A DNA stretch of 54,866 bases from a virus (taxonomy: Duplodnaviria; Caudoviricetes). The DNA lies in the IMG/VR virus record IMGVR_UViG_3300013093_000004, positions 1 to 54,866 of that record; one strand, given 5' to 3'. The position numbers were made by a program, and so were the translations under genes. The notes beneath the pieces are model-generated. The model was not told where the DNA came from, did no database searches, and was given only the letters and a program-made list of their open reading frames with translations. How positions within the stretch are numbered: position 1 is the stretch's first letter; every line of letters begins with the position of its first letter. This document shows, piece after piece, positions 1 through 54,866 of this stretch.

Positions 1-123
1 GAAGGCACGCTGATCAGCGCCAGCACGGTCGATCATGACGGCCGCATGGTGATCGAGGGCAAGGTCGACATGGCCATGCTGGCGCTGGTGACCGAGCGCG
101 TGCTGTTGCAGGAAATCTATCAC
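1..123. repeat. Terminal direct repeat, copy 1 (circular assembly overlap)
   Basis: 1-123 is identical to 54744-54866. Confidence 0.97.
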
Positions 124-137
124 ATCGGGACGCCGGC

Positions 138-479
138 ATGACGCGCCGGGCAGACATCGCGCAGCGCAATGCGCAGATCGTCGCGCGGTATCGCGCCGGG
201 AAATCGCTGAACCATCTGGCCCGGGTGTTTGGCCTGTCGCAATCACGGGTGTGGTCGATCGTGGCGTGGTCCGTTCACCCGGACGAAGCGCCGCACCGGC
301 GCGCGCTGATGGCGCCGCGGCACCGTGGCGGGCGGCGCGCGATCTGGCCCGATTGCCCGCCGGAATATCGCGACGAATACCTGCAGCTTCGGCGCGTGAT
401 CGGATCAGCGGCAGCGCGCGACCAACTGATGCGCCTGGCCCGGCGCGGTGATGGGCCCAAGCAAGCGAGGGCACGATGA
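138..479 (+). CDS. HTH DNA-binding protein (Mor/sigma-70 region 4-like N-terminus)
   Basis: RNAQIVARYRAGKSLNHLARVFGLSQSRVWSIV; ATGA overlaps with both neighbours. Confidence 0.6.
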   Translation: MTRRADIAQRNAQIVARYRAGKSLNHLARVFGLSQSRVWSIVAWSVHPDEAPHRRALMAPRHRGGRRAIWPDCPPEYRDEYLQLRRVIGSAAARDQLMRLARRGDGPKQARAR

Positions 480-1714
480 GCCGACCAGCAACCGACCGCC
501 TGAAAGTCAACCCGCCGTTGGGCCATATGCCGGCGCTGCAATATCTGCCGCCAGCCATGCTGCGGGTCGATGACAGCTATCAGCGCACGCTGGACAGCGA
601 TGCGAGCCGGACGCTGGTGCGGCAGATCGCGCAGTATTGGAATTGGGATTTGTGCCAACCGCTGGTGGTGGCGCGGCGCGACGATGACGAATTGTACGTG
701 ATCGACGGGCAGCACCGGCTGGCTGCAGCGAGGTTGCGCGGCGACATACCCCAGCTGCCGGCGGTGGTGGTGCGGTATGCCAGCGCGGCGGATGAAGCGG
801 CCAGTTTTGTCCATCTGAACCAGCAGCGGCGACCGTTGACGCGGGTCGATCTGTTCAAGGCGGCCGTCGCATCGGGCGATAGCGAAGCGACCGCCATTTT
901 GGACGCGGTTGCGGCGGCTGGGTTGACGATCGCGCCGCATACCAACCCGACCGCGTGGAAACCCGGTCAGATTGCCAATATCGGCGGGATTGAGCAATGT
1001 TGGCGGACGCGCGGGCCGAAGGTGAGCGCCGCGGCGCTGATCGCGCTGGAACGCGCGCTGCATGGCCAGGTGCTGCAATATGCGGGCACGATGTTTCCCG
1101 GCATCGCGGCGGTGGTGGAAGCCGAGATTGGCCGGCGGCGCTGGTCGCAGCGGGCACTGAACGCATTGATCGCGATGATTGGCTGCGCAGCGCAAATAGG
1201 CTGGCGCGCGAAGGTGCATCACAAGCGCGGTGAGCAACCGAACCTGAATTTTGCGCGCGCGGCCGAACAGGTGTTTCTGGAACATTGGGCGGCGTGGTGG
1301 CCTGGGCTTTTGCCTGATGACGGGTCGGAATTGCCGGATGATGTGACACCGGCTGGCGTTGCGCCCGCGCTTTCGCCAGATGTGGCGCCGAAGCCGGCGG
1401 CGGCGGAGCCCGCGGCGAAACCTTCGCCCGCCCCAAAGCCGGCCTTTGACTGGCTGAAACCCGGCGGGGCGGCGGCGAAGGCGCCGGCGCCGAAGGCAGA
1501 GCCGAAACCCGAACCGTCGCGCGGCAAGGCGCCCAGCATCGACTGGGGCAAGGTCCGTGCACAGGTGGCACCGACGCGGGTGACAGCGGCGGGCAAAGCA
1601 TTTCGGCCCGATGACGAAGGCAAAGCATGGTGCGATCAGTGCGATCGTCGGCGGACGTGGCCGGAAATCGACGGGTGCCGGGACAAGCATTGCAGCTTTG
1701 GAGCGAAGGCATGA
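476..1714 (+). CDS. ParB/Srx-superfamily DGQHR-motif protein (DUF6551-like) with Pro/Ala-rich linker and C-terminal Cys cluster
   Basis: LRVDDSYQR...PLVVARR...LYVIDGQHRLAAA; C-terminal WCDQC...C...C. Confidence 0.75.
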   Translation: MSRPATDRLKVNPPLGHMPALQYLPPAMLRVDDSYQRTLDSDASRTLVRQIAQYWNWDLCQPLVVARRDDDELYVIDGQHRLAAARLRGDIPQLPAVVVRYASAADEAASFVHLNQQRRPLTRVDLFKAAVASGDSEATAILDAVAAAGLTIAPHTNPTAWKPGQIANIGGIEQCWRTRGPKVSAAALIALERALHGQVLQYAGTMFPGIAAVVEAEIGRRRWSQRALNALIAMIGCAAQIGWRAKVHHKRGEQPNLNFARAAEQVFLEHWAAWWPGLLPDDGSELPDDVTPAGVAPALSPDVAPKPAAAEPAAKPSPAPKPAFDWLKPGGAAAKAPAPKAEPKPEPSRGKAPSIDWGKVRAQVAPTRVTAAGKAFRPDDEGKAWCDQCDRRRTWPEIDGCRDKHCSFGAKA

Positions 1715-2466
1715 CGGGCCTGCGCAACCCTTCGCCGCATGCGCAGCGGCGGTTTGTCGGGCCGGCGGCGACGGCCAAGGGTTTGACCCTGCCAGCGTTT
1801 CATTCGGCGGTGCGATCGGCGCGAACGCTGTTTCCATCGCGCGTGTTTGGCGCCGCCGAAGTCGCACGGGTGCTGAAGGATGGCCACCAGAGCCGCAAGA
1901 TCGGCAAGATGATCACCAAAGGCCGGCGGCGCGGCTGGCCGATTTTCACCCTGACGCTCGAAGAGCGGGCGACGTGCCCCAGATCCTGCCAAGAATGGCA
2001 GAGCTGTTATGGCAACCGCATGCAGGCCGCCGAACGGATCGAGGCCGGGCGCGTGCTGATGAATGCGCTGTCGCATGAGGTGATCGACCTGGCCGCAGAG
2101 CATCCGCGCGGTTTTCTGGTGCGGCTGCACGTGCTGGGCGACTTTTTCAGCGCGGATTATGTGGCGTTTTGGGCCGGCCTGTTGCGGGATGTGCCGGCGC
2201 TGCACCTGTTCGGTTTTACCGCGCATGCGCCGGATTCGCCGATTGGAGCGGCGATCGGCGCGATGATGGCGGCGCACGGCTGGGACCGCGCTGCCTTTCG
2301 ATATTCGGGAGCTGCCGGGAGCGACATGGCCGCGCGGGTGATCGGCCCCGGCCAAGACGATGCGGACGGGATCCTTTGCCCGGCACAGACCGGCGGAACC
2401 GACTGCTGCGCGACATGCGCGCTGTGCTGGCACAGCCAGCGATCCATCATTTTTCGGAGGCATTGA
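1711..2466 (+). CDS. Gp88-like protein (Cys-motif, radical-SAM-like)
   Basis: LTLEERATCPRSCQEWQSCYG, RLHVLGDFF, C-terminal CPAQ...CATCALCW; ATG overlaps upstream stop. Confidence 0.7.
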   Translation: MTGLRNPSPHAQRRFVGPAATAKGLTLPAFHSAVRSARTLFPSRVFGAAEVARVLKDGHQSRKIGKMITKGRRRGWPIFTLTLEERATCPRSCQEWQSCYGNRMQAAERIEAGRVLMNALSHEVIDLAAEHPRGFLVRLHVLGDFFSADYVAFWAGLLRDVPALHLFGFTAHAPDSPIGAAIGAMMAAHGWDRAAFRYSGAAGSDMAARVIGPGQDDADGILCPAQTGGTDCCATCALCWHSQRSIIFRRH

Positions 2467-2467
2467 G

Positions 2468-2803
2468 ATGCGACCAGAATTGACCATCGATACGTTCGCG
2501 CTGCCGCAATCCGCCCCGGATGGAAAACCAGCGGTGCAGGTGACGATCGTGCGCGACCGTTGGGCGCATCACGTGCGGTTGAGCATGGACGAGGCGCACG
2601 ATGCCTATGCCAAGCTGGGGACTGCGCTGGGCACGCTGAAGCTGGGAAAGGCTCTGGCTGCCGGCGATGACCCGCGCGCGGTGGAACGGATGAAGCTGGC
2701 GCGGCGTGCGGTCAAGATCGGCTGGGATTGCGCGGGGGTGTGCGCCGTCTTTGACATCACCGAGGTTGAATATCGGTGCCTGGCGCAGGAGGTGGCGCGG
2801 TGA
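2468..2803 (+). CDS. Hypothetical protein
   Basis: GGAGG before ATG 2468; tight operon packing. Confidence 0.6.
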   Translation: MRPELTIDTFALPQSAPDGKPAVQVTIVRDRWAHHVRLSMDEAHDAYAKLGTALGTLKLGKALAAGDDPRAVERMKLARRAVKIGWDCAGVCAVFDITEVEYRCLAQEVAR

Positions 2804-3777
2804 GCATTCGGCTGATGACGATTGTGTGGGATATGCCGGATTTGAACCCCGGCGCGAAGCTGGTGCTGCTGTGTTTGGCCGACCAGGCCAACGATAACGG
2901 CACGCATTGCTGGCCCAGTGTCGAGACGATTTGCCGGCGGTCAGGTCAGGCAGAGCGGACGGTTCGGCGCATTTTGAATGACCTGGAACAGGCGGGCCAT
3001 ATCACGCGCCAGCATCGCAGCGGGACCAGCACGCAATACAAAGTGCACCCCTGCCAAAATGGCACCCCTGCCAAAATGGCACCCCTGCCAAATCGGCAGG
3101 ACACCCCTGCCATGGTGGCACCCCACCCCTGCCAAATTGGCACCCAAACCACCAATGAACCGTCAATGAAACAAGAACCCCCCAACCCCCTTGTCAGGGG
3201 GCGTGAGCGTGTGCCGATTCCTGCTGATTGGGTTTTGCCGGGGATTGACGATCTGCCGCCGGAGATCGGTGCGCTGGCCCGCCAGTGGCCGGCTGGGGCT
3301 TACCAAGCGGCTGGCAAGGCGTTTCACCAGCACTGGCGCGGTCGCGGCACGAAACGGCCCGATTGGTCGGCGAGCTGGGCGGCGCGGGTGCAGGCGCAGC
3401 ACGAAGTGGTGATGCGTGGCGCCAAGGCGGGCGTTTCGTACATCGGCGCAACAGCGGGCGGTGGCGTGGTGGCAGATCGGCCGCCGGTGGCGGCAAAAGC
3501 GCGCGAAGACGCTCATTCGGCCGAATTGCACGATGCGGTGCGCGAGACGGTTGGCGCGGCGGTTTGGTCGCAGTGGTTTGAGCCGATGGCGCTGCTGTTT
3601 CACGATTTGGGGCTGATGGTGGTCGCGCCGTCAAGATTTCATGCGGCGCAGATTGAGGCAAACCATCGCGGCACGATCGATGCTGCGCTGACCACGGCGG
3701 GGCGCGGCGTCGATTGGGTCAGGGTGATTGCTGAACAGCCGGCAGCGGCGAAAAAGGGAGCGGCGCGGCGTGGTTGA
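2800..3777 (+). CDS. Replication initiator (N-terminal winged HTH, C-terminal DnaA domain I-like)
   Basis: AKLVLLCLADQAND...CWPSVETICRRSG...RTVRRILNDLE; C-terminal VGAAVWSQWF...VAPSRFHAAQIE; internal iterons. Confidence 0.85.
   Translation: MSIRLMTIVWDMPDLNPGAKLVLLCLADQANDNGTHCWPSVETICRRSGQAERTVRRILNDLEQAGHITRQHRSGTSTQYKVHPCQNGTPAKMAPLPNRQDTPAMVAPHPCQIGTQTTNEPSMKQEPPNPLVRGRERVPIPADWVLPGIDDLPPEIGALARQWPAGAYQAAGKAFHQHWRGRGTKRPDWSASWAARVQAQHEVVMRGAKAGVSYIGATAGGGVVADRPPVAAKAREDAHSAELHDAVRETVGAAVWSQWFEPMALLFHDLGLMVVAPSRFHAAQIEANHRGTIDAALTTAGRGVDWVRVIAEQPAAAKKGAARRG
3045..3145. repeat. Putative replication origin iterons (5 x CACCCCTGCCAnnnnGG)
   Basis: Copies start at 3046, 3063, 3080, 3102 and 3124 inside the initiator gene, as in lambda O. 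Confidence 0.8.
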
Positions 3778-4330
3778 AAATCAGGTTGATACTTGGTGCG
3801 TGCTGCGCACCGCTGCCTCGCAAACGCTGCCGCTGGCCAAAGCGTTGACCGATGATGGCATCGCGGCCTGGACGCCCACCGAGGTGAAGCAGATGCGGGC
3901 GCGCCGCCAGGTGCCGGCCTATGAGCTGACCGTGGCGCTGATGCCGTCGGTCGTTTTCGCGCCATATGATCGGTTGTCGGATCTGATCACGCTGTCGCGC
4001 ACGGCGATGCCGTACAAAGTCTGGGATGCGGCGGTGCGCCGAATGGTGGCGCGCGGCTGGCCCCATTTCACCGTCATGCGGATCGCCGATCGGTATGCGC
4101 GGGTGGCTGATCGGGAACTGATCGGATTGCGGCGGATCGAACGGGTGCGGTTGACGGTGGCGAAACGGTCGATGTTTCGCCCAGGCGGCGCGGTGCGGCT
4201 GGTCGATGGTCCTGGCGAAGGATTGCGCGGCACGATCGACAGTGTGACCGCCGGCTTTGCGACGGTCAGCTTTCCCGGGTGGGCGCTGTCGATGAAGATC
4301 GCGTTTCATCTGCTGGAAATTGCAGAATAA
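3770..4330 (+). CDS. NusG-like late transcription antiterminator
   Basis: WCVLRT...IAAWTP...LMPSVVF NGN-like region; KOW-like PGGAVRLVDGPGEGLRGTI; sits just before the late operon. Confidence 0.8.
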   Translation: MVENQVDTWCVLRTAASQTLPLAKALTDDGIAAWTPTEVKQMRARRQVPAYELTVALMPSVVFAPYDRLSDLITLSRTAMPYKVWDAAVRRMVARGWPHFTVMRIADRYARVADRELIGLRRIERVRLTVAKRSMFRPGGAVRLVDGPGEGLRGTIDSVTAGFATVSFPGWALSMKIAFHLLEIAE

Positions 4331-4405
4331 TCATATGCTTGCGCGGCATCGGCTGTAATTTTTTGCCGAATATTTTTCCATTTTAGGAATTTCTTTCCAT
4401 TGGCG

Positions 4406-4435
4406 TTGACAGCGCGAATCGCGGTCATGTATATG
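4406..4435 (+). promoter_or_regulatory. Putative late promoter
   Basis: TTGACA at 4406-4411 and TATATG at 4430-4435, with an AT-rich region upstream. Confidence 0.5.
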
Positions 4436-4571
4436 GATGTTCACGTTTTGGCCCCGTTTGCCGGACCGACCGTTCAAGGCGCGTGATTATCCCCCTTGGA
4501 CCGGCTCGTTTGAAACCTCGTTTGAGCGGGGCTGCTGCCGCATGGCGGCGTTCAATCATGGATGTCCAAGC

Positions 4572-4898
4572 ATGGTCGCGATGGCGAAACCCCGGCTGGG
4601 AATGGCCAAGGCGCGTCGGCTGGCAACCCCACCAAAAGTGGCTGCTGCGGATTATCAGTCCCCCGAACACAAGGCTTGGCGCGAAGCGGTGATCGCACGC
4701 GCTGGGCGGCGATGCGAGGCGGTGATCGATGGCAAGCGCTGCTGGAAAGCTGAGCCGCGTCATCGCATGTTCGCCGACCACATCGTCGAGATCAAAGACG
4801 GCGGCGCGCGGCTCGATCCGGACAACGGACAATGCCTTTGCGGCGCCCATCACACGGCCAAGACGGCCGCCACCAGAGCAGCACGGCGGTTCATCTGA
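4572..4898 (+). CDS. Packaging-associated HNH endonuclease
   Basis: YQSPEHKAWR...RC...ADHIVEIKDGG...NGQCLCGAHHTAKT; directly upstream of terminase; start may be 4581. Confidence 0.88.
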   Translation: MVAMAKPRLGMAKARRLATPPKVAAADYQSPEHKAWREAVIARAGRRCEAVIDGKRCWKAEPRHRMFADHIVEIKDGGARLDPDNGQCLCGAHHTAKTAATRAARRFI

Positions 4899-4929
4899 CC
4901 AAGCGCGGCCTCGCTGAAAAAATCGTTCA

Positions 4930-5070
4930 CTTTCAATGCATTGTAGCGCCCGCCGAACGGATGGTGACCCTCGCCACCCGGTAGGGGGTTTCGGATGGGC
5001 CGCCGCCGTCGCGGGCAACCGCGTTTGACCTCACGCAAAGATTTTTTTTCGCTCACTGATTTTTTCAGCA
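4930..5070. other. Probable cos (packaging) region
   Basis: Intergenic gap between HNH and terS with G-run and T-tracts; position typical of HK97-like cos phages; exact cut site not determined. Confidence 0.4.
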
Positions 5071-5115
5071 GCGTGATTTTGACGGCGGAGGAAAATTAAT
5101 CGGGGTCGAAATCGT

Positions 5116-5724
5116 ATGGCAAAACGCGGACGACCGGCCAAAGAGCCCAGCGAAGGCGACAGGGCAAAAGTCGCTGATTTACGGGCAAAAAAAGTACCCG
5201 TCGCTGATATAGCGGCGATCTTTCAGATGTCAGTTCCCACGCTGCGGAAATATTTTCGGGACGAATTTTTTACCGGAAAAAAAATCGCGGCGGAGAAAAA
5301 ACCAAGCCGCGAAGTCACCGAAGCCCTCCGGGCCAAGGTCACCCGGTATCTTGGTTATGGCATGGGCCCCGAAGACATCGCCCTGGCGATCGGGTACCAC
5401 GGCGAAGGCGAATACGAAAATTTCCGCGCCGACTATGCTCATGAATTGCGCATCGGCCGGGCGATCACCCGGGCTGAAACGATCGACCGCTTGGTCAACC
5501 AGAGTGCCGGCGGTCTGATCGGCGCCACCACCAAGCTGGAAGCGCTGAGCCGGCCAACGCCAACGAAGGAAGGGCCGGCGGCGCCAGCTGGGGAGTACAT
5601 CGGCAAAAAGACGGTCGCCAAAGCAGACGCGGCAACGGCCATTGCGGCGGGCGGAATGTTTGCCCCGCGCACCCCGCCTCGCCTTGCCGCCGTCAACGGT
5701 CAGCCGGTCACAAAGCCTGATTGA
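5116..5724 (+). CDS. terS: Terminase small subunit
   Basis: MAKRGRP start, HTH IAAIFQMSVPTLRKYF, C-terminal FAPRTPP; abuts terL. Confidence 0.8.
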   Translation: MAKRGRPAKEPSEGDRAKVADLRAKKVPVADIAAIFQMSVPTLRKYFRDEFFTGKKIAAEKKPSREVTEALRAKVTRYLGYGMGPEDIALAIGYHGEGEYENFRADYAHELRIGRAITRAETIDRLVNQSAGGLIGATTKLEALSRPTPTKEGPAAPAGEYIGKKTVAKADAATAIAAGGMFAPRTPPRLAAVNGQPVTKPD

Positions 5725-7505
5725 TGCTGGCCTGGTCGACTGCGTGCATCGATTGGCGCGAACGCATCATTGCCGGCAAGTCATTGTTGCCCTGCCCTCC
5801 TCTGTTCCCGGAGGAGGCAGAGGCGGCGCTGGCAGTGTTTCGCGATCTGCCGATCGTCGATGTCATGGGCAAACCCAGTTTTGGCGATATCGGGCGCCCT
5901 TGGACGTTTGATCTGCCTGCGGCTGTTTTCGGCGCTTACAACCCGGAGACGGGCCGGCGCGAGATCAACCAGTTCTTTGAGCTGATCGCCAAGAAGAACA
6001 CGAAATCGACCCGCGCTGCGGGGATCATGCTGACCGAGCTGATCCGCAACGATCGCTACAGCGCGCAATACACCATTCTGGCCCCCACGATCGAGGTCGC
6101 GAAGAATTCCGCTGAGCCGGCCATGGATTTTGTGGCCGAACACCCCGATTTGAAACGCATTTTGAAACCGGTCGCGCATCAGCGCTTGATCGAACACCGC
6201 GTGACAGGCGCACAATTGAAGATCCTGGCCGCCGACAGCGAAACTGTCGCCGGCGGCAAAACCACCGGATTGCTGATCGACGAACTTTGGCTGTTCGGCA
6301 AACGCCCCAATGCGAAGAACATGCTGCGCGAGGCGATGGGCGGTTTGGCGTCTCGACCTGAAGGGTTCGTGATCGCGCTGACGACTCAGGGGGATGCCCC
6401 GCCCGAAGGCGTGTTTCTGGATTGGTTGCGCCGGTTTCGCGACATTCGTGATGGCAAGTTGATCGCCCCGCGTTCGCTGGGCATGCTCTATGAATTCCCG
6501 GAAGATATGATCCGGTCGGAAGCCTATAAGGATCCGGCGAACTTCTATATCCCGAACCCCAATCTGGGCGCGTCTGTCGACGAACAGTTTTTGCTCGACG
6601 AATACGAAAAAGCCCAGCGCGAAGGCCAGAAATCGCTGGTCGGGTTTTTCGCCAAGCACTTGAACGTCGAACCAGGCATGGCAGCTCGGGCCGATACTTG
6701 GGCCGGCGCGGAATTCTGGAAACAGCGGGCAGATCCGGCAATCACGCTCGACGAAATCATTGCCCGGTGTGAAGTGGTGGTGATCGGCCTCGATGGCGGC
6801 GGCCTAGATGACCTTTACGGCATGACAGTGCTTGGCCGCGAAAGCGCCGAAGTCGAAGTGTCGGCCAAAGTGGCCGCCGACGAAAGCGAAGGCAGCATCG
6901 GCGGTAAACGTCAAATTAAACGGTGGCTGTCCTGGTCGCATGCATGGGCATCACGCATCGTGCTGGACCGCCGCAAATCGATCGCCGAAAAATTGCTCGA
7001 TTTGGAAAACGCTGGCGAGGTGACCATTCTGGAAAACGGCGAAGTCGACGAAAGTGGACAGCCCGCCGATATCGCCCAGATCATGGAAGTGATCATCCGC
7101 GTTCGCGATGCCGGACTGTTGTGCTGCGTCGCAGTTGACCCTGCCGGGCTTGGCGAGCTGATCGACGCTTTGGCTGATGCGCAGATCACCGAAGAAAACG
7201 CCAAAATTGGTCGCGATTATGTGATTGGCGCGCCTCAGGGCTATCGCATGATGACCGCGATGAAGACCGCCGAACGCAAACTTGCCAACGGCACCATGAT
7301 CCACGCTGATCAGCCCCTGATGGATTGGTGTGTGGCAAACTTGAAAATCGAGGCCACTGCCACCGCGATCCGCGCCACAAAGCAAACCGCTGGCGATGCA
7401 AAGATCGACCCAGCCATCGCGCTGTTCAACGCCGTGACGATCATGGCTGAAAACCCTGATGCGGTTGCCTCCGGTTACGAAACCAGGGGGCTGCTGATCA
7501 TCTGA
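5724..7505 (+). CDS. terL: Terminase large subunit
   Basis: Walker A-like IAKKNTKST, Walker B LLIDE, LTTQ motif III, nuclease GLDGGGLDD and KIDPAIA. Confidence 0.95.
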   Translation: MLAWSTACIDWRERIIAGKSLLPCPPLFPEEAEAALAVFRDLPIVDVMGKPSFGDIGRPWTFDLPAAVFGAYNPETGRREINQFFELIAKKNTKSTRAAGIMLTELIRNDRYSAQYTILAPTIEVAKNSAEPAMDFVAEHPDLKRILKPVAHQRLIEHRVTGAQLKILAADSETVAGGKTTGLLIDELWLFGKRPNAKNMLREAMGGLASRPEGFVIALTTQGDAPPEGVFLDWLRRFRDIRDGKLIAPRSLGMLYEFPEDMIRSEAYKDPANFYIPNPNLGASVDEQFLLDEYEKAQREGQKSLVGFFAKHLNVEPGMAARADTWAGAEFWKQRADPAITLDEIIARCEVVVIGLDGGGLDDLYGMTVLGRESAEVEVSAKVAADESEGSIGGKRQIKRWLSWSHAWASRIVLDRRKSIAEKLLDLENAGEVTILENGEVDESGQPADIAQIMEVIIRVRDAGLLCCVAVDPAGLGELIDALADAQITEENAKIGRDYVIGAPQGYRMMTAMKTAERKLANGTMIHADQPLMDWCVANLKIEATATAIRATKQTAGDAKIDPAIALFNAVTIMAENPDAVASGYETRGLLII

Positions 7506-7520
7506 ACACGGGACCACCGC

Positions 7521-7709
7521 ATGAACCGCTCGGCTCAAAATCTGCTGGCTGTCGTGCGGGATGCGATCGGCCTGGCTGGTCTGGGCGCCATCACGTTCGG
7601 CGCCTACCAGATCTACCATCCCGCCGGCTATATCGTCGGCGGCATGATCGCGGTCAGCGCGACCACGTTGCTGAATCTGGCCGCAATCAAGAAATCGGCC
7701 ATCAGCTGA
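7521..7709 (+). CDS. Small membrane protein between terminase and portal
   Basis: DAIGLAGLGAITFGAYQIYHPAGYIVGG; common at this position. Confidence 0.7.
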   Translation: MNRSAQNLLAVVRDAIGLAGLGAITFGAYQIYHPAGYIVGGMIAVSATTLLNLAAIKKSAIS

Positions 7710-9046
7710 TGGCAGGCGGTTTGTTTGGCGCCCTGGTGCGCGGCGCCCAGTTGGCAACGCGCGGGTTCCCCGGCGACACGGAATCATTCTGGAACGGCTA
7801 TTTCTGGTCGGCGCCGTCTGCGACCGGCATTCAGATCAATCAGCAGACCGCGCTGCAGGCGACCACCGTCATGGCCTGCGTGCGCATCCTGTCCGAAGAC
7901 GTTTCGAAAATGACGCCTCGGATGTACCGTCGCTATACCTCGGGCATCCATAAGAACGGCGCGCGCGAAAAACTGGACTCGGCCGACCATCCGCTTGCCA
8001 AGCTGCTGAAGCGGCCCAACGATTGGATGACCTGGCCGGAATTCTGCCGGATGATGATGATCGGCTACCTGCTGCGCGGGAACGCCTTTGCCGTCATTTT
8101 GCGCAATCGCCGCGGCGATCCGATTTCGCTGGTACCGATCAACCCCGATCGCGTGTCGCTGTGGCAGGCACCCGATGGCGGCCTGTTCTGGTGGGTTACC
8201 CGGTCGGGTCTGCATGAATTGAACGTGCTGGCACATGTGCCGCTGTTGATCCCTTACGAAGATGTGTTTCACCTGAAGGATCTGTCCGCCGATGGCCTGG
8301 TCGGCACCTCGCCGATCGCGCTGGCGCGTGAGGCAATCGGGCTCAGCCTGGCGCAAGAACAGCAATATGCTCGGCTGATGGGCAACGGCGCGCGGCCGTC
8401 CGGCGTGTTGTCCACGGAACAGCGTTTGACCGATACCAGTGCCGCCCGCATTCGCGCCGACTGGGAAGCGATGAATTCCGGCCTCGCCAACGCGGGACGC
8501 ACTGCGATTTTGGAACAGGGTCTGAAATGGACCCCGCTGACAATCACTTCGGTCGATCTGCAATTTCTGCAAATGCGACAATTTCAGGTTATCGAAATCT
8601 GCCGGATCTTTCGCGTGCCTCCGCACATGGTCGGCGACATGGCGCGCGGTTCGTTCAACAACATCGTGCAGCAAAGCCAGGAATACCGCAACCACACGCT
8701 GACCAGCCACACCGACATCTGGGAAAAGCGGTTCGCGTTCACGTTTGACCTGGTCGATGACATCGAAGAGGTCGATTTCGACGAAAGCGCTTTGCTCAAA
8801 GCCGACCTGACCGCCCGGTACAATGCCTATCGCGTCGGCGTGCTGACCGGGTGGGATACCCGCAACGAGGTCCGCGTCGCCGAAGGCAAGAACCCGCTTG
8901 ACGGGCTCGATGAACCAATGGCGCCGGCCAATGAAATCGACGGTTCAAAACTCGGCAGCGACATGGGCGGCGACAACCCCGGCGCCGGCCAGCCCAGCAC
9001 CAACATCGATGTGAACAACCAGCCCATCAATCAGGCAGATTCGTGA
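7709..9046 (+). CDS. HK97-family portal protein
   Basis: TVMACVRILSEDVSK, LLRGNAF, GTSPI, NGARPSGVL, EICRIFRVPPHMVG, NEVR. Confidence 0.96.
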   Translation: MAGGLFGALVRGAQLATRGFPGDTESFWNGYFWSAPSATGIQINQQTALQATTVMACVRILSEDVSKMTPRMYRRYTSGIHKNGAREKLDSADHPLAKLLKRPNDWMTWPEFCRMMMIGYLLRGNAFAVILRNRRGDPISLVPINPDRVSLWQAPDGGLFWWVTRSGLHELNVLAHVPLLIPYEDVFHLKDLSADGLVGTSPIALAREAIGLSLAQEQQYARLMGNGARPSGVLSTEQRLTDTSAARIRADWEAMNSGLANAGRTAILEQGLKWTPLTITSVDLQFLQMRQFQVIEICRIFRVPPHMVGDMARGSFNNIVQQSQEYRNHTLTSHTDIWEKRFAFTFDLVDDIEEVDFDESALLKADLTARYNAYRVGVLTGWDTRNEVRVAEGKNPLDGLDEPMAPANEIDGSKLGSDMGGDNPGAGQPSTNIDVNNQPINQADS

Positions 9047-10224
9047 TGAAACAGCGCCGTTCGGACAATCAGATGCTGCGCCGCTTCGTCAGCAGCGGTG
9101 TCACCGCGCTGTCGGATTATGAAATCGAGGTGATCGTCTGCACCAATGACGATCACGTTCTTGATGGCGATGTCTGGGACATGCAGGGCATCGATCTGAC
9201 CCGCTATCTGGCGCATCCGGTGGTGCTGTGGGATCACGACATGTCGCAGCCGATCGGTCGGGCGTCCGATCTGACCGTCACGCCGGAAAAGATCACCGCA
9301 AAGGTCACATTTCCCGACGAGGGAATTTCGCCCAAGGCCGACGAAATTCGCAAAATGGTCAAATCGGGCATGATCAGCGGCGTCAGCGGCGGCATCCTGC
9401 CCGTTCAATCCAGGCCGCTCGATCCCAAAAATCCGCGCTCCGGCAATCGCATCACCAAATCGATCCTGCTGGAATTCAGCATCTGCGCCGTCCCCGCCGA
9501 TGCATCATCGGGTGTGACTGCCCGATCCAATGGAGGCACCACCGTGGCTGACCCGACCGTCCCGACCGATGATGAAAAGGCCGCCGCTGCTGCCGCGCGC
9601 AAACGGGCTCTGGCAGTGCTGCCGCGCGGTTTGTATTCGGTCGGGCAGCTCGCCTATACTCTTTCGTCGCTTGGCTATCAGGCTGACAGCGCCAAGTATG
9701 AAGCGGAAATCGAAGGTGACGGCAGCAAGGTGCCGGCCATGTTGGCATCGGTTCTGCACGACCTGGGCGATGCGCTGATCGCGATGACGATCGAAGAGGT
9801 CGGCGAATTGCTCGCCGGGCACGACGTTGACGTCGAAGCCGATGATGACGATCTCGATCCCGACGAACGCGCCGCGATCGCCGGCACGGACAACGCCGCG
9901 CTGCGGGCATTCCGGCGCGGTGTGGCGCATGCCAAACAGCGCGTTGGCAAAAAGCTGTCGGCCGACACGGTTCGTTGCATCCGCAACGCGCTGGACGAAC
10001 ACGCCGCCGCCACCGCCGACGTTCGCGCGGCCGTTGCAAAACAGAAAAAGGCGCTCAGCTCGATCGAAGATTTGCTCGACGGTACCGATGACGGCACCGG
10101 CGACGGCAATCCCGAAGCGACCACCGGCAACGATGATGACGAAGACGCTGCCGCCGAACGCGCGTTGCGCGCCCGCGCCGCCCTCGCAAAGGCCCGCGCG
10201 CTCGAACTCACCGCGCCTGTCTGA
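9046..10224 (+). CDS. Prohead protease with C-terminal scaffold-like extension
   Basis: PVVLWDHD..PIGR, SGVSGG, LLEFSICAVPAD; acidic helical C-terminal half. Confidence 0.9.
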   Translation: MKQRRSDNQMLRRFVSSGVTALSDYEIEVIVCTNDDHVLDGDVWDMQGIDLTRYLAHPVVLWDHDMSQPIGRASDLTVTPEKITAKVTFPDEGISPKADEIRKMVKSGMISGVSGGILPVQSRPLDPKNPRSGNRITKSILLEFSICAVPADASSGVTARSNGGTTVADPTVPTDDEKAAAAAARKRALAVLPRGLYSVGQLAYTLSSLGYQADSAKYEAEIEGDGSKVPAMLASVLHDLGDALIAMTIEEVGELLAGHDVDVEADDDDLDPDERAAIAGTDNAALRAFRRGVAHAKQRVGKKLSADTVRCIRNALDEHAAATADVRAAVAKQKKALSSIEDLLDGTDDGTGDGNPEATTGNDDDEDAAAERALRARAALAKARALELTAPV

Positions 10225-10233
10225 CCCCTTCCT

Positions 10234-10329
10234 CTGACGCTCCCGCGTCAGTCGAACGCCCTTACCGCCGGTTGGGCACCGGCACTTGGCCCGTCGCGAG
10301 ACGGTCTTTTCCCTTTGATGGAGCCCCCC
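10234..10329 (+). ncRNA. Structured leader upstream of major capsid gene (copy 1 of repeated element)
   Basis: Three hairpins, ACGCCC linker and TTCCC..GATGGAGCCCC; same layout at 16036-16133. Confidence 0.55.
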
Positions 10330-11742
10330 ATGACCCGAACCCTTAAGGACGTTCGCAAGGAATATCGCGACGCCACCGATGAACTGCCGACCCTGACCCG
10401 CGACGCGGCGAAGTTTGCCGCGTGCGAAGCGCGCATCGCCGCGTTGGAAGAAGAACTGAACGTTTTCGAACGGGAAGCTCGTGCCACCGACATCCGCAAC
10501 CGCGCGCTGGCGGGTGTCGACACCTCGGCCGAGACCGACGGCGCGTCCGCCAACGGTGATTTCGTCGACAATTCGGCCGGCGCCTGGCGCTCGACGCAGG
10601 ATCTGGTCGCGCAGCGCAGCCGTGGACCGATTTCCCCGGCAGTGCGGTTTGCCGAACTGATGAGCCAAAGCCGGCGTTCGTGGGGCGTGCAACTCGACGC
10701 GCAGAAGCATTTTCGCAACCTGGGCGAACAGCTGCAGGCGATCGCGACGTACTATCTGCGCAAGGATGGCACCTGCGATGCCCGTCTGACCCGCGCGCCC
10801 ACCGGCGCGTCGGAAGTTGACCCAACCGGCGGCGGCTTTTTGCTGCAGACCGATTTTGCCAATGCGATCTGGATGCTTGCCCACGAAATGGGCGACATCC
10901 TGGGCGCGGTGAACGGTATTCCGATCTCGGGCAATTCGAACAGCCTGAAGATCCGCGGCGTGGACGAAACGAGCCGTGCTACCGGCAGCCGCTGGGGCGG
11001 TGTCGCGTCGAACTGGGTCGGTGAAGGCACGGCGGTCACCCCGTCGAAGCCGAAGTTCCGCCTGATCGAGTTCGATCTGAAAAAGCTGATGTCGGTGATG
11101 TACACCACCGAAGAGCTGATGCAGGACGCCCCGGCGCTGACCACGATCGCCGGCCAGGCATTCTCGGAAGAAATCATGTTCATGACCGAGGATGCCATCG
11201 TCAACGGCACCGGCGCGGGCATGCCGCTGGGCGTGCTGAACTCGCCGTCCCTTGTGACCGTGGCGAAGCAGCCCGGTCAGGCCAGCGGCACGATCGTCAA
11301 GGAAAACATCGACAACTTGTGGGCGCGCTGCTGGGCGCGCAGCCGCAAGAACGCGGTTTGGTACATCAATCAGGATTGCGAACCGCAGCTGAACCAGATG
11401 GGCCAGATCGTCGGCACCGGCGGTATGCCCGTCTATGTGCCGGCGGGCGGGCTGTCGGCCGCGCCGTTTGCCACGCTCTATGGCCGTCCGGTGGTCATCA
11501 CCGAATACAACGCTGCGCTGGGTACGCCGGGCGACATCCTGCTGGCTGACCTCAGCCAGTATACGAAGGTCGACAAAGGCGGCGTGCAGGCGGCCACCTC
11601 GATGCACGTGGCATTCCTGACCGATGAAAACGTGTTCCGCGTCACATATCGCGTCGATGGCAAGCCGATGTGGACCACCGCCATCACGCCGTACAAGGGC
11701 ACGCTGACCAAATCGCCGTTCCTGGCGCTCGCGCAGCGCTGA
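10330..11742 (+). CDS. Major capsid protein (HK97 fold)
   Basis: GGFLLQTDF, WVGEG, KKLMSVMYTTEELMQD, NGTGAGMPLGVL, TLYGRPV. Confidence 0.96.
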   Translation: MTRTLKDVRKEYRDATDELPTLTRDAAKFAACEARIAALEEELNVFEREARATDIRNRALAGVDTSAETDGASANGDFVDNSAGAWRSTQDLVAQRSRGPISPAVRFAELMSQSRRSWGVQLDAQKHFRNLGEQLQAIATYYLRKDGTCDARLTRAPTGASEVDPTGGGFLLQTDFANAIWMLAHEMGDILGAVNGIPISGNSNSLKIRGVDETSRATGSRWGGVASNWVGEGTAVTPSKPKFRLIEFDLKKLMSVMYTTEELMQDAPALTTIAGQAFSEEIMFMTEDAIVNGTGAGMPLGVLNSPSLVTVAKQPGQASGTIVKENIDNLWARCWARSRKNAVWYINQDCEPQLNQMGQIVGTGGMPVYVPAGGLSAAPFATLYGRPVVITEYNAALGTPGDILLADLSQYTKVDKGGVQAATSMHVAFLTDENVFRVTYRVDGKPMWTTAITPYKGTLTKSPFLALAQR

Positions 11743-11846
11743 TCGGGCCTACCACCCAACGATAACGGGCGCGGTTCCCCACCGCGCCCGCACATATCCT
11801 TGCCGCTTTGGGGGGCGGCACGCGCGTTCTGCGCAAGGAGCCCATC

Positions 11847-12335
11847 ATGGCACGCAATTTTTCGATGGTTTACCAGATCCCGCCGGTTGCACTGCTTGCT
11901 CCGGCCGCCGACGCCGCCGGCCGCGCCAGTCCGTACCGCACGTTGAAAAACGCGGCGGACAAAGCCTACATCGTTTGCCACATCAACCAAGGCAACGCGG
12001 CGCAGGTCACCCTGACCCCCTATCAGGCCAAGGATGTGTCCGGCACCGGGGCAAAGGCAATCAATGCCGTGCCGATCTTTTTGAACGATGCCACCGCGAC
12101 CAGCGATGCGTTCGTTCAGCAAACGTCGGCGGCCAATTTCCAGACCGACGCTACCATCGCTGACAAAATCGTAATTTTCGAAATCACTCCCGATGTGGCG
12201 CTCGATTTGGTCAATGGCTATCGCACCATTGGTGTGACCACCAGCGCCTCGAACGCGGCCAACATCACCGAGGCCACCCTGTTCGTCCTGGGCGCGATTC
12301 AGGGGGCCTCAGCCCCGACCACTTACAGCAACTGA
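11847..12335 (+). CDS. Putative capsid decoration/cement protein
   Basis: AGGAG RBS; beta-rich; directly after capsid gene. Confidence 0.55.
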   Translation: MARNFSMVYQIPPVALLAPAADAAGRASPYRTLKNAADKAYIVCHINQGNAAQVTLTPYQAKDVSGTGAKAINAVPIFLNDATATSDAFVQQTSAANFQTDATIADKIVIFEITPDVALDLVNGYRTIGVTTSASNAANITEATLFVLGAIQGASAPTTYSN

Positions 12336-12427
12336 CGAATTACCCCGGCGTGGCCGCCTTATGGCCGCGCCGGCCTTCGTTGTTTCCCTTTCGCGCGGCG
12401 TGATCGCATTGCGCAGGAGATTCGGTC

Positions 12428-13180
12428 ATGACCACCAAGGGCATCTACAAATATGGATTTGCCGTCGAATATGACGATGGCACGCAGGAATTTTTGGCGA
12501 CCTCCGCGCCGATCGATTTCAACGACGATTTCGTCGGCGCCGGCCACACTGCCAGCTTGCCGCAATTCGGCAGCCCGGTCGCGGGCTATCCCTGGGTTCA
12601 GAAAGTGGTCAAAACGGCGGGCACGCCGTCGGTCGCGGCGGTAACCAATGGCCCGGGTGGCCAGATCGCCATGGCGCTGACCAACACCAGCGAAGCGCAG
12701 GAAGCCACGCTTTACCAGAACGATCAGCGCACTTGGGACAGCACCAAGACGTTGATCTATCAGGCTCGCACCCAATTGACCGTGCTGCCCAGCGCCGCCG
12801 GTGTGCAGGCGGTGTTTGGCCTGGCCGGGGCGTGGGCCAGTGGCCCGCTGAATATCGGCACCTACATTTTCTTCGGCTGCAACGGTTCGGGCGAACTGTT
12901 CATGTACAGCTATGACGGCACCACGACCAAGGCGGTCGATACCGGCATCGCGCTGACTGCGGGCGTGTATTACCAGTTCCGCATCGAAATCGATCAATCG
13001 GGCGTGTTGCACTTCTATGTCAATGGGGTGGAATATACCACTTCGTTGGCACCGATCACTTGGGCTGCCACCGGCACCCCGGCGATCTTGCAGCTGTACA
13101 ATTCGGTCTACAAGCCCAGCGGCACTGGCGTAGCCACGCTCAACCTCGACAGCGTCGAGGTGTGGTCGCCGCGCACGTAA
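12428..13180 (+). CDS. Virion protein, ConA/lectin-like beta-sandwich
   Basis: FNDDF...DTGIALTAGVYYQFRIEI...HFYVNG. Confidence 0.55.
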   Translation: MTTKGIYKYGFAVEYDDGTQEFLATSAPIDFNDDFVGAGHTASLPQFGSPVAGYPWVQKVVKTAGTPSVAAVTNGPGGQIAMALTNTSEAQEATLYQNDQRTWDSTKTLIYQARTQLTVLPSAAGVQAVFGLAGAWASGPLNIGTYIFFGCNGSGELFMYSYDGTTTKAVDTGIALTAGVYYQFRIEIDQSGVLHFYVNGVEYTTSLAPITWAATGTPAILQLYNSVYKPSGTGVATLNLDSVEVWSPRT

Positions 13181-13206
13181 TCGCGCGCGCTCGATACCTG
13201 GCACCA

Positions 13207-13240
13207 TTCGTCATCCCGGGTTTGATCTCGGGATGACGAA
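13207..13240. repeat. 12-bp perfect inverted repeat, REP-like
   Basis: TTCGTCATCCCG-N10-CGGGATGACGAA. Confidence 0.7.
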
Positions 13241-13254
13241 ACAGGGAAAAAGTC

Positions 13255-13599
13255 ATGGCCTATATCGAATTTCAGACTGCGACGATCGCGGCCAGCGCGT
13301 CGCTGTCTTCCGAAGTGCCGTTGGGCGAAAAATCACTTGTCGGGATCGTCATGCCCCCCGCATGGACCGCCGCATCGTTGACTTTTCAAGCGACGCCCGA
13401 CGATACCAATTTCTATGAACTCTATGACGGTGCCGGCAACGAAGTGACGGTGGTCGCTGGTGCTGGACAATTCGTTCAAGTTGATCCCACCAAATGGCGC
13501 GGAATTACCGGGATCAAAATCCGCAGTGGTACCGCTGCCGGCCCGGTCAATCAGACCAGCGCCGTGACGCTCACGCTTGTCACTCGCACGATCTACTGA
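13255..13599 (+). CDS. Hypothetical virion protein
   Basis: GIVMPPAWTAASLTFQ; in head operon. Confidence 0.6.
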   Translation: MAYIEFQTATIAASASLSSEVPLGEKSLVGIVMPPAWTAASLTFQATPDDTNFYELYDGAGNEVTVVAGAGQFVQVDPTKWRGITGIKIRSGTAAGPVNQTSAVTLTLVTRTIY

Positions 13600-13602
13600 C
13601 CC

Positions 13603-14520
13603 ATGGGCATCGCGGCTGGCCGGATCAGCACTGTTACCGCTTCATCGGCCAGCTACGCGCTGGTCGATCTGGCAACAGCGAAAAACGAATTGAACATCCG
13701 CGCGAATGACACGACCAACGACACCGCGCTGACCCGAACGATCAATTTCGTCAGTCAGATCATCGCCAACTATTGCGGCGGCCCGTTTGGCCCTTTCGCG
13801 GTCGAAGCGGTGACCGATACGTTCCAGTTTGATCGTGATGCGTTCCCGGGGATTCGCTTTGCCGGCGAAAACCGCATTGCATTGGCCCGCTGCCCGTTGC
13901 TGTCGATCGGCGCTGTGGTGCAGACCAACACCGACGGATCGACCACGACGCTGGTCCAGGGCACCGATTACCTGCTCAATGCCAAACAGGGCGAACTGAT
14001 GCGGCTCAGCTGCACCGGCGCGCTGATGCGGTGGGAAACGCTGCCGCTGTCGGTGTCCTATGTGGCCGGCTATGGCGCGCTGATCACCGCAGAGGCGCAA
14101 ACCGTGCCCGGATCCGCCCCGTATACCGTCAACGCCACCAATGCGGCCACTTTCGCATTTGATCAGGGCGTTACCTATGCCAACGGCACTCCGCTGACCC
14201 TTGTCGCTGCCAACCCTGCCCATGGTCAGTACAGTGTGGCCAACGGTGTTTACACTTTCGCCGCCGCCGATGCGCACGCCGCCGTGCTGCTGGCCTATGC
14301 CTATAACCAGATTCCCTATGATCTGGTCAGCCATGCGCTGGAAATCGTCACTGCGCGCTGGGCCAGTCGCGGTCGCGACCCCGCGCTGGTGCAGGTGGAT
14401 ACTCCCGGCATCGGCACGCAGCGGTTCTGGTTCGGCAGCGAGCCTGGACAGGATGGCGAACTGCCGCCGCGCATCGCCGCAGCGCTGGACAACACCTATC
14501 GACCTCCACGGGTGGCGTGA
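13603..14520 (+). CDS. Head-tail connector (gp6-like) with inserted beta domain
   Basis: LVDLATAKNELNI...IANYCG...VSYVAGY...IPYDL. Confidence 0.75.
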   Translation: MGIAAGRISTVTASSASYALVDLATAKNELNIRANDTTNDTALTRTINFVSQIIANYCGGPFGPFAVEAVTDTFQFDRDAFPGIRFAGENRIALARCPLLSIGAVVQTNTDGSTTTLVQGTDYLLNAKQGELMRLSCTGALMRWETLPLSVSYVAGYGALITAEAQTVPGSAPYTVNATNAATFAFDQGVTYANGTPLTLVAANPAHGQYSVANGVYTFAAADAHAAVLLAYAYNQIPYDLVSHALEIVTARWASRGRDPALVQVDTPGIGTQRFWFGSEPGQDGELPPRIAAALDNTYRPPRVA

Positions 14521-15020
14521 TGGACATTCGCTTTGACATCAAGAACGCGCGACAGGTCGGGCTGCGCTTTGACCAGTTTCCGCCCGAAATTTACGACGAT
14601 CTGCGCATCGCCATCAACGATCTGGCCCATCAGCTGTTTGCCTTGGTCCAATCCGAAACGCCTGATCTGACCGGACAACTGCGCGGCCAGGAAATGGTCC
14701 GCGTGTTCACCGATCCCAAAAAGATCACCGGGTCGGTCGCCGTGGTGACGCGTGACAAGCAATCGGCGATCAAAGCGGCGACGCTGGAATATGGCAGCAC
14801 CGGCAAATCGGTGAAGGTCAAAAGCAAAACCATGCGGCTGGACCACGTTTTTGACCACGTCTTGGACGAGCCGATGGAGGTTATCGTCAAGGCCTATAAT
14901 CGCACACCGAACGTCGAAGAATTCCGCTTTGAACGCGGCCCGCTGGAAGTGATGCAGCCGATCGTTGCCGCGCGGCTGAATGCGGTGGTTGCCGCCGCGG
15001 TCAAGGCCGCGAACGCATGA
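14520..15020 (+). CDS. Neck/tail completion protein (HK97 gp10-like)
   Basis: TPDLTGQLR, LEYG motifs; position. Confidence 0.6.
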   Translation: MDIRFDIKNARQVGLRFDQFPPEIYDDLRIAINDLAHQLFALVQSETPDLTGQLRGQEMVRVFTDPKKITGSVAVVTRDKQSAIKAATLEYGSTGKSVKVKSKTMRLDHVFDHVLDEPMEVIVKAYNRTPNVEEFRFERGPLEVMQPIVAARLNAVVAAAVKAANA

Positions 15021-15691
15021 ACGCCGATTTCTACATGATCAAAACCGCGCTGCTCAATCAATTGACCGGCGCGGTCATGCCGACCTTTACCGCCGGGGCA
15101 ACGGCCAACAGTGCCACGCTTACCGCGCCCAGTTCGATCGCCGGCCTGTTTACCGGGCTGCCGGTGTTCGGCATCGGCGCGGCGGCTGGCGTCACCATCG
15201 CGGCAATCGCCGCCAATGGATCATCGATCACGCTGTCGCAGCCGATGACCACGGACACCGTTGGGACGACCACCGCATTCGGCGCCGGATTTGTGCAAAC
15301 CGGCGCGCGCGCGGTGCGGTGGAACGATGTTGCCGATCAACCCGCGCTGTTCTTGCGCCGCGTCGCCGTACACGACGATGAAGAAGGCGACGGCCTGGTG
15401 CGCACCGCGCTTGATTTTGAAGCGTGGATCTACAGCAACGCCGGCGCCGATGGCGATGTCGATCCCGATGTCACGCTGTCCGCGCTTGAACAATTGGTGC
15501 GCAACGCGATCAACCCCGATCTGCTGCCCCATGACAATGACGAAGGCCGGTTCACCCTCGCCACCGCGCTGGCAGCGCTGGGCCTGCCGCCTGCCTATTG
15601 GTGCCGGGTCACCGGGCATTCGATGATTTTCACCGGTGATCAGGGGCCGCAGGCCATCGCCCGCATCCCGATCCGCGTCACGCTCCCCTGA
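15017..15691 (+). CDS. Putative tail terminator with inserted domain
   Basis: WNDVADQPALFL...FEAWIY...ARIPIRVT; position before tail tube. Confidence 0.55.
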   Translation: MNADFYMIKTALLNQLTGAVMPTFTAGATANSATLTAPSSIAGLFTGLPVFGIGAAAGVTIAAIAANGSSITLSQPMTTDTVGTTTAFGAGFVQTGARAVRWNDVADQPALFLRRVAVHDDEEGDGLVRTALDFEAWIYSNAGADGDVDPDVTLSALEQLVRNAINPDLLPHDNDEGRFTLATALAALGLPPAYWCRVTGHSMIFTGDQGPQAIARIPIRVTLP

Positions 15692-15710
15692 TCCTGAAAG
15701 GACCGCTGCA

Positions 15711-16016
15711 ATGTCCACCAACGCCGACATCGTCAATGGCTGGTTCGCCGACCGGCTGGCCAATGGCCCGATCGCACGCAATACCGAAGCATACAATCAG
15801 GCTCAAGCCGCGCTGACCGATCTGATCGCCCGGCTGGATGCTGCCGCCGCGCCCGCGCCGGCCGACGCTGCAGCCACGCCCGCCACGCCGTCCAAGCCGA
15901 CCGCAGCGCAAAAGGCAGCGGCCAAGATCGCCGCCGACGCTGCCGTGTTGTCGGCCGATGAAGCGGCTGTGGCTCAAGATACCGCGTCGGCCTCGACTGG
16001 CTCGACTGCCGCGTAA
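15711..16016 (+). CDS. Ala-rich hypothetical protein
   Basis: AAGGA RBS before ATG 15711. Confidence 0.6.
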   Translation: MSTNADIVNGWFADRLANGPIARNTEAYNQAQAALTDLIARLDAAAAPAPADAAATPATPSKPTAAQKAAAKIAADAAVLSADEAAVAQDTASASTGSTAA

Positions 16017-16035
16017 CCAGCGCGGTTTTGGAATA

Positions 16036-16133
16036 CCCCGACGGTGTTGTCGGGGCACGCCCCTAACGGCCCTTGGGCAAGGCTGCTGACCCCGCTGTGA
16101 AGCGCACGTCCTTCCCATCGATGGAGCCCCCAC
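16036..16133 (+). ncRNA. Structured leader upstream of major tail gene (copy 2 of repeated element)
   Basis: Same hairpin order and motifs as 10234-10329. Confidence 0.55.
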
Positions 16134-16895
16134 ATGACCGTCCTGAATGGCAAACCGACTTTCGGCGTTGGCCGCGCCTTCGCCATCCCGAATGTCACCA
16201 ATCCGACCCCAACCCGCCTGCTGATCCCGCAGAGCCAGTCGATCGACATCAAATCCAAGGTGGAAGAACTGTTCGGCGAAAACATCTTTGCCGAAGCGAC
16301 CGCCAAGGGTGAAACGTCGATCACCGGCAAAGTCGAATACGGCAAATCGGTGGCCAGCGTGCTGGCCAACATCATCAGCGGCGATGGCTCGACCACCGGC
16401 AGCTATGCCGAAGCGGACAAAGAAGCTGGCACCGTTCCGGCCAGCACGCCCTACACTTATACCGCCGTCAATGCCGCCACGTTTCTGTTTGACCTGGGCG
16501 TGCGCAATGTCACGACCGGCGCGATCTATTCGTGCGTGGCCAGCGGCAGCGAGGTCGCGGGCAAAAGCTATTCGGTCGCGGCCGGCGTCTACAAATTTGC
16601 CGCGCTCGATGCCAATGCCAACGTGCAGGTATCCTACGCCTATTCGGTCACTGCATCGGGCGTGACGGTCAATCTGGCCAACCAGGTGCAGGGCCCGTCG
16701 ACCAGCTTTGAAGCGGTGCACGTGTTCCCGTGGGGTACCGAACAGGACATGGTGGTGCTCAACAACTGCATCGCGTCCAGCAGCAGCCTGCTGTCGGCCA
16801 AAAAGAGCGGCTTCGGCATGTCGACGCTCGATTACACCGCTGCGGTGAACGCCAGCGGCACGCTGGGCACCATCACGTTCGCCGAACAGAACTGA
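16134..16895 (+). CDS. Major tail tube protein
   Basis: PTFGVG...SIDIKSKVEELFGENIFA...KGETSITGK; precedes chaperones and tape measure. Confidence 0.8.
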   Translation: MTVLNGKPTFGVGRAFAIPNVTNPTPTRLLIPQSQSIDIKSKVEELFGENIFAEATAKGETSITGKVEYGKSVASVLANIISGDGSTTGSYAEADKEAGTVPASTPYTYTAVNAATFLFDLGVRNVTTGAIYSCVASGSEVAGKSYSVAAGVYKFAALDANANVQVSYAYSVTASGVTVNLANQVQGPSTSFEAVHVFPWGTEQDMVVLNNCIASSSSLLSAKKSGFGMSTLDYTAAVNASGTLGTITFAEQN

Positions 16896-16913
16896 TCAGG
16901 GGCCTGATCCGGC

Positions 16914-17285
16914 ATGATCGCCCGCACCATCGACGAACGCCGCGCGCTGGGTCGCGCGCGGCGGCTGGTGTTTCAGAACATCGCCAACGGTGTGCCGATC
17001 GAACGCATCCGCGAAGACATGCGCCTGTCCGATATCGAAATCGAACAGGCGCGTGGCTTTGTCGCGCGCAAGATCTTGGAAAACCGCACCCTGCGCCGGC
17101 AACCGCCAATTCCCTGTCTGACGCAGGCGGAAATCCGGTTTCACCGCCGCGCACTGTTGGGCACGCTGTCGCTGATCGGTGATGTCGACCTGTCCACCGA
17201 CTTGATCCTTTCAAAGCTGCTGGTCCAATCGATCGATCATCCCAGCATGCTGGAAGAAGCAAAACAACGGATGGACGCTGCATGA
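16914..17285 (+). CDS. Hypothetical protein
   Basis: ORF in tail operon; stop overlaps next start. Confidence 0.6.
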   Translation: MIARTIDERRALGRARRLVFQNIANGVPIERIREDMRLSDIEIEQARGFVARKILENRTLRRQPPIPCLTQAEIRFHRRALLGTLSLIGDVDLSTDLILSKLLVQSIDHPSMLEEAKQRMDAA

Positions 17286-17695
17286 TCACCCATCGCGATA
17301 TCACTCTGGGATTTGAAACCTTTCGTGTTCCGCCGCTGCCCATCCGGTGGAATCGAGAGGTCTATCCGCTGTGCGCTCGCCTTAGCGAATCCGATCTCGA
17401 AACGCGTTGGCTGGTGCACCAAGGCAAACTGCGGTTTGACGATCAGGAATTCGCTGATCTGTGCGATATCGCCTGGTACCTGACCCGCGCTGCCGGTGCC
17501 GAATTCGATCGAGCCACGTTCGATGCCTGGCCGATCAATTCGGTGCAACTGATGTTGGCGTTTTATGCGGCGCGCTATCAGACCGGGGTGTGGATTCCAG
17601 TCGAGGCCCCGGATGGCGCAGGCAAAGAGCCGGACCAACAGCCGGGGGAATCGATCGGGGAGCCGGAACCCCGAAAAAAACGCCGCCGCAAATAG
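17282..17695 (+). CDS. Tail assembly chaperone (G-like)
   Basis: Upstream of tape measure; slippery A7 at 17674-17680. Confidence 0.7.
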   Translation: MITHRDITLGFETFRVPPLPIRWNREVYPLCARLSESDLETRWLVHQGKLRFDDQEFADLCDIAWYLTRAAGAEFDRATFDAWPINSVQLMLAFYAARYQTGVWIPVEAPDGAGKEPDQQPGESIGEPEPRKKRRRK

Positions 17696-17949
17696 ATTTC
17701 AATCGGATTTTGGCGAAGCTGGTGCGCTATTTTCACCAGCCTGCCGAATACTGGCTCGATCACTGCACCATGCAGGATTGGCGCGACATCTATGCCCGCG
17801 AATTGATGGAATTACCCCCGATCGACCACTGGGGGGCCGTCTGGTTCAAACACGAGCCGCCAAATGAACCTTCGCCTGCTGCGTCCGCGTCGGCCGCCGG
17901 GCTCGAAGCTGAAGAATGGCGTTCCGATCTGCCGGACGTGACGGAGTAA
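17674..17949 (+). CDS. -1 frameshift extension of tail chaperone (GT-like)
   Basis: The -1 frame is open from A-AAA-AAA to TAA at 17949, 6 nt before the tape measure start. Confidence 0.7.
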   Translation, partial: KKTPPQIDFNRILAKLVRYFHQPAEYWLDHCTMQDWRDIYARELMELPPIDHWGAVWFKHEPPNEPSPAASASAAGLEAEEWRSDLPDVTE

Positions 17950-17955
17950 ACGGCT

Positions 17956-20907
17956 ATGGCCAACAACATTGCCGTTCAGATCACCGCTGACGTCGCCGAT
18001 CTGACCGCAAAATCGGCGATCGCGCGCGCCGATATGGCCGCCACGACCAAGGCGCTGAACGACCTGGCCAAGCAAGCGCGCGGCACGGCCATGACAACCG
18101 AATTGCAAACCTCATTGTTGCAAGCCGGCGATGCGGCGGCCAAAGCCAAAAACCAATACGCGGCGATCACCCAAGAATTGACAAAAATGCGGCCCGCTGC
18201 CGAAGGCGCTATGCACGGATCTGCCGGCGTAACGCGCGAGCTGCTGGTGATGGGTCGCGAACTGTCGCGCGGCAATTTCAACCGCATGGCTGGCAGTGCC
18301 ACAATTCTGGCGGGTCGGCTGGGCGTCCTGACCCCTGCGGTCATCATGACGGTCGGCGCCATCGCCGCCTTGGCTGCGCCGTTCGTTGCGTTTGCTGTCG
18401 CCGCTGAACAAGGCAGCCAGGAAGCGGCCAAATTCAAAAACGCGATCGAGGCGACCAACGGCTATGCCGGGGTAACCGAATCGCAATTGCAGAACCTGTC
18501 GCGCAGCATGGCGACCTGGGCGCATGTCGGTATCGGCGCGGCCAATGAAGCGTTGATGAAGATCGTCGCATCGGGTCATTTTTCCGGCGACACCATGCGG
18601 CTGGTCGGCGAAGACGCGGTACGCATGGGCCAACTGACCGGCCAATCTGCTGACAAATTCATCGACGAGTTCGACAAAATGAAATCCGGCGTGGCCAAGT
18701 TCGCGCAGGAATACAACGATCAGTACCATCAGCTATCGCTGGCCCAGTTTGAATATATCCGCACACTGGAAGAACAAGGCCGCAAAGAAGAGGCCGAATA
18801 CGCGCTTGCCCAGAACGTTTACAATTACCTCGGCAAGCAGGCGCCGCAAAACCTCGGGTATCTGGAATCGGCGTGGCATTCTTTGTCGAAAGCGGCTTCC
18901 GACGCGTGGGATTCGATGAAGGCATGGGGGCGCAACAGCAACCAGGATCAAATCGATGATTTGAACCAGCGGATTGCGCTGATGAAGCGCGACCCGAACG
19001 CCAACAAGGGTGGTGCGGTTTCGCGGGAAATTGCCGGGTTGGAACGCCAGCTGCAGTTGGTCCAACAGCGCGAAGCGAGCGAACAGCGCGCAGCCGCCTC
19101 GCGCGCCGAACAAGCCCGCACGCAAAGCGATGGTGTCGATGCCGCAGCCAGGTTGGCTGAAAAGTTCGAAGCATCCAAGACCAGCGGCGAAAAGCTGAAA
19201 AAGGCGATCGCTGATATCAACAACGATCTGGCCAAAGCGGTCAAGGCCGATCCCGCCAATGCTGCGCGGTATGAAGCAGAGGCTGCCGCGGCGCGTGCGC
19301 AAGCGCAAAAATCCGATACCCCGCATGCGCCCAAAGTTCATGACGATATCGTCGCGCAATGGACCGAACAGCTTCACGCGCAGGAAATCGCCAGCAAAGA
19401 CTTTTTCAAGGACAACACCGCCGACGAACTGGCGTTCTGGCAATCAAAGCTGGCGCTGGTCGCCAAGGGGTCCAAGGATTGGTTGGCAGTCCAGACCAAG
19501 ATTTATGAACTCAGCAAAACGATGGCGCATCAGGCTTATGACGCCAAGATCGCCGATTACAATGAACAAATCGCCGCCGCTCGCGACAATTGGTCGAAAG
19601 AGCAAGCCGATATTCAGGCCAAGCTTTCCTATGTCAAATCGACTCAGGGCGAACAAAGCCGCGCCTACAAAGACGCCCACCGCGAACTGGAAACCGCCCA
19701 GCGCGAGCACGACGATCGCGAATTGCGCGAAGCGCAGGAACACACCAAGCGGCTGTACGATGACCTGAAAATCCGCATCGATGCTCAGGCCAAGGCGCGC
19801 GAAGACGATGCCCGCGCGGCTGAGGCGGTGGTCAAGGGCAATGCCGGCGCGACCCCGTTCGGCGAAATCGCTGCGCAGCGCCAACTGGCTGAAATCCATC
19901 GCCAGTTGACCGAACAGAAGATTGCCGACAACGAAACGCTCTACGCTTCGCAATCGGCGGGGCTGCAAGCCGATATCGACAAGGCTGCCGCGCTCTATAA
20001 CGGCGACCAAAGCAAATATCAGGCGCTGCTCGATGCCAAGGCCAAGGCGGACCAGCAATACGCCGCGCGCAAACAGGAACTCGATGCCCAATTGCGCATG
20101 CAGTCCATTCAGGACATGCAGGCCCTGCAAAACACCTATGCCAGCTATATCAGCGGGACGGTCAATGCCACGGTTACCGGGTTCAGCAAGATGATCGGCG
20201 GCCAGGAATCGTGGCGCAACCTTGGCATAAGCATCTATCAGTCAATGGTCCGCGAGGCGGAACAGCAGATTGAAAAGCTGGTCACCAACTGGATTGTTCA
20301 GCACGTTTTCATGACCGCCGAACAGCGCGCCGAACTGGCCGCGCAGAAGGCTGCACACGCGGCAAGCGAGGCGGCCAAGACGGCGACAACCACCACCAGC
20401 ACTGCCGCGCAAACATCGGCAGTAGTGGCCGGCGGAGCGACGCAGACTGCTGCGATGATGGCAACGACCAAGGCACAAGTCGCGTTGCTGGCCGGCCTCG
20501 CTGGCGCCGGCGGCGTTGCTTCAATGGCAGCGGCACCCTGGCCGATCGATATGACTGCGCCCGCGTTCGGCGCTTCGATGGCGGCATCCGCGATGTCGTT
20601 CGGTGCGTTCGAAAAAGGGCTCGACATCGTGCCCAACGACATGATCGCGCAAGTCCACGAGGGCGAGCGCATCATTCCAAAGGCCGATAACTCCGCTCTG
20701 ATCAATCTGGCCGCGCGCGGCGCCGGGATGGCTGGTGGCGCCGGCTCGGCCGGCGGCGCGGCTGGCGGCGACACCCATAACCACTTCGCGCCAGTCATTC
20801 ATGCCAATGGCGTCGATCCCAAATCGGTGATGCAGGCGCTGGAAAGCAACTTTGGTGATTTCACCAGTCTGCTGAAGCGAGCAGCGCGCAACGGTGCTTT
20901 CCGCTGA
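17956..20907 (+). CDS. Tape measure protein
   Basis: 983 aa Ala/Gln-rich helical protein; NIAVQITAD start; C-terminal FEKG..VPNDMIAQVHEGERIIP. Confidence 0.93.
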   Translation: MANNIAVQITADVADLTAKSAIARADMAATTKALNDLAKQARGTAMTTELQTSLLQAGDAAAKAKNQYAAITQELTKMRPAAEGAMHGSAGVTRELLVMGRELSRGNFNRMAGSATILAGRLGVLTPAVIMTVGAIAALAAPFVAFAVAAEQGSQEAAKFKNAIEATNGYAGVTESQLQNLSRSMATWAHVGIGAANEALMKIVASGHFSGDTMRLVGEDAVRMGQLTGQSADKFIDEFDKMKSGVAKFAQEYNDQYHQLSLAQFEYIRTLEEQGRKEEAEYALAQNVYNYLGKQAPQNLGYLESAWHSLSKAASDAWDSMKAWGRNSNQDQIDDLNQRIALMKRDPNANKGGAVSREIAGLERQLQLVQQREASEQRAAASRAEQARTQSDGVDAAARLAEKFEASKTSGEKLKKAIADINNDLAKAVKADPANAARYEAEAAAARAQAQKSDTPHAPKVHDDIVAQWTEQLHAQEIASKDFFKDNTADELAFWQSKLALVAKGSKDWLAVQTKIYELSKTMAHQAYDAKIADYNEQIAAARDNWSKEQADIQAKLSYVKSTQGEQSRAYKDAHRELETAQREHDDRELREAQEHTKRLYDDLKIRIDAQAKAREDDARAAEAVVKGNAGATPFGEIAAQRQLAEIHRQLTEQKIADNETLYASQSAGLQADIDKAAALYNGDQSKYQALLDAKAKADQQYAARKQELDAQLRMQSIQDMQALQNTYASYISGTVNATVTGFSKMIGGQESWRNLGISIYQSMVREAEQQIEKLVTNWIVQHVFMTAEQRAELAAQKAAHAASEAAKTATTTTSTAAQTSAVVAGGATQTAAMMATTKAQVALLAGLAGAGGVASMAAAPWPIDMTAPAFGASMAASAMSFGAFEKGLDIVPNDMIAQVHEGERIIPKADNSALINLAARGAGMAGGAGSAGGAAGGDTHNHFAPVIHANGVDPKSVMQALESNFGDFTSLLKRAARNGAFR

Positions 20908-20908
20908 C

Positions 20909-21571
20909 ATGACGCTCCCCATCTATCCCGGCAGCGATCTGTTGAAAGGGCTGTCTTACAGCTCGAAATGGGATTCGCAGTTCTTCAATCAGAACGCCAC
21001 CGCTGCTGACGGCGCGTCGGTCAGCGTTGGCATCGCCAAGTACCCGCTGCATACGTTCGAATTGACCTACAAATTCCTGCGCGACGGGCCGGATTGGCAG
21101 GATGTGCTGTCGGCGCTGGAATTCCGCACCATGAAGGGGTTTCACCTCGCCATGGCCGGTTCGCTGAACCGGTTTCTCTATCGCAACCCCGACGATTCGC
21201 AGGTCTGGCAGCAATCAATCGGCACCGGCGACGGATCTACCACCACGTTTACTCTGGTGCGCACGTTCGGCGCCAATGGCTTTTTCGGCACCGAACCGGT
21301 CGGCCAGGTCGATACCACGTCAATCAATGTCTATCTGGGCGGATCGTCCACGCCGATCAACCCGACGCTCTATACCATCAGCACCGCCAACCCGGTGGCA
21401 AACACGATCACGTTCGCCACTGCGCCGGCGGCTGGCACCGCGATCGCGGTCGACATGGCCTATTGGTATTATTGCAGATTACCGAACGATAACGGCGTGT
21501 TTGAAAAGTTCATGGGCCGGCTGTGGCAGATCGGCAAGGTGCAGATCGCCAGTTGCCGCCCTGGTACGTGA
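20909..21571 (+). CDS. Distal tail protein (DUF2460-like)
   Basis: FLYRNPDD, IGTGDGSTTTFTL, ITFATAPAAG. Confidence 0.8.
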   Translation: MTLPIYPGSDLLKGLSYSSKWDSQFFNQNATAADGASVSVGIAKYPLHTFELTYKFLRDGPDWQDVLSALEFRTMKGFHLAMAGSLNRFLYRNPDDSQVWQQSIGTGDGSTTTFTLVRTFGANGFFGTEPVGQVDTTSINVYLGGSSTPINPTLYTISTANPVANTITFATAPAAGTAIAVDMAYWYYCRLPNDNGVFEKFMGRLWQIGKVQIASCRPGT

Positions 21572-21589
21572 TCAGGGGGATGATCCGCC

Positions 21590-22516
21590 ATGCTCCTGAT
21601 ATTTGCCACGAACGGCGCGGCGGCGGCCAACAGCAACGCATTTTTGCGCAATTGGCCCGCGCCCTTGGTCGCCGCGATCAACGCCCGGGCAATCCGCTAT
21701 CGGGCAAAGCTCTATACCATCACGCTGGTGGGCGGCGGCACGTTGACCTGGACCGATTTCGATACCGATCTGGTCTATGCCGGCACGGTTTTTCAGTCGA
21801 AAGCGGCTTTCCTGTCAAAGCCATCGTGGAAAGTCAGCAACACGATGGAGGTGCCCGAACTGTCGCTGAAAATCAGCAGTTTCAACACCGCCTTTGACGG
21901 TGGCGGCACGCTGGAATTGCAGATCCACAGCGGATTGCTCGATGGCGCAACGTTCCTGATGCAGGAATGCATGATGGGCGTCGATTGCAACCCGAACACG
22001 TTGGGCGTGGGCCCGCTGTTCGGTGGCAAGATCGCCGGCATCGACCTTGACGGTGTGACCGCGACGATCGCCGCCAAGGGCAAGATCAACGATCTCGATC
22101 AATATGTGCCGCGCAACCTGTACCAGGTGCCGTGCAACCACGCGTTTTGTGATCCCGGCTGTTCCTTGTCGGCGGCCAGTTTCACCAGCAGTTTCACCAT
22201 GGGCGGCGTGCCCAGCACGTCGTTCATCCCATGGGCCAGTGCGCCGTCGAATGCCGCAGCCTATCAGAATGGCACATTGGTCATCACCAATGGCCCGGCA
22301 TCGGGATCACGGCGCACGATCGCTGCGGCTTCCAGCGCTGGGCTGACCTTGGGCTATCCGCTGCCGTTTCTGCCGGTTGCAGGCAACAGTTTTACCGCGT
22401 TCCAAGGGTGCGACAAGACGCTTAATTCGGGCAGCAGCCAAAGCTGCACCGCCTATTCCAACACCGCCCATTTTCGCGGCTTTCGCGACGTTCCGCCGCC
22501 CGCTTCCGCTTATTGA
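21590..22516 (+). CDS. Baseplate hub protein (DUF2163/BR0599-like)
   Basis: WTDFDTDL, GLLDGA, PRNLYQVPC..FCDPGC, GCDKT..C..HFRGF. Confidence 0.85.
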   Translation: MLLIFATNGAAAANSNAFLRNWPAPLVAAINARAIRYRAKLYTITLVGGGTLTWTDFDTDLVYAGTVFQSKAAFLSKPSWKVSNTMEVPELSLKISSFNTAFDGGGTLELQIHSGLLDGATFLMQECMMGVDCNPNTLGVGPLFGGKIAGIDLDGVTATIAAKGKINDLDQYVPRNLYQVPCNHAFCDPGCSLSAASFTSSFTMGGVPSTSFIPWASAPSNAAAYQNGTLVITNGPASGSRRTIAAASSAGLTLGYPLPFLPVAGNSFTAFQGCDKTLNSGSSQSCTAYSNTAHFRGFRDVPPPASAY

Positions 22517-23070
22517 CGATCGGGGAACCGATGCAGATCACCCGCCAGGGCGAAACCCTGCTGGTCCCCGCGCCGGGGGGCTACGAAACCTATACTTTTC
22601 GCAGCGAGGAAGAGGCTGCGGCGCGCGTCGCGCTGATGGCAGAGGCGCTGTCATGGATCGGGACGCCCTACGCCAACTGCGGCGATGTCAAAGGGCCCGG
22701 CGGCGCGGTCGATTGCGCCATGCTGCTGACCCGTTGCGTCATCGATACCGGGTTGATCGCACCGTTCGACCCCCGGCCCTATCCGCCGCAATGGCACGTC
22801 CATCATGATCGCGAACTGTTCATCGAATTCCTGACCGATCGGCTGGGCGCGCACGAGATCGATGCCCCGCGCCCTGGCGATATCGCGGTGGTCAAATTTC
22901 ACCGCACCTATGCGCACGGCACGATCATGCTGAACAGCGTCGAAATGGTGCACGCCTGGTCGGGATATCGCATGGTCGCGCGCACCCGCCGCGACGAAGG
23001 TCAATTCCTGACCGCGCTGGGCGTGCCCCGCCCAACGCGCTATTTTGATCTGTGGAGCGTGAAGGCATGA
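22513..23070 (+). CDS. NlpC/P60 tail-associated peptidase
   Basis: EALSWIGTPY, VDCAML, PGDI, HG. Confidence 0.88.
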   Translation: MTIGEPMQITRQGETLLVPAPGGYETYTFRSEEEAAARVALMAEALSWIGTPYANCGDVKGPGGAVDCAMLLTRCVIDTGLIAPFDPRPYPPQWHVHHDRELFIEFLTDRLGAHEIDAPRPGDIAVVKFHRTYAHGTIMLNSVEMVHAWSGYRMVARTRRDEGQFLTALGVPRPTRYFDLWSVKA

Positions 23071-25730
23071 GCGGCCTGCTCGGTTCCACCACTGCGCCGA
23101 CCAATACCCCGATCGAATATTCGGGCCTGAATGTTGGCACGTCGCAATGGAACATGCCTCTGCCGCTGTTTTGGGGCACGCGTCGGCTGGCCACCAATGC
23201 GATGGCGTTCGCCAATTTCCAGGGCCATCAGGTCAATGGCAAAGGCGGGGGCAAAGGCGGCGGCAAAAGCGCACAGCAACAGACCTATACCGCCGACGTT
23301 CTGCTGGGGTTGTGCGAGGGCCCGGTCGATTCGATCCAGAACATCTGGGCAAACGGTTCGACCACCACGACCACCACGCTCAGCGCGCTGAACATGACTT
23401 TTTTCCCCGGTACGCTGGGGCAGGCCGCATGGTCCTATTGGCAAAGCCAGTACCCTTCGCTGCAACAGAATTACAGCCAGACCGCCTATCTGGGGGCGGT
23501 CAACCTGGCGCTGGGCGAATCCGCGACGATCCCGCAAAACGATTTCGAATGCGTGCGCGCCTCGATGTTCGCGTGGACCCGAACCAGCACCATCGCCGGC
23601 TGGATCAACCCGACGTATCACACTCAGGCCAGCGCCACCGATGTGCTGATGTCGGATGTGATCACCGATCTATTGACCAACGTGCAATATGGCGCGCTGC
23701 TGCAATCGGCTGATCTGGGCTCGATCGCGCAATACGCCACCTATAACCGGGCGCAGGGCATTTTCGTTTCGCCGCTGCTCAACACGCAGGAAAAATGCAC
23801 TGATGTTCTCAACCGGTTTGCCCAGATCACCAATTCATGGATTTTCTGGTCGGGCGTTCAGTTGGAATTCTATCCGTTGGCCGATGCGGCGATCACCGGC
23901 AACGGCGTCACGTTCACCCCAAAAAACGATGTCGCCTATACCTTGGCGATCACCGATCTGCTTGCCGAAAAGGGTCAGCCGCCGGTCAAAGTCACGCGCA
24001 AGGATCCGGCCGATTGCTACAACCGCACCAGCGTCAACATCTGCGACCGCACGCTTGGTTACATCGACAACCCCATCCCCTGGGTTGACGATCAACTGAT
24101 CGATCAGTTCGGGCTGCGCGACAATACCAGCATCAGCGCGAACGAGATCTGCGACCCCCAGGTCGGCGCGATCGTCGCGCAGCTGGTGGGCAAGCGAGCG
24201 GCCTATATCCGCAACACCTATCAGTTCAAAACCAACTGGAATTTCATCCTGTGCCTGCCCGGCACCGTGCTGCAAATCCCGCTGAATTACACCGGTCAAA
24301 CCGTGCGCGTGCGAGTGACCGAGGTCAGCGAAGATGACAAAGGACAGTTGTCATTCACCGCAGAGGAATTTCCCGGAACGGTGGGCACCTATGTGCCGCC
24401 GCAAAGCCAGGTCACCGCTTCGGCCAGCCAAGTTCCCAATATCTATGCCGCGGCGCCCAGCATCAACACCCCGGCGATATTCGAACCGCCGGCCAGCTTT
24501 ACCGGCGGCGTCGCAAAGATCATCATTGCTGCATCCGGTTCGGGCAACTGGGGTGGCTGCACCGTCAATATCAGCTTTGACGGCACCACCTATGTACCGA
24601 TCGGTACCATCACCGCGCCAGCGCCGCAGGGCGTGCTGACGGCTTCGCTGCCGGCCTATGGCGGCGCCAACCCCGACACGACCGACACCTTGGCGGTCGA
24701 TCTGACGCAAAGCGCCACCACACCACAGCCGGTGACCAACGCCGACGCGGTTGCCTTGCGCACGCTCGCCCTGATCGCTGCCCAGCCCACTGTCTCCGGC
24801 GGTGCCTCGGTGGTGCCCAGCAATGGCGAATTGCTTGCGTTCGGCAACACCGCGATCACCGGCACCTATACCGCGAACCTGACCTATCTCGAACGCGGCC
24901 AATACGGCACGACGGCTGGCGCCCACGCGGCCGGCGCGCAATTCACCCTGATCGACGTGCTGGGCAACACCGGTACCTCGGTCGCCTATACCTTGCCGCA
25001 GCAGTACATCGGGCAGACGATCTATTTGAAGCTGGCCAGCTTCAACCTGTTCGACCATGGCGCGCAGGATCTTTCGTCGGTGGTCGAATACCAATATACC
25101 CCGGTCGGTACCGGGTTTGGCACCGGGCCATCGGGCGTGCCGGCTACTCCCACCGGCTTGACCGGCGTGGCCAGCTTGTTCGGCTATAACGCGTTGTCCT
25201 GGGCGGCCAACCCGACCAACGACAGCGTGATATCCTATTCGCTGTACAAGGGCGAAGGGTCGGGCGCCGCGTTTTCCAGTTGCGTGCTGCTCTATCAGGG
25301 CGTTGGCCTGGTCTATACCGACGCGGCAATCGTGGCCGGCACCACCTATACCTATTACGTGGTCGCCAACAATTCGGTGGGACAATCTGCCGTCTCGGCC
25401 GCGTGCAACATTACCGCGCTGGCCAATGGCAATATCGCTTCGGGTCTGACCGCGCTCGGATCGACCACCACCACAACGTCAACCAGCACGTTTACCTTGA
25501 CCAGCGGCGTGCCTTCGGGCGCCAGCCTGGTGATCGTGGTCAATGGTTCGATCCTGTCATCGTCCTATTATTCGATCAGCGGCACCACCGTGACATTCAG
25601 CCCGGCGATCGCGTCCGGCAGCACCATCCTGGCCTATTACATCACCAGCACCGGTACCGGCGGTGGTGGCGGCGGTGGCGGCGGTGGCGGCATTGGCGGC
25701 GCCTACAACAACGGGTACGGGCTCAAATAG
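23067..25730 (+). CDS. Tail tip/central fibre protein with FN3-like domain
   Basis: PLPLFWG..R, GLCEGPV, ERGQYGT, PATPTGLT FN3-like; poly-Gly C-terminus. Confidence 0.85.
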   Translation: MSGLLGSTTAPTNTPIEYSGLNVGTSQWNMPLPLFWGTRRLATNAMAFANFQGHQVNGKGGGKGGGKSAQQQTYTADVLLGLCEGPVDSIQNIWANGSTTTTTTLSALNMTFFPGTLGQAAWSYWQSQYPSLQQNYSQTAYLGAVNLALGESATIPQNDFECVRASMFAWTRTSTIAGWINPTYHTQASATDVLMSDVITDLLTNVQYGALLQSADLGSIAQYATYNRAQGIFVSPLLNTQEKCTDVLNRFAQITNSWIFWSGVQLEFYPLADAAITGNGVTFTPKNDVAYTLAITDLLAEKGQPPVKVTRKDPADCYNRTSVNICDRTLGYIDNPIPWVDDQLIDQFGLRDNTSISANEICDPQVGAIVAQLVGKRAAYIRNTYQFKTNWNFILCLPGTVLQIPLNYTGQTVRVRVTEVSEDDKGQLSFTAEEFPGTVGTYVPPQSQVTASASQVPNIYAAAPSINTPAIFEPPASFTGGVAKIIIAASGSGNWGGCTVNISFDGTTYVPIGTITAPAPQGVLTASLPAYGGANPDTTDTLAVDLTQSATTPQPVTNADAVALRTLALIAAQPTVSGGASVVPSNGELLAFGNTAITGTYTANLTYLERGQYGTTAGAHAAGAQFTLIDVLGNTGTSVAYTLPQQYIGQTIYLKLASFNLFDHGAQDLSSVVEYQYTPVGTGFGTGPSGVPATPTGLTGVASLFGYNALSWAANPTNDSVISYSLYKGEGSGAAFSSCVLLYQGVGLVYTDAAIVAGTTYTYYVVANNSVGQSAVSAACNITALANGNIASGLTALGSTTTTTSTSTFTLTSGVPSGASLVIVVNGSILSSSYYSISGTTVTFSPAIASGSTILAYYITSTGTGGGGGGGGGGGIGGAYNNGYGLK

Positions 25731-25772
25731 CCGGACCGCTGAAAATTTCGTCCTTACATTGGAGTAATTCGC

Positions 25773-28493
25773 ATGATCCTGATGCTTGCGCCAAAGGGCG
25801 GGATGTCATTTGGCAGCGCTCCCAGCGGCTCGACTTATGTCGCTGATGCCTATGCGGTGGTGCACATCACCAACAACAGCGCCGCCGACCAGACCTATCT
25901 GGCCAATGCCGGTTGCTACACGTTGACCCCGTTCGGCGGCTGGGGCGCCGCCGCTTTCAATACATTGGCTGCACTCTATGCTGCCGATCTGGACACCGGC
26001 CTGATCCTGCCGGGACAAGTGGGCTTTCCGCAATTTATGATGGCCTCGGTTTATGCCGATCCGACCAGCGGGAACAACGGCACATGGGCCAAAACCGGCA
26101 CGGGCAATGGCAGTGGCAATTGGACGCAGATTTCCACGCAGACGCTGGCGCAACTGACTTCCAGTGTGGCCGCTCTGACGTCCAGCGTGGCCACTCTGTC
26201 GGCCAGCGTGGCCAACATCACCGCCGGCGTCACCACGCCCAGCCTGTCTGCCGGCAACGCCGCCTTTGCCGTCATTCAGCCGAACGGGTGGCAGGTTCTG
26301 GTCTATTGGAAAGGGTTCAAAGCCGGCGGAACATCGACGCTGAATCCCAACGCCACGCCTCGGTTGGTGCTGCAAGTGGTCGATCAAGGCTTTACCAGTA
26401 CGGGCCAGCCCACGCTGATCAGCCGCACCGTGGTCGGTACAGTCAACATGCGTGCGCCGTGGCCCATTGAAACGACGCCGATCGACGTCGCTGATGCCAA
26501 CGGATCATCACGCCTATATGCCCTGTCTGAACCGATTTACGCCGCTTCAAACGTCGCGGGCAGTGGTTTGGCACCAATCACCACGGTTGTTGCCGGGCTT
26601 TACCTGGACAACGGCAGCGGCGGCAGCAGCGCCAATTCGTTGACCAGCAGCCTGTTTGCAATGAATGGGTCGGCCCTGACATATCCGCCGCCCGTCGCCA
26701 ATTGGGTGTGCAGTGCGTATCAGCGCGCCGGGTCGAATGGATTTCAGTTCGAAGTCTACGCCGATCACCAGTTCGGATTCAACGCTTCACCCGTCGCACA
26801 AGTCGGAGTTCGCGTCACGGACAGTGCGGGCAACAAAGCCTACGGCTACGCGAACACTTTGACGCAATCCGCGCAAGTGGCCACCACCGATCCGAATCCG
26901 CTCGTTTTTCCCGTGTCCGTTTCAACTTTAGGGTTGGTTGATGGTGCGGCCACGGCCGATATTCTGGTGTGGCCCTGGATCGGTAACACGGTGTGGGACA
27001 GCAAGATCAATGGCGCGACCTGGCCGACACCGCAGGTCTGTTCCATCCCCGTGCTGATCGATGCTGCTGGCAACTATACCCCGGCCTATGCCTGTCTCGA
27101 CACGGCCGCCGGTGTGGACGCCAGCGGCGTGGTATCCACCACCCAAGCCACTGCCGAAGCAGCGCCGTACAAGACATGGGCGGCAGCGCGCGCCGCGATC
27201 AAGACGTTCAACAACGCGCGCGGCCATAATGACCATGCCGCTGGTGTGATGTTGTTGACGCAGGATTTGGCCGGCTTTGGCGAAAACCTCGCCAGCACGC
27301 TAACCCCGGGCCTGACCTGGTTCACCATCGGCCACAAATCGACCGTATCCGCGCAAACGATCGGCTTTACGACTGCCAGCAGCGACACCAATGCCACGCT
27401 GGCAACGCGGGTGGCATTCAATGGGTTGTATTTGCGCAGCACCAGCGCAACCAACTTGTTTGATGGCGGCGTCGATGGTGCCGTTTCGGGATTGCCGCAA
27501 ATCTATGTGAATTGCACCAATTGCAAACTGTCGCAAAGCGCTGTGACCAATGCGGTGCCGCTGTTTTATCAGACCGGTCTGATGGATTATATCGGTTGCA
27601 CGTTCACCAATTGCGGCCCTGCTGATCTGACCAACTACAGCGTCACGCGTCAGCATCACCGACTGCACCTCGGCACCACCTATACCACGACTTCGACCAG
27701 TGGGCCAATCGCGTCGATCTGGACGGCCATCGGCTGCACTTTCAACGGGTGCAATTTCCAGGACACCACCGCTGCCGCGCAACCATATCAGCAATCGCAG
27801 GATGGGTTGATCCACGCCAACAACAAGTGGTTCGGCATGCGCACGACGTCGAATTATTCCGGCGCTCGCCAGTGGACGAAGGGTATCGTGGTTGCCCAGT
27901 CAGTCTACGAATTGGTCACCGGCACAGTGCCGGCTTTGCAGGTCAGTGCTGATGGAATGTTGAATCCGGTCGCGAATGTGATCCGCAGGTTCAACACCAT
28001 TGCCGGCGGCCGCACCAATTTCCTTTACAATGACATCGGCGCCGTTCCGACCGTTAAAACCGGGGTCAGCCAATATAATTTGGATTATCAATACAATATC
28101 AAACGCGATCCCTTCAATAACCCGACCGGCGGGCAAAGCGGCAATCGCACCGGCAACTGGATGACATCATTCGGGGTCGGCTGTTTTGGCAATCATGCGG
28201 TGGCTGGTGCCACCGGCAATGACACAGGGGGCAGCAGCTCAGCGCCCGGCCCGGATAGTTGGTTGGGCGAATTTACCGGTTTGGCCTCGACCAACAATGT
28301 TGCGGTAACGTTCACCACCGATGCCAGTTATCTTGGCACTGGCGCCGGCGGCGGAAATTACCTGCCCACAGGCACAGTCACCACGCTGCAAGGCAAAGTC
28401 GCGGCTGGCCGCCAACCCTATCCTTCGGACATCCACTCCACCGCGCGCAAAAACACCGGCACCGGATCTTGCGGCGCCTACGAGGTTGGCTGA
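25773..28493 (+). CDS. Receptor-binding/tail spike protein 1 (beta-helix-like)
   Basis: 906 aa Thr/Asn/Gly-rich; short coiled coil after N-terminal domain; C-terminal GAYE. Confidence 0.7.
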   Translation: MILMLAPKGGMSFGSAPSGSTYVADAYAVVHITNNSAADQTYLANAGCYTLTPFGGWGAAAFNTLAALYAADLDTGLILPGQVGFPQFMMASVYADPTSGNNGTWAKTGTGNGSGNWTQISTQTLAQLTSSVAALTSSVATLSASVANITAGVTTPSLSAGNAAFAVIQPNGWQVLVYWKGFKAGGTSTLNPNATPRLVLQVVDQGFTSTGQPTLISRTVVGTVNMRAPWPIETTPIDVADANGSSRLYALSEPIYAASNVAGSGLAPITTVVAGLYLDNGSGGSSANSLTSSLFAMNGSALTYPPPVANWVCSAYQRAGSNGFQFEVYADHQFGFNASPVAQVGVRVTDSAGNKAYGYANTLTQSAQVATTDPNPLVFPVSVSTLGLVDGAATADILVWPWIGNTVWDSKINGATWPTPQVCSIPVLIDAAGNYTPAYACLDTAAGVDASGVVSTTQATAEAAPYKTWAAARAAIKTFNNARGHNDHAAGVMLLTQDLAGFGENLASTLTPGLTWFTIGHKSTVSAQTIGFTTASSDTNATLATRVAFNGLYLRSTSATNLFDGGVDGAVSGLPQIYVNCTNCKLSQSAVTNAVPLFYQTGLMDYIGCTFTNCGPADLTNYSVTRQHHRLHLGTTYTTTSTSGPIASIWTAIGCTFNGCNFQDTTAAAQPYQQSQDGLIHANNKWFGMRTTSNYSGARQWTKGIVVAQSVYELVTGTVPALQVSADGMLNPVANVIRRFNTIAGGRTNFLYNDIGAVPTVKTGVSQYNLDYQYNIKRDPFNNPTGGQSGNRTGNWMTSFGVGCFGNHAVAGATGNDTGGSSSAPGPDSWLGEFTGLASTNNVAVTFTTDASYLGTGAGGGNYLPTGTVTTLQGKVAAGRQPYPSDIHSTARKNTGTGSCGAYEVG

Positions 28494-28575
28494 TCCGGTT
28501 TGATTTTTCAGCCATGATTGGTGGCGATGCCGATAATCATCACGACAACCCCCGATTGACACCCCGGAGGAACGA

Positions 28576-28821
28576 ATGCCCGATACCGACAGCGAGCAAC
28601 CCATCCCTCGGGCACCGATTACCAAGGACGATGCACGTCTGATCGCGCAGGAAGTGCTGGCGGAAATCAACGACAATTTCACCAAATACGTCGGTCGCGG
28701 CATTATCTCGATGTTCTGGAAAGCCATATTGTTGGCGGCGCTGATCATCGCGCTGTGGGGATGGGCGCATTTCAACGGCGTGATGCAACCTGGCGCGTCG
28801 CAGCACCCCGCAAACCACTGA
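28576..28821 (+). CDS. Single-TM protein, holin/antiholin candidate
   Basis: GGAGG RBS; one hydrophobic helix; just before endolysin. Confidence 0.55.
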   Translation: MPDTDSEQPIPRAPITKDDARLIAQEVLAEINDNFTKYVGRGIISMFWKAILLAALIIALWGWAHFNGVMQPGASQHPANH

Positions 28822-28828
28822 GGCAACA

Positions 28829-29404
28829 ATGGCAGCACTGCACAATGCCCCGGCGTTTTTCGCCGCGATCCGGCGCGTCACTGGCCCGTTGACAGAAACC
28901 CAGGCCGCGATCGCCAATGGGCTGCTCACCGCAGCCGTCGCGTGGCCGATCGGCTGGCTGGCCTATGGCTTTGCGACGGCATGGCACGAGGCGCGCCTCA
29001 CGCCGCAGGATGAAATCGGGCACGGCCACGGGCGACCGTATGGCGTGCCGGGCAAGCACGGCGGCCAGATCCCGTTCGGGCGCGGCCTCGTGCAGATCAC
29101 ATGGGATACGAATTACGAATGGGCTGACCGCATCTGCGCGGCGGCGGGGCTGATCAAGCCCGGCGATCTGCTGGCGAATTTCGAGCTCGCCAATCGGCCT
29201 GACATTGCGACCCGCATTCTGATCACCGGCATGGAGACCGGGCATTTCACCGGTAAAAAGCTGACCGATTACATCACCATTCGCGGCACGCACGCCGATT
29301 TCGTGGCGGCGCGGCGCATCATCAACGGGCAGGACTGCGCTGAAAAGATCGCGATTTATGCGGATCAATTTCAAGACGCGGCTGATCTTGGGGGCTGGAA
29401 ATGA
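28829..29404 (+). CDS. GH19-family endolysin
   Basis: AYGFATAWHE, FGRGLVQITW..NY, ARRIING. Confidence 0.9.
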   Translation: MAALHNAPAFFAAIRRVTGPLTETQAAIANGLLTAAVAWPIGWLAYGFATAWHEARLTPQDEIGHGHGRPYGVPGKHGGQIPFGRGLVQITWDTNYEWADRICAAAGLIKPGDLLANFELANRPDIATRILITGMETGHFTGKKLTDYITIRGTHADFVAARRIINGQDCAEKIAIYADQFQDAADLGGWK

Positions 29405-30054
29405 GCGACGGCGTAACGATAAACCCCGCCACAACCACCGGCGGCCCAACTATCTACACCGAGACTGACGCCGCGACCGGCTTTCAAATGCAGGGCGTCA
29501 AGGTGCTGACCGGTGCCAAGGATGTCAACGGCGGCCCGGTCAGCGCGACAAACCCCTTCCCCGTTCAGCTGCAATCTGGCGCCAGCATCGTCGGATCGGT
29601 TCTGGGCCGCACCAGCAAGGTCGCGGTCACCCCGACCGTGACGGCGACCGCCGCGTATACCGCCGGCAACGAGGTCGGCGGCCTGATGACTTTCGCCAGC
29701 ATTTTCGACGCGCAACAGTCGGGCATCCTGCAATCTGTCCGCATCCGATGCAAATCGGTCCAGACGGCTGGATTCAAGCTTTACCTGTTCACGGCCAACC
29801 CCACCAATTCGACCTGGACCGACAAATCCACGCCGGCGATCAATGCGGCCGACATCCCGGCGGTGGTCGGCCCGTTCAATCTGGTCACCGCCGACAGCGG
29901 TCTGGGCACCGAAACCACCTATGAGCTCGACGGGATCGGGGCGGCCATCCTGAGCTCGACCACCTCGCTTTATGGGGTGCTGGTGACGATCGGCACGCCG
30001 ACTTTTGCCAGTACCAGCGATGTGACGGTCGAATTGACCGTGCTGAAGGATTGA
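29401..30054 (+). CDS. Beta-rich virion protein, possible adaptor
   Basis: Thr-rich; AAYTAGNEVGGL; precedes RBP2. Confidence 0.5.
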   Translation: MSDGVTINPATTTGGPTIYTETDAATGFQMQGVKVLTGAKDVNGGPVSATNPFPVQLQSGASIVGSVLGRTSKVAVTPTVTATAAYTAGNEVGGLMTFASIFDAQQSGILQSVRIRCKSVQTAGFKLYLFTANPTNSTWTDKSTPAINAADIPAVVGPFNLVTADSGLGTETTYELDGIGAAILSSTTSLYGVLVTIGTPTFASTSDVTVELTVLKD

Positions 30055-30058
30055 CCGC

Positions 30059-32215
30059 GTGCCGGTGCTGAACGGTCGCCGGGCGCTGCTCTCTGGCGGA
30101 AAGGTCTCGGGCTTCACGGTCAGTTCGCTCGGCTGGGACGTCAACCTGGCCAGCGCGCCGGGTGTGCTGCTGCCCATGCAAACCGTGCAATTCCTGCGCG
30201 CGGGCTACACCACGTCTGCAACGCCGACCTATTATCCCGAAAACATCGTGATCACGTCACGTGTTCGGCTGCCCTGGCCGAATATCTCGGTGCTGAACGG
30301 CGGCAGGTGCGCTCTGTCGGATTTCATCTATTCGACTGACCTGCCGATCGGCGGCGCGAACAACAGCGCGCTGACCTCTCCGCAGCCGATCGCGCAATGG
30401 GTGACGGTTGACCGCCAAGTGGTCGGCAACTCGTTGACCGTGGATCTGGTCGCATTTCACCGCAATGGCCGCAACGGCAGCCCGGTGGCATGCGTCACCG
30501 GCACCGCGACCGATGGCACCAACACCGCGACCGCATCGACCTCGACGCCGATCGTCCTGGGTGACGCGAACGATCTAAACGCGGTGATCGGCTATCGGCT
30601 GACCTTCAACCTGTCGTCGCTGAACAACAATGCGCTGATCACCGTCAACGCCAAGGTCTACCCTTGGATCGGCGGCTCCGGATCGATTCTGGACAGCTCC
30701 ACGACCGGCGTGGCGGTGGACGGGCGCGGCTTTGGCCCGCGCGTCTATTACCGCAGCACCTCGCTGGCGAGCTCCCCGCCCTACGCCTATGTGAACGCAA
30801 CGACGGGCAATGACAGCACCGGCGTTGTCTCGACCACAGCGACCACGGCATCGGCCAGCCCGTTCCTGACGCTGCAAGCGGCGATCAACAAGCTGCGCAC
30901 CACCTATACCTACACGACCGGGTGCATCATCCGCATTCAGGCGTCGGGGGGCACCTTGGCGCTTGGATCGACCAGCGTCACCAGCGTGCAGAATCAAAAT
31001 GGCGGCGAGCTGATCATTCAGAGCGACCCCGCCGGCTCGACGGCCACGATCAGCTACGGGACGGCGTTCAACACCTATAACCCCTATGTCCGCTGGCAGA
31101 ATCTGAACATCACGCGGACCGCGAACGTCTTTTTTCCTTATGGCGCCTATTCGAGCACCAACGCGAAATGGACCTTCCAGAACGTCACCTATAACGGCGG
31201 CGGCTATTCGGCGGTGCTGACCGGCGCCAACATGGCGCTGAACCTGATCGGGGTCAGCTTCACCAATGCCTCGGCCAACATCCTGAACACCGCCTCGGCG
31301 ACCCTCGGCCTGCTGATGGTGCGCGGGTGCAGCACCTCAATCACGATGCCGACGGTCGAAGCGTTCAACATGGTCGGCTGCACCTTCACCAACGGGATGA
31401 TCCGATCGTCTGGCTCGACGCGCAGCCCGGCGGGCACGGTGATCGCCTTCAACAAGTTCATGAACCTGTCCGGCACGAGCGTCGCGTTCGGATTCGGCAC
31501 ATCGAACGAGGTGACCGCGCTGGGCGGGACCAACCCGATGACGATCACCGGCATCGCAATCGTGCAGAACATCTTCGAGAAGGCCGACACATCGAATGCG
31601 GCTTCCTTCCGCCCGTCCGGCGATAGCGACCAGTTCACGCTGGTCCATCTGGTCGTCTGGAACAATACCTTCACCGGCATCTTCGGCGGCGGCGGCCTGG
31701 GGCGCATGAATTGCCTCTATGACGATCAGGCAAACACCACCGTCCGCTATCACACGCTGCATTCGTTCCGGGGCAACATCCACTCGCAGATCAACACCAA
31801 ATCAGACGTCTTCGTATCGGCGAACGGCAACGGCACACCAGACCCGACCGACGGGCCATCGCATGTCGGCAACTGGCCCTATAAATTCGGCGTCGGCTGC
31901 TATGGCGAGTTTTCGCAATGGGTTGGCGATGACGGCTATCCGTGGGCGCTCGGGTCATCGTTTTCGCAGGACTATCCCGGCCTGCTGAACAACCTCGGCC
32001 AGAGCGAGACGGTGCGCAACGATCCGCTGTTCACCGCCTATGCCGGAACCACCAGCACCGGCACCACGCCGGTCGCCGGCACGGGCAACGGCACCTATAC
32101 CTTGAACAGCGGCAGTCCATGTATCGGGGTTATCCCATCGTCGGCCTTTGAAGCGCTGCCCTATGACTTGGCCGGCACAGCGCGCACGCGCGGCGCGATC
32201 GGGGCCTATGCCTGA
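30059..32215 (+). CDS. Receptor-binding/tail spike protein 2 (paralogue of 25773-28493)
   Basis: Colinear shared motifs PWIG, GVVSTT, GNW..FGVGC.G, GAY. Confidence 0.72.
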   Translation: MPVLNGRRALLSGGKVSGFTVSSLGWDVNLASAPGVLLPMQTVQFLRAGYTTSATPTYYPENIVITSRVRLPWPNISVLNGGRCALSDFIYSTDLPIGGANNSALTSPQPIAQWVTVDRQVVGNSLTVDLVAFHRNGRNGSPVACVTGTATDGTNTATASTSTPIVLGDANDLNAVIGYRLTFNLSSLNNNALITVNAKVYPWIGGSGSILDSSTTGVAVDGRGFGPRVYYRSTSLASSPPYAYVNATTGNDSTGVVSTTATTASASPFLTLQAAINKLRTTYTYTTGCIIRIQASGGTLALGSTSVTSVQNQNGGELIIQSDPAGSTATISYGTAFNTYNPYVRWQNLNITRTANVFFPYGAYSSTNAKWTFQNVTYNGGGYSAVLTGANMALNLIGVSFTNASANILNTASATLGLLMVRGCSTSITMPTVEAFNMVGCTFTNGMIRSSGSTRSPAGTVIAFNKFMNLSGTSVAFGFGTSNEVTALGGTNPMTITGIAIVQNIFEKADTSNAASFRPSGDSDQFTLVHLVVWNNTFTGIFGGGGLGRMNCLYDDQANTTVRYHTLHSFRGNIHSQINTKSDVFVSANGNGTPDPTDGPSHVGNWPYKFGVGCYGEFSQWVGDDGYPWALGSSFSQDYPGLLNNLGQSETVRNDPLFTAYAGTTSTGTTPVAGTGNGTYTLNSGSPCIGVIPSSAFEALPYDLAGTARTRGAIGAYA

Positions 32216-32312
32216 TACTACCTGACTGCCGCTGATCAGTCGGCTGCCGGGAAATTCGTCACAGCACAGTCCCGCTGGTGACTTTTTTGGCCCAACAAAC
32301 GGAAAATTCGAT

Positions 32313-32642
32313 ATGTCTGACACGCCTTCCCCGGCGCGGAATTTTCTGCGTCAGGCGCTGACCGGCGCCGATAACCGCACCATCGCGATCGGCCGCCTGA
32401 TCGGATTCATGATCGCGCTGGTCCTGCTGTTCGTGCTGCCGCTGTGGGCGGCTTGCGCGATCGATTGGGCAAAGGATGAGACCGCGCGCAAATCGCAAAC
32501 GGACGGCTGGCACCTGCTGTTCGAAATGCTGGCGATCTACGTGCCGGCGGTCACCGGCTCGGTCACCGCGGTCATTCGCTGGACCAATTCAACCGAACCG
32601 CTGCCCACGATGTCGGATGCAGGAGACAAACCCAATGGCTGA
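32313..32642 (+). CDS. Two-TM holin-like protein
   Basis: LTGADNRTIAIGR followed by two hydrophobic segments. Confidence 0.6.
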   Translation: MSDTPSPARNFLRQALTGADNRTIAIGRLIGFMIALVLLFVLPLWAACAIDWAKDETARKSQTDGWHLLFEMLAIYVPAVTGSVTAVIRWTNSTEPLPTMSDAGDKPNG

Positions 32643-33264
32643 TCCCACCATCGATCTCGGTTCGCCGACGATCATCACCTCGCTGTGGTCGTTCAAGCTG
32701 GAAAAGGACGCGCCGGCCGGCGCCAGTCCCGATCACCTGGTCATGCATGCCGGCCGCGACAATATCCACGCCAGCTTGAAAGCCGCGCTGTCGGCCACCC
32801 GGTCCAGCCTGGTGATGAACATGTACGGGATGGACGATCCCGAACTGTGGGCGATCGTGTGGGGCCTGATCGAGCATCCCGGAATTCTGGTGCAGATCAC
32901 GCTCGATAAAAGCCAGGCTGGCGGCCCGACCGAAAAGCGCATCCTGGACTCTTCGCGCGGCCGAAATCTCGCCGCGTTCAACAGCCACATCGCCATCGGC
33001 CAAAGCGCCACGCATCAGATCAGTCACACCAAAGGCGGTGTGATCGACGGGGTGCTGGCGTGGCACGGCAGCGTCAATTGGTCGGCCAGCGGCGAAGGCA
33101 CGTTCGTATCGGCCACCGGGCCCGGCGGCGTGGGCTACAAAGCGCAGAACAACACGCTCGCCTGGTTCACCGACGGGCCGAACCTCAACGGCTTTCGCGA
33201 CGAGCTGCAGCGCGAACACGCCGCCGCCATGGCTCAGGCCGCAAAGGCCGCATCTGCTGCATGA
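32635..33264 (+). CDS. Phospholipase D superfamily protein (single HKD)
   Basis: HTKGGVID (HxKx4D) followed by GSVNWS; AGGAG RBS. Confidence 0.85.
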   Translation: MADPTIDLGSPTIITSLWSFKLEKDAPAGASPDHLVMHAGRDNIHASLKAALSATRSSLVMNMYGMDDPELWAIVWGLIEHPGILVQITLDKSQAGGPTEKRILDSSRGRNLAAFNSHIAIGQSATHQISHTKGGVIDGVLAWHGSVNWSASGEGTFVSATGPGGVGYKAQNNTLAWFTDGPNLNGFRDELQREHAAAMAQAAKAASAA

Positions 33265-33425
33265 CCGGCGTTCTGATTCTGGCCACCGGCATTCTGATCG
33301 GCTTGTGCATATCAGCCACCGATTCAAGCCCGCGATATCGCGGCGGCTGGCAACCCAAAGCGCCGCCGCCCGGCGCGCCGACCCGGCCGCCGCCGATCAG
33401 CGGCGGCAATGGGCGTCGGCTTTAA
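33261..33425 (+). CDS. Small TM protein with Pro-rich tail
   Basis: MTGVLILATGILIGLC...; ATGA overlap with PLD. Confidence 0.45.
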   Translation: MTGVLILATGILIGLCISATDSSPRYRGGWQPKAPPPGAPTRPPPISGGNGRRL

Positions 33426-33483
33426 TCCAACCGCATAGATCACCCGAAACCCAAGTTGCTTTGAATAATCGAAAGGCGCCAGA

Positions 33484-33744
33484 ATGAGCACGACAAACAC
33501 AATCTCCTGCAATTTGGGGGCATGGACCCAGGTATCGTCTGGATCGGCCTCGGTTTCGGTGCAGGGGCCACCATTTTCCTACCGGGTCGCTGTCGCTGCC
33601 AGCGCGCCATCGTCCACATCGAACGGCATTGTGGTGTCCGAACCGGACGGCATCGCCAATTTTACCGGCTTGGCCTCCACCGACTGCGTCTGGGTCGTTC
33701 CGATCGGCCAAAGCGTAATGTCCGTTTCGGTCATCGCGTCTTAA
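33484..33744 (+). CDS. Small Ser-rich virion-like protein
   Basis: Beta-rich ORF upstream of Gly-rich gene. Confidence 0.55.
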   Translation: MSTTNTISCNLGAWTQVSSGSASVSVQGPPFSYRVAVAASAPSSTSNGIVVSEPDGIANFTGLASTDCVWVVPIGQSVMSVSVIAS

Positions 33745-33762
33745 CACAAGGGGGCTTTGGAC

Positions 33763-34701
33763 ATGCTCAATTTCGGTTCCAGCTTTCGACCGACCAACGT
33801 CATCACCTTCACTTCATCGGGCACTTACACGCCGACGCCGGGGATGCAGAAGGTCGACATCTACGTGTTCGGCGGCGGCGGCGGTGGTGGCGGCGGCGCT
33901 CTGGTCGCGACCTCGACGGCCGCATCTGGCGCGGGCGGCGGCGGCGGAGCGGGCTGGCAACAGGGTAGTTTCCCCGCTTCTGCAATCGGCGCCTCCCAAA
34001 CGGTGCTGGTCGCCGCTGGGGGCACTTCGGGGGCCGCAGCTACAGCTTCGTCGACTGCTGGGGGAACCGGGGGCAACGGCGGCGCGTCGTCCGTCGGCAC
34101 GTTGATCTACGGAGGCGGCGGCGGCGGCGGCGCAGGCGGTCAGATCGGTACGGCGTCGGGCGGCGGCGGCGGCGGAGCGGGCGCGAACATGATCTACAAC
34201 GGCTCAGCCGGCACTGGGGCTGCTGGCGGCTCAGCAGCAAACTTCGCCGCTGCCGGCGGTTATGGTGCGATAGGCGCGGCAGCCACAGTGCCTGGCGCAG
34301 GCCCGGGCGGTGCTGGCGGAGGAGCAACGGGCGCGGCCTTTCAAGGCGGAAACGGATTGTTGGGCTGCACCGGAGGGGGGTCTGGTGGGGGTTTTACAGC
34401 CTCCAATGGCACCAACAACGGTGGCAGCGGTGGGATCAACAATATCCAAACCCAAGCCATCGGCGGCGCCGGAGCGGGCGCAAACGGAACTTCGGCTTCG
34501 TCGACGAACAGAGGGTTTCAGCAACAATGCGGGACCGGCGGGGCGGGCGGCGCTTCGGGAATTTCCACCGGATATAACGGCGGCAACGGCGGGAACTATG
34601 GCGCGGGCGGCGGCGGCGGCGGTTCCTCGCAGAACGGCGGCACGGCCGGCGCTGGCGGCGCGGGCGCGCCCGGCATCGTCGTCATCGTCGAATACTTCTG
34701 A
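33763..34701 (+). CDS. Glycine-rich fibre-like protein
   Basis: TFTSSGTYTP..GGGGGGG...GAPGIVVIVEYF. Confidence 0.8.
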   Translation: MLNFGSSFRPTNVITFTSSGTYTPTPGMQKVDIYVFGGGGGGGGGALVATSTAASGAGGGGGAGWQQGSFPASAIGASQTVLVAAGGTSGAAATASSTAGGTGGNGGASSVGTLIYGGGGGGGAGGQIGTASGGGGGGAGANMIYNGSAGTGAAGGSAANFAAAGGYGAIGAAATVPGAGPGGAGGGATGAAFQGGNGLLGCTGGGSGGGFTASNGTNNGGSGGINNIQTQAIGGAGAGANGTSASSTNRGFQQQCGTGGAGGASGISTGYNGGNGGNYGAGGGGGGSSQNGGTAGAGGAGAPGIVVIVEYF

Positions 34702-34712
34702 GGAGACCCCGA

Positions 34713-34886
34713 ATGAACCCTGTCCGCTGCATCCAGGTGCTCGATGGCATGATCATCAACACCGTCATCGCCGATCCGACTGCCTTTCAGCCCAATGACG
34801 GCTCCGAATTGATCGCATCGCCCACCGGCGAAATCGGCGACAGTTATGCGAATGGCGTCGTCGTGCCGGCTGCTCAATCATCCTGA
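34713..34886 (+). CDS. Small partner of Gly-rich fibre (57 aa; not in ORF track)
   Basis: AGGAG RBS; MNPVRCIQVLDGMIINTVIAD...IGDSYANG. Confidence 0.65.
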   Translation: MNPVRCIQVLDGMIINTVIADPTAFQPNDGSELIASPTGEIGDSYANGVVVPAAQSS

Positions 34887-34950
34887 CCGCAACACCTCCT
34901 GCCACCAACCAAGCCCGGGAATCCTCCCGGCAACATCGAAAGGAAAGACC

Positions 34951-35118
34951 ATGTCCATCAAATCCACCATCGACACCGCCGAAACCGACGCGAAGGCAGA
35001 CGTCGCCAAGGTCGAAGGGACCGCGACCACCTGGGCCGATTTCATCAAGGCGCACGCGATCGCCGCCGCCTCGATCTCGTCGTTCCTGCTCGGGTTCGCC
35101 GCGCGCGGCCTGATCTGA
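34951..35118 (+). CDS. Small protein with C-terminal TM
   Basis: AAGGA RBS; MSIKSTIDTAE...FLLGFAARGLI. Confidence 0.6.
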   Translation: MSIKSTIDTAETDAKADVAKVEGTATTWADFIKAHAIAAASISSFLLGFAARGLI

Positions 35119-35170
35119 CACCCCGCGCGCGCTGGCTCCGGCTGGCGCGCGTAAACCACGGAGGCAGCCG

Positions 35171-35635
35171 ATGCTCACCGCGATAATCTCCGCAATCAAG
35201 CTGTGGTCGATCTGGGGCCGCCTGAGCGCGTTTTTCGACGCGGTGGCCGGATGGGTGTCGCGCAACCCGCTTGCGGCTTTGGCTGCGGCGCTGGGGCTTG
35301 CTGTGGCCGCCCTGCTCTGGCTGCACCACCACGACCTTGCCGACATCGCCAAGGCGCGCGCCGATCAGGCCCAGGCCGAAGCTGCCCTCAAAACCGAGCA
35401 GGCCAGCAACGCGCGCCTGCAAGCCGCGATCACCGCGCAGAACACCGCCGTGGCGTCGCTGGGAGCCGCCAGCGCGCAAGCGCAGGCGAAGGGCGCTAAG
35501 GCCGACGCAGATGCCCTGACGCGCTCGGCGAAGCGCGCGGGCGAGGCGCAGACGATCGTGGTGCCGCCGGCGGTCACCGGCAAGCCCGGCTGCCCGACGC
35601 CCGCCGACGTCATGGCCGTGCAGGGGGATTTGTGA
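35171..35635 (+). CDS. i-spanin (Rz-like)
   Basis: N-terminal TM plus Ala/Gln coiled coil, C-terminal Cys. Confidence 0.75.
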   Translation: MLTAIISAIKLWSIWGRLSAFFDAVAGWVSRNPLAALAAALGLAVAALLWLHHHDLADIAKARADQAQAEAALKTEQASNARLQAAITAQNTAVASLGAASAQAQAKGAKADADALTRSAKRAGEAQTIVVPPAVTGKPGCPTPADVMAVQGDL

Positions 35636-35943
35636 TGCGAACCTGTAAGCTATCGTTTCAAGTTGCCGGCGCCCTTGCGTTGGCCGCGTGCGCGCAGACT
35701 CCGCCGCCGGCGATCAACGACAAGGTGGTGACGGTCAAGGTGCCCGTCGCGGTGGCTTGCGTCGATCCGAGCAAGATCCCCGCGCCGGTGCCGCGCTCTC
35801 AACTGAGCGGCGACGCGCAGCATGATGTCAGCGTGCTGGCGCGCACCGACCTGGCGCTGCGCAGCGCTGTGGACCAGCTGATGGCGCTGGTGGGGCCGTG
35901 CACCGTCACGCCCGGCATTGCTAACGAAACGGCGCCGCATTGA
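35635..35943 (+). CDS. o-spanin lipoprotein (Rz1-like)
   Basis: Lipobox LALAAC; VKVPVAVAC; Pro-rich. Confidence 0.78.
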   Translation: MRTCKLSFQVAGALALAACAQTPPPAINDKVVTVKVPVAVACVDPSKIPAPVPRSQLSGDAQHDVSVLARTDLALRSAVDQLMALVGPCTVTPGIANETAPH

Positions 35944-35991
35944 TCGTCGCATCGAGCCGCTGCCCTTGCTGCGATCCTTTTGCCCGCCCGC

Positions 35992-36000
35992 TGCTATAAT
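35992..36000 (+). promoter_or_regulatory. Extended -10 promoter of toxin moron
   Basis: TGCTATAAT. Confidence 0.5.
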
Positions 36001-36126
36001 GACTGCCTTACAAACGGCTTGATTCCGGCAGCGATTTCCAACAATACCCGTTGTAAGCGTTGAACCCCTGAGGGAAATGACCATATTGGCACTGAAAGTA
36101 GGGGTTTTTACGATGTCAGCCGCGTT

Positions 36127-36402
36127 ATGGCGGGTGAGTCGTTAACCGGAAATTCAAGCCTTGAATGTCACTTTCGAGAGCATGTGTCGTTCGACCTTTT
36201 TATGAACATCAATCCCACAGAGAGCATGGCCATGTCCGCAGAAACGCACAACAGGCTGGGCCGCAATCACAAGGCAACGCCCCCCCACCCAGATTACAAT
36301 GACGAGATCACCGATGATCAGATCGCGGCGATTCGTCATCTCGCTGATCCGGACGGACAGAGGGCTGCAAAACGCGTGGTGCTATACCCGCAGGTCGTAT
36401 GA
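36127..36402 (+). CDS. Putative antitoxin (start uncertain)
   Basis: Small ORF whose TGA overlaps the toxin ATG. Confidence 0.5.
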   Translation: MAGESLTGNSSLECHFREHVSFDLFMNINPTESMAMSAETHNRLGRNHKATPPHPDYNDEITDDQIAAIRHLADPDGQRAAKRVVLYPQVV

Positions 36403-36842
36403 CCTTCTCATTCTTCCCGATATCAACCCTGCCGGCACCTTACGACATCGTTTGGTGCCGGTTTCCATATGACGATAGCCTCGGTACGCCCGGCCCAAAA
36501 CCACGGCCAGCTATCGTACTCAACGTAGCCGTCGATGCTGAAGCAGGTGAAGGCGAAGTCCAAGTCGTTTACGGAACAACCAAGACAAAAGCACTGCGTC
36601 GTCCGCGTGATTTTTTTGTGACGAACGTATCAGAGATGGATGCATGCGGGCTTGATAAGGCCACACGGTTCGATCTCGACAAAATGACTTGGATACCTTG
36701 GGCGAATGAATGGTTCGCCACTCTTCCCCGATATGGATCACCGGTAATTGGTAAATTGACGCAACATGGCCAGCGCCTGTTGCAAATCGAACTCAGCCAC
36801 CGGCAGGCAAAAAATTTGCGTGAAATCGAGGGTCGCGAATAA
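36399..36842 (+). CDS. PemK/MazF-like endoribonuclease toxin
   Basis: PAPYDIVWCRFP...PKPRPAIVL...YGTTK...GLDKATRFDL. Confidence 0.75.
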   Translation: MTFSFFPISTLPAPYDIVWCRFPYDDSLGTPGPKPRPAIVLNVAVDAEAGEGEVQVVYGTTKTKALRRPRDFFVTNVSEMDACGLDKATRFDLDKMTWIPWANEWFATLPRYGSPVIGKLTQHGQRLLQIELSHRQAKNLREIEGRE

Positions 36843-36852
36843 GATCGCTCCT

Positions 36853-37041
36853 TCAACTCCCGTGAGGTCTCGCCAGCTCCGGCAACACCTCAGTCTCGAT
36901 CAGCTTTCGCAAATCCAAAAACGCGCTGTAGGCATCGGGCTTCAAATGCGCACCGTGTTCGCATCTGGTGCCCTCGGGAAAGTCTCGCAACCGATGGTAA
37001 AGCGATTCGAGCCGGTCGTGCAGTTCGATCCGGTCCATCAC
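36853..37041 (-). CDS. Hypothetical protein
   Basis: GAGG RBS on minus strand; 62 aa. Confidence 0.5.
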   Translation of the reverse strand: MMDRIELHDRLESLYHRLRDFPEGTRCEHGAHLKPDAYSAFLDLRKLIETEVLPELARPHGS

Positions 37042-37085
37042 TGATCACCTCACTCTTGATCGACTTTTGATCGTTGCCCCTGCCC

Positions 37086-37106
37086 TTGCGTGTCTTTTGC
37101 GTGAAA
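37086..37106. promoter_or_regulatory. Putative integrase arm-type sites, left of core
   Basis: TTGCGTGT and TTTTGCGTGA, matching the pair at 37319-37339. Confidence 0.55.
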
Positions 37107-37197
37107 CTCGCGCAAAAAGCGGGTTTGTTCTTCTATTGTTCTCAATGCGGTAATGGCAAAAACCGCAGAAATCCGCCAAAAAATCATGCAAGCTGTG

Positions 37198-37244
37198 CGT
37201 TGACATCGTAGGGGTCGCAAGTTCAATCCTTGCTACGCCCACCA
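37198..37244 (+). mobile_element. attP core: 3' half of tRNA-Val(GAC)
   Basis: Anticodon loop TTGACAT, T-arm GCAAG-TTCAATC-CTTGC, acceptor strand ending CCA; no 5' half; next to integrase. Confidence 0.9.
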
Positions 37245-37255
37245 TCGTTTAAAAG

Positions 37256-37286
37256 GCCGCTGCCCCAAGGGGTTAGCGGCTTTTTT
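37256..37286 (+). terminator. Intrinsic terminator after tRNA fragment
   Basis: GCCGCT.CCCC-AA-GGGG..AGCGGC followed by T6. Confidence 0.8.
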
Positions 37287-37287
37287 C

Positions 37288-38607
37288 TTATGCGCGCAAG
37301 ACTGTTACATTGGCGTCCTTTTGCGTGAGTTTTGCGTGAAGTGCCGGGCCGGCGGCCTTGGTCAGGTCGGCGACGATATCGTTGATGCCGTCGCGCACCG
37401 TGGCCAGATAGCCCGGATCAAAGATCGCGTAGCGGCTGCTGGTCTTGCTGATCACGCGGTGGCCCAGCGCCATTTCGAGCTGCACCAGGTCAACGCCGCG
37501 GTTGGCCAAGATCGTGGCCATGCTGTGGCGAATAAGCTTTGGGCCCCACCCGTCGGGGATGCCCAGCTGCGCGCGGGCGCTGGTCCAGCCTGACCGAATG
37601 CCATCGACCGGGGTTTGCGTAGTGATCTCAACCTTGCGCCGATCGTCATAGCGGGTCGATTCGCGGCAGACGAACCATTCATCGGTCGCGTGCAGCCAAT
37701 TGGCCAGCAGCGGCACCACGGGCACGATCGGGCGCACCTTCTTGGTCTGGATCCGGCCGGCTGGGTTCAACGCAAACAGGCCGTGATCGCGCAGCCATTG
37801 CTCGCGCGCCGGCGCCACGCTCATGTCCAGGATCGCATCAGGCCGGGCCAGCGTGCAGATCGCGGCGATCAGGTAGCGGCGCAGTGGCATCAGGATCGCG
37901 CCGTGGCCGGCGTAGCGCCCTGCCCCGCGCAAACTGTAATCCAGCAGCTCGGCAATCGATTCGACCGACAGGCGATAGGTGCGCTGCGGCGTGACCTGGT
38001 CGCGCGTCTTGTGGGCCAGCGGAGGCACGTATTTGGTGCGGCGGGCGCGCCATGCGTGATTCAGCGCGGCTTTGAGCTGGATCACGCTCTCTTCGACGGT
38101 GCTGGCGCTGCGCGGGCGCGATTGGCCGGCGATCCAGTTGCCGGCGGCGTCCTTTTTGCGCGCGACGATTGGATCAGCGATCGCCCAGGCACGAAACCGG
38201 TCCAGCAGGCGGTCATCGATATGGTCGGGCAGTAACTGGTCGGGGATGCGGCCGGCCGCTTCTTCGATGTCCAGAAACCGCACCAGCAGCTTGATGCGCG
38301 CCTTGATCGGGTCTGCACTGGGCAGATGGCGGCCGTGTTCCTGCCAATAGTCGTTCAGCGCCGCGTGGACGGTATAAACGTCCTGTTCGGCTGGGGTTGC
38401 GCGGTGCGTCGCCAGGTAATGCTGATCGAGCGCGTCGCAGGCTACGCGAACGTCTGCCGTGCGCGTGCTTTTGCGCTGTTGTCGGCCGGCGGCGGCATCA
38501 TACCACCAGATGTACCACCGATCGCTGGCGGGTCGGCCGTCGCCGCCGCGGACGAGGTCAAGCCAGAACGGGCCCCGCTGATAGACGCCACCCTTGATTG
38601 CCGACAT
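37288..38607 (-). CDS. int: Tyrosine integrase
   Basis: TLARPDAI (R), PKLIRHSMAT, LGH, SRYA (Y); N-terminal arm-binding-like RQQRKSTRT. Confidence 0.92.
   Translation of the reverse strand: MSAIKGGVYQRGPFWLDLVRGGDGRPASDRWYIWWYDAAAGRQQRKSTRTADVRVACDALDQHYLATHRATPAEQDVYTVHAALNDYWQEHGRHLPSADPIKARIKLLVRFLDIEEAAGRIPDQLLPDHIDDRLLDRFRAWAIADPIVARKKDAAGNWIAGQSRPRSASTVEESVIQLKAALNHAWRARRTKYVPPLAHKTRDQVTPQRTYRLSVESIAELLDYSLRGAGRYAGHGAILMPLRRYLIAAICTLARPDAILDMSVAPAREQWLRDHGLFALNPAGRIQTKKVRPIVPVVPLLANWLHATDEWFVCRESTRYDDRRKVEITTQTPVDGIRSGWTSARAQLGIPDGWGPKLIRHSMATILANRGVDLVQLEMALGHRVISKTSSRYAIFDPGYLATVRDGINDIVADLTKAAGPALHAKLTQKDANVTVLRA
37319..37339. promoter_or_regulatory. Putative integrase arm-type sites, right of core
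   Basis: Tandem TTTTGCGTGA x2 inside the integrase 3' end. Confidence 0.6.
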
Positions 38608-38777
38608 TGTGCCTGTTCCCTTAGCGCGACAGCTTTCGCTGATGACAGTTGTTCGATCATGCCGATTCGGGCCAGCACTTCCAGTTCATCACCGGTCAGC
38701 TTGATGCCCTTGCCGGTGACGATCGCTCGCGACAGCTTGCGATCGAGCCGGACCAAAGTGTCGGGGGATTCGGTCAT
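38442..38777 (-). CDS. Small protein overlapping integrase start (possible excisionase)
   Basis: Position and out-of-frame overlap with the int 5' end. Confidence 0.5.
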   Translation of the reverse strand: MTESPDTLVRLDRKLSRAIVTGKGIKLTGDELEVLARIGMIEQLSSAKAVALREQAQCRQSRVASISGARSGLTSSAAATADPPAIGGTSGGMMPPPADNSAKARARQTFA

Positions 38778-38998
38778 CGCGCGGCCATCCTCTTGCGCTT
38801 TGGCTGATGCTGTCGGGTAATGGAGACGGTCTTTCCGAGCATCGACGGACTGAAAATCACGCTATCGCCTTTCACGCTATAATCGACGCCCTTGGTCAGC
38901 GGTTGGCCATTGCAAGACACGGTGATCTCCGGCGACGGCTGATGGAATTCGTTCCACCATTGTGCGACAGCGCGCGCGACGATCATTCGGTGCATCAT
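38774..38998 (-). CDS. Small protein with Ig-like LTKGVDYSV motif
   Basis: ATGA overlaps on both sides. Confidence 0.55.
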   Translation of the reverse strand: MMHRMIVARAVAQWWNEFHQPSPEITVSCNGQPLTKGVDYSVKGDSVIFSPSMLGKTVSITRQHQPKRKRMAAR

Positions 38999-39567
38999 CG
39001 CGCTGCCCTCCACAAAATCGGTTGCTGATCGGCTGGGATACGGTGCGCGCCGCGCGCCAGCGGGTGTTTCGGCGCGCCAGCGGCGGTTTTGCCCCAGCAC
39101 CACAGATCGGGGTATGGCCCCTCGCCGAACTGGATTTCTTCAACCACGTGTTCGATCCAGTCTTGGTCGCGGGCGATCGCGCCCCAGCAGACAAAGACCT
39201 GGCGAGCGTGCTTGGCCTCGATGCGCAGCACGTCGAGGTTGGTGTAATAGAGTTCGTCGCGCGCGCTCCAGTTCACCCCGCCGTTGATTTCGTCAACGAT
39301 ACGATAGACGTCGTGCGGATCGGCGCTGCACCATGGGTAGAGATTGACCGCGACATAGCCTCCGAATCCATAGAGCGCGAACCAACGGTTCCACCATCGG
39401 CTGGTCGGATCATCCTTTGTGCCGTCAGCAGCGGACGGGTTGTGGCCGATGACGCACGCGATCGGACCCGGCGCCCATTTGCGATAGAGGCGCAGGCGGT
39501 TGCGACCGTGAAAATCAGCGCGGCGTTCGGTGACCGGCTGGCCAAACAGGTCAAGGGGGTCAGTCAT
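38995..39567 (-). CDS. DUF1643-family protein
   Basis: LYRKW...VIGHNPSAAD..DDPT...VNLY...WG...PKHPL. Confidence 0.88.
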   Translation of the reverse strand: MTDPLDLFGQPVTERRADFHGRNRLRLYRKWAPGPIACVIGHNPSAADGTKDDPTSRWWNRWFALYGFGGYVAVNLYPWCSADPHDVYRIVDEINGGVNWSARDELYYTNLDVLRIEAKHARQVFVCWGAIARDQDWIEHVVEEIQFGEGPYPDLWCWGKTAAGAPKHPLARGAHRIPADQQPILWRAAR

Positions 39568-39688
39568 TTTCGGCCCCCAGCGCCCCGATCAGCACCAGCG
39601 GATCACCGGGTTGCATCGGCGGGTATGGCGTCTGCCATGCTGACAGCGCGCTGATGGCGGCCAGGGCGATGAATAGCGCGCGGGTCAT
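39560..39688 (-). CDS. Small hydrophobic protein (42 aa; not in ORF track)
   Basis: MTRALFIALAAISALSAW...; fills the gap with overlapping start and stop. Confidence 0.45.
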   Translation of the reverse strand: MTRALFIALAAISALSAWQTPYPPMQPGDPLVLIGALGAEND

Positions 39689-39900
39689 GCGTCACCGCCT
39701 TTCGAGGCTGCGATAACGCCGCGAACAGAGGGCAAGATGGGTTCGCGGTTCAACGCGGTAATTGCCTGTTGGTCCAAAGGGGAGCGCGCCCAATCAAACT
39801 TCGGAAGGGCAAATTCGGCAATGTCAGCGTACCGGCTGCAAGCCTCCACCAGCCCCGCATTGACCGCCCGCAGCCGCGCGCGCTTGTCGGTGTCAATCAT
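39685..39900 (-). CDS. Hypothetical protein
   Basis: GAGG RBS; ATGA overlaps. Confidence 0.55.
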   Translation of the reverse strand: MIDTDKRARLRAVNAGLVEACSRYADIAEFALPKFDWARSPLDQQAITALNREPILPSVRGVIAASKGGDA

Positions 39901-40184
39901 GACTTCACCTCGTCGGTTTTGGCGAACACCACGCGCGCCGACCATGCGTCGGCGCCGCGCGAATGCTGGGGGAACTTGTGGCGATCGAGCGCGGCGCTGA
40001 GCGCGCGGTAACAGCCCGGCGGTCCGCCTCTGTTTGGCGCGTTGTGGCTGGCGGGATCCGGGTAGAGCTTTTCGGCCAGTTGATCGAAGCGCATCGAGCC
40101 GCCGGCGGCGACCAGCGCGGCCTGAATGCGGTCTTTGATCGGCAGCTTGCGCGCGCGATAGCTGGGGTGCCAAGCGCGGGTCAT
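39897..40184 (-). CDS. Hypothetical protein (winged-helix-like)
   Basis: Operon packing. Confidence 0.55.
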   Translation of the reverse strand: MTRAWHPSYRARKLPIKDRIQAALVAAGGSMRFDQLAEKLYPDPASHNAPNRGGPPGCYRALSAALDRHKFPQHSRGADAWSARVVFAKTDEVKS

Positions 40185-40822
40185 GCGGCATTTGCCGGAT
40201 AATCATCGGCGCGTTCAAGCCGGCGGCGACACGGCGCGATCCAGTCGAAGCGCGTCCCCTCTTCGCCCATGATCCACACCAGCCACGCATAGGCCGTCGC
40301 GGTCGATCCTTCGGGCGCCAACCGGCCCTTGTGCATCACGACGCGTTCGGTGAATTGCAGCACATGGGTCGGGGGGTTCTTGGCAAACAGCCGCTCGTAA
40401 CGCCCCTGCCCTTCCAAAAACGCTGCGCGCACGATCATGGCGACGCCGCACTCGCTGGTAAGGAACGCGCGCTCGATGAACTGCTCGGCCAGCTTGAACG
40501 GCGGATTGGTGATGGTCCAATCGACAGGCCGGGGCGGCGGCCCAAACAGATAATCTTGGACCAAGTAGCCCGCGCCATAATCATGCACGTCGCTGGCGAT
40601 CACGCACCCGAAATACTCGGCCAGCGGCTTGACCATGTGGCCGCGATTCGCTGCCGGTTCGCGCGCGGTCATGTCGTTCCAATCTTCCGGCTCGACGCAC
40701 CAGTTTGCGCGCAGCCATTCGCACAACGCGCGGGTGGCCCAAGGCGGCGTAGGAAAATCGTCCAAGCTGTCGTGCGGCTCGACGCGGCGCTGCATGACGG
40801 CGGTGCTACGGTTCTGGGTCAT
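40181..40822 (-). CDS. Small N6-adenine (amino) DNA methyltransferase
   Basis: DDFPTPPWAT, EPAANRGHM (motif I-like), ITNPPF (motif IV). Confidence 0.85.
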   Translation of the reverse strand: MTQNRSTAVMQRRVEPHDSLDDFPTPPWATRALCEWLRANWCVEPEDWNDMTAREPAANRGHMVKPLAEYFGCVIASDVHDYGAGYLVQDYLFGPPPRPVDWTITNPPFKLAEQFIERAFLTSECGVAMIVRAAFLEGQGRYERLFAKNPPTHVLQFTERVVMHKGRLAPEGSTATAYAWLVWIMGEEGTRFDWIAPCRRRLERADDYPANAA

Positions 40823-42006
40823 GATCCGACCAACTCCCTGAAAAGGATCGGCTGGGTCGATCCATCGCCATAGACCGTATCGAGCCACAGATCGGCGCGC
40901 GGTTCATCACCATCCCAGCGGTCCGGGAAAGTGCCGGCGGCGATCAGTTCGCGAATGCGGGCCTCTTCTTCGGGGTTGATCAGGTCGACTTGCGCGCGCG
41001 CTTGAATATCGAGAATGCGCTCCAATGCCTCGCTGCGCGCTTCAAGCGTCAATGGCCCCATGCGCTGGGGGTTTTTGCCGATGCTGCCATCCTTCAGCCG
41101 CTCCACGCCGCGCTTGCGCAGGCGCTGCTTCGGCTGGCGCATCCAGCGATAGATCGGCTTCAATTCCAAAAGCGGCGCCAGATGCGCCCAGGCCGGCATC
41201 GCGATGATGTTTTCCAGCGCGGTGTCGCGTTGCGCGAGCGGGCAGCCGATGCAGCCGGTGCGCGCGTTGATCTCAGTCGCATCGTCGCCGCCATAGGCAT
41301 CGGCAAGGATTTGCGTCGGCCACCCGCCGAATTCTGGCATCGGCGCGTAGACCTTCAGCCAATCCCAGATCCAGCACACCCGCCAATGCAGCAGCGGCGC
41401 GAGTGTGGCGATCCGGCCCTTGACGCCCTTCGCTTCGGGCAAGATTTGCTGATACCAACCCTGGCCGCACTCGGCGCCGTCTTTTGAGCATGACATGGCG
41501 ATGCGGCCGTCGCGGATCGCGCTTTCGCCTTGGCGCACACCGGTGAGCATCAGCGCGGTGCCGGGCAAAGCGGCCATGGCGTCGATAAGCGCGCTGGCCA
41601 TCGGCTCGACTTTGATCTGGCGGGTGCACCAACGCAGCGTGTTGTTGTTCGGCGGCGGCACACCACGGCCCAAGATGTAGACCATGAACCGCTTGTCGAG
41701 CGGCGCGCGCACGATGTGCAGCCGGATCCAGTTGATGCCGCGCAGCATGGCCATGATCTGTTCGGCGCTGCGCTGGATCGGCGGCAATTCCTGCCGCGTG
41801 TCGGCATAGAAGACGTGCAACACCTCCGGCTGGGGCAACAAGCCGGCCTGAATCAGATGAACCACGATCGTCAGCAGCGCGGTGCTGTCTTTGCCGCCGG
41901 ACCAGGCCAAAGCATAGTGCTGGTGGTTGCCCCAATAGGCGCGAAGTGACTGCAATGTCAGTTCGACGCCTTCGGCATGCACTGCCTGAATGCTGATATC
42001 GCTCAT
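40819..42006 (-). CDS. PAPS-reductase-family protein, DndC-like
   Basis: WSGGKDS PP-loop, DTRQE, LGRGVPPP..RWCTRQIKVEP, GVRQGES, RTGCIGC, GPLTLEAR. Confidence 0.88.
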   Translation of the reverse strand: MSDISIQAVHAEGVELTLQSLRAYWGNHQHYALAWSGGKDSTALLTIVVHLIQAGLLPQPEVLHVFYADTRQELPPIQRSAEQIMAMLRGINWIRLHIVRAPLDKRFMVYILGRGVPPPNNNTLRWCTRQIKVEPMASALIDAMAALPGTALMLTGVRQGESAIRDGRIAMSCSKDGAECGQGWYQQILPEAKGVKGRIATLAPLLHWRVCWIWDWLKVYAPMPEFGGWPTQILADAYGGDDATEINARTGCIGCPLAQRDTALENIIAMPAWAHLAPLLELKPIYRWMRQPKQRLRKRGVERLKDGSIGKNPQRMGPLTLEARSEALERILDIQARAQVDLINPEEEARIRELIAAGTFPDRWDGDEPRADLWLDTVYGDGSTQPILFRELVGS

Positions 42007-42254
42007 GCCAGCCCTGCCCGGCGCAGCCAGTCGGCCAGCTTCGCCTCGACCTGCGCGCGCGCGTCTTCGACGGTCTTTGCGGTGCGCCAAATGGCGGTGT
42101 GGTGATCCAAATCGAAAAACCAAGCCGGCTGGGATTTGTGGCCGCCACGTTCCAATACGCGGCCGACCGGAACCTCGCCCAGATAGAGCAATTCGAGGCT
42201 GCACCACGGGCGCCAGGCAATGTTCGCCGGCAGGGTGACTGGGCGGGCGGTCAC
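42003..42254 (-). CDS. Hypothetical protein
   Basis: GTG start overlapping upstream stop. Confidence 0.55.
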   Translation of the reverse strand: MTARPVTLPANIAWRPWCSLELLYLGEVPVGRVLERGGHKSQPAWFFDLDHHTAIWRTAKTVEDARAQVEAKLADWLRRAGLA

Positions 42255-42493
42255 GCCAGCACCCGCGCGATGTGGTTGGCGTACACCCCGACCGCTTTCC
42301 AATAGAGGGCCATGGGCGCCTTATGGGTGGCCCAACACTTGGCCGCGCGGCCCCTCGCATCGTCCCTGATCGCCAACAGGACGGCACGCACCCGTTGGCG
42401 TTCGGCTGGGGTCAGTTCGACCAATGCAAGTTTGGCCGCCTGCAAGCCGAGGATGGGGTTGCGCACCTCGCGGCGCGCCGAACGGTCGCTCAT
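42251..42493 (-). CDS. Hypothetical phage protein
   Basis: VRNPILGL...HKAPMALYWK. Confidence 0.65.
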   Translation of the reverse strand: MSDRSARREVRNPILGLQAAKLALVELTPAERQRVRAVLLAIRDDARGRAAKCWATHKAPMALYWKAVGVYANHIARVLA

Positions 42494-43140
42494 CTCCGCT
42501 GCGCCTCCTTCATCGCCTGTTCGACCTGAGCGATGGCCAGCACGGTCGGTTTCAGTTCGGCTGGGGCATCGTCATAGGCAATGCGCCGGCGCCAGCGGCC
42601 GCCGTTGAGCCGGGGCAGCAGGTTGCGCGGGATCAGAATCCAGTTTGACGGGTCGGTATTGAGCGGGTTGCTGTCCAGGCATTTGAGCGCGTGGCCCTCG
42701 GGCAATGGCCCGTTGACCGCTTCCCAATTGATCAAGTGCACCGCGCGCCAACGCTTGTGGAACGGCATGTCATCGTTGATCTTGCGTTCGAGATAGCCGT
42801 CGATGATGCGTTCGGACCCGATCGGTTTGTAATTGCGCGATGCCTTGCCGCTGCGCTGGCCCTTGCGAAACTGCGTGGCACGGGCATTGGGGTGTTTCCC
42901 GCCGCGACCCTCTTCGCATTTCACGCCCTTGTTGTGCGGCAGCTGACCGCGCGCGAATTGACCGGTGCGGCCGGTGCGCCAACCTTTGCGCTTGCGCAGG
43001 GCGTGGAGGTGGCCCGCAGTGACATCGGCGCGATCAAACCGGGCGACGAACGCCGCGTGATAGTCGGCGATCGGCATGGTGTGGTGTTCGAACAACCAGG
43101 CCATCTGCTGTTCGGTGTAGATGATCGCGCGGCCCTTCAT
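42490..43140 (-). CDS. HNH_3-type endonuclease-like protein, possibly degenerate
   Basis: GQF.RG/QFRKG repeats, KPIGSERI..GY, WEAVNGPLPEG..LDSNPLN..PSNW. Confidence 0.8.
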   Translation of the reverse strand: MKGRAIIYTEQQMAWLFEHHTMPIADYHAAFVARFDRADVTAGHLHALRKRKGWRTGRTGQFARGQLPHNKGVKCEEGRGGKHPNARATQFRKGQRSGKASRNYKPIGSERIIDGYLERKINDDMPFHKRWRAVHLINWEAVNGPLPEGHALKCLDSNPLNTDPSNWILIPRNLLPRLNGGRWRRRIAYDDAPAELKPTVLAIAQVEQAMKEAQRR

Positions 43141-43424
43141 GCCGGCACCCGCTTGCGTGCAGCGGTCAGCCAGTTGCCGATCGCCTGGCCGATGCCTTGG
43201 GTCGATGATGCGCTGATGCCGGCCAAGACAAATCGGCTGGCATCAGACTTGGTGTTGAACCGCGCGCCGAATTGCGTGAACAGCCTAGCACACAGCAGCC
43301 TCATTTGGGCATCATAGCGGCGGTGATAGGCCATCGGGTCATCGCCCAATGTGCCGGCACACCGGCGCGCGTCGGCGTACTGGGCTTCAACCTGGCGAAT
43401 GATATCGGCCAGCGGCTGGTTCAT
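43137..43424 (-). CDS. Hypothetical protein
   Basis: ATGA overlaps. Confidence 0.55.
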   Translation of the reverse strand: MNQPLADIIRQVEAQYADARRCAGTLGDDPMAYHRRYDAQMRLLCARLFTQFGARFNTKSDASRFVLAGISASSTQGIGQAIGNWLTAARKRVPA

Positions 43425-43696
43425 TGGTCGCCGCCCCCGATCAAGCGCGGCTGGGCCGGCGCGGCGATCGGCGCGATCTGCGCGACCATGCCCTTGAACC
43501 GATCGCCATGCTGCGCCAGCACGGTGACTGCCTCCAGCTGCACTTGCGAGCTGTGGATGATCTGTTCGGCGATCTGCACCACCGCCTTGGCGCGCTGGCA
43601 CTCGGCCTCGATATCCTCGGGCGTCTTGCAATCCTCTGACAGGCGATCGAGCTGCGCGAACAGGTGGTTGTTCAAATCGTTGAGCGTGCTGGTCAT
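43421..43696 (-). CDS. Conserved phage protein
   Basis: TLNDLNNHLFAQLDRL...ECQRAKAV. Confidence 0.75.
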   Translation of the reverse strand: MTSTLNDLNNHLFAQLDRLSEDCKTPEDIEAECQRAKAVVQIAEQIIHSSQVQLEAVTVLAQHGDRFKGMVAQIAPIAAPAQPRLIGGGDQ

Positions 43697-43754
43697 GACT
43701 GATCCTCGATCGGCTGAAATGGGAAAGCGCCCTGCCCGGCCCGATGCGCGCCGG

Positions 43755-43919
43755 TCATTCCACCACCTCGAAATTCCGGGTGCGGTAATTGGTGCGAGCG
43801 ACTTCGGCCTCGATCTGGGCGAGCGTCATCACCTCGGTCTTGACCGTGCGACCGCCGCCGGGGGTGACCACGAAGAATTCAACGCGGTAACGGGTGTTGG
43901 GGTTTGCGCGGCGGGTCAT
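43755..43919 (-). CDS. Hypothetical protein
   Basis: ATGA overlap with ACP-like gene. Confidence 0.5.
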   Translation of the reverse strand: MTRRANPNTRYRVEFFVVTPGGGRTVKTEVMTLAQIEAEVARTNYRTRNFEVVE

Positions 43920-44146
43920 GCTGTGGTGGTTTCCATGGTGGCGATCACGTCGGCGATGGTGCGCCATTGTTCGAGCGTGGTGTCGCTGATGCGGATATCG
44001 AGCTGGTCTTCCAGCTCCATGGCGATGCATTGACGGTCCAGGCCATCGAGGCCCAGATCATCGATCAAAGTGGCCGCTTCGAACGGCTGGTCGCAGATGG
44101 TGACGTCCGCGATGACCGCGCGCAGGGTTTCCAGCGGATCAGGCAT
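43916..44146 (-). CDS. Acyl-carrier-protein-like protein (Gly in place of the attachment Ser)
   Basis: 76 aa, acidic; LIDDLGLDGLDRQCIAMELEDQLDIRISD...TIADVI. Confidence 0.8.
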   Translation of the reverse strand: MPDPLETLRAVIADVTICDQPFEAATLIDDLGLDGLDRQCIAMELEDQLDIRISDTTLEQWRTIADVIATMETTTA

Positions 44147-44630
44147 CGGCGTTCACGAACATCGCGTCGCCGAACAATTCGATCCATTGCGGCTGGTCGA
44201 CCGGGTTCAGATCGCCGTTGACGATCAACGCGATGGTCGCCGCGATCCGGGCCAGCGCATCATCGTCGCCAGTCGCAACGATCTGGGCGCCAAACACCCG
44301 TGCATAATAGTGATCGACCGGCATGATGTGGCCCTGGACGATCGAGCCGCGCGGCGCGCGCGGATCCATGGCCATCACCCACAACTCGTGCGTGGCGCCG
44401 GGCACCTTGATTTCGACCAAGTCATGCTGGTGGGCCGGGCGCAGGTGCAGCAACGCGACATGGCAACTGTGCACCGCGTGATGGGCGCCCGGCGCCGACA
44501 CGATCCAATCGCCGATCACCGCGTCGTGCTGCGGTTTGATGCGGTGGCGCGCCAGCGCCGCGGCGCGGTTGCAAGCCCATGCGGCACCGTGCGTGCCAGC
44601 GTGGTCGGCTGGGGGCATGTTATCGAGCAT
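44139..44630 (-). CDS. Hypothetical protein
   Basis: Operon packing. Confidence 0.6.
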   Translation of the reverse strand: MLDNMPPADHAGTHGAAWACNRAAALARHRIKPQHDAVIGDWIVSAPGAHHAVHSCHVALLHLRPAHQHDLVEIKVPGATHELWVMAMDPRAPRGSIVQGHIMPVDHYYARVFGAQIVATGDDDALARIAATIALIVNGDLNPVDQPQWIELFGDAMFVNADA

Positions 44631-45246
44631 CGAGCACGCTCCTGACTTGGTGATAGAATTCGATGAACCGCCGGGCCGCTTCGTCGGCTGGCCACGGATC
44701 GATGACGAAATCGAATGGTTCGATGCCGCTGATCGCCCGCCACTTGTCGAAATTGGCGTGAGGCATCAGATCGCGCTTTTCGGTCGCCAGCATCCGCAGG
44801 TCATAGCGTTTGACCAGGGCATGGTGATTGTGCCCCACTTCAAAGCGCGCATCGATGGCGTGCGCGCTCCGCTTGATCAGCGCGCGCAGTTCGGCTGGCA
44901 AAAGCGATTTGGCTGGGCTGGGAAAATCGCCCCACACCACCTCGTCGCTTTCATGCATCAGGCCCTGATAGATCGCCGGCCACGAATGACCTTCGCGCGC
45001 CATCTGCCGCGCCAGCAACACGCAATGCTGCGCCACGAAATAGAGCATGCGCCGGCCCGGCACGCGGTTGGGACCGACAGCTTCGCGCGTCTGGCCGGAA
45101 AAGCGCGGACGCAGCAAACCCCAGGCATAATCCTCGATCGTCATCGCCGCTGCATCGGGGGTGACGAAATCGAAATAGGCGCCATCGCCCAGCATGATCG
45201 TCGGGCCGCTGATCCGGCGTGCGGCTGGTGCGGCCTGATCAGGCAT
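44620..45246 (-). CDS. HD-domain phosphohydrolase (YfbR/YfdR-like)
   Basis: RFSGQT, YFVAQHCV, LMHESDE..WGD..SPAK, DLRMLATEKRDL. Confidence 0.8.
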   Translation of the reverse strand: MPDQAAPAARRISGPTIMLGDGAYFDFVTPDAAAMTIEDYAWGLLRPRFSGQTREAVGPNRVPGRRMLYFVAQHCVLLARQMAREGHSWPAIYQGLMHESDEVVWGDFPSPAKSLLPAELRALIKRSAHAIDARFEVGHNHHALVKRYDLRMLATEKRDLMPHANFDKWRAISGIEPFDFVIDPWPADEAARRFIEFYHQVRSVLDAR

Positions 45247-46336
45247 GGGGCACCGCCGGCAGACCGTTGTGCTCGACGCCGTCCAGCAGGCGGCCGGCGC
45301 GCGCTTTGCCGACGGCGCTCAACAACGTAACGCTGCGTCCATGGCCGGCGTATGCCCGCCTTGGATTTATCATCTCGATCGCGCCACACGCACAATCACG
45401 AGCCCCATCAGCGATCGGGATCGTATAACTATCCGGCGCCCACTCTCCCCACTGCTTAAAATGAAACGGCACGCCAGCGGCGGCGCACTGGTCGCGCAGC
45501 GATCGAGCCCAGTCCGGGTGCATCGGTCGGGCGCCGGGGCCGCTTTCGCCGCCGACGATTACCCAGTCGATAGTTGGGTCAAACGCCCAATTTCCATCAG
45601 CGGACGGAATTGAATACCGCCATGATGCGTCAGATGGGCAATTTTGGCACCGATATTCCGGTTCGCCACCGCAGCAGGCACCGGTTGGGTCAAGCCATTG
45701 CAACAAATCGATTTCGCCCAGCAGTGGTTCGCATGACAGGAACCGCACCCATGCCGGCGTAGCCAGCAAGTCGGGGATTCGTTCTTCGGCGCGCTGCTGG
45801 TCCTCGACGCTGACACCAAGCCAGACATTCGGGAGCGGCCACCATGCAGCGCCTGGCCGAATGTGCGGCAGCGGCACCACCACGAGTTTGTCGCCGCGCT
45901 CACGCCTGATCTTGATTGCCGCGTCGGCGATGCGACCTACCGCCCCGGCCATGTATTCCCGCATCCGCGCGCTGCGCTTGGTCAGGATCATGTGCGTGTG
46001 GTGCGGGGTCAGCGCGCAGACCGCAAAAACCCGGTCGATCCATGCGTCGGGCACCGCCAGGTGAAACAGATCGCCGTGCGCGTTCCAGAAAATCCGGCGC
46101 GGGCGTTTCCATGCCAGCGGTTGCATCAGCGCCGGCTCGTGCAAGCGCACGCGGCCGCTCCACACCGGTCCGGCTTTGGTGTCGATCGTCAATCCTTCGC
46201 GGGTCGGGTGGTGCTTCAACCGCGTGCCGGCAAGGCGCATGGCGTAGCAGTTCGTGCAGCCCGGCGAGACCACCGAGCAACCGTTGATGGCGTTGACCGT
46301 GGCATCGGCCCATTCGATTTTGGTGTTGTCGGACAT
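45239..46336 (-). CDS. DUF5131 / phage Gp37-Gp68 family (CxxxxxxCxxC, radical-SAM-like)
   Basis: TKIEWAD..NAINGCSVVSPGCTNCYA, LTKR, NVWLGVSVE, SCEPLLG, WVIVGGESG, FHFKQWG. Confidence 0.92.
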   Translation of the reverse strand: MSDNTKIEWADATVNAINGCSVVSPGCTNCYAMRLAGTRLKHHPTREGLTIDTKAGPVWSGRVRLHEPALMQPLAWKRPRRIFWNAHGDLFHLAVPDAWIDRVFAVCALTPHHTHMILTKRSARMREYMAGAVGRIADAAIKIRRERGDKLVVVPLPHIRPGAAWWPLPNVWLGVSVEDQQRAEERIPDLLATPAWVRFLSCEPLLGEIDLLQWLDPTGACCGGEPEYRCQNCPSDASWRYSIPSADGNWAFDPTIDWVIVGGESGPGARPMHPDWARSLRDQCAAAGVPFHFKQWGEWAPDSYTIPIADGARDCACGAIEMINPRRAYAGHGRSVTLLSAVGKARAGRLLDGVEHNGLPAVPHA

Positions 46337-46339
46337 CGC

Positions 46340-46864
46340 TCAGGCCTCCCAATCGGCGGCCAGCAGCGCATCGAGCGGCTGGGGATCAGGGTCGCTGGCC
46401 GTGATCTGGTCAGGCGGGGACAGCTCGCGCAGGTATTGCTGAGCGGCGTCCAGGGCGCGCATGGTCGCATTCAGCTTGCCAACGACCACGCCAAGGTAAA
46501 CGTGGTCCAGATCGGGCAAATCAGCGACTTGCGCGATCGGGATTAACGCGCCGACAGCGCCAACCAATTCGGCGAGCATGGCGTTGGCGCGATCACGATC
46601 CTGTTCGGCGATCGAGGCTTTGCTGGCCAGCTCGTCGGCGGCGGCGCGCTGCGCGGCCAGCGTGGTGTCTGCCTGCATCTGATGCCAGATCAACGCCGCC
46701 TGCGCGGCGGTTTTGGCGCCGATGGAACGCATCAAGTTGGCGCGGTGGATTTCGACCGTGCGACGGCTGATGCCGAAAGCGTGCGCGATCTGCTTGTTTT
46801 GCTGACCAGCAGCCAGCAGTTCGAGCACCTGGCGCTGGCGCTGCGGCAATTCGTCCAGGGTCAT
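46340..46864 (-). CDS. LuxR/FixJ-type HTH regulator with coiled-coil tail
   Basis: RQRQVLELLAAGQQNKQIA..GISRRTVEIHRANLM. Confidence 0.85.
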   Translation of the reverse strand: MTLDELPQRQRQVLELLAAGQQNKQIAHAFGISRRTVEIHRANLMRSIGAKTAAQAALIWHQMQADTTLAAQRAAADELASKASIAEQDRDRANAMLAELVGAVGALIPIAQVADLPDLDHVYLGVVVGKLNATMRALDAAQQYLRELSPPDQITASDPDPQPLDALLAADWEA

Positions 46865-46886
46865 GATTGGCGCTTTCGATGTCGGT

Positions 46887-47108
46887 TCAATCGGCGATTT
46901 CGTATTCGGCGATGTCGAACGGATGGGCCGGCCGACTGATCGACCAGCGCGTGGGCGGCCGACCATCGGCGGCTGGCCAAGAACCGCTGGCGTGGCTGGT
47001 CCAGCCATTGACCAAGCGGACGTGGACGCGGCGATATCCGGTGATTTCGCCGGTTTCTGGGTGGACGATGGCGCAATCGTCCGGGCAGCGGCCGGGATTG
47101 GGGCGCAT
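46887..47108 (-). CDS. Hypothetical protein
   Basis: MRPNPGRCP...TRWSISR..HPFDIAEYE. Confidence 0.6.
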   Translation of the reverse strand: MRPNPGRCPDDCAIVHPETGEITGYRRVHVRLVNGWTSHASGSWPAADGRPPTRWSISRPAHPFDIAEYEIAD

Positions 47109-47109
47109 G

Positions 47110-47319
47110 TCATTGCCCGGCGCCCTGCAGTGTCAGCAGCTTGCTGACCTCATGACGCATGGCAAATGCATCGTCGCGCTCGCCGCGTTCGAAACACTGC
47201 GCCTCGACCTCGTGCCCCTTGCCGCGCAGGCGTTCGGCGCAATTGAGGCGTGCGGCGGCCATGATGTGCGCCGGCGCCGAGACAGGCGGCAACGGCGGGA
47301 TCGGGCCGTGGGCGCTCAT
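47110..47319 (-). CDS. Hypothetical protein
   Basis: Operon packing. Confidence 0.55.
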   Translation of the reverse strand: MSAHGPIPPLPPVSAPAHIMAAARLNCAERLRGKGHEVEAQCFERGERDDAFAMRHEVSKLLTLQGAGQ

Positions 47320-47567
47320 TGCGTTGCGCCAATCTTGGAGGAACGCGCGTCCATTTGCCGCCGGCGCCGGGCGATCTCACGCTTGTGCTCGTGCGGATGG
47401 CCGGTGCGGCGGTTGATGCCGGCGGGAATGATTGAATCGCGGCCACGGGCATAGGCGCGCGGGCCAGGGCCAACAATGGACGGTGAAACCCGCAAAGCTG
47501 CGGCGGCGGCATCGGCGGCGGAAAGCGCAAGGCCGGCAAAGCTCATCGGCAAAAACAATTTTCTCAT
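47316..47567 (-). CDS. Hypothetical protein
   Basis: Operon packing. Confidence 0.5.
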   Translation of the reverse strand: MRKLFLPMSFAGLALSAADAAAAALRVSPSIVGPGPRAYARGRDSIIPAGINRRTGHPHEHKREIARRRRQMDARSSKIGATQ

Positions 47568-47608
47568 GATGGTCTTTCAAGACAAGGGTGCGATGGGACC
47601 AAAAGCGC

Positions 47609-47758
47609 TTATGACTGGCGCCCGAACAAACGGCGCCAGAACGACGCGCTGCGGCGGCGCTGCTGCTGGGCAAGCCATTCGCGCATGGGGATTGGGCGCG
47701 GTACCGGCGGGTGCGCCGATCCTTCGCGGGATGAACCGGAAACGCGGGCTGCGGTCAT
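47609..47758 (-). CDS. Small basic protein
   Basis: GGAGG RBS; ends SFWRRLFGRQS. Confidence 0.5.
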   Translation of the reverse strand: MTAARVSGSSREGSAHPPVPRPIPMREWLAQQQRRRSASFWRRLFGRQS

Positions 47759-47904
47759 TGCGGACCTCCGAGGGCGTAAGTTGTCCAGAAAATGAGCGCG
47801 ACGGCGAAAGCGATCAGCAGGCCCATGCCGATGATGCCAGCAACCGATGCGCAGACCAGGCCGGCATCGCGAGAGTCGGCCATGACGCGGCGGATGGCGT
47901 TCAT
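47755..47904 (-). CDS. Small TM protein (49 aa; not in ORF track)
   Basis: GGAGG RBS; MNAIRRV...IIGMGLLIAFAVALIFW. Confidence 0.5.
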   Translation of the reverse strand: MNAIRRVMADSRDAGLVCASVAGIIGMGLLIAFAVALIFWTTYALGGPQ

Positions 47905-48248
47905 GACCGGCCCTCCGCCTTGGCAATGGCGGCACGGGCGGCGATGATCGCGGGGATCAGATCACCGCAGCCCGGAATATGACCGAGCAGCGCGGGGAGC
48001 TCACCGTCGGTAACGTTGGGCGATACCAGCGCGGCAACTATCTGGGTCGCCGCAGCCAGCAAGTCGGGCGCTGCGGCGGCCAATACGCCATCAGGCCGAT
48101 TGAATGACCCAAGCGGGCCGCATTGGACGCTGATTTTTACGCGGTCCAGCCCGTGTTCGGGCGAGATGACGTGATCGCGGATAGACCATGGCGGGGGTGT
48201 GCGCTGAGCGTTTGCCCGCACATCATCGATTGATTGCAGCCGGGTCAT
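47901..48248 (-). CDS. Phage protein (TPxPW...AAAPDLL family)
   Basis: TPPPWS...LAAAAPDLLAA...ARAAIAKAEG. Confidence 0.7.
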   Translation of the reverse strand: MTRLQSIDDVRANAQRTPPPWSIRDHVISPEHGLDRVKISVQCGPLGSFNRPDGVLAAAAPDLLAAATQIVAALVSPNVTDGELPALLGHIPGCGDLIPAIIAARAAIAKAEGRS

Positions 48249-48472
48249 GACGTGATCACCCGGGCGAGGCCCTTCAGCGTGTCGGGGCTGATGCCGATAT
48301 CGGCAAAAGCGGCCAGCATGCGGCCCTTTGCTTCAAAGTGGTGGGTCCGGTTGCCGCCGACGGTGCGGTAATGTTCGCCCACGGCGGCAATGATCGCCTC
48401 TGCCAACGGCGAAAGCGTCGCGGCTGGGCGCGATGGCGCCGGTGGCGTCGAAATGGATCGAGCGGGTTGCAT
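48245..48472 (-). CDS. First gene of leftward early operon, hypothetical
   Basis: GGAGGTGA RBS. Confidence 0.6.
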   Translation of the reverse strand: MQPARSISTPPAPSRPAATLSPLAEAIIAAVGEHYRTVGGNRTHHFEAKGRMLAAFADIGISPDTLKGLARVITS

Positions 48473-48510
48473 CGGGTCACCTCCATCGCCGCGATTGCGG
48501 TGATGGGGTG

Positions 48511-48562
48511 AGATTACGATTACCGTAAAATTACGTCAAGCCGGTTTTTACGGATTCCGTAA
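48511..48562 (-). promoter_or_regulatory. PL-like promoter with two operators
   Basis: Minus-strand TTGACG(48539-48534)-N17-TAATCT(48516-48511); TTACG-N5-CGTAA at 48514 and 48548. Confidence 0.85.
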
Positions 48563-49426
48563 TTACAGGCCGACAGTAGCCGTCATGGCAAGAAAATCGG
48601 TTTCGGCGATGATGCGGACAGGGTGGCCGGCGGCTTGCATCGCCTCTGCCTTGCGGTGTTTCGAACTTTTGGCGTGGCCGGCCAGTTTCGACAGATCCTG
48701 ATCCCCGACCACCAGCATGGTGGTTCGTTCTGTCACCAGACTGTCGACAACAGCGCCCATGCGATGCGCCAGATCAGCGGCAGTGTTGCGCTGGAAAACC
48801 AGCTTTCCAGTGAACACCACGGTTTCACCGTGCAATGGACCTTCGTCGCCGGCTGGGCGTTTGACCGAGTTGCGATCTTGGGCCGTGATTGGATTGCGCT
48901 GGTGATTGATCCAGTCGGCGATCGTCAGACCGCTATCGCGAACGGCGTGCAGAAAAATGTGGCCTGCCGCGCGTGCATCGTGTTCGGCGTCATGGTGCTG
49001 AAACGCGAGGCCAAGGCGATCGGCCAGCGGGCGCAAGCCATAGCCCCGCTGCGCAACATCTGGCCAAGTTCGCCGCGCCACCTTTGCGCTGTCGATCCAG
49101 ATGCATTCAATCGAAGGCAATCCAGCGTGTGCGCAAGCCTGCTGAATCGATACGCGGTCAAAATGGGTGTGATGCACGACGATCGCGCCTTGCAGCGCAG
49201 AAGCCAAGCCAGTGTGATAGTCGGAGAAGATCGGCGCCTCTGCGACGGCGGCGGCATCGATCCCGTGGATCGAAACATTGACCGGGTCGAACCAGGTCTG
49301 CGGATCGATCAACCAATTGTGCGAACCCACCTCGTTGCCTGCTTCGTCGAATACGACCAACCCGATCTGGCAAATGCTGCCCATGAAAGCGTTGGCAGTT
49401 TCCACATCGAGCGCGACGAAGCCCAT
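48563..49426 (-). CDS. DEDDh 3'-5' exonuclease fused to BRCT domain
   Basis: FVALDVET, HH..FD, HHDAEHDA; BRCT GETVVFTG...KSSKHRKA...IIAETDF. Confidence 0.9.
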   Translation of the reverse strand: MGFVALDVETANAFMGSICQIGLVVFDEAGNEVGSHNWLIDPQTWFDPVNVSIHGIDAAAVAEAPIFSDYHTGLASALQGAIVVHHTHFDRVSIQQACAHAGLPSIECIWIDSAKVARRTWPDVAQRGYGLRPLADRLGLAFQHHDAEHDARAAGHIFLHAVRDSGLTIADWINHQRNPITAQDRNSVKRPAGDEGPLHGETVVFTGKLVFQRNTAADLAHRMGAVVDSLVTERTTMLVVGDQDLSKLAGHAKSSKHRKAEAMQAAGHPVRIIAETDFLAMTATVGL

Positions 49427-49791
49427 CAAATTCGCCCGGAACAATCGGCGATCGCGAAGCGCCCCGATGAATGACTGGCGCGTGCCAACCGGCCATCAAT
49501 CAAGATCTGGCATTCGATGTAATCTTCGTCGGCTTGATCGAGCTGCGCCGACAGGAACACCCGGTCGCCGCTGGTGACGATGTCATCCTGGGACCAGGGC
49601 AGAAAAACGCCAAGTTCGTCCATACCGCCCGATTTGTTGACCATGCGGACCTTGGCGATCTCGCTCGGCAAATCAGGATGCTCTTTTTTCCAATCCGGCG
49701 AACCGATCACGCGGTATGTGATTTTGTGCTGCGTCGGGCTGCAAGAGATGAGGGCAAGCGACAATCCGGCGAGTGCCAAGCCCGCGCGCAT
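49426..49791 (-). CDS. Lipoprotein with MmpS-like beta-sandwich
   Basis: Lipobox LALISC; ITYRVIG...PWS...IECQILIDG...DC. Confidence 0.65.
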   Translation of the reverse strand: MRAGLALAGLSLALISCSPTQHKITYRVIGSPDWKKEHPDLPSEIAKVRMVNKSGGMDELGVFLPWSQDDIVTSGDRVFLSAQLDQADEDYIECQILIDGRLARASHSSGRFAIADCSGRI

Positions 49792-49792
49792 G

Positions 49793-50398
49793 TCAAAGAC
49801 CCGCGCTGCTGCCATAGGCCACCACCCGGCCGACAACGGTGATCGGATGATCACCGATTACGATCGGCTGGTGCACCGGGTTGTGCGAATCCGGCGCAAA
49901 GCGCGCCGGTGATTCCTGGTACCGCTTCACGGTGCCCTCTCCGCCTCCATTCATGATCAGATAGACCCGGCCAGGGTAAAGATCGCGCTGATCAGGATCA
50001 ATGATCGCCCAGCAGCCGTGTGGCATGACACGATCCATGCTGTCGCCATAGACTTCGACCGCAAATGCTTGGTTTTCGCCTTTCACGCGCAATCTGGGGA
50101 TGTGATACACCGGCAACTCGACAGCTTCCTGCCATGATCCGGCGGCGGCGATACCGATGACCGGGACCATGACCACGTTCGACGGGTCTGCGTTTTCCTG
50201 TTCTGCCTCTCCCAAACCAAGGAATTCGGCCAGCACGTCCATTTCGTGCTGCTGAATCCGGCGGGTGCCCTTTTTGATTTCGGTGATGCGTGACGCCCCG
50301 ACGCCAAGGAAATCGGCGATCTGTTTGCCGGTGAAGCAACGCTTTTCCAACGCGGCCAGCAGCGCGCTGCGAATCTGATCATGCGTCACGATGGCCAT
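49793..50398 (-). CDS. cI: CI-like repressor (HTH + S24 peptidase)
   Basis: QIADFLGVGASRITEI; AAG cleavage-type site; GDSM and TVKR catalytic motifs. Confidence 0.92.
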   Translation of the reverse strand: MAIVTHDQIRSALLAALEKRCFTGKQIADFLGVGASRITEIKKGTRRIQQHEMDVLAEFLGLGEAEQENADPSNVVMVPVIGIAAAGSWQEAVELPVYHIPRLRVKGENQAFAVEVYGDSMDRVMPHGCWAIIDPDQRDLYPGRVYLIMNGGGEGTVKRYQESPARFAPDSHNPVHQPIVIGDHPITVVGRVVAYGSSAGL

Positions 50399-50407
50399 GC
50401 CGGCACA

Positions 50408-50486
50408 TTGCGGAAATCGTAATGCAGATTCTATAACGAACATCGTAATAATCCGGGTTGCTTTGAATTTACGAATATCGTAATTC
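50408..50486. promoter_or_regulatory. OR-like region: three operators and PR
   Basis: TTGCG/TAACG/TTACG-N5-CGTAA at 50408, 50434 and 50469; TTGCTT-N17-TAATTC. Confidence 0.85.
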
Positions 50487-50493
50487 AGCCGTC

Positions 50494-50814
50494 ATGATGA
50501 CTGCGACGCAAATTATCGAAGGGTTGGGCGGCACAGTGCAGGTCGCCAACGCGCTCGGTCTGGCGCCGACCACGGTTTCAAGCTGGAAGTCTGCGAATTC
50601 GATTCCGAAGTGGCGCATGCCTGGCATCGAGCAGCTGGCGCAGGAAAAAGGGTTTGCCCTCGGGTCGCAAGCCGAAGGGCGGGGCGGCGGTTCTGGCAAT
50701 AGCATTGGCACTGCCGATGCGGCCGCCGCCCCTGATGTTTCACCCCCGCCCCCATCCACGGGTGAAGCCGAAGCCGGGGGCGTGCTGCCGTGCGCCCCCG
50801 GCGGAGGCGTTTGA
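50494..50814 (+). CDS. cro: Cro-like repressor
   Basis: IIEGLGGTVQVANALGLAPTTVSSWK..SIP; divergent from cI. Confidence 0.85.
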   Translation: MMTATQIIEGLGGTVQVANALGLAPTTVSSWKSANSIPKWRMPGIEQLAQEKGFALGSQAEGRGGGSGNSIGTADAAAAPDVSPPPPSTGEAEAGGVLPCAPGGGV

Positions 50815-50817
50815 ACG

Positions 50818-50946
50818 ATGCGGGTGGCGCTCGAAATTCTGGGCGGCTGGTTTGCGCTGTCGTGCTTTTGCGCGCTGGTGTGGTGGCGGCTGAGCAAGAT
50901 CGTCGACGTGCATGCGGAACCTTCGGACGATGCGGGGGGCATGTGA
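50818..50946 (+). CDS. Small TM protein (42 aa; not in ORF track)
   Basis: MRVALEILGGWFALSCFCALVWWR. Confidence 0.5.
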   Translation: MRVALEILGGWFALSCFCALVWWRLSKIVDVHAEPSDDAGGM

Positions 50947-51260
50947 TGGATCAGGTTCACCCCTTCCCTTGCACGCGCCGGCAGATGGACCTGTTGCGCT
51001 TCATCGCCGGGTATACCGAGGCGCGCGGGTGTGCGCCGGATTTGCGCGAGATGGCCAATGCAATCGGCCTGGCGACGAAGGGCGGCGTTGTGCGCCTGCT
51101 GACAGGGCTTGAACAGCGAGGCCACGTTGCGCGCGGGCGTTACCGCGAACGCAGCACGGTGGTGCTGAGCAATCCGCCCCTTGCCCGCGCGCCCGACGGC
51201 GCGCCGCTTCATTTCATCCCGGTGGAGTTGCTTGGTTGTCATGGGGGTAGTGATGCCTGA
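50946..51260 (+). CDS. LexA DNA-binding-domain-only protein
   Basis: TRRQMDLLRFI...G.APDLREMA.AIGL.TKGGV.RLL..LEQRG. Confidence 0.82.
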   Translation: MDQVHPFPCTRRQMDLLRFIAGYTEARGCAPDLREMANAIGLATKGGVVRLLTGLEQRGHVARGRYRERSTVVLSNPPLARAPDGAPLHFIPVELLGCHGGSDA

Positions 51261-51717
51261 TCGTTTGCGCCAAGTCCGCCCCGACAATCGATCCAAAATG
51301 GACGTGTCTGCCGCGCTGGCGGCTGGGTGGGCGCGGGTGATCAATGCGATCGGGCGCGGCGCGTTTGCCGATCGGCTGGATGTCGATGGCAAGACCGTTG
51401 GTCGCGCGCTGGCTGGGGATACGCTGCCCGAATTGCACACCGCGTTCAATTCGCTGCGGATCGATCCGACGGCGCTGGATGAATTGGCGGCGCTGTATGG
51501 CGTGGAGATCCGGCCGCGCAAAGCATGCCAGGGCAGCGACATGGCGATGATCGCCGGGTTGGCCCGGCTGGCCGCGCAATGGACCGATGTGATGGCCGAT
51601 GGCGTGCGCGACCACCGCGAGACGGTGGAACTGGCGCGCGCGCTGCGGCCGTTGATGCCGGGGATCAACGCGATCCTGGCCGAAGCTGACCGGCTGACCG
51701 GCGCGGTGGCGGCATGA
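51253..51717 (+). CDS. CII-like regulator
   Basis: HTH FADRLDVDGKTVGRAL; C-terminal ADGVRDHRE. Confidence 0.55.
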   Translation: MPDRLRQVRPDNRSKMDVSAALAAGWARVINAIGRGAFADRLDVDGKTVGRALAGDTLPELHTAFNSLRIDPTALDELAALYGVEIRPRKACQGSDMAMIAGLARLAAQWTDVMADGVRDHRETVELARALRPLMPGINAILAEADRLTGAVAA

Positions 51718-51806
51718 ACAGCCAGCGCCACCAGACCGGGCCGCCCGAATAGCGCGCCACCTGCGCGCAAGCGCGGATCTTGACCCATCATTGTTGGAGA
51801 ATTCCG

Positions 51807-52235
51807 ATGACCGAGCAGCAGAGCGCTGACACCGGCAGATTACCTGCATTTGAAGAAGGCGCGGCTGACGGTCGCGCCCGTTATCCCGCCGTCACCACGC
51901 TGACCGATCTGATCCAGATGCTGAACGATGGAAAGTTCAACCAGGATTGCATCGACAAGCTGGGCGAATTTTCCGCCGACATGGAAGAGATGGGTTGCGA
52001 GACTGATCGCAAGGTCAAGGGCAAAATCGTCCTGACCATTGAGGTCGATCGGGAAACCGACGGCATCTATTTCTTCACCCCCTCGATCGACTTCAAGCTG
52101 CCCAAGGAAAAGGGCCAGCGCACGATCGGCTGGGTCACCTCGGACAACCGGTTCACGCCGAACAAGCCGCATCAGGGCAACCTGTTCGGGACCATCCGCG
52201 AAGTGGGCGGCGAGCGCACGGTGCGCGGCGCCTGA
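51807..52235 (+). CDS. Conserved phage protein upstream of DUF2303
   Basis: GGAG RBS; KGKIVLTI...KLPK...PHQGNLF. Confidence 0.7.
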   Translation: MTEQQSADTGRLPAFEEGAADGRARYPAVTTLTDLIQMLNDGKFNQDCIDKLGEFSADMEEMGCETDRKVKGKIVLTIEVDRETDGIYFFTPSIDFKLPKEKGQRTIGWVTSDNRFTPNKPHQGNLFGTIREVGGERTVRGA

Positions 52236-52266
52236 GCCCCTGCAAGTTCATGAAAGGTAACAGACC

Positions 52267-53214
52267 ATGACCGAGAAAAGCAGCGCCGCGAGTGTGCCGG
52301 CGATTGAAGGTGCGGGCCCGCTGATCCGCGAAGCGTTGGCAGCCGCGCGCGATCATTACCAGGGGACGGTTATCAGTTTGACCGATCCGCGCGATGGTAC
52401 GATCGGCACGGCGATCCTGACGCCCCACGGCGCGAAAGCGATTGATTTGCGCGAGCTCGATGCGTTTCGCGTCAAGCCGATCCACCGCGCCGGCACGGCC
52501 AAGCACACGCGGCTGGACAGCTTCATTGCCCACGTCAATCGATTCAAGGCGCCGAACAGCGCGGTGTTTGCGATCGACAATGCTGCGAGCCCCAAGCTCA
52601 CCGCGGTGTTCGATTATCACCCGGAAGGCCCCGACATCGTCGATGCTCGTTTTGGGGCGCATCGCGCGGTGTACGAATTTCCGCTGTCCGAAGAATGGAA
52701 GGCGTGGTCGAAGGCGAACGGGACGGTCATGTCGATGGCCGATTTTGCGGCATTTCTGGAAGACCACATCGTTGACGTGGTGGCCGATGCGAAGCCGGCA
52801 AGTGCAGCTGCGATGGACTTCATCGCCAAAGTTGGCGGGGACATCGCGGGGCCTTCAAAGCTTATCGAGATCGCTCGAACGCTGCAGGTGAATGAAGCTT
52901 CGACGCTGCGCGAAGCGCGCAATCTTTCGACCGGTGAAACCGAGGTCGTGTTCAATTCAACCCATCTGGATGCCGCCGGCAATAAGCTGGTTGTGCCCAA
53001 TCTGTTCATGATTTGCATTCCGGTGTTCGCCCGGTCGCCCGATTATTGGCAGATTTTGGCGCGGTTCCGGTATCGCAAATCGGGCGAAGGCATCCGCTTC
53101 TGGTTTGAGTTGTGGCGGATCGACCTGGTCTTCGAAGAAGCGTTCGAAGGCGCTTGCAAGGCTGTGGTCGAGCAGACCGGCCTGCCGATGTTTGTCGGCA
53201 CCGCAGAGGTCTGA
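52267..53214 (+). CDS. DUF2303 (YfdQ-like) protein
   Basis: LDSFIAHVNR, AVFDYH, SEEWKAW, FAAFLED, IPVF, ARFRYR. Confidence 0.88.
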   Translation: MTEKSSAASVPAIEGAGPLIREALAAARDHYQGTVISLTDPRDGTIGTAILTPHGAKAIDLRELDAFRVKPIHRAGTAKHTRLDSFIAHVNRFKAPNSAVFAIDNAASPKLTAVFDYHPEGPDIVDARFGAHRAVYEFPLSEEWKAWSKANGTVMSMADFAAFLEDHIVDVVADAKPASAAAMDFIAKVGGDIAGPSKLIEIARTLQVNEASTLREARNLSTGETEVVFNSTHLDAAGNKLVVPNLFMICIPVFARSPDYWQILARFRYRKSGEGIRFWFELWRIDLVFEEAFEGACKAVVEQTGLPMFVGTAEV

Positions 53215-53217
53215 CCC

Positions 53218-53571
53218 GTGGCGCCGTCGTTGATCGCGCTGATCGTTCTGACCGTTGCGCTGGCGATGGGCAGTGGTGCGGCGTTTGTCGTTGCCTGGGT
53301 GGCACAGCGGCGCGCGCAGATGGCGGAAAACGCGGCATTGGAGGCGCGCACGCGCGCAGCCATGCTGGAATCCGCATTGCATGATCAGCGGCGGCGCAAA
53401 TCCGACGCGGTGTCGCGCGGAAATCGCACGCGCGCGGCGAAGCAGGCGGCGCTGCGCAAAGAGCGGCTGGCCGAATTGCAGGATGCGGTCGCGCTGAAGC
53501 GTGCCGGCGGGCAGCACAGCCTGCCGCTGGAACCGGCCCGGCCGGCTGGCGGTGAGGCCAGTGCAGCATGA
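53218..53571 (+). CDS. Hypothetical TM/coiled-coil protein
   Basis: N-terminal hydrophobic helix. Confidence 0.55.
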   Translation: MAPSLIALIVLTVALAMGSGAAFVVAWVAQRRAQMAENAALEARTRAAMLESALHDQRRRKSDAVSRGNRTRAAKQAALRKERLAELQDAVALKRAGGQHSLPLEPARPAGGEASAA

Positions 53572-53882
53572 GCGTGGAACAGCGGCGGCGGCAGATCGAC
53601 GTGTTGCGGGCGTGGTTGCAGCGGCAACTGGGCGACGATGCAGTGATCTATCACCAGAACAGCGCGACGCCGTTGCCCAAGGCAAGCGAAGCGGAGCGGT
53701 TTTCGATCACCGTGCCGGTCGCGGATTCGATCGGGCTGGTGTGGTTGCGCCGCTGGACCGGGCCGGTGCGATCACGGGCGATGGTGCTGATCGTCGTGGC
53801 GATCGAGCCGGAAGGGGTGTTGCGCACGCATGGCCGGACGGCGCGGCGCGACATCGTGGTCCATTATCGAGAGGCGGTATGA
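53568..53882 (+). CDS. Hypothetical protein
   Basis: ATGA overlaps. Confidence 0.55.
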   Translation: MSVEQRRRQIDVLRAWLQRQLGDDAVIYHQNSATPLPKASEAERFSITVPVADSIGLVWLRRWTGPVRSRAMVLIVVAIEPEGVLRTHGRTARRDIVVHYREAV

Positions 53883-54370
53883 TGGCGGAATCGATGATCG
53901 CATCGCGCGAAAGTCCGCAGCGATTGGAAAGTTCAGCGCGCACGCCGGGGTTTCTGATCCGGCTGATGCAGCACCATCCGTTGCCGGCACGCACGCGGCT
54001 GGGGCCAGAAGATGGCGCGGCATACCAATTCGCCCAAGATCTTCGCGCGGCGACGATGGAGCGGCGGCTGCGCGCGGTGTGGACGCACCCGGCGAACGAG
54101 CTGGCGGGATTGCCCAAGGATACGCCGCGGCGGTTTTTGCTGCGCGCGGCGATTGCGCGGGCGTTGGGCCTGATCACCGGCACGAGCGATTACCTGTTCC
54201 TGTGGGACGCCGGATCGATGGTGATCGAGTTCAAGAGCGACACCGGCCGGCTGACAGCGGAACAGCGCGATTTTCGCGATTGGTGCGCGGCGGCGGGTGT
54301 GCCGTTTCATGTGGTGCGCAGCAGCGGCGAAGGATTGGCCCTGCTGCGCGCGGCTGGGGTGCTGTCATGA
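53879..54370 (+). CDS. VRR-NUC (PD-(D/E)xK) nuclease
   Basis: WTHPANE, GTSDYLF, IEFKSDTGRLTAEQ, VVRS. Confidence 0.85.
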   Translation: MMAESMIASRESPQRLESSARTPGFLIRLMQHHPLPARTRLGPEDGAAYQFAQDLRAATMERRLRAVWTHPANELAGLPKDTPRRFLLRAAIARALGLITGTSDYLFLWDAGSMVIEFKSDTGRLTAEQRDFRDWCAAAGVPFHVVRSSGEGLALLRAAGVLS

Positions 54371-54672
54371 TGTGGGCGGCATTGGCCGATGCGGCGATCT
54401 GTTCGGGGAGCCTGGGCACCGGCTGGGCGCTGGCGCGGTATTTCAACGCCGCGCGGGTCCAGGTGGTGCCGGTGCCGATGGATCATGTGAGCGATGCGGT
54501 GCGGTTTCTGGGCGACCGGGTCGACGATGTGGTGCGCCACATGCGGATGACCGGCGGAACGATCGAAATGAGCACCAGCGGCCATGTGACGCACAAGGGC
54601 ATCATCGTCATTTTTGCCCTGCGCACGCTGCCGATCGCCATGGCAGGCCCTGAAAAGGACAATCGGCGGTGA
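54367..54672 (+). CDS. Hypothetical protein
   Basis: ATGA overlap. Confidence 0.5.
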   Translation: MMWAALADAAICSGSLGTGWALARYFNAARVQVVPVPMDHVSDAVRFLGDRVDDVVRHMRMTGGTIEMSTSGHVTHKGIIVIFALRTLPIAMAGPEKDNRR

Positions 54673-54866
54673 GCGCCCGGGCGGAATTGCGCGCGCGGCG
54701 CGTGTTGCGGGCGATGCAGGCCGAAATGCACCGCCAGGTGAGAGAAGGCACGCTGATCAGCGCCAGCACGGTCGATCATGACGGCCGCATGGTGATCGAG
54801 GGCAAGGTCGACATGGCCATGCTGGCGCTGGTGACCGAGCGCGTGCTGTTGCAGGAAATCTATCAC
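54669..54866 (+). CDS. Hypothetical protein spanning the circular junction (stop TGA at 139-141)
   Basis: GTG at 54669 reads through the terminal overlap to a stop overlapping ATG 138. Confidence 0.6.
   Translation, partial: MSARAELRARRVLRAMQAEMHRQVREGTLISASTVDHDGRMVIEGKVDMAMLALVTERVLLQEIYH
54744..54866. repeat. Terminal direct repeat, copy 2
   Basis: Identical to 1-123. Confidence 0.97.

Follow-up and report, generated by a model that had tools for sequence, protein, structure and literature searches.

Introduction

Leaders known to stabilise a message or enhance its translation include the 5' UTR hairpins of E. coli ompA, the leader of T7 gene 10 (capsid) and the elements behind segmental stability in Rhodobacter puf. 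The put antiterminator RNAs of HK022 lie downstream of early promoters and have no link to a ribosome-binding site. At the DNA level, the sigma-54 promoter consensus GG-N10-GC has fixed spacing. Tailed phages need hundreds of capsid or tube subunits and few of the neighbouring products, all from one late operon, and to our knowledge the setting of this ratio has been worked out in few model phages only.

Candidate structured RNAs were mined from IMG/VR intergenic regions in 2023, yielding 8,495 covariance models named 'DNAVirus_n', and five of the candidates are typically upstream of the major capsid protein domain PHA00201 (PMC10690425). Our literature search found no description of the motif reported here; the main text of that survey names no capsid-leader model. 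The leader may already be catalogued, undescribed, among the 8,495 (PMC10690425). We describe its structure, conservation, strand, position and gene association, and weigh explanations of its function.

Two leader copies in one phage genome

The window is the whole stretch of DNA analysed, the 54,866 nt of the complete virus record IMGVR_UViG_3300013093_000004. Two leader copies, at 10234-10332 and 16036-16136, have one common ordered architecture, running 5' to 3' as hairpin P1, GCCC, hairpin P2 (loop GGGC), GNRA hairpin P3, UUCCC, GAUGGAGCC and AUG. This order had been claimed in the initial annotation, and each element that it listed is present in both copies at its position. The features of the two copies and their genes are as follows.

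10234..10251, + strand: capsid copy P1, CTGACGC-TCCC-GCGTCAG (sequence and fold), beginning 10 nt past the protease stop codon
10258..10261, + strand: capsid copy pseudoknot 5' strand, GCCC (partner, GGGC at 10274-10277)
10267..10283, + strand: capsid copy P2, GCCGG/CCGGC, loop UUGGGCA (sequence and fold)
10274-10277, + strand: capsid copy pseudoknot 3' strand, GGGC in the P2 loop (sequence)
10291..10304, + strand: capsid copy P3 with GNRA loop, CCGUC-GCGA-GACGG (sequence and fold)
10309-10313, + strand: capsid copy pyrimidine tract UUCCC (TTCCC) (conserved columns of the family alignment)
10317-10325, + strand: capsid copy ribosome-binding block GATGGAGCC / GAUGGAGCC (conserved columns of the family alignment), with its GGAG at 10320-10323
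10330..11742, + strand: major capsid protein gene, 470 aa, HK97 type (Pfam Phage_capsid, 1.7e-42; phrog_10 major head protein)
11767..11790, + strand: 10-bp G+C hairpin just 3' of the capsid stop codon (fold)
16036..16055, + strand: tail copy P1, CCCCGAC-GGUGUU-GUCGGGG (sequence)
16059..16062, + strand: tail copy pseudoknot 5' strand, GCCC (partner, GGGC at 16075-16078)
16069..16083, + strand: tail copy P2, GCC/GGC, with CUU-GGGC-AA between the arms (sequence; R2 alignment to the family consensus)
16075-16078, + strand: tail copy pseudoknot 3' strand, GGGC in the P2 loop (sequence)
16093..16104, + strand: tail copy P3, GNRA hairpin CGCU-GUGA-AGCG (sequence; R2 alignment)
16112-16116, + strand: tail copy pyrimidine tract UUCCC (TTCCC) (sequence)
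16120-16128, + strand: tail copy ribosome-binding block GATGGAGCC / GAUGGAGCC (sequence)
16134..16895, + strand: probable major tail (tube) protein gene, 253 aa (gene position; Atlas lead)
16938..16963, + strand: 10-bp G+C hairpin, 43 nt past the tail gene stop codon (fold; terminator consensus scan)

The probable tube gene directly precedes two small ORFs and the tape-measure gene (17956-20907). Its product matches phrog_8234 (unknown function), and its nearest Atlas clusters are YomU_Tube or 'Phi13 family major tail protein' (score 0.97-0.98), taken as a lead only. AlphaFold gave low-quality models for this protein (pLDDT 52) and for the phrog_13692 group (pLDDT 29), which made them unsuitable for fold searches, and PDB sequence searches turned up nothing of use.

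Lake-water RNA-library contigs reach from the preceding gene across the leader at both sites (10190-10535, 10116-10435, 15874-16987 and 15858-16475), which fits an internal, co-transcribed leader, DNA carry-over in such libraries being possible. These data consist of contigs only; their depth figures and uncovered parts are not evidence of expression level. One contig starts at 10255, between P1 and the pseudoknot; such a start is not evidence of a 5' end.

Simple statistics on the window do not single out the leaders. The word GATGGAGCCCCC, allowing up to two mismatches, occurs twice against a shuffle mean of 8.06, and TTGGGCA 11 times against 10.7 expected, neither being above chance. Single-sequence folding is weak and falls short of significance for the capsid copy (z = -2.0/-1.8) and, above all, for the tail copy (z = +0.8/-0.3).

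Detection with covariance models

Model R2 was built from 22 other phage contigs and contains no window sequence; the seed of model R1 included both window copies. In the 54.9-kb genome R2 finds exactly the two leader sites, at 62.2 and 61.0 bits (E about 5e-15 and 1e-14), and the next best score among the 26 matches listed (filters off, both strands) is 10.2 bits. R1 also gives exactly two matches in the window. This comparison is the decisive test, and it confirms the two leaders as real.

The initial annotation could assign the leader to no named family, and Rfam bears this out. Searched with Rfam 15, the whole window has no match at gathering score; between 9900 and 16400 there are three chance-level matches (E 3.6-8.5), none on either leader; and five loci with canonical copies have none at E <= 1. 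A blastn search of 50,697 cultured phage records with the leader returned chance matches only, a canonical copy had no match at E <= 1, and a further search yielded short partial matches. The best of these, in Pseudomonas phage STP12, was rejected as not being the motif on reading, and the model gives 11.6 bits elsewhere in that record. R1 found no match at E <= 1 in three cultured phages with related capsid proteins (hosts Bradyrhizobium, Ralstonia and Clostridium).

Structure and covariation

Covariation was scored on 84 aligned copies in an alignment fitted to the model. Paired cells make up 91.1% (74.5% in shuffles), both-sided changes occur in 11 of 11 model pairs, and the covariation score is 0.376 versus 0.131 in shuffles; none of 500 shuffles reaches the observed score, and slid controls stay at or below 0.081. 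Of the P2 pairs the model keeps three, each with both-sided changes; they are 99.6% paired, and P2 stem types are numerous across copies. Both-sided changes are also found in all eight of the eight P3 pairs. P1 is a hairpin ending 0-4 nt 5' of GCCN in 79 of 93 family members.

Pseudoknot pairs were counted by script, MAFFT having left the pseudoknot 5' strand out of register. The fourth pair covaries (G-C, U-A, A-U and C-G). Watson-Crick pairing is seen here in 72 of 94 distinct copies, where shuffles lead one to expect 46.5 and none of 100,000 is as high, and in 14 of the 29 copies with non-G loops; slid controls at neighbouring positions give 20-38%. RNAalifold on the seed alignment proposed an alternative P2, with GCC pairing to the loop GGC, which was rejected because the variants GUC/GAC, AGC/GCU, GAGC/GCUC and GAGAC/GUCUC cannot form it.

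Two proposals of the initial annotation are upheld by these results. It had put a structured RNA on the coding strand, and the changes in P2 and P3 are compensatory there, while some G-U pairs would be A-C on the opposite strand. P2 and P3 covary strongly relative to shuffles. The initial annotation had also paired loop GGGC with linker GCCC, and the covariation of the fourth pair supports that pseudoknot.

Conservation extends to unpaired nucleotides: CUU is found in 103 and AA in 107 of 109 copies, and NGGC is also invariant. The GGAG of the Shine-Dalgarno block, putative partner in the UCC:GGA pairing that the initial annotation proposed, is nearly invariant across the family, with a YUCC tract 4-8 nt 5' of it in most copies. 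Native leaders (0.467) do not differ from shuffled ones (0.460; p = 0.19, n = 49) in how accessible the ribosome-binding site is predicted to be, and the idea that the leader insulates this site was set aside, as folding predictions lend it no support.

The modules also occur apart. Seven of 116 copies are reduced to P3, the pyrimidine tract and the Shine-Dalgarno block, and some have the pseudoknot/P2 and the Shine-Dalgarno block with no P3. The Shine-Dalgarno sequence falls 8 to about 100 nt beyond P2/pseudoknot, with the autonomous P3 between them. Copies with the loop variant UGGC have a changed 5' partner and an unchanged UUCCC. Five copies (L053, L058, L059, L070 and L071) carry a terminator-like hairpin with a U-run in place of P3, right 5' of the Shine-Dalgarno. 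A simple consensus scan also flagged P3 of the window capsid copy as terminator-like; a U-run is not conserved in the family, and most copies carry AUUCCC after P3 instead.

Spread and gene association

The fetched viral and prophage DNA contains 116 distinct leader copies. Where there is a downstream ORF, it starts 1-7 nt past the motif or model end in 94 of 111 copies; in 92 copies the end of an upstream ORF on the same strand, 80 codons or longer, is close by, making the leader intercistronic. The 109 distinct downstream proteins comprise 62 capsid proteins (HK97 type, 55; others, 7), 23 tail tube proteins (lambda-like, 9; TP901-1-like, 7; Phage_tube_2, 6; Ig-type, 1), one cement protein and 23 unlabelled proteins, and none has a non-virion label. 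Two clusters hold 17 of the 23 unlabelled proteins, with SU10 capsid or YomU tube as Atlas leads.

Carriers are uncultured phages and prophages of Alpha- and Betaproteobacteria, with at least five capsid and at least five tube protein families. Five whole bacterial genomes gave nine matches (1-4 per genome), eight of which precede prophage capsid, tail or unlabelled ORFs; the other is weak and has no ORF. A prophage copy is present in the isolate genome of Roseiarcus fermentans DSM 24875 (locus L004).

The 37 matches at 81 capsid-homologue loci all share the strand of the capsid gene and lie shortly before it. Only 26 of the 64 distinct loci carry the motif (E <= 0.01), and L013 and L014, the closest relatives after L012 (66-67% capsid identity), have different leaders; the motif is therefore dispensable or replaceable. 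The tie to major capsid and tail-tube genes that was first proposed for this phage holds in many others. The first interpretation is thereby supported in part. The accompanying idea, that the leader would co-regulate translation, processing or stability of capsid and tail mRNA, is too narrow: relatives of the capsid gene usually have the motif at the capsid only, and the modules are separable.

The 3' regions of motif-led genes are the more stable: the median best 50-nt energy is -24.7 kcal/mol versus -20.8 kcal/mol in control ORFs, which are mechanical ORFs, and 46% versus 19% are at or below -25 kcal/mol (Mann-Whitney p = 3e-9, n = 95 versus 638).

Proposed function and alternatives

On balance, the leader is probably a mobile cis-acting 5' element through which virion genes of the highest copy number gain in translation, in mRNA stability or in both, by way of the host machinery. 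It is a modular RNA of about 100 nt, in this reading horizontally mobile, that lies between cistrons of the late (virion) operon and directly before the highest-copy genes (major capsid, tail tube and occasionally cement protein). Its anatomy starts with P1, whose sequence varies, and continues with an H-type pseudoknot in which GCCN pairs with the NGGC in the loop of P2; the CUU and AA that join the strands are conserved. One or two GNRA-capped P3 hairpins come next, then UUCCC and the fixed ribosome-binding block GAUGGAGCC, 5-11 nt 5' of the start codon.

The gain in mRNA stability and translation, like the involvement of host factors, is our inference. Stable, compact 5' structures would shield the cistron that follows from 5'-end-dependent decay by RNase E or RNase J, and the leader together with a 3' hairpin would delimit a long-lived mRNA segment; in the window, the predicted hairpin at 11767..11790 is a possible 3' boundary of such a capsid segment. 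The stronger 3' structure after motif-led genes supports this indirectly, while the accessibility comparison is neutral. The pyrimidine tract and fixed Shine-Dalgarno block would give efficient initiation that does not depend on what lies upstream. Action through host machinery rather than a phage protein would be the most likely mode. The diversity of downstream protein families speaks against autoregulation by their products and favours a partner common to all, probably one of the host. One point counts against the stabiliser reading: an unspecific stabiliser could do without the invariant CUU-NGGC-AA loop or a pseudoknot, which makes a specific partner likely.

Those same invariant nucleotides (CUU, AA and NGGC), on a compact pseudoknot, resemble a recognition surface, and protein-binding leader pseudoknots are known, e.g. 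that of T4 gene 32 (PMC10690425). The pseudoknot/P2 could then be a regulatory operator that binds a common trans factor (a phage or host RNA-binding protein or, as in a riboswitch, a small ligand) and represses or times capsid and tube translation through a UUCC:GGAG switch, for which the YUCC tract 4-8 nt before GGAG in most copies is suitably placed. We regard this as unlikely. Downstream proteins from at least ten unrelated capsid and tube families make product autoregulation improbable, no riboswitch model in Rfam matches, and the distance of 8 to about 100 nt to the Shine-Dalgarno, across an autonomous P3, is bridged by no alternative pairing that we saw. The UGGC loop variant also alters the 5' partner and leaves UUCCC as it is. 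A role in processing, by which cleavage of a host endoribonuclease substrate or of a small self-cleaving RNA frees the capsid or tube cistron from the message before it, would suit the intercistronic position and compact conserved pseudoknotted core, and P1 could stay behind as the 3' hairpin of the upstream fragment. Against it, no ribozyme or RNase-substrate model in Rfam matches, and a catalytic core would not tolerate modules that occur separately; we hold it to be quite improbable.

Action at the level of transcription, by put-like antitermination or an attenuator carrying polymerase into or beyond the capsid and tail genes, seems to us a poor prospect as well. Two copies per genome with a common architecture and different stems recall putL/putR of HK022, and strong hairpins lie 3' of motif-led genes. 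The window capsid P3 was flagged as terminator-like, and the five related copies with a U-run hairpin after P2 fit a transcription-level role better than a stabilising one. But the motif is fixed to a ribosome-binding site and start codon (94 of 111), is intercistronic (92 upstream ORFs) rather than just downstream of an operon promoter as put elements are, and marks the highest-copy genes, not operon starts. Most copies lack a U-run after P3, RNA-library contigs run across the leader, and the put antiterminators have no sequence or model match to it. Readings at the level of DNA or of recoding are disfavoured and very improbable. The TTGGGCAA core contains TGGCA, like a sigma-54 -24 box, and might be a sigma-54-type or late promoter or a protein-binding inverted repeat; yet the spacing from GG to the next GC, read from the sequences, ranges from N9 to N12 among L001, L003, L004 and the window, and the flanks are stem arms whose compensatory changes are incompatible with a DNA site recognised by its sequence. 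A protease-capsid fusion, made by readthrough or frameshifting that the element would stimulate, was suggested by the coincidence of the two frames in the window, with no stop in 10225-10329. It was rejected: upstream and downstream ORFs share a frame at chance level (32 of 92), only 14 of them without an intervening stop, and the tail copy has an in-frame stop.

A bolder proposal builds on the stabilising, translation-boosting leader. By analogy, P1, pseudoknot and P3 might form a bacterial counterpart of exonuclease-resistant RNAs within a mobile, mechanically robust 'expression cassette', which we consider rather unlikely. Phages of freshwater and soil Proteobacteria would swap the cassette and put it before genes made in hundreds of copies; its 5' face would stop 5'-to-3' decay or RNase E scanning, and the parts of the late transcript that encode capsid and tube would last longer than the remainder. 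If so, virion protein stoichiometry would be set after transcription.

That a single RNA fold marks exactly the high-copy genes across protein families points to a shared, transferable post-transcriptional device acting through host machinery. In viral contigs that lack annotation, the covariance model could serve to flag the genes for major capsid and tube proteins; it has already drawn attention to phrog_13692 and phrog_8234, two clusters whose function is unknown. The leader is a compact natural candidate expression part for G+C-rich bacteria, its pseudoknot is a tractable target for structural study, and the prophage copy of Roseiarcus fermentans DSM 24875 puts it within experimental reach.

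Comparison with known systems

The survey candidates resemble the leader in their IMG/VR source and in being conserved structures that lie no more than 25 nt before a phage gene; they differ in that the main text of the survey describes none of the five capsid-associated ones and reports no pseudoknot, tail-tube link or modular anatomy (PMC10690425). The autoregulatory leader of T4 gene 32 likewise has an H-type pseudoknot at its 5' side, upstream of the ribosome-binding site (PMC10690425). Here the pseudoknot is of the same H type, GCCN:NGGC with a covarying fourth pair. Between it and the ribosome-binding site lies a G+C-rich GNRA hairpin, not an unstructured tract, and the downstream genes (62 capsid, 23 tube and 1 cement of 109) do not encode a self-repressing nucleic-acid-binding protein. 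The pseudoknot riboswitches (preQ1, SAM-II/V, guanidine-III and fluoride) gave no Rfam match, and the Shine-Dalgarno of the leader lies beyond P2, behind the autonomous P3. HK022 put sites are alike in having two copies per phage genome and helical domains that act in cis; unlike them, the leader is intercistronic, is in the late region and includes a Shine-Dalgarno block. The exoribonuclease-resistant RNAs of flaviviruses and plant viruses also have a compact fold with a pseudoknot where the RNA segment that accumulates has its 5' border; the nuclease there is Xrn1, and here would be RNase J or RNase E. The likeness is purely one of analogy.

The leader is itself a structured 5' UTR directly before the ribosome-binding site of high-copy virion genes, as expected of stabiliser and enhancer leaders. 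Those of ompA, T7 gene 10 and puf are similarly structured or enhancing and stand right before the ribosome-binding site of abundant proteins, and puf-type segmental stability shares the hairpins at both ends of a stable mRNA segment within an operon. Each of the three is a single-locus element with no conserved pseudoknot, whereas the leader described here is a family spread across unrelated phages and gene families.

The two window leaders

Re-reading the leaders of the capsid gene (10234-10332) and of a tail gene (16036-16136) bore out exactly what the initial annotation described: each consists of a hairpin (P1), ACGCCCyUAmCG, a second hairpin (P2) with apex UUGGGCA, a GNRA hairpin (P3), UUCCC, GAUGGAGCCCCC and AUGACC. 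Counted within the window by themselves, words common to both leaders are not above chance, and thermodynamic folding is unconvincing, for the tail copy most of all; the observation is made solid only by comparison with other genomes. Covariance model R1 (seed of 24 copies, including both of these) has exactly two matches in the window, at 72.4 and 62.7 bits (next 9.4), and model R2, seeded with 22 copies of which none is from the window, finds the same two sites alone, at 62.2 and 61.0 bits (next 10.2).

The record, 54,866 bp long and carrying terminal repeats, is that of a complete virus. A standard head-tail module makes up its left arm:

5721-7505, large terminase
7709-9046, portal
9043-10224, prohead protease
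10330-11742, major capsid protein, HK97-type
between the capsid gene and the 253-aa protein gene, head-tail genes
16134-16895, 253-aa protein, followed by two small ORFs
17956-20907, tape-measure gene, after these two ORFs

Pfam gives no family for the 253-aa protein, which belongs to phrog_8234 (function unassigned); its neighbours in the Atlas, a protein-cluster resource, either contain YomU_Tube or bear the name ‘Phi13 family major tail protein’, at scores of 0.97-0.98 that serve as a lead only. Gene position and these neighbours make it a probable tail tube protein. Between the capsid and connector genes lies an ORF of 250 aa (12428-13180) with a Laminin_G_3 (concanavalin-like lectin) domain; it may encode a capsid decoration or fibre protein. 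The protease stop TGA (10222-10224) and the capsid ATG (10330) share one frame with zero stops between them, such that readthrough would yield a protease-capsid fusion.

Relatives and model searches

Searches with the capsid protein led to 10 bacterial-genome loci and to 71 on IMG/VR contigs, and by reading, the regions upstream of these relatives have the identical architecture with stems of other sequence. Two patterns derived from P2 added at least 120 viral stretches with one and 73 with the other. In the 81 capsid- or tail-homologue loci R1 found 37 matches, each of them on the strand of the gene; pattern-derived viral loci gave 54 among 97 and 50 among 96. As a specificity control, bacterial genomes were scanned for the identical 16-letter P2 word; the 120 stretches containing it gave one strong match (locus L313) and one borderline. 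Pooling the model matches yielded 143 rows and 116 distinct sequences.

Five whole copy-bearing bacterial genomes (Casimicrobiaceae, Rhizobiales, Sphingomonadales and alphaproteobacterial MAGs, and Roseiarcus fermentans) hold nine matches, one to four each. In eight cases a prophage ORF follows, which is a capsid, a tube-like or an unlabelled one; the remaining match (25.2 bits) is not followed by any ORF.

Anatomy of the family

The elements are, 5′ to 3′:

P1, hairpin free in sequence, ending 0-4 nt before GCCN in 79/93 copies
GCCN
joiner, 3-10 nt
P2, stem of 3-5 bp, highly variable in sequence
P3, ∼8 nt after P2, 8-bp hairpin with GUGA or GCGA cap
pyrimidine tract, typically (A)UUCCC
GAUGGAGCC, followed by the start codon

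P1 resembles the terminator of the upstream gene in a few copies. P2 stem variants include GCC/GGC, GCCG/CGGC, GUC/GAC, AGC/GCU, GAGC/GCUC, GAGAC/GUCUC, CGGC/GCCG and CCGC/GCGG, enclosing CUU (103/109), NGGC and AA (107/109). P3 frequently has an internal mismatch and is duplicated in some copies. The start codon lies 1-7 nt past the model end in 94 of 111 copies. One related subgroup (L053, L058, L059, L070 and L071) has, in place of P3, a hairpin with a run of 5-7 U that directly precedes the Shine-Dalgarno sequence upstream of capsid genes and looks like an intrinsic terminator.

Covariation and pseudoknot

All 11 modelled P2 and P3 pairs changed on both sides among 84 copies, in an alignment whose fitting to the model somewhat favours the structure. 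Paired cells amount to 91.1% (74.5% in shuffles), and the covariation score of 0.376 (shuffles 0.131) was reached by 0/500 shuffles and drops to ≤0.081 when partners are slid. P3 exchanges (UA:14 with CG:10, GC:13 with CG:8) also emerged when the seed set was analysed independently with MAFFT/RNAalifold. The folded molecule is the sense transcript, since G-U pairs of P2 and P3 become A-C on the opposite strand.

The initial annotation also proposed pairing between loop and linker. Because GCC:GGC is invariant, only the fourth pair of the pseudoknot GCCN:NGGC is informative; among 94 distinct copies it is G-C in 58, U-A in 5, A-U in 4 and C-G in 5. These 72 Watson-Crick pairs compare with 46.5 expected (0/100,000 shuffles reach 72) and with 20-38% at neighbouring positions, statistics that kinship among copies inflates. 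The 22 exceptions include C opposite U (7), U opposite C (3) and two G-U wobbles. On this covariation the pseudoknot is well supported but not proven.

Genes downstream of the leader

The 111 downstream ORFs encode 109 distinct proteins, sorted by Pfam/PHROG tallies, clustering and representative scans:

capsid, 62: HK97 55, phrog_1005 4, Phage_capsid_4 1, phrog_371 1, phrog_212 1
tail tube, 23: lambda-like 9, TP901-1-like 7, Phage_tube_2 6, Ig-type 1
cement, 1
no functional label, 23

None of the 109 has a non-virion label. The tie to capsid and tail genes that had been noticed in the window extends to many other phages. Eight unlabelled proteins fall in the cluster of the window's 253-aa tail protein. 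Nine others (L177, L126, L179, L214, L231, L235, L240, L265 and L266; 495-538 aa) are phrog_13692, with no Pfam or PDB match; context and an Atlas lead to SU10 capsid protein (15% of one cluster) make them probably an unannotated major capsid family.

Lability, modularity and multiple copies

The motif is labile and modular. Of the 64 distinct capsid-homologue loci whose upstream sequence is long enough, only 26 have a match at E ≤ 0.01. Two more, L032 and L050, have the pseudoknot/P2 and Shine-Dalgarno block and no P3. L013 and L014, close relatives of the window, have hairpin leaders unrelated to the motif. Seven of the 116 matches lack a recognisable P2, most retaining P3 together with pyrimidine tract and Shine-Dalgarno block; among the seven, L015 keeps the P2 loop sequence and L021 is truncated by the end of its contig. 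A protease-capsid fusion lies downstream of one of the seven and a cement gene downstream of another. The 3′ module (GNRA hairpin, UCCC, Shine-Dalgarno block) also stands by itself at L016 8425-8488, L100 545-621 and 11660-11725, L219 5951-6046 and L275 1667-1732, before tube-like, protease-capsid fusion, 157-aa unlabelled, cement and capsid genes.

Two or three copies occur per contig in L016, L088, L100, L122, L219, L275, and L230 with L243. Within a genome, copies often resemble each other more closely than they resemble those of other genomes, as far as the first codons, which suggests duplication or gene conversion. The ribosome-binding block and first two or three codons are common to copies within a phage (10317-10335 and 16120-16139, ATGACC; L122 1031 and 5744, ATGGCTACT), and L243 524 and L230 1461, on one contig, share nearly the entire pseudoknot-P2-P3 stretch.

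Possible mechanism

From the observed structure and gene association we infer a mechanism, and lean somewhat toward a post-transcriptional high-expression cassette acting through host components. Stable 5′ structures would shield the capsid or tube cistron and a dedicated initiation region would drive its translation, both via those components. This reading fits best because the leader is fixed to the ribosome-binding site, lies within operons (same-strand ORF of at least 80 codons upstream in 92 cases), is spanned in both window copies by contigs of RNA libraries in which DNA is possibly present, precedes the highest-copy genes of any family, has separable and seemingly additive modules, and leads genes followed by stronger hairpins than other ORFs, as in the window too. 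The invariant loop nucleotides argue for some specific partner, candidates being the ribosome or S1, a nuclease, or a regulator. They also leave some room for the pseudoknot/P2 as an operator for a repressor or ligand, which we consider unlikely. A role at the level of transcription, to which the terminator-like subgroup points, appears less probable still, and we rate a processing element just as low. A DNA-level signal is disfavoured by compensatory stem changes and variable spacing, as is recoding by the chance-level agreement of upstream and downstream frames (32/92).

Parts of window 9000-17500 occur in 24 lake-water metatranscriptome runs (24 coded studies, 2017-2018), 12 of which hold at least half of the sampled words. 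One contig of run X1 starts at 10255, between P1 and the pseudoknot, a start that does not count as evidence for an RNA end. Downstream of the capsid gene (11767-11790), of the next ORF (12345-12373; z = -4.15, terminator-like by scan) and of the tail gene (16938-16963) there are strong G+C hairpins, which may delimit stable segments of mRNA or terminate transcription in part.

Comparison with known systems

No Rfam family matched the leader in the search that the initial annotation called for, and no description of the motif was found in full-text literature searches. The nearest published work, a 2023 IMG/VR catalogue (PMC10690425), comprises 8495 candidate structured RNAs; its main text mentions, without description, five upstream of a major-capsid domain, and the motif may already be numbered among its models. 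The leader is real, widespread and, in the literature searched, so far undescribed, with a supported pseudoknot, and it marks major capsid and tail-tube genes. Its likeness to put RNAs, the T4 gene 32 pseudoknot, exonuclease-resistant RNAs and the ompA and T7 gene 10 leaders is functional only, and testable defining features of the known systems compared are mostly absent from it.

What the first reader, a model, noticed from the sequence alone, without database searches (positions are those of the whole stretch)
16036..16136. Second copy of the structured leader, before the major tail tube gene
Seen: hairpin 16036-16055, ACGCCC at 16057, GGCCCTTGGGCAAGGC at 16068-16083, GTGA tetraloop hairpin 16093-16104, and TTCCCATCGATGGAGCCCCC. 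Stems differ from copy 1 while pairing and loop motifs are kept, which suggests selection on structure rather than a recent duplication.
Basis: partly seen in the sequence, partly recalled or inferred. Interest (0 to 1): 0.7.

Follow-up and report, generated by a model that had tools for sequence, protein, structure and literature searches.

The report
Conserved RNA leader before capsid and tail genes
The stretch before the tail tube gene is a real second copy of a folded RNA leader that many phages of Alphaproteobacteria place just ahead of their most abundant virion protein genes, probably to set how much of those proteins is made.

Summary
Copy 1 before the major capsid gene has the same layout.

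The two copies belong to a large RNA family that has no match in Rfam 15. A covariance model finds exactly two copies in the window, at 73.1 and 71.5 bits, with the next hit at 8.8 bits. A second model built without window sequences scores them 66.0 and 70.5 bits. The models found 234 further hits in fetched phage contigs.

The layout is:
- a variable hairpin P1;
- a CGCCC block;
- hairpin P2 with a YUGGGCA loop;
- hairpin P3 with a GNRA-type loop;
- UCCC-N3-GAUGGAGCC, which holds the Shine-Dalgarno (SD) ribosome-binding sequence, 6-10 nt before the start codon.

P2 and P3 covary strongly (score 0.454 against 0.141 in shuffles, 0 of 500 shuffles as high). The CGCCC block probably pairs with the P2 loop as a pseudoknot.

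Of 175 distinct downstream genes, 88 are major head proteins from nine PHROG families and 50 are tail tube or major tail proteins. All nine named bacterial hosts are Alphaproteobacteria.

The most likely role is a cis-acting intercistronic element that sets the translation or mRNA stability of the abundant virion proteins. The mechanism is untested.

The parts
16036..16055 (+). Copy 2, hairpin P1 (7-bp stem, 6-nt loop). Its sequence is variable across the family.
   Evidence: Read. In the family, a hairpin of at least 5 pairs ends 0-4 nt before the CGCC block in 76 of 101 contexts, against 51% of shuffles.
16058..16062 (+). Copy 2, CGCCC block. GCCC (16059-16062) is the proposed 5' strand of a pseudoknot with the P2 loop.
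   Evidence: The association between this block and the P2 loop is shown.
16068..16084 (+). Copy 2, hairpin P2. Pairs are G68-U84, G69-C83, C70-G82 and C71-G81. The loop holds UUGGGCA, with GGGC at 16075-16078.
   Evidence: Model alignment.
16089..16109 (+). Copy 2, hairpin P3. The inner stem is CGCU/AGCG with a GUGA tetraloop (16093-16104). The outer pairs are A89-U109 and C90-G108, separated by an internal loop.
   Evidence: Model alignment.
16112..16131 (+). Copy 2, unpaired pyrimidine tract plus extended Shine-Dalgarno block UUCCC-AUC-GAUGGAGCC. GGAG is at 16123-16126.
   Evidence: These columns are near invariant in A4.
16134..16895 (+). Tail tube protein gene (253 aa), served by copy 2.
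   Evidence: It matches phrog_8234. The AlphaFold model has pLDDT 67.4. The 13 best Foldseek PDB hits are phage tail tube or major tail proteins, with a best E of 4.1e-8.
10234..10251 (+). Copy 1, hairpin P1 (CUGACGC-UCCC-GCGUCAG). It starts 10 nt after the stop codon of the protease/scaffold gene.
10257..10261 (+). Copy 1, CGCCC block.
10267..10283 (+). Copy 1, hairpin P2 (GCCGG / CCGGC) with loop UUGGGCA.
10288..10307 (+). Copy 1, hairpin P3 with a GCGA tetraloop.
10308..10329 (+). Copy 1, pyrimidine tract plus GAUGGAGCC. GGAG is at 10320-10323.
10330..11742 (+). Major capsid protein gene (470 aa, HK97 type), served by copy 1.
   Evidence: Pfam PF05065, E 1.7e-42. PHROG phrog_10.

Best explanation
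Window 16036-16136 is the second of two copies of a structured, cis-acting RNA leader. It sits inside the late polycistronic message, between an upstream cistron and the start codon of a very abundant virion protein. Here those proteins are the major capsid protein and the tail tube protein.

The RNA folds into up to three hairpins:
- P1 is a variable hairpin.
- P2 has a loop YUGGGCA that probably pairs with the upstream CGCCC block as a small pseudoknot.
- P3 carries a GNRA-type loop.

After the hairpins comes an unpaired, pyrimidine-rich tract and an extended Shine-Dalgarno block, GAUGGAGCC, 6-10 nt before the start codon.

Inferred mechanism, not shown:
- The compact fold keeps the ribosome-binding site of this one cistron open in a message of about 62% G+C.
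- It may also give a protected 5' end.
- The downstream cistron is then translated, or survives, better than its neighbours. This would set the high capsid and tube stoichiometry.

The same leader serves unrelated capsid and tail protein families, but only in phages of Alphaproteobacteria. Its unpaired bases are almost invariant. It is therefore probably read by a factor common to that host group, such as the ribosome or an RNA-binding protein or RNase.
For: Shown here:
1. Family membership. R1 scores 73.1 and 71.5 bits. The independent R2 scores 66.0 and 70.5 bits.
2. RNA structure under selection. On 130 distinct sequences, 81.5% of cells are paired against 58.9% in shuffles. The covariation score is 0.454 against 0.141 (0 of 500 shuffles as high), and against at most 0.061 when partners are slid by 1-3 columns.
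3. Strand. In the well-defined pairs G-U cells outnumber A-C cells 29 to 13. In all 175 scored downstream ORFs the element lies on the ORF's strand, which is partly by construction because the model includes the Shine-Dalgarno block and ATG.
4. Position.
   - The GGAG-to-start spacing is 6-10 nt in 164 of 175 cases.
   - A same-strand upstream open frame ends within 260 nt in 130 of 175 cases.
   - The median distance from that stop codon to the hit is 16 nt.
5. Gene association. Of 175 distinct downstream ORFs:
   - 88 are major head proteins from nine PHROG families;
   - 50 are tail tube or major tail proteins;
   - 5 are cement proteins and 6 are possible scaffold proteins;
   - 2 are fibre proteins, 1 is a chaperone and 1 is an ssDNA-binding protein;
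   - 22 are unknown.
   In bacterial genomes, 9 of the 10 genes downstream of strong hits are major head or major tail proteins.
6. Copy number. Three complete phage records carry 2, 2 and 3 copies.
7. Hosts. All 9 named bacterial records with hits of 62 bits or more are Alphaproteobacteria.

Inferred from the anatomy only: that the effect is enhancement of translation or mRNA stability.
Against: - No expression data of usable kind exist. The metatranscriptome material is kept only as contigs and cannot rank genes.
- A plain enhancer would not obviously need about 25 nearly invariant unpaired bases or a pseudoknot. That pattern is more typical of a ligand- or protein-binding RNA or a ribozyme.
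- Many weaker copies lack P2 altogether and keep only P3 plus the tract and the Shine-Dalgarno block. In one search, 36 of 175 lack P2. P2 and the pseudoknot are therefore dispensable for at least some function.
- Close relatives do without it. Only 1 of 7 tube-protein relatives and 31 of 71 capsid-protein relatives carry it. A Bradyrhizobium phage with a related capsid gene has none.
- Single-sequence folding of copy 2 is not better than its shuffles.
- Most family members were collected with patterns that demanded CGCCC, TGGGCA and/or GATGGAGCC. Part of the invariance of these blocks is therefore by construction.
Confidence: 0.55

Rival explanations
1. The leader is a translational operator. 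A phage late protein or a host protein binds the conserved loops and the tract next to the Shine-Dalgarno block, and times or limits synthesis of capsid and tube proteins. This would be repression or feedback rather than enhancement.
For: - The unpaired blocks are nearly invariant: the YUGGGCA loop, UCCC and GAUGGAGCC.
- The conserved block extends beyond what pairing with 16S rRNA needs.
Against: - The same element precedes unrelated proteins. Feedback by the product itself is therefore unlikely.
- No candidate binding protein was identified here.
Confidence: 0.2
2. The leader is a processing element, either a self-cleaving ribozyme of a new class or a defined RNase site. It cuts the polycistronic message and leaves a structured, protected 5' end on the capsid and tube messages.
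For: - It has a pseudoknot plus many invariant unpaired bases in a compact RNA of about 75 nt.
- It is intercistronic.
- A weak hint only: metatranscriptome contigs from two runs start at 10236 and 10239, and from two runs at 15990 and 15991.
Against: - No Rfam ribozyme family matches, even at E up to 10.
- The contig starts lie upstream of the conserved core, another contig (10070-10496) runs across the first site, and contigs cannot show RNA ends.
Confidence: 0.1
3. The leader is a riboswitch or RNA thermometer. It senses a metabolite, an ion or temperature and gates the ribosome-binding site accordingly.
For: - The architecture is typical of small pseudoknotted aptamers placed directly before a Shine-Dalgarno block.
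- A possible 3-bp UCC/GGA pairing could mask the Shine-Dalgarno block. This comes from sequence inspection only.
Against: - The consensus contains no conserved alternative pairing or terminator. The Shine-Dalgarno block is unpaired in the consensus structure.
- There are no matches to ROSE or any other Rfam thermometer or riboswitch family.
- There is no obvious reason to tie virion proteins to a metabolite.
Confidence: 0.07
4. The leader acts on transcription, as a nut- or put-like RNA that makes RNA polymerase resistant to termination through the long structural operon.
For: - P3 is a short stem with a GNRA loop in most copies and a five-base GNRAN loop in 64 of 131. By recall, this resembles the lambda boxB hairpin.
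- By recall, the CGCCCUUA-like block faintly resembles boxA.
- Strong hairpins follow the capsid gene at about 11766-11790 and at 12345-12373.
Against: - The fixed spacing to the Shine-Dalgarno block and the start codon is not expected for such sites.
- The block is CGCCC rather than the boxA consensus.
- No N-like protein was looked for or found.
Confidence: 0.05
5. The conserved blocks act in DNA, as a late promoter or a protein-binding operator, and the hairpins are incidental.
For: - Conserved short blocks at fixed spacing could be protein-binding sites.
- This is what Pope et al. proposed for the ESAS repeats of Cluster K mycobacteriophages (PMC3203893, passages read).
Against: - Compensatory changes keep the pairing between the blocks.
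- There is a G-U over A-C bias on the sense strand.
- No sigma-70-like promoter was found at either site.
Confidence: 0.03

Closest known systems
Start-Associated Sequences (SAS/ESAS) of Cluster K mycobacteriophages (PMC3203893; passages read)
   Same: - Both are a repeated, asymmetric conserved block that contains the Shine-Dalgarno core followed by GCC(C). SAS is GGGATAGGAGCCC; here the block is CCC-N3-GATGGAGCC.
- Both lie a few bases before start codons. SAS sits 3-7 bp before the start; here GGAG ends 6-10 nt before it.
- Both are conserved beyond what rRNA pairing explains.
- Both are found before genes of different families.
- The function of both is unknown, with a suggested role in translation initiation.
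   Different: - SAS sits before non-structural genes in 11-19 copies per genome, in actinobacterial phages.
- The upstream inverted repeats of SAS do not covary, and the authors favoured DNA binding.
- Here there are 2-3 copies per genome, before major head and tail genes, in alphaproteobacterial phages, with clearly covarying RNA stems.
Candidate cis-regulatory structured RNAs predicted from IMG/VR (PMC10690425; one passage read)
   Same: This was a large-scale comparative prediction of phage 5'-leader RNAs. The text mentions five candidates typically found upstream of a major capsid protein family (PHA00201).
   Different: - The main text gives no sequence or structure for these candidates.
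- The supplements, which may list this motif among the 10,006 candidates, could not be opened.
- PHA00201 was not among the families scored here.
Intercistronic stabilising hairpins and processing sites (Rhodobacter puf operon, T7 RNase III sites); plastid intercistronic expression element (PMC2230500)
   Same: These are structured elements between cistrons of one operon. They give different cistrons different mRNA stability or translatability, and so set protein stoichiometry.
   Different: - They have no sequence or structural likeness to this leader.
- They have no conserved loops or pseudoknot.
- The bacterial and T7 examples are recalled from memory. For the plastid element only the search listing and the start of the abstract were seen.
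   Same: Both have a short conserved single-stranded block followed by a small hairpin with a GNRA-like loop of 4-5 bases, and both are present in two copies per phage.
   Different: - This leader has an extra P2 hairpin and pseudoknot.
- Its block sequence differs.
- It has a fixed position immediately before a start codon in the late structural operon.
- No antiterminator protein has been identified.

Membership tests
The capsid/tail leader RNA family defined here (models R1, R2) | The whole element scores well against a model built without the window's own sequences. | tested here: met
   R2 gives 66.0 bits (16055-16142) and 70.5 bits (10254-10338). The next best hit is 9.3 bits.
The capsid/tail leader RNA family defined here (models R1, R2) | P2 hairpin with a YUGGGCA loop, and P3 hairpin with a GNRA-type loop. 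| tested here: met
   Copy 2 has loop UUGGGCA at 16073-16079 and loop GUGA at 16097-16100.
The capsid/tail leader RNA family defined here (models R1, R2) | UCCC-N3-GAUGGAGCC ending 6-10 nt before the start codon of a major virion protein gene. | tested here: met
   The block lies at 16113-16129, GGAG ends 7 nt before the ATG at 16134, and the downstream gene has a tail tube fold.
Any Rfam 15 family, including ribozymes, riboswitches, ROSE thermometers and phage motifs | A match to the family's covariance model. | tested here: not met
   There were 0 matches at gathering scores in the whole window. There were 0 matches at E up to 10 in 15950-16200. In 10150-10400 there were only two chance-level matches, both outside the element.
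SAS/ESAS of Cluster K mycobacteriophages | The 13-bp sequence GGGATAGGAGCCC lies 3-7 bp before start codons of non-structural genes, in 11-19 copies per genome. | tested here: not met
   Only GGAGCC(C) and the position are shared. The upstream half differs. There are 2 copies, and they lie before structural genes.
Lambda-type nut site | A boxB-like hairpin with a GNRA-like loop. | tested here: inconclusive
   P3 has a GNRA loop, or a five-base GNRAN loop in 64 of 131 copies. The boxB definition is recalled from memory, and no N-like protein was sought.
Lambda-type nut site | A boxA consensus block, and a position downstream of an early promoter that is independent of start codons. | tested here: not met
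   The block is CGCCC. The element lies at a fixed distance from the Shine-Dalgarno block and ATG, inside the late operon.
Riboswitches with a Shine-Dalgarno-sequestering pseudoknot (preQ1-I and SAM-II type) | The Shine-Dalgarno block forms part of the pseudoknot or of an alternative helix. | tested here: not met
   The proposed pseudoknot is CGCCC with the P2 loop. The Shine-Dalgarno columns are unpaired in the consensus structure.

The most novel reading that the evidence does not exclude
The leader could be a new class of compact pseudoknotted functional RNA, not just a passive enhancer. One possibility is a self-cleaving or factor-guided processing module. Another is a bacterial IRES-like element that recruits the alphaproteobacterial ribosome or a host-clade-specific RNA-binding protein. 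Unrelated phages would have acquired it repeatedly to drive their most abundant virion proteins from inside a polycistronic message.
Probability: 0.2. Interest if true: 0.85.

Novelty: new variant of a known kind. Interest (0 to 1): 0.7.

Why it matters
How tailed phages make hundreds of capsid and tube subunits but only a dozen portal subunits from one late transcript is mostly explained case by case.

This is a single, well-defined RNA module with covarying stems, a likely pseudoknot and near-invariant loops. It marks exactly those high-copy genes across at least nine capsid protein families and several tail tube families, and apparently only in phages of Alphaproteobacteria.

That gives:
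- a testable handle on differential expression inside phage operons;
- a pointer to a host-group-specific factor that reads the element;
- a sequence tag for finding the major capsid and tail genes in uncultured alphaproteobacterial phages;
- a candidate high-expression part for genetic tools in these bacteria.

Tried and rejected
- **DNA similarity to cultured phages.** Blastn of 15900-17000 and 10000-11000 gave no match. A family member used as a blastn query gave only chance hits of 18-24 nt.
- **Protein search in cultured phages.** The capsid protein found 4 cultured phages. The one with an alphaproteobacterial host, a Bradyrhizobium phage, has no leader; its only hit is a spurious 13.2 bits.
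- **Whole-genome search with the RNA model.** In 151 genomes of the class of a Sphingomonadales MAG, 8 gave weak hits of 21-30 bits. Only 29 candidates per genome were scored, so this search says little.
- **Loose pattern scan of bacterial genomes.** The first loose pattern returned mostly chance matches. Only 1 of the 80 loci listed scored above 50 bits. A stricter pattern was then used.
- **Metatranscriptomes.** All 24 listed lake-water RNA runs hold at least a small part of 9800-17200, and 12 hold half of its sampled words or more. In four runs laid on 4500-21500, contigs cover mainly about 9.6-13.8 kb and 15.98-17.4 kb, with little cover over the terminase, portal and tape-measure genes. 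These are contigs, which cannot rank genes or show RNA ends, and DNA may be present in the libraries. I draw no conclusion from the cover.
- **SD-masking alternatives.** I considered P3's 5' strand pairing with GAUGGAGCC, as in the MFE fold of copy 1. I rejected it because the complementary bases are not kept in the commoner P3 type.
- **Other pseudoknot partners.** The downstream UCCC, or the GCCC after the Shine-Dalgarno block, could also pair with the P2 loop. I rejected both because they stay unchanged when the loop's first G changes, whereas the upstream block changes.
- **Sigma-54 promoter.** A reading of TTGGGCA...TTGG as a sigma-54 promoter was rejected by eye, because the spacing and the -12 element are not kept in the third example.
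Full report
**Observation.** Every element in the finding is present at the stated coordinates.
- Hairpin 16036-16055 has a 7-bp stem.
- ACGCCC lies at 16057-16062.
- GGCCCTTGGGCAAGGC lies at 16068-16083.
- The CGCT-GTGA-AGCG hairpin lies at 16093-16104.
- TTCCCATCGATGGAGCCCCC lies at 16112-16131.
- The start codon is at 16134.

Copy 1 at 10234-10332 has the same order of elements with different stem sequences. In a pairwise alignment, 63 of 122 columns are identical. A degenerate 23-nt pattern from ACGCCC to TTGGGCA matches only these two sites, against 0.01 expected.

Folded alone, copy 2 is no more stable than its shuffles (z +0.79) and copy 1 only mildly so (z -2.04). Single-sequence thermodynamics would therefore not have settled the matter.

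**Context.** The window is a complete 54,866-bp virus record with direct terminal repeats. It has about 62% G+C and no tRNA genes.

| Gene | Coordinates |
|---|---|
| Large terminase | 5721-7505 |
| Portal | 7709-9046 |
| S78 protease/scaffold | 9043-10224 |
| Major capsid protein | 10330-11742 |
| Head-tail genes | between capsid and tube |
| 253-aa protein | 16134-16895 |
| Tape measure | 17956-20907 |

These assignments come, except the tape measure (17956-20907), which was not scanned against any family and is assigned from its size (983 aa) and position only. The 253-aa protein matches only the unnamed phrog_8234. A model built from 14 relatives (pLDDT 67.4, pTM 0.50) finds solved siphophage tail tube proteins as its 13 best Foldseek hits (best E 4.1e-8, TM about 0.43). 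I accept it as the tail tube protein with moderate confidence. Both leaders fill intergenic gaps of 105 and 117 nt inside the same-strand structural operon.

**A family, not a pair.**
- Among relatives of the tube protein (1 genome locus, 6 viral loci), only the closest (77% identity, L002) has the leader. It has yet another set of stem sequences.
- Two short composite patterns found 91 and 104 stretches in IMG/VR.
- From 73 distinct sequences I built covariance model R1.
- R1 finds exactly two hits in the window, at 73.1 and 71.5 bits, with the next at 8.8 bits.
- It finds 34, 97 and 103 hits at E up to 0.001 in the three sets of fetched loci.
- In all there are 236 hits including the window's, and 189 are distinct sequences.
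- Of 71 loci fetched only because they encode a capsid-protein relative (down to about 40% identity), 31 have the leader directly before that gene.
- A second model, R2, was built from 117 hits from other contigs with no window sequence. It scores the window copies at 70.5 and 66.0 bits, with the next best at 9.3 bits.
- Rfam 15 has nothing like it. There are no hits at gathering score in the window, none at E up to 10 around copy 2, and two chance hits outside the element around copy 1.

**Anatomy.** The consensus, read 5' to 3', is:
- P1, a variable hairpin;
- CGCCC;
- a 3-5 nt A-rich linker;
- P2, a 4-6 bp stem with loop YUGGGCA, often closed by a C-A mismatch;
- a short linker;
- P3, eight stacked positions with one mismatch, capped by GNRA or, in 64 of 131, a five-base GNRAN loop;
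- an unpaired tract (A/U)UYCCC-NNW-GAUGGAGCC-Y;
- the start codon.

*Covariation.* On 130 distinct sequences the 13 pairs of P2 and P3 are paired in 81.5% of cells, against 58.9% after shuffling. There are 344 cells with changes on both sides, against 115 after shuffling. The covariation score is 0.454 against 0.141 (0 of 500 shuffles as high), and at most 0.061 when partners are slid by 1-3 columns. Examples are pair 18-97 (GC 51, CG 46, AU 12), pair 116-162 (UA 62, CG 59) and pair 111-169 (CG 71, GC 43). G-U cells outnumber A-C cells 29 to 13 in the well-defined pairs. This favours RNA of the sense strand.

*P1.* P1 is the weakest part. A hairpin of at least 5 pairs ending 0-4 nt before the block occurs in 76 of 101 distinct contexts. 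The same is true of 51% of shuffles and 60% of coding 40-mers.

**Probable pseudoknot.** GCCC of the upstream block is complementary to GGGC of the P2 loop. I fetched members whose loop has another base in place of the first G, without constraining the upstream block. I then tabulated that loop base against the base after the upstream GCC, leaving out loci whose block had been fixed by my own pattern.

| Loop base | Upstream base (count) |
|---|---|
| G | C in 31 of 33 |
| A | U 13, A 12, C 1 |
| C | G 4, U 8, A 2, C 2 |
| U | U 6, A 2 |

C is thus almost universal with G and almost absent otherwise (3 of 50). G appears only opposite C. Watson-Crick cells number 50 of 83 (chi-square p about 2e-14, not corrected for relatedness). 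This fits a 3-bp core, GCC with GGC, plus a fourth pair that is often but not always kept. The many U-C and U-U cells count against a strict pair. The downstream UCCC, and the GCCC after the Shine-Dalgarno block, do not change with the loop base.

**What it precedes.** I took the ORF that starts after each distinct hit. This gave 175 ORFs of at least 60 codons, which I clustered into 39 clusters. I then scanned one representative of each cluster.

| Class | ORFs |
|---|---|
| Major head protein (phrog_10, 264, 1328, 1005, 283, 1357, 29, 212, 6671) | 88 |
| Tail tube or major tail protein | 50 |
| Cement protein | 5 |
| Possible scaffold protein | 6 |
| Tail fibre or spike | 2 |
| Tail chaperone | 1 |
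| ssDNA-binding protein | 1 |
| No annotation | 22 |

The 50 tail proteins include 13 in the window's own cluster, whose assignment rests on the fold result. Labels are carried from one representative to its whole cluster.

- The GGAG-to-start spacing is 6-10 nt in 164 of 175 cases.
- A same-strand upstream frame ends within 260 nt in 130 of 175 cases.
- The element is modular. 36 of the 175 lack P2 and keep P3, the tract and the Shine-Dalgarno block. These score lower and are commoner before cement and other second-rank genes.
- Complete records carry 2 copies (this window), 2 and 3 copies.

**Hosts.** A strict pattern found 12 places among one genome each of 185,579 species.
- Nine score 62-76.5 bits with R1. 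All nine are Alphaproteobacteria: Novosphingobium, Nitrospirillum, Reyranella, Rhizosaccharibacter, Hansschlegelia, Marinicaulis, and Rhodospirillaceae, Acetobacteraceae and Alphaproteobacteria MAGs.
- A Comamonas hit is weak (21.9 bits). Two places do not match the model.
- A tenth strong hit lies in a MAG labelled only Proteobacteria.
- In these ten records the downstream gene is a major head protein in 7, a major tail protein in 2 and unknown in 1. I saw no use before host genes.
- The pattern catches only part of the family, so these counts are lower bounds.

**RNA data.** All 24 listed lake-water metatranscriptome runs hold at least a small part of the structural region, and 12 hold half of its sampled words or more. 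They are kept as contigs, which cannot give levels, strands or ends. The cover I saw, and the coincident contig starts at 10236/10239 and 15990/15991, are at most a weak hint.

**Mechanism.**
- Shown: a conserved RNA structure, fixed next to the ribosome-binding site of the most abundant virion proteins, inside an operon, shared by unrelated capsid and tail families within one host class.
- Inferred: it raises translation initiation and/or mRNA stability of that cistron. The fold would insulate the ribosome-binding site, and the pyrimidine tract and extended Shine-Dalgarno block would serve as the landing site.
- The invariant unpaired bases and the host restriction suggest a trans-acting reader common to Alphaproteobacteria.
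- Rival roles cannot be excluded by computation. They are an operator for a regulator, a processing site or ribozyme, a sensor, antitermination, and a DNA site. They are ranked in the Rival explanations section.

**Known relatives and novelty.**
- The nearest described concept is the Start-Associated Sequence of Cluster K mycobacteriophages. It even shares GGAGCC(C) a few bases before start codons. It differs in host, gene class, copy number and the absence of RNA covariation (PMC3203893, passages read).
- A 2023 survey predicted 10,006 structured RNAs in viral contigs and mentions five before a capsid family (PMC10690425, one passage read).
- The main texts of PMC5737381 and PMC2864571 and a 2026 preprint (10.64898/2026.09.22.753630) do not mention a capsid leader (find mode only).
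- Full-text searches with structured-RNA and capsid terms, with 9-letter strings of the motif and with enhancer and intercistronic terms found no description.
- I rate it a new RNA family within the known kind of cis-acting leader RNAs.

**Caveats.**
- Most members were collected with patterns that fix some conserved blocks.
- Sequences are related, so the shuffle statistics overstate independence.
- Model E-values are rough.
- Gene labels come from PHROG and Pfam profile matches, not from experiments.

Noticed in passing
window 11766-11790 and 12345-12373: A 10-bp G+C-rich hairpin follows the capsid gene stop codon, with no U run after it. A 12-bp terminator-like hairpin with a T-rich tail follows the next ORF, 11808-12335. 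Together with the leader they could bracket a stable capsid message segment.
   Followed up: partly
window 13603-14520: The 305-aa protein matches a head-tail adaptor family over residues 9-167. Over residues 163-237 it also matches phrog_8234, the same unnamed family as the tail tube protein. This suggests a tube-like domain fused to an adaptor.
   Followed up: no
window 12428-13180: A 250-aa protein between the head genes carries a Laminin_G_3 / concanavalin-like lectin domain (E 4.5e-7). It may be a capsid decoration or carbohydrate-binding protein.
   Followed up: no
L072 / G152 (43,849-bp complete record) 37666-43350; also L030, L033, L191: Some phages carry three copies of the leader within 4-6 kb. 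One is a full copy and the others are reduced copies without P2, before different structural genes.
   Followed up: partly
P2 loop, family-wide: The 7-base P2 loop reads Y-U-N-G-G-C-A on a stem of about 5 bp. Only the third base varies, so the loop triplet is always NGG and it faces an upstream CCN. The likeness to a proline anticodon loop facing its codon may be a coincidence. The base after the triplet is C, not the purine that tRNAs carry there.
   Followed up: no
window 9800-17200: This stretch is held by lake-water metatranscriptome runs from 24 studies (12 hold half of its sampled words or more), so the phage or close relatives are common in that habitat.
   Followed up: partly
window 16914-17285 and 17282-17695: Two short overlapping ORFs lie between the tube gene and the tape-measure gene, in the usual place of the tail assembly chaperone pair. 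The first had no PHROG or Pfam match.
   Followed up: no

Follow-up and report, generated by a model that had tools for sequence, protein, structure and literature searches.

A lone DndC-like protein encoded next to an N6-adenine-type methyltransferase in a temperate phage groups with DndC and SspD rather than CysH

In viromics it is routine to count phage genes annotated as "PAPS reductase" among the sulfur auxiliary metabolic genes (AMGs), and a 2026 preprint still argues for a sulfur-AMG role for Bifidobacterium prophages. A gene of this type is found in a temperate phage that is represented by a complete record with direct terminal repeats; the window analyzed here is this whole genome of 54,866 bp. 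The gene is followed by a gene for a small methyltransferase. A sequence-only reading described the two products as a lone DndC-like protein and an adenine methyltransferase that are translationally coupled, and proposed that they form a pair for modification of the phage's own DNA. The locus raises the questions of whether the first protein belongs with CysH or with the phosphorothioation (PT) protein DndC and its relatives, whether the methylase is its partner, and what reaction the enzyme may catalyze.

The features of the locus are collected in Table 1. Both genes have the coordinates and the strand first given for them, with translations of 395 and 213 aa, and the choice of starts agrees with homologues (a 395-aa relative that is 95% identical and a 213-aa relative that is 87% identical). 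At the junction between the genes, GGATCATGACCC, the ATG (40822-40820) and the TGA (40821-40819) overlap, and the claimed overlap of stop and start is present. ATGA overlaps are found at four junctions in the operon, so the one between the DndC-like gene and the methylase is not special. The short ORFs on either side are not conserved partners; tblastn located the 99-aa upstream ORF in one of the 80 related viral loci and in none of the 80 genomic ones, and the 95-aa downstream ORF is found in 0 of 160 related loci.

Table 1. Coordinates of the DndC-like gene, the methylase gene, their motifs and the flanking ORFs
Feature	Position	Strand	Basis
DndC-like PP-loop / Fe-S-type enzyme, 395 aa (P0001), PHROG 12882 member	40819..42006	(-)	translation, profile matches, tree
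Small orphan N6-adenine-type DNA methyltransferase, 213 aa (P0002), without separate target-recognition domain	40181..40822	(-)	translation, PHROG 799, fold
PP-loop SGGKDS, residues 36-41, ATP pyrophosphatase signature	41884..41901	(-)	sequence and alignment
RWCT motif with Cys127	41623..41634	(-)	sequence and alignment
GCIGC motif with Cys252 and Cys255	41242..41256	(-)	sequence and alignment
Family-specific loop CSKDGAECG (Cys173, Cys180)	41464..41490	(-)	alignment, AF2 model
Methylase NPPF catalytic motif	40496..40507	(-)	N106, P107, P108 and F109 invariant in 31 aligned relatives
ATGA start/stop overlap, DndC-like gene / methylase	40819..40822	(-)	junction sequence
Upstream 99-aa ORF, its TGA overlapping the DndC-like ATG (ATGA)	42003..42302	(-)	without Pfam match
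Downstream 95-aa ORF, its ATG overlapping the methylase TGA (ATGA)	39897..40184	(-)	without Pfam match

Judged by profile scores, the similarity of the 395-aa protein to DndC is far above chance. The NCBIfam DndC model (TIGR03183) matches residues 24-350 with 92.8 bits (E 2.2e-26, profile positions 9-345 of 447) and scores 88.4 bits in a six-frame search, and the PADLOC DndC model gives 94.8 bits (E 1.4e-27). The protein lies under the DndC equivalog cut-off (92.8 vs 290.4 bits), and true DndC proteins from genomes score 284-682 bits on the same model. The match to PHROG 12882, named "PAPS reductase", is full-length, from residues 7-389 to positions 12-403 of the 404 in the profile, with 693.2 bits (E 1.9e-208), and the protein is an ordinary member of this known phage and prophage family. 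The Pfam PAPS_reduct domain is matched at residues 31-218 with 36 bits against a cut-off of 22.5; this match does not discriminate, because the domain is common to the whole superfamily. The PADLOC MTase_II model also matches the PAPS part of the protein. No CysH model is among its NCBIfam matches at E ≤ 0.01.

The protein was placed with a quick IQ-TREE phylogeny of 84 rows and 366 columns. BrxP and TdpC are not among the rows, the former because none was found at E ≤ 1e-30 in 401 Pseudomonadota genomes. The DndC, SspD and phage proteins form a clade of 70 rows with a starred support of 99, apart from CysH (9 rows, starred 96) and CysD (5 rows, starred 99). Within it, 38 of the 39 family rows and the protein of the Thermus phage Tsatsa form their own clade (starred 99), and the 15 canonical DndC rows form a separate one (SH-aLRT 93) that does not include the 395-aa protein. 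The branching order among DndC, SspD and the phage/prophage clade is not resolved in this tree. The phylogenetic comparison with DndC, SspD and CysH that had been suggested as a check places the protein with the first two. Together, the model match, the shared motifs and the clade bear out the description as DndC-like, and the lack of a CysH match and the separation from CysH and CysD agree with the earlier judgement that a role in sulfate assimilation is unlikely.

Every DndC motif that had been read from the sequence is present in the protein, namely SGGKDS, ILGRGVPPPNNNTLRWCTRQIKVEP, GVRQGESAIRDGR, RTGCIGC, GPLTLEAR and LINPEEEARIR. An alignment of 40 family, 15 canonical DndC and 10 SspD rows shows that these motif positions are common to 12-15 of the 15 canonical DndC proteins, which at the same frequency share SGGKDS, DT..E, RWCT..K..P, G.R..ES..R, Y238 and R.GC..C, and also D261, R295, G317, R324, E347 and I351. 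Most of the positions shared with DndC are kept in 36-40 of the 40 family rows (E347 in 29), and those of SGGKDS in 39-40 family, 15 of 15 DndC and 8-10 of 10 SspD rows. The near-invariance of the catalytic positions indicates purifying selection in the PHROG 12882 family. Cys127 is found in every family, DndC and SspD row (40/40, 15/15 and 10/10), and Cys252 and Cys255 are common to all DndC and SspD rows. These three cysteines are the presumed ligands of a [4Fe-4S] cluster, on the model of the tRNA thiolases TtuA and NcsA, where three cysteines ligate the cluster. The family features three additional conserved cysteines, C173 (38/40 rows), C180 (39/40) and C211, that canonical DndC does not have; at the C173 column DndC has Glu in 6 of 15 rows and at the C180 column a gap in 14 of 15. 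Because of these extra cysteines, the chemistry of the family may differ from that of DndC.

The AF2 model of the protein has a pLDDT of 88.1, and the CSKDGAECG loop falls in a low-confidence part of it (pLDDT <50 at residues 161-171). Foldseek and VIA-align identify residues 1-261 as a PP-loop ATP pyrophosphatase fold, whose structural matches include the [4Fe-4S] tRNA thiolases NcsA (Z 11.5) and TtuA (Z 9.8). The N-terminal fold also resembles APS/PAPS reductases. The C-terminal 135 residues (262-395), a region barely probed by these searches, gave no informative structural match, and with this limit no DNA-binding or target-recognition domain was recognized in the protein. Neither the protein nor a profile of 39 rows found a DndC-type structure in sequence searches of the PDB; the best match is the PAPS domain of FAD synthase, and the matches to TtuA and NcsA in the profile search are marginal (E 0.2-0.4).

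The partners of the known systems are absent. Among the 68 phage ORFs, PADLOC found no match to DndA/B/D/E, SspA/B/C or BrxC, nor to the other Brx partners (BrxZ and BrxL); its DndC, BrxP, SspD and MTase_II models matched one phage protein each, and the DndC-like protein gives identical matches. A six-frame search of the genome found no PF00266 (IscS/DndA), TIGR03185 (DndD) or TIGR03184 (DndE), of which the DndE negative is weak because the DndE control was silent in all control genomes. The statement that dndA/D/E and ssp genes are missing is therefore upheld for the complete genome, most weakly for dndE. DndB/D/E are found in 0 of 80 related viral loci, the genomic loci have DndD in 1 of 80 and DndB and DndE in 0 of 80, and no neighbour cluster recurs in more than 16 of 85 related loci. 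This lack of partners in the phage and in related loci suggests that the enzyme would work alone or with host factors. Additionally, canonical DndC is missing from 47 of 54 lysogens, and the function is therefore not bound to hosts with Dnd. Canonical DndC is found in 7/54 lysogens vs 15/401 background genomes (Fisher p 0.009), in samples that are taxonomically unmatched.

The 213-aa protein contains the sequences DDFPTPPW, REPAANRG and TNPPF. The order of its motifs is FPTPP, EPAANRG and NPPF, with residues that vary little or not at all among 31 relatives, and we take these to be motifs X, I and IV of a gamma-class methylase. It matches PHROG 799, "DNA methyltransferase" (E 7.3e-55), and has no Pfam or NCBIfam match. 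The AF2 model (pLDDT 73.6) is a single Rossmann-type domain. The top Foldseek row is a class I methyltransferase without a name, and the best matches (E 1.7e-6 to 1e-4) include M.TaqI (E 2.9e-6, TM on query 0.53), M.BseCI (1e-5), CamA and type I M subunits. These targets have 383-610 residues, of which the catalytic domain alone aligns, and neither the model nor Foldseek revealed a separate target-recognition domain. By motif order and fold the neighbour is of the N6-adenine type, as the sequence-only reading had it. The small RNA m6A methylases METTL5 and TrmM score like the DNA methylases in Foldseek, and DNA is therefore assigned as the substrate from the phage setting and the name of PHROG 799.

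The immediate neighbours of DndC-like genes are most often methylases. Unions of 108 downstream and 116 upstream candidate ORFs from 84 loci were scanned, and ORFs with a Pfam methyltransferase domain number 18 upstream and 7 downstream, tallies that count candidate ORFs and not loci. This adjacency could reflect no more than a shared cargo hot-spot. At least one of six methylase queries matches 62 of 160 related flanks, and none matches the other 98. None of the 80 related viral loci has a methylase like that of this phage, which among the 80 genomic loci is a direct neighbour in 2, and its family is present in 501 phage records vs 16 for the family of the enzyme. Both families are directly adjacent, in either order, in the divergent prophages L135 and L110, with methylases that are 47-52% identical. 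These two loci were also considered as methylase-enzyme fusions, which was ruled out since the methylase frames end before or start after the enzyme gene. A distance of about 1 kb separates the two families in Rhizobium phage RHph_N28_2, and Thermus phage Tsatsa has the DndC-like enzyme without an annotated methylase nearby. A search for longer forms of the family returned three proteins, two of them with methylase domains: P0125 (PAPS with N6_N4) and P0124 (C5 with a DndC-like half). Each is a single-member cluster, so read-through of gene calls is possible. The adjacency and the ATGA overlap of the proposed pair stand, but it is not a conserved unit, with the methylase adjacent in 2 of 160 related loci. 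Like their neighbours, the two genes would be transcribed together and coupled in translation, and they are unlikely to form an obligate pair.

The comparison with known systems shows where the phage protein agrees with each of them and where it departs. It shares with DndC (DptC) the SGGKDS, RWCT, G.R..ES..R, R.GC..C, GP.T..R and E...I motifs and the three cysteines. However, it has 395 aa as opposed to mostly 436-557 aa in DndC, 14 of the 15 aligned DndC rows extend 18-77 residues further at the C-terminus, and the phage protein features the extra Cys loop, has no DndB/D/E neighbours and falls in a separate clade. The PP-loop core and the three cysteines are also those of SspD and BrxP, whose PADLOC models match with 38.5 bits (SspD, residues 32-169) and 49.6 bits (BrxP, positions 112-259 of 779). 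The 12 strongest genomic SspD proteins score 278-461 bits vs the 38.5 bits of the phage protein, and 9-10 of the 10 SspD rows are gapped at the D261, R295 and G317 columns. BrxP is described as joining a PAPS domain to an SspB-like DUF4007 domain (PMC12914056); the 395-aa protein matches a small part of the BrxP model, and the phage has no BrxC/Z/L. CysH and CysD share the PAPS_reduct domain and the N-terminal fold, but they form separate starred clades and lack the DndC-like C-terminal half. TtuA and NcsA combine a PP-loop fold with cluster-based sulfur transfer (structural Z 9.8-11.5) but differ in substrate and context, and their sequence matches are marginal.

Known systems offer two precedents. 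Papers that cite An et al. 2025 (Nat Chem Biol) report tdpC alone as sufficient for PT synthesis. A DndC-type enzyme that acts alone, like TdpC, is a working model here and not the outcome of a sequence comparison. The Tsatsa protein, from a Thermus phage, sits in the clade of the DndC-like protein, and a Thermus thermophilus control genome had no DndC-type match. The tdpA/tdpB restriction partners of TdpC would not be expected in a phage. The second precedent is p0018 of Vibrio phage 44E38.1, a PAPS-Dam fusion of 479 aa (PAPS at aa 4-175, Dam at aa 299-470) which, when transferred together with an adjacent uncharacterized gene, gave escape from Dnd (Piel et al., preprint 10.1101/2021.05.05.442762). 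Both phages combine a domain of the PAPS-reductase type with an N6-adenine methylase, which in the Vibrio phage lies in an anti-defence region, a likeness by description rather than by compared sequences. They differ in that there are two ORFs here and one polypeptide there, and the present protein has a long DndC-like C-terminal half and a gamma-type methylase without a Pfam Dam match. The fusion and its adjacent gene are an experimental precedent for the idea of self-modification or counter-defence against Dnd. The literature that was searched held no tested function for lone phage DndC-like proteins besides this fusion. A minimal phosphorothioation writer, as proposed in the sequence-only reading, would be plausible. 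By LC-MS, PT was absent from gut isolates in which a PAPS-reductase gene stands alone without an NTPase partner, and the authors of that study infer that the NTPase is required.

On sequence grounds, the 395-aa protein most likely has an intact catalytic site and belongs to a large family, sister to DndC and SspD, that is carried by phages and prophages. We infer that it would be active, with DNA as its substrate, and that it would transfer sulfur in a protective role. A nucleic-acid substrate would be adenylated at the PP-loop site, sulfur would be held on the three-Cys [4Fe-4S] cluster after loading by a host cysteine desulfurase, and this sulfur would then displace AMP. The product on phage DNA would be a phosphorothioate or a close sulfur mark, made without DndD/DndE as for single-gene TdpC. 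The DndC-like gene would be early-operon anti-restriction cargo, and the adjacent gamma-class N6-adenine methylase, which has no target-recognition domain, would act independently and add a second protective mark. Both genes are common phage cargo and probably mark phage DNA against host restriction. The chances that the protein is an active nucleic-acid-modifying enzyme with an anti-restriction function are about even. That it writes true phosphorothioate is possible but doubtful. The broader proposal is tentative and somewhat unlikely: PHROG 12882 members would be self-sufficient, single-polypeptide DNA sulfur writers that need only host IscS and that either place phosphorothioates in the DNA of temperate phages or give it some other sulfur or backbone mark by means of the family Cys loop.

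There are several other ways to read these data. The DndC-like enzyme and the methylase without a target-recognition domain could form an obligate two-component writer, comparable to the fused PAPS-Dam protein of the Vibrio phage, in which one partner provides the other with DNA recognition or with a substrate that is flipped or primed. The ATGA coupling, the missing recognition domain, the fusions of PAPS-type and methylase domains, and the proximity of the families in L135, L110 and RHph_N28_2 are consistent with such a complex. We consider it unlikely, since the methylase can be of the C5, N6_N4 or gamma type, can lie on either side or can be absent (98/160 flanks without a match to the six queries), is far more often recorded in phages than the enzyme (501 vs 16 records), is not annotated near the Tsatsa gene, and is joined by an overlap that is operon-wide. 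The protein could instead act on RNA or nucleotides, as a PP-loop/Fe-S thiolase or amidotransferase for tRNA, phage transcripts or the nucleotide pool. Its fold is about as close to [4Fe-4S] tRNA thiolases and TilS as to sulfate-pathway enzymes (Z 10.6-11.5), it has conserved cysteines that DndC does not have, and no DNA-binding domain was recognized. This reading is improbable too, because the nearest characterized relatives by sequence and tree are DndC and SspD, the commonest neighbours are DNA methylases and replication genes, and the known fusions are to DNA methylase domains.

Interference with the host system is another reading, in which the protein replaces or titrates host DndC/SspD, DndDE or IscS, with the result that phage DNA receives host-type marks or that host restriction is disabled. 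The only functional precedent in the literature searched, that of the Vibrio phage, is an anti-Dnd phenotype without an established mechanism; the lysogens are enriched for canonical DndC (7/54 vs 15/401); and surfaces shared with DndC extend along most of the protein. However, a pure decoy would not need catalytic motifs that are near-invariant in a very large family, and the decoy suggested earlier fits them poorly. Most lysogens (47/54) are also without canonical DndC, and 1170 clusters at 50% identity are a wider spread than a counter-measure to Dnd alone suggests, all of which leaves interference quite improbable. Finally, a CysH-type PAPS/APS reductase that boosts host sulfate assimilation would explain the PAPS_reduct score of 36 bits, the public PAPS-reductase names and the N-terminal fold, which is like that of APS/PAPS reductases. 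It is a highly improbable reading, given the missing CysH equivalog match, the starred branches that separate the protein from CysH and CysD, and a C-terminal part that is longer by about 135 residues and aligns with DndC. The 395-aa sequence also shows no tail of the ECGLH type, which is a C-terminal feature of CysH-type reductases, and the phage Pfam families listed (25 of 33) include no sulfate-pathway genes.

This case places a large clade of phage "PAPS reductases" with DndC and SspD and apart from CysH. Should the clade prove to write phosphorothioate by itself, it would provide a compact tool for installing PT and represent a counter-defence of general use to phages; otherwise its conserved Fe-S/PP-loop chemistry still poses a question for enzymology. 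Were its members solo sulfur writers, backbone modification would be a widespread anti-restriction strategy in phages of Proteobacteria, Bacteroidota, Chloroflexota and Thermus, and the recurrent methylase neighbours and fusions would make for a dual-mark system. At 50% identity the family falls into 1170 clusters, and its relatives come from Alpha-, Beta- and Gammaproteobacteria, Bacteroidota, Ktedonobacteria, Acidobacteria, one cyanobacterium and one Thermus phage. The phage described here is a clean, complete-genome example of this known family and has otherwise nothing unusual. Relatives of the DndC-like protein carry the public name "phosphoadenosine phosphosulfate reductase", and their Atlas labels are PAPS-reductase and DndC.

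The DndC-like protein gene and the adjoining methylase gene lie on the minus strand of a phage genome rated 100% complete in its virus record of 54,866 bp, which is classed as having direct terminal repeats, and an exact repeat of 123 bp at the two ends fits this class. The plus strand carries the structural genes (terminase, portal, capsid, and tape measure), and the integrase is followed by a minus-strand early operon in which the order is DUF5131, orf208, orf163, ACP-like, orf91, HNH endonuclease, orf80, orf99, DndC-like, methylase, orf95, DUF1643, and integrase. The sequence-only reading placed both genes correctly, and the minus-strand translation shows all of the motifs claimed for the DndC-like protein. 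The start codons are supported by homologues of equal length with 95% (DndC-like) and 87% (methylase) identity. At the junction, GGATCATGACCC, the TGA of the enzyme is overlain by the ATG of the methylase. The proposed translational coupling therefore has a genuine stop/start overlap behind it, but it is not specific to this pair because overlapping stop and start codons are usual throughout the operon. ATGA overlaps are found at HNH/orf80, orf99/DndC-like, DndC-like/methylase, and methylase/orf95, and overlaps of 8–11 nt join a chain of four genes, DUF5131, orf208, orf163, and the ACP-like gene that ends it.

Coordinates of the features discussed in the phage genome
Feature	Coordinates	Strand	Details
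Terminal direct repeat, first copy	1-123		123 bp
Spurious ORF beside the integrase	37045-37245	(-)	
Integrase	37288-38607	(-)	
DUF1643	38995-39567	(-)	73.5 bits
Methylase	40181-40822	(-)	213 aa; DDFPTPPW, REPAANRG, TNPPF
DndC-like gene	40819-42006	(-)	395 aa
ACP-like ORF	43916-44146	(-)	76 aa; Pfam PP-binding, 30.5 bits
DUF5131 (Gp37/Gp68)	45239-46336	(-)	Pfam, 314.8 bits
Terminal direct repeat, second copy	54744-54866		123 bp

The only Pfam domain found in the DndC-like protein is PAPS_reduct (36 bits). The NCBIfam DndC model matches residues 24-350 with 92.8 bits, far below its cut-off of 290.4, and the CysH model is absent from the NCBIfam matches. PADLOC models score 94.8 (DndC), 49.6 (BrxP), and 38.5 bits (SspD), and PHROG 12882, named "phosphoadenosine phosphosulfate reductase", covers the protein end to end with 693 bits. 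This family is large: of 8000 candidates scored, 5187 proteins reach E <= 1e-3, and clustering at 50% identity gives 1170 clusters, 136 of which are at E <= 1e-30. Members occur in 16 phage records, among them Microcystis phage Mae-JY29 (79.5% identity), Pseudomonas phages Dobby, phiC725A, and D14A, Rhizobium phages RR1-A and RHph_N28_2, and Thermus phage Tsatsa. Prophage copies were found in Sphingomonadales, Rhizobiales, Burkholderiales, Pseudomonas, Bacteroidota, Ktedonobacteria, Acidobacteria, and one cyanobacterium. Within this widespread and already catalogued phage family, for which there is partial experimental precedent, the DndC-like gene is unexceptional. In one relative, P0175 (580 aa), a DUF6884 domain (106.5 bits) is fused to the PAPS_reduct domain of this family.

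The phylogeny was built from 84 rows and 366 columns by an IQ-TREE quick search with SH-aLRT supports only and CysH as outgroup; BrxP, which was found in none of the 401 Pseudomonadota genomes searched, and TdpC were not included, and the program flagged long branches. The DndC references were 14 proteins above the cut-off from the 401 genomes and a Salmonella protein annotated as DndC and encoded in a dndBCDE cluster; NF005316/PRK06850 and the DndC model match an identical set of proteins. The other references were 10 SspD, 9 CysH-type, 5 CysD-type, and 6 intermediate-scoring proteins. A 70-row clade (99*) unites DndC, SspD, and the phage family, with CysH (96*) and CysD (99*) outside, so the DndC-like protein groups with DndC/SspD, and a CysH-type metabolic role, which the sequence-only reading had considered unlikely, is effectively excluded by this separation and by the missing CysH match. 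Inside the clade DndC (15 rows, 93), SspD (10 rows, 100*), and the phage family (99*; 38 of the 39 family rows and Tsatsa) form three separate groups, among which the tree gives no settled branching order. The remaining family row, P0259, lies just outside the phage clade together with two chromosomal proteins of 346 aa (L188:1468-2508 and L242:1708-2748) that score 203-238 bits to TIGR03183 and fall outside canonical DndC. Three DndC-like proteins of 588-643 aa (L239:1458-3224, L240:1290-3221, and L241:1429-3258) split off at the base of the DndC/SspD/phage clade, also outside canonical DndC; they combine a PAPS domain with a long C-terminal part that has no Pfam match.

A local-pair alignment revealed that SGGKDS, DT..E, G.G, RWCT..K..P, G.R..ES..R, and R.GC..C, as well as the single residues P204, Y238, D261, R295, G317, R324, E347, and I351, are common to the DndC-like protein and 12-15 of the 15 DndC rows. 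Cys127, Cys252, and Cys255 are present in every family (40/40), DndC (15/15), and SspD (10/10) row. Additional cysteines, Cys173, Cys180, and Cys211, are kept in 38-39 of 40 family rows and are replaced or gapped in DndC; two of them are located in a loop, CSKDGAECG, adjoining a low-confidence stretch of the model (161-171). Most DndC rows (14/15) run 18-77 residues past the end of the DndC-like protein. With a pLDDT of 88.1 and a pTM of 0.87 the AF2 model is confident, and Foldseek matched it over ~225 columns to APS/PAPS reductases, CysD, the PAPS domain of FAD synthase, and GMP synthetases (E 4.6e-5 to 2e-3). VIA-align gave Z scores of 14.4 for CysD, 13.7 for FAD synthase, 13.3 for plant APS reductase, 11.5 for NcsA, and 9.8 for TtuA, all confined to residues 1 to ~261. 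Neither program found a solved structure like the whole protein, and PDB sequence searches returned no DndC-type entry.

The methylase has no Pfam or NCBIfam match and is matched by PHROG 799, "DNA methyltransferase" (E 7.3e-55). It has >6400 relatives, mostly named "hypothetical protein", and its family occurs in 501 phage records from many hosts. Its model (pLDDT 73.6) matches M.TaqI, M.BseCI, CamA, and type I M subunits with E values of 1.7e-6 to 1e-4; small RNA m6A methylases match about equally well. These matches and the motif order FPTPP, EPAANRG, NPPF support a predicted gamma-class N6-adenine methylase cut down to its catalytic domain.

Neighbours were compared in 80 viral (64-86% identity) and 80 genomic (48-82%) loci. 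The commonest neighbour cluster occurs in at most 16 of 85 loci. Pfam identified 14 C5 and 4 N6_N4 methylases, 4 DUF5131, 1 DUF4942, and 1 Methyltransf_23 among the upstream immediate-neighbour candidates (116 ORFs, 84 loci), and 5 N6_N4, 2 C5, and 2 DUF5131 downstream (108 ORFs, 84 loci), where the remaining matches were of primase-polymerase, D5-type helicase, integrase, and similar types. Six methylase queries in tblastn matched 31/80 viral and 31/80 genomic flanks and had no match in 98 of the 160. By raw counts, methylases of several classes are the commonest neighbours of DndC-like genes, and fused PAPS-type/methylase forms are known from our own search, the PADLOC MTase_II model, and a Vibrio phage protein. 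The window's methylase type was found by tblastn in 0/80 viral and 4/80 genomic loci and is directly adjacent in only two, L110 (upstream) and L135 (downstream); both families also occur ~1 kb apart in one phage record. The window's pairing is one combination among many. Salmonella DndB, DndD, and DndE each matched 0/80 viral loci by tblastn, and 0/80, 1/80, and 0/80 genomic loci, respectively. DUF5131, which PMC9477430 places among the groups of the radical SAM superfamily, recurs near the DndC-like gene in 15/80 viral and 13/80 genomic loci, in six cases as an immediate-neighbour candidate, and may mark either another recurrent partner or a shared cargo region. DUF1643 is near the gene in 7/80 viral and 5/80 genomic loci.

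The best-supported reading is that the DndC-like protein would be an active adenylating, sulfur-transferring enzyme, because catalytic positions are conserved, DndC/SspD are the nearest relatives, partners are not co-located, and the neighbourhood is one of DNA modification; we infer this reading, taking the chemistry of TtuA and NcsA as a model. The enzyme would adenylate its substrate via the PP-loop, an Fe-S cluster held by three cysteines and charged by host IscS would pass on the sulfur, and phage DNA would thereby receive phosphorothioation (PT) or a related mark, with m6A added independently by the methylase. The extra cysteine loop may, speculatively, be a built-in sulfur relay. The observation behind the proposed self-modification pair is confirmed, and its interpretation is supported in part. 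An obligate complex of enzyme and methylase is a rival explanation; the fused forms count for it and the varying or missing methylase neighbours against it. RNA or a nucleotide is a rival substrate; the fold matches to NcsA and TtuA count for it, and the DNA-modification neighbours against it.

PMC12914056 describes tdpC as enough for PT on its own and BrxP with BrxC as writing PT in BREX type 4, and among the isolates treated there those with a lone PAPS reductase and without an NTPase had no PT. According to PMC10853773, no close PP-loop ATPase is known that might take the place of DndC. A third rival is that the protein interferes with host Dnd/Ssp. Escape of a Vibrio phage from Dnd is attributed to a 479-aa PAPS-Dam fusion and one adjacent gene (10.1101/2021.05.05.442762), and PMC13551039 places PAPS reductases in Aca-regulated anti-defence operons, citing Piel 2022 for Dnd evasion. 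Of the lysogens that hold a family member in a prophage, 7/54 also have a canonical DndC above the cut-off (0/4 in G001-G004 and 7/50 in G405-G454, the count covering 54 of 80 lysogens), as do 15/401 sampled Pseudomonadota, an odds ratio of 3.8 (Fisher p 0.009) between sets not matched in taxonomy; 47/54 lysogens are without canonical DndC. In the lysogen genome G442, DndC-like genes are present in three copies that score below the cut-off. The passage on the Tsatsa gene in PMC11437467 settles no function, Sinorhizobium prophages are described with lone "DndC/SspD" and MTase_II matches in PMC12429752, and a 2026 Bifidobacterium preprint assigns the PAPS reductases of prophages to sulfur metabolism.

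The ACP-like ORF has no homologue in the 160 related loci. It reads DLGLDGLD, with glycine at the expected phosphopantetheine serine of the usual ACP motif, LGxDSL. The spurious ORF beside the integrase reads ...GVARIELATPTMS..., which by eye resembles a translated tRNA 3' part, and this region may therefore be the attP core; ARAGORN found no complete tRNA in the window. Among 68 ORFs, PADLOC matched the candidate-defence models PDC-M41B (3.2e-64), PDC-M30B (4e-60), and PDC-S48 (5.4e-28), as well as a DEDDh exonuclease (1.6e-22) and CARF3 (2.2e-6).
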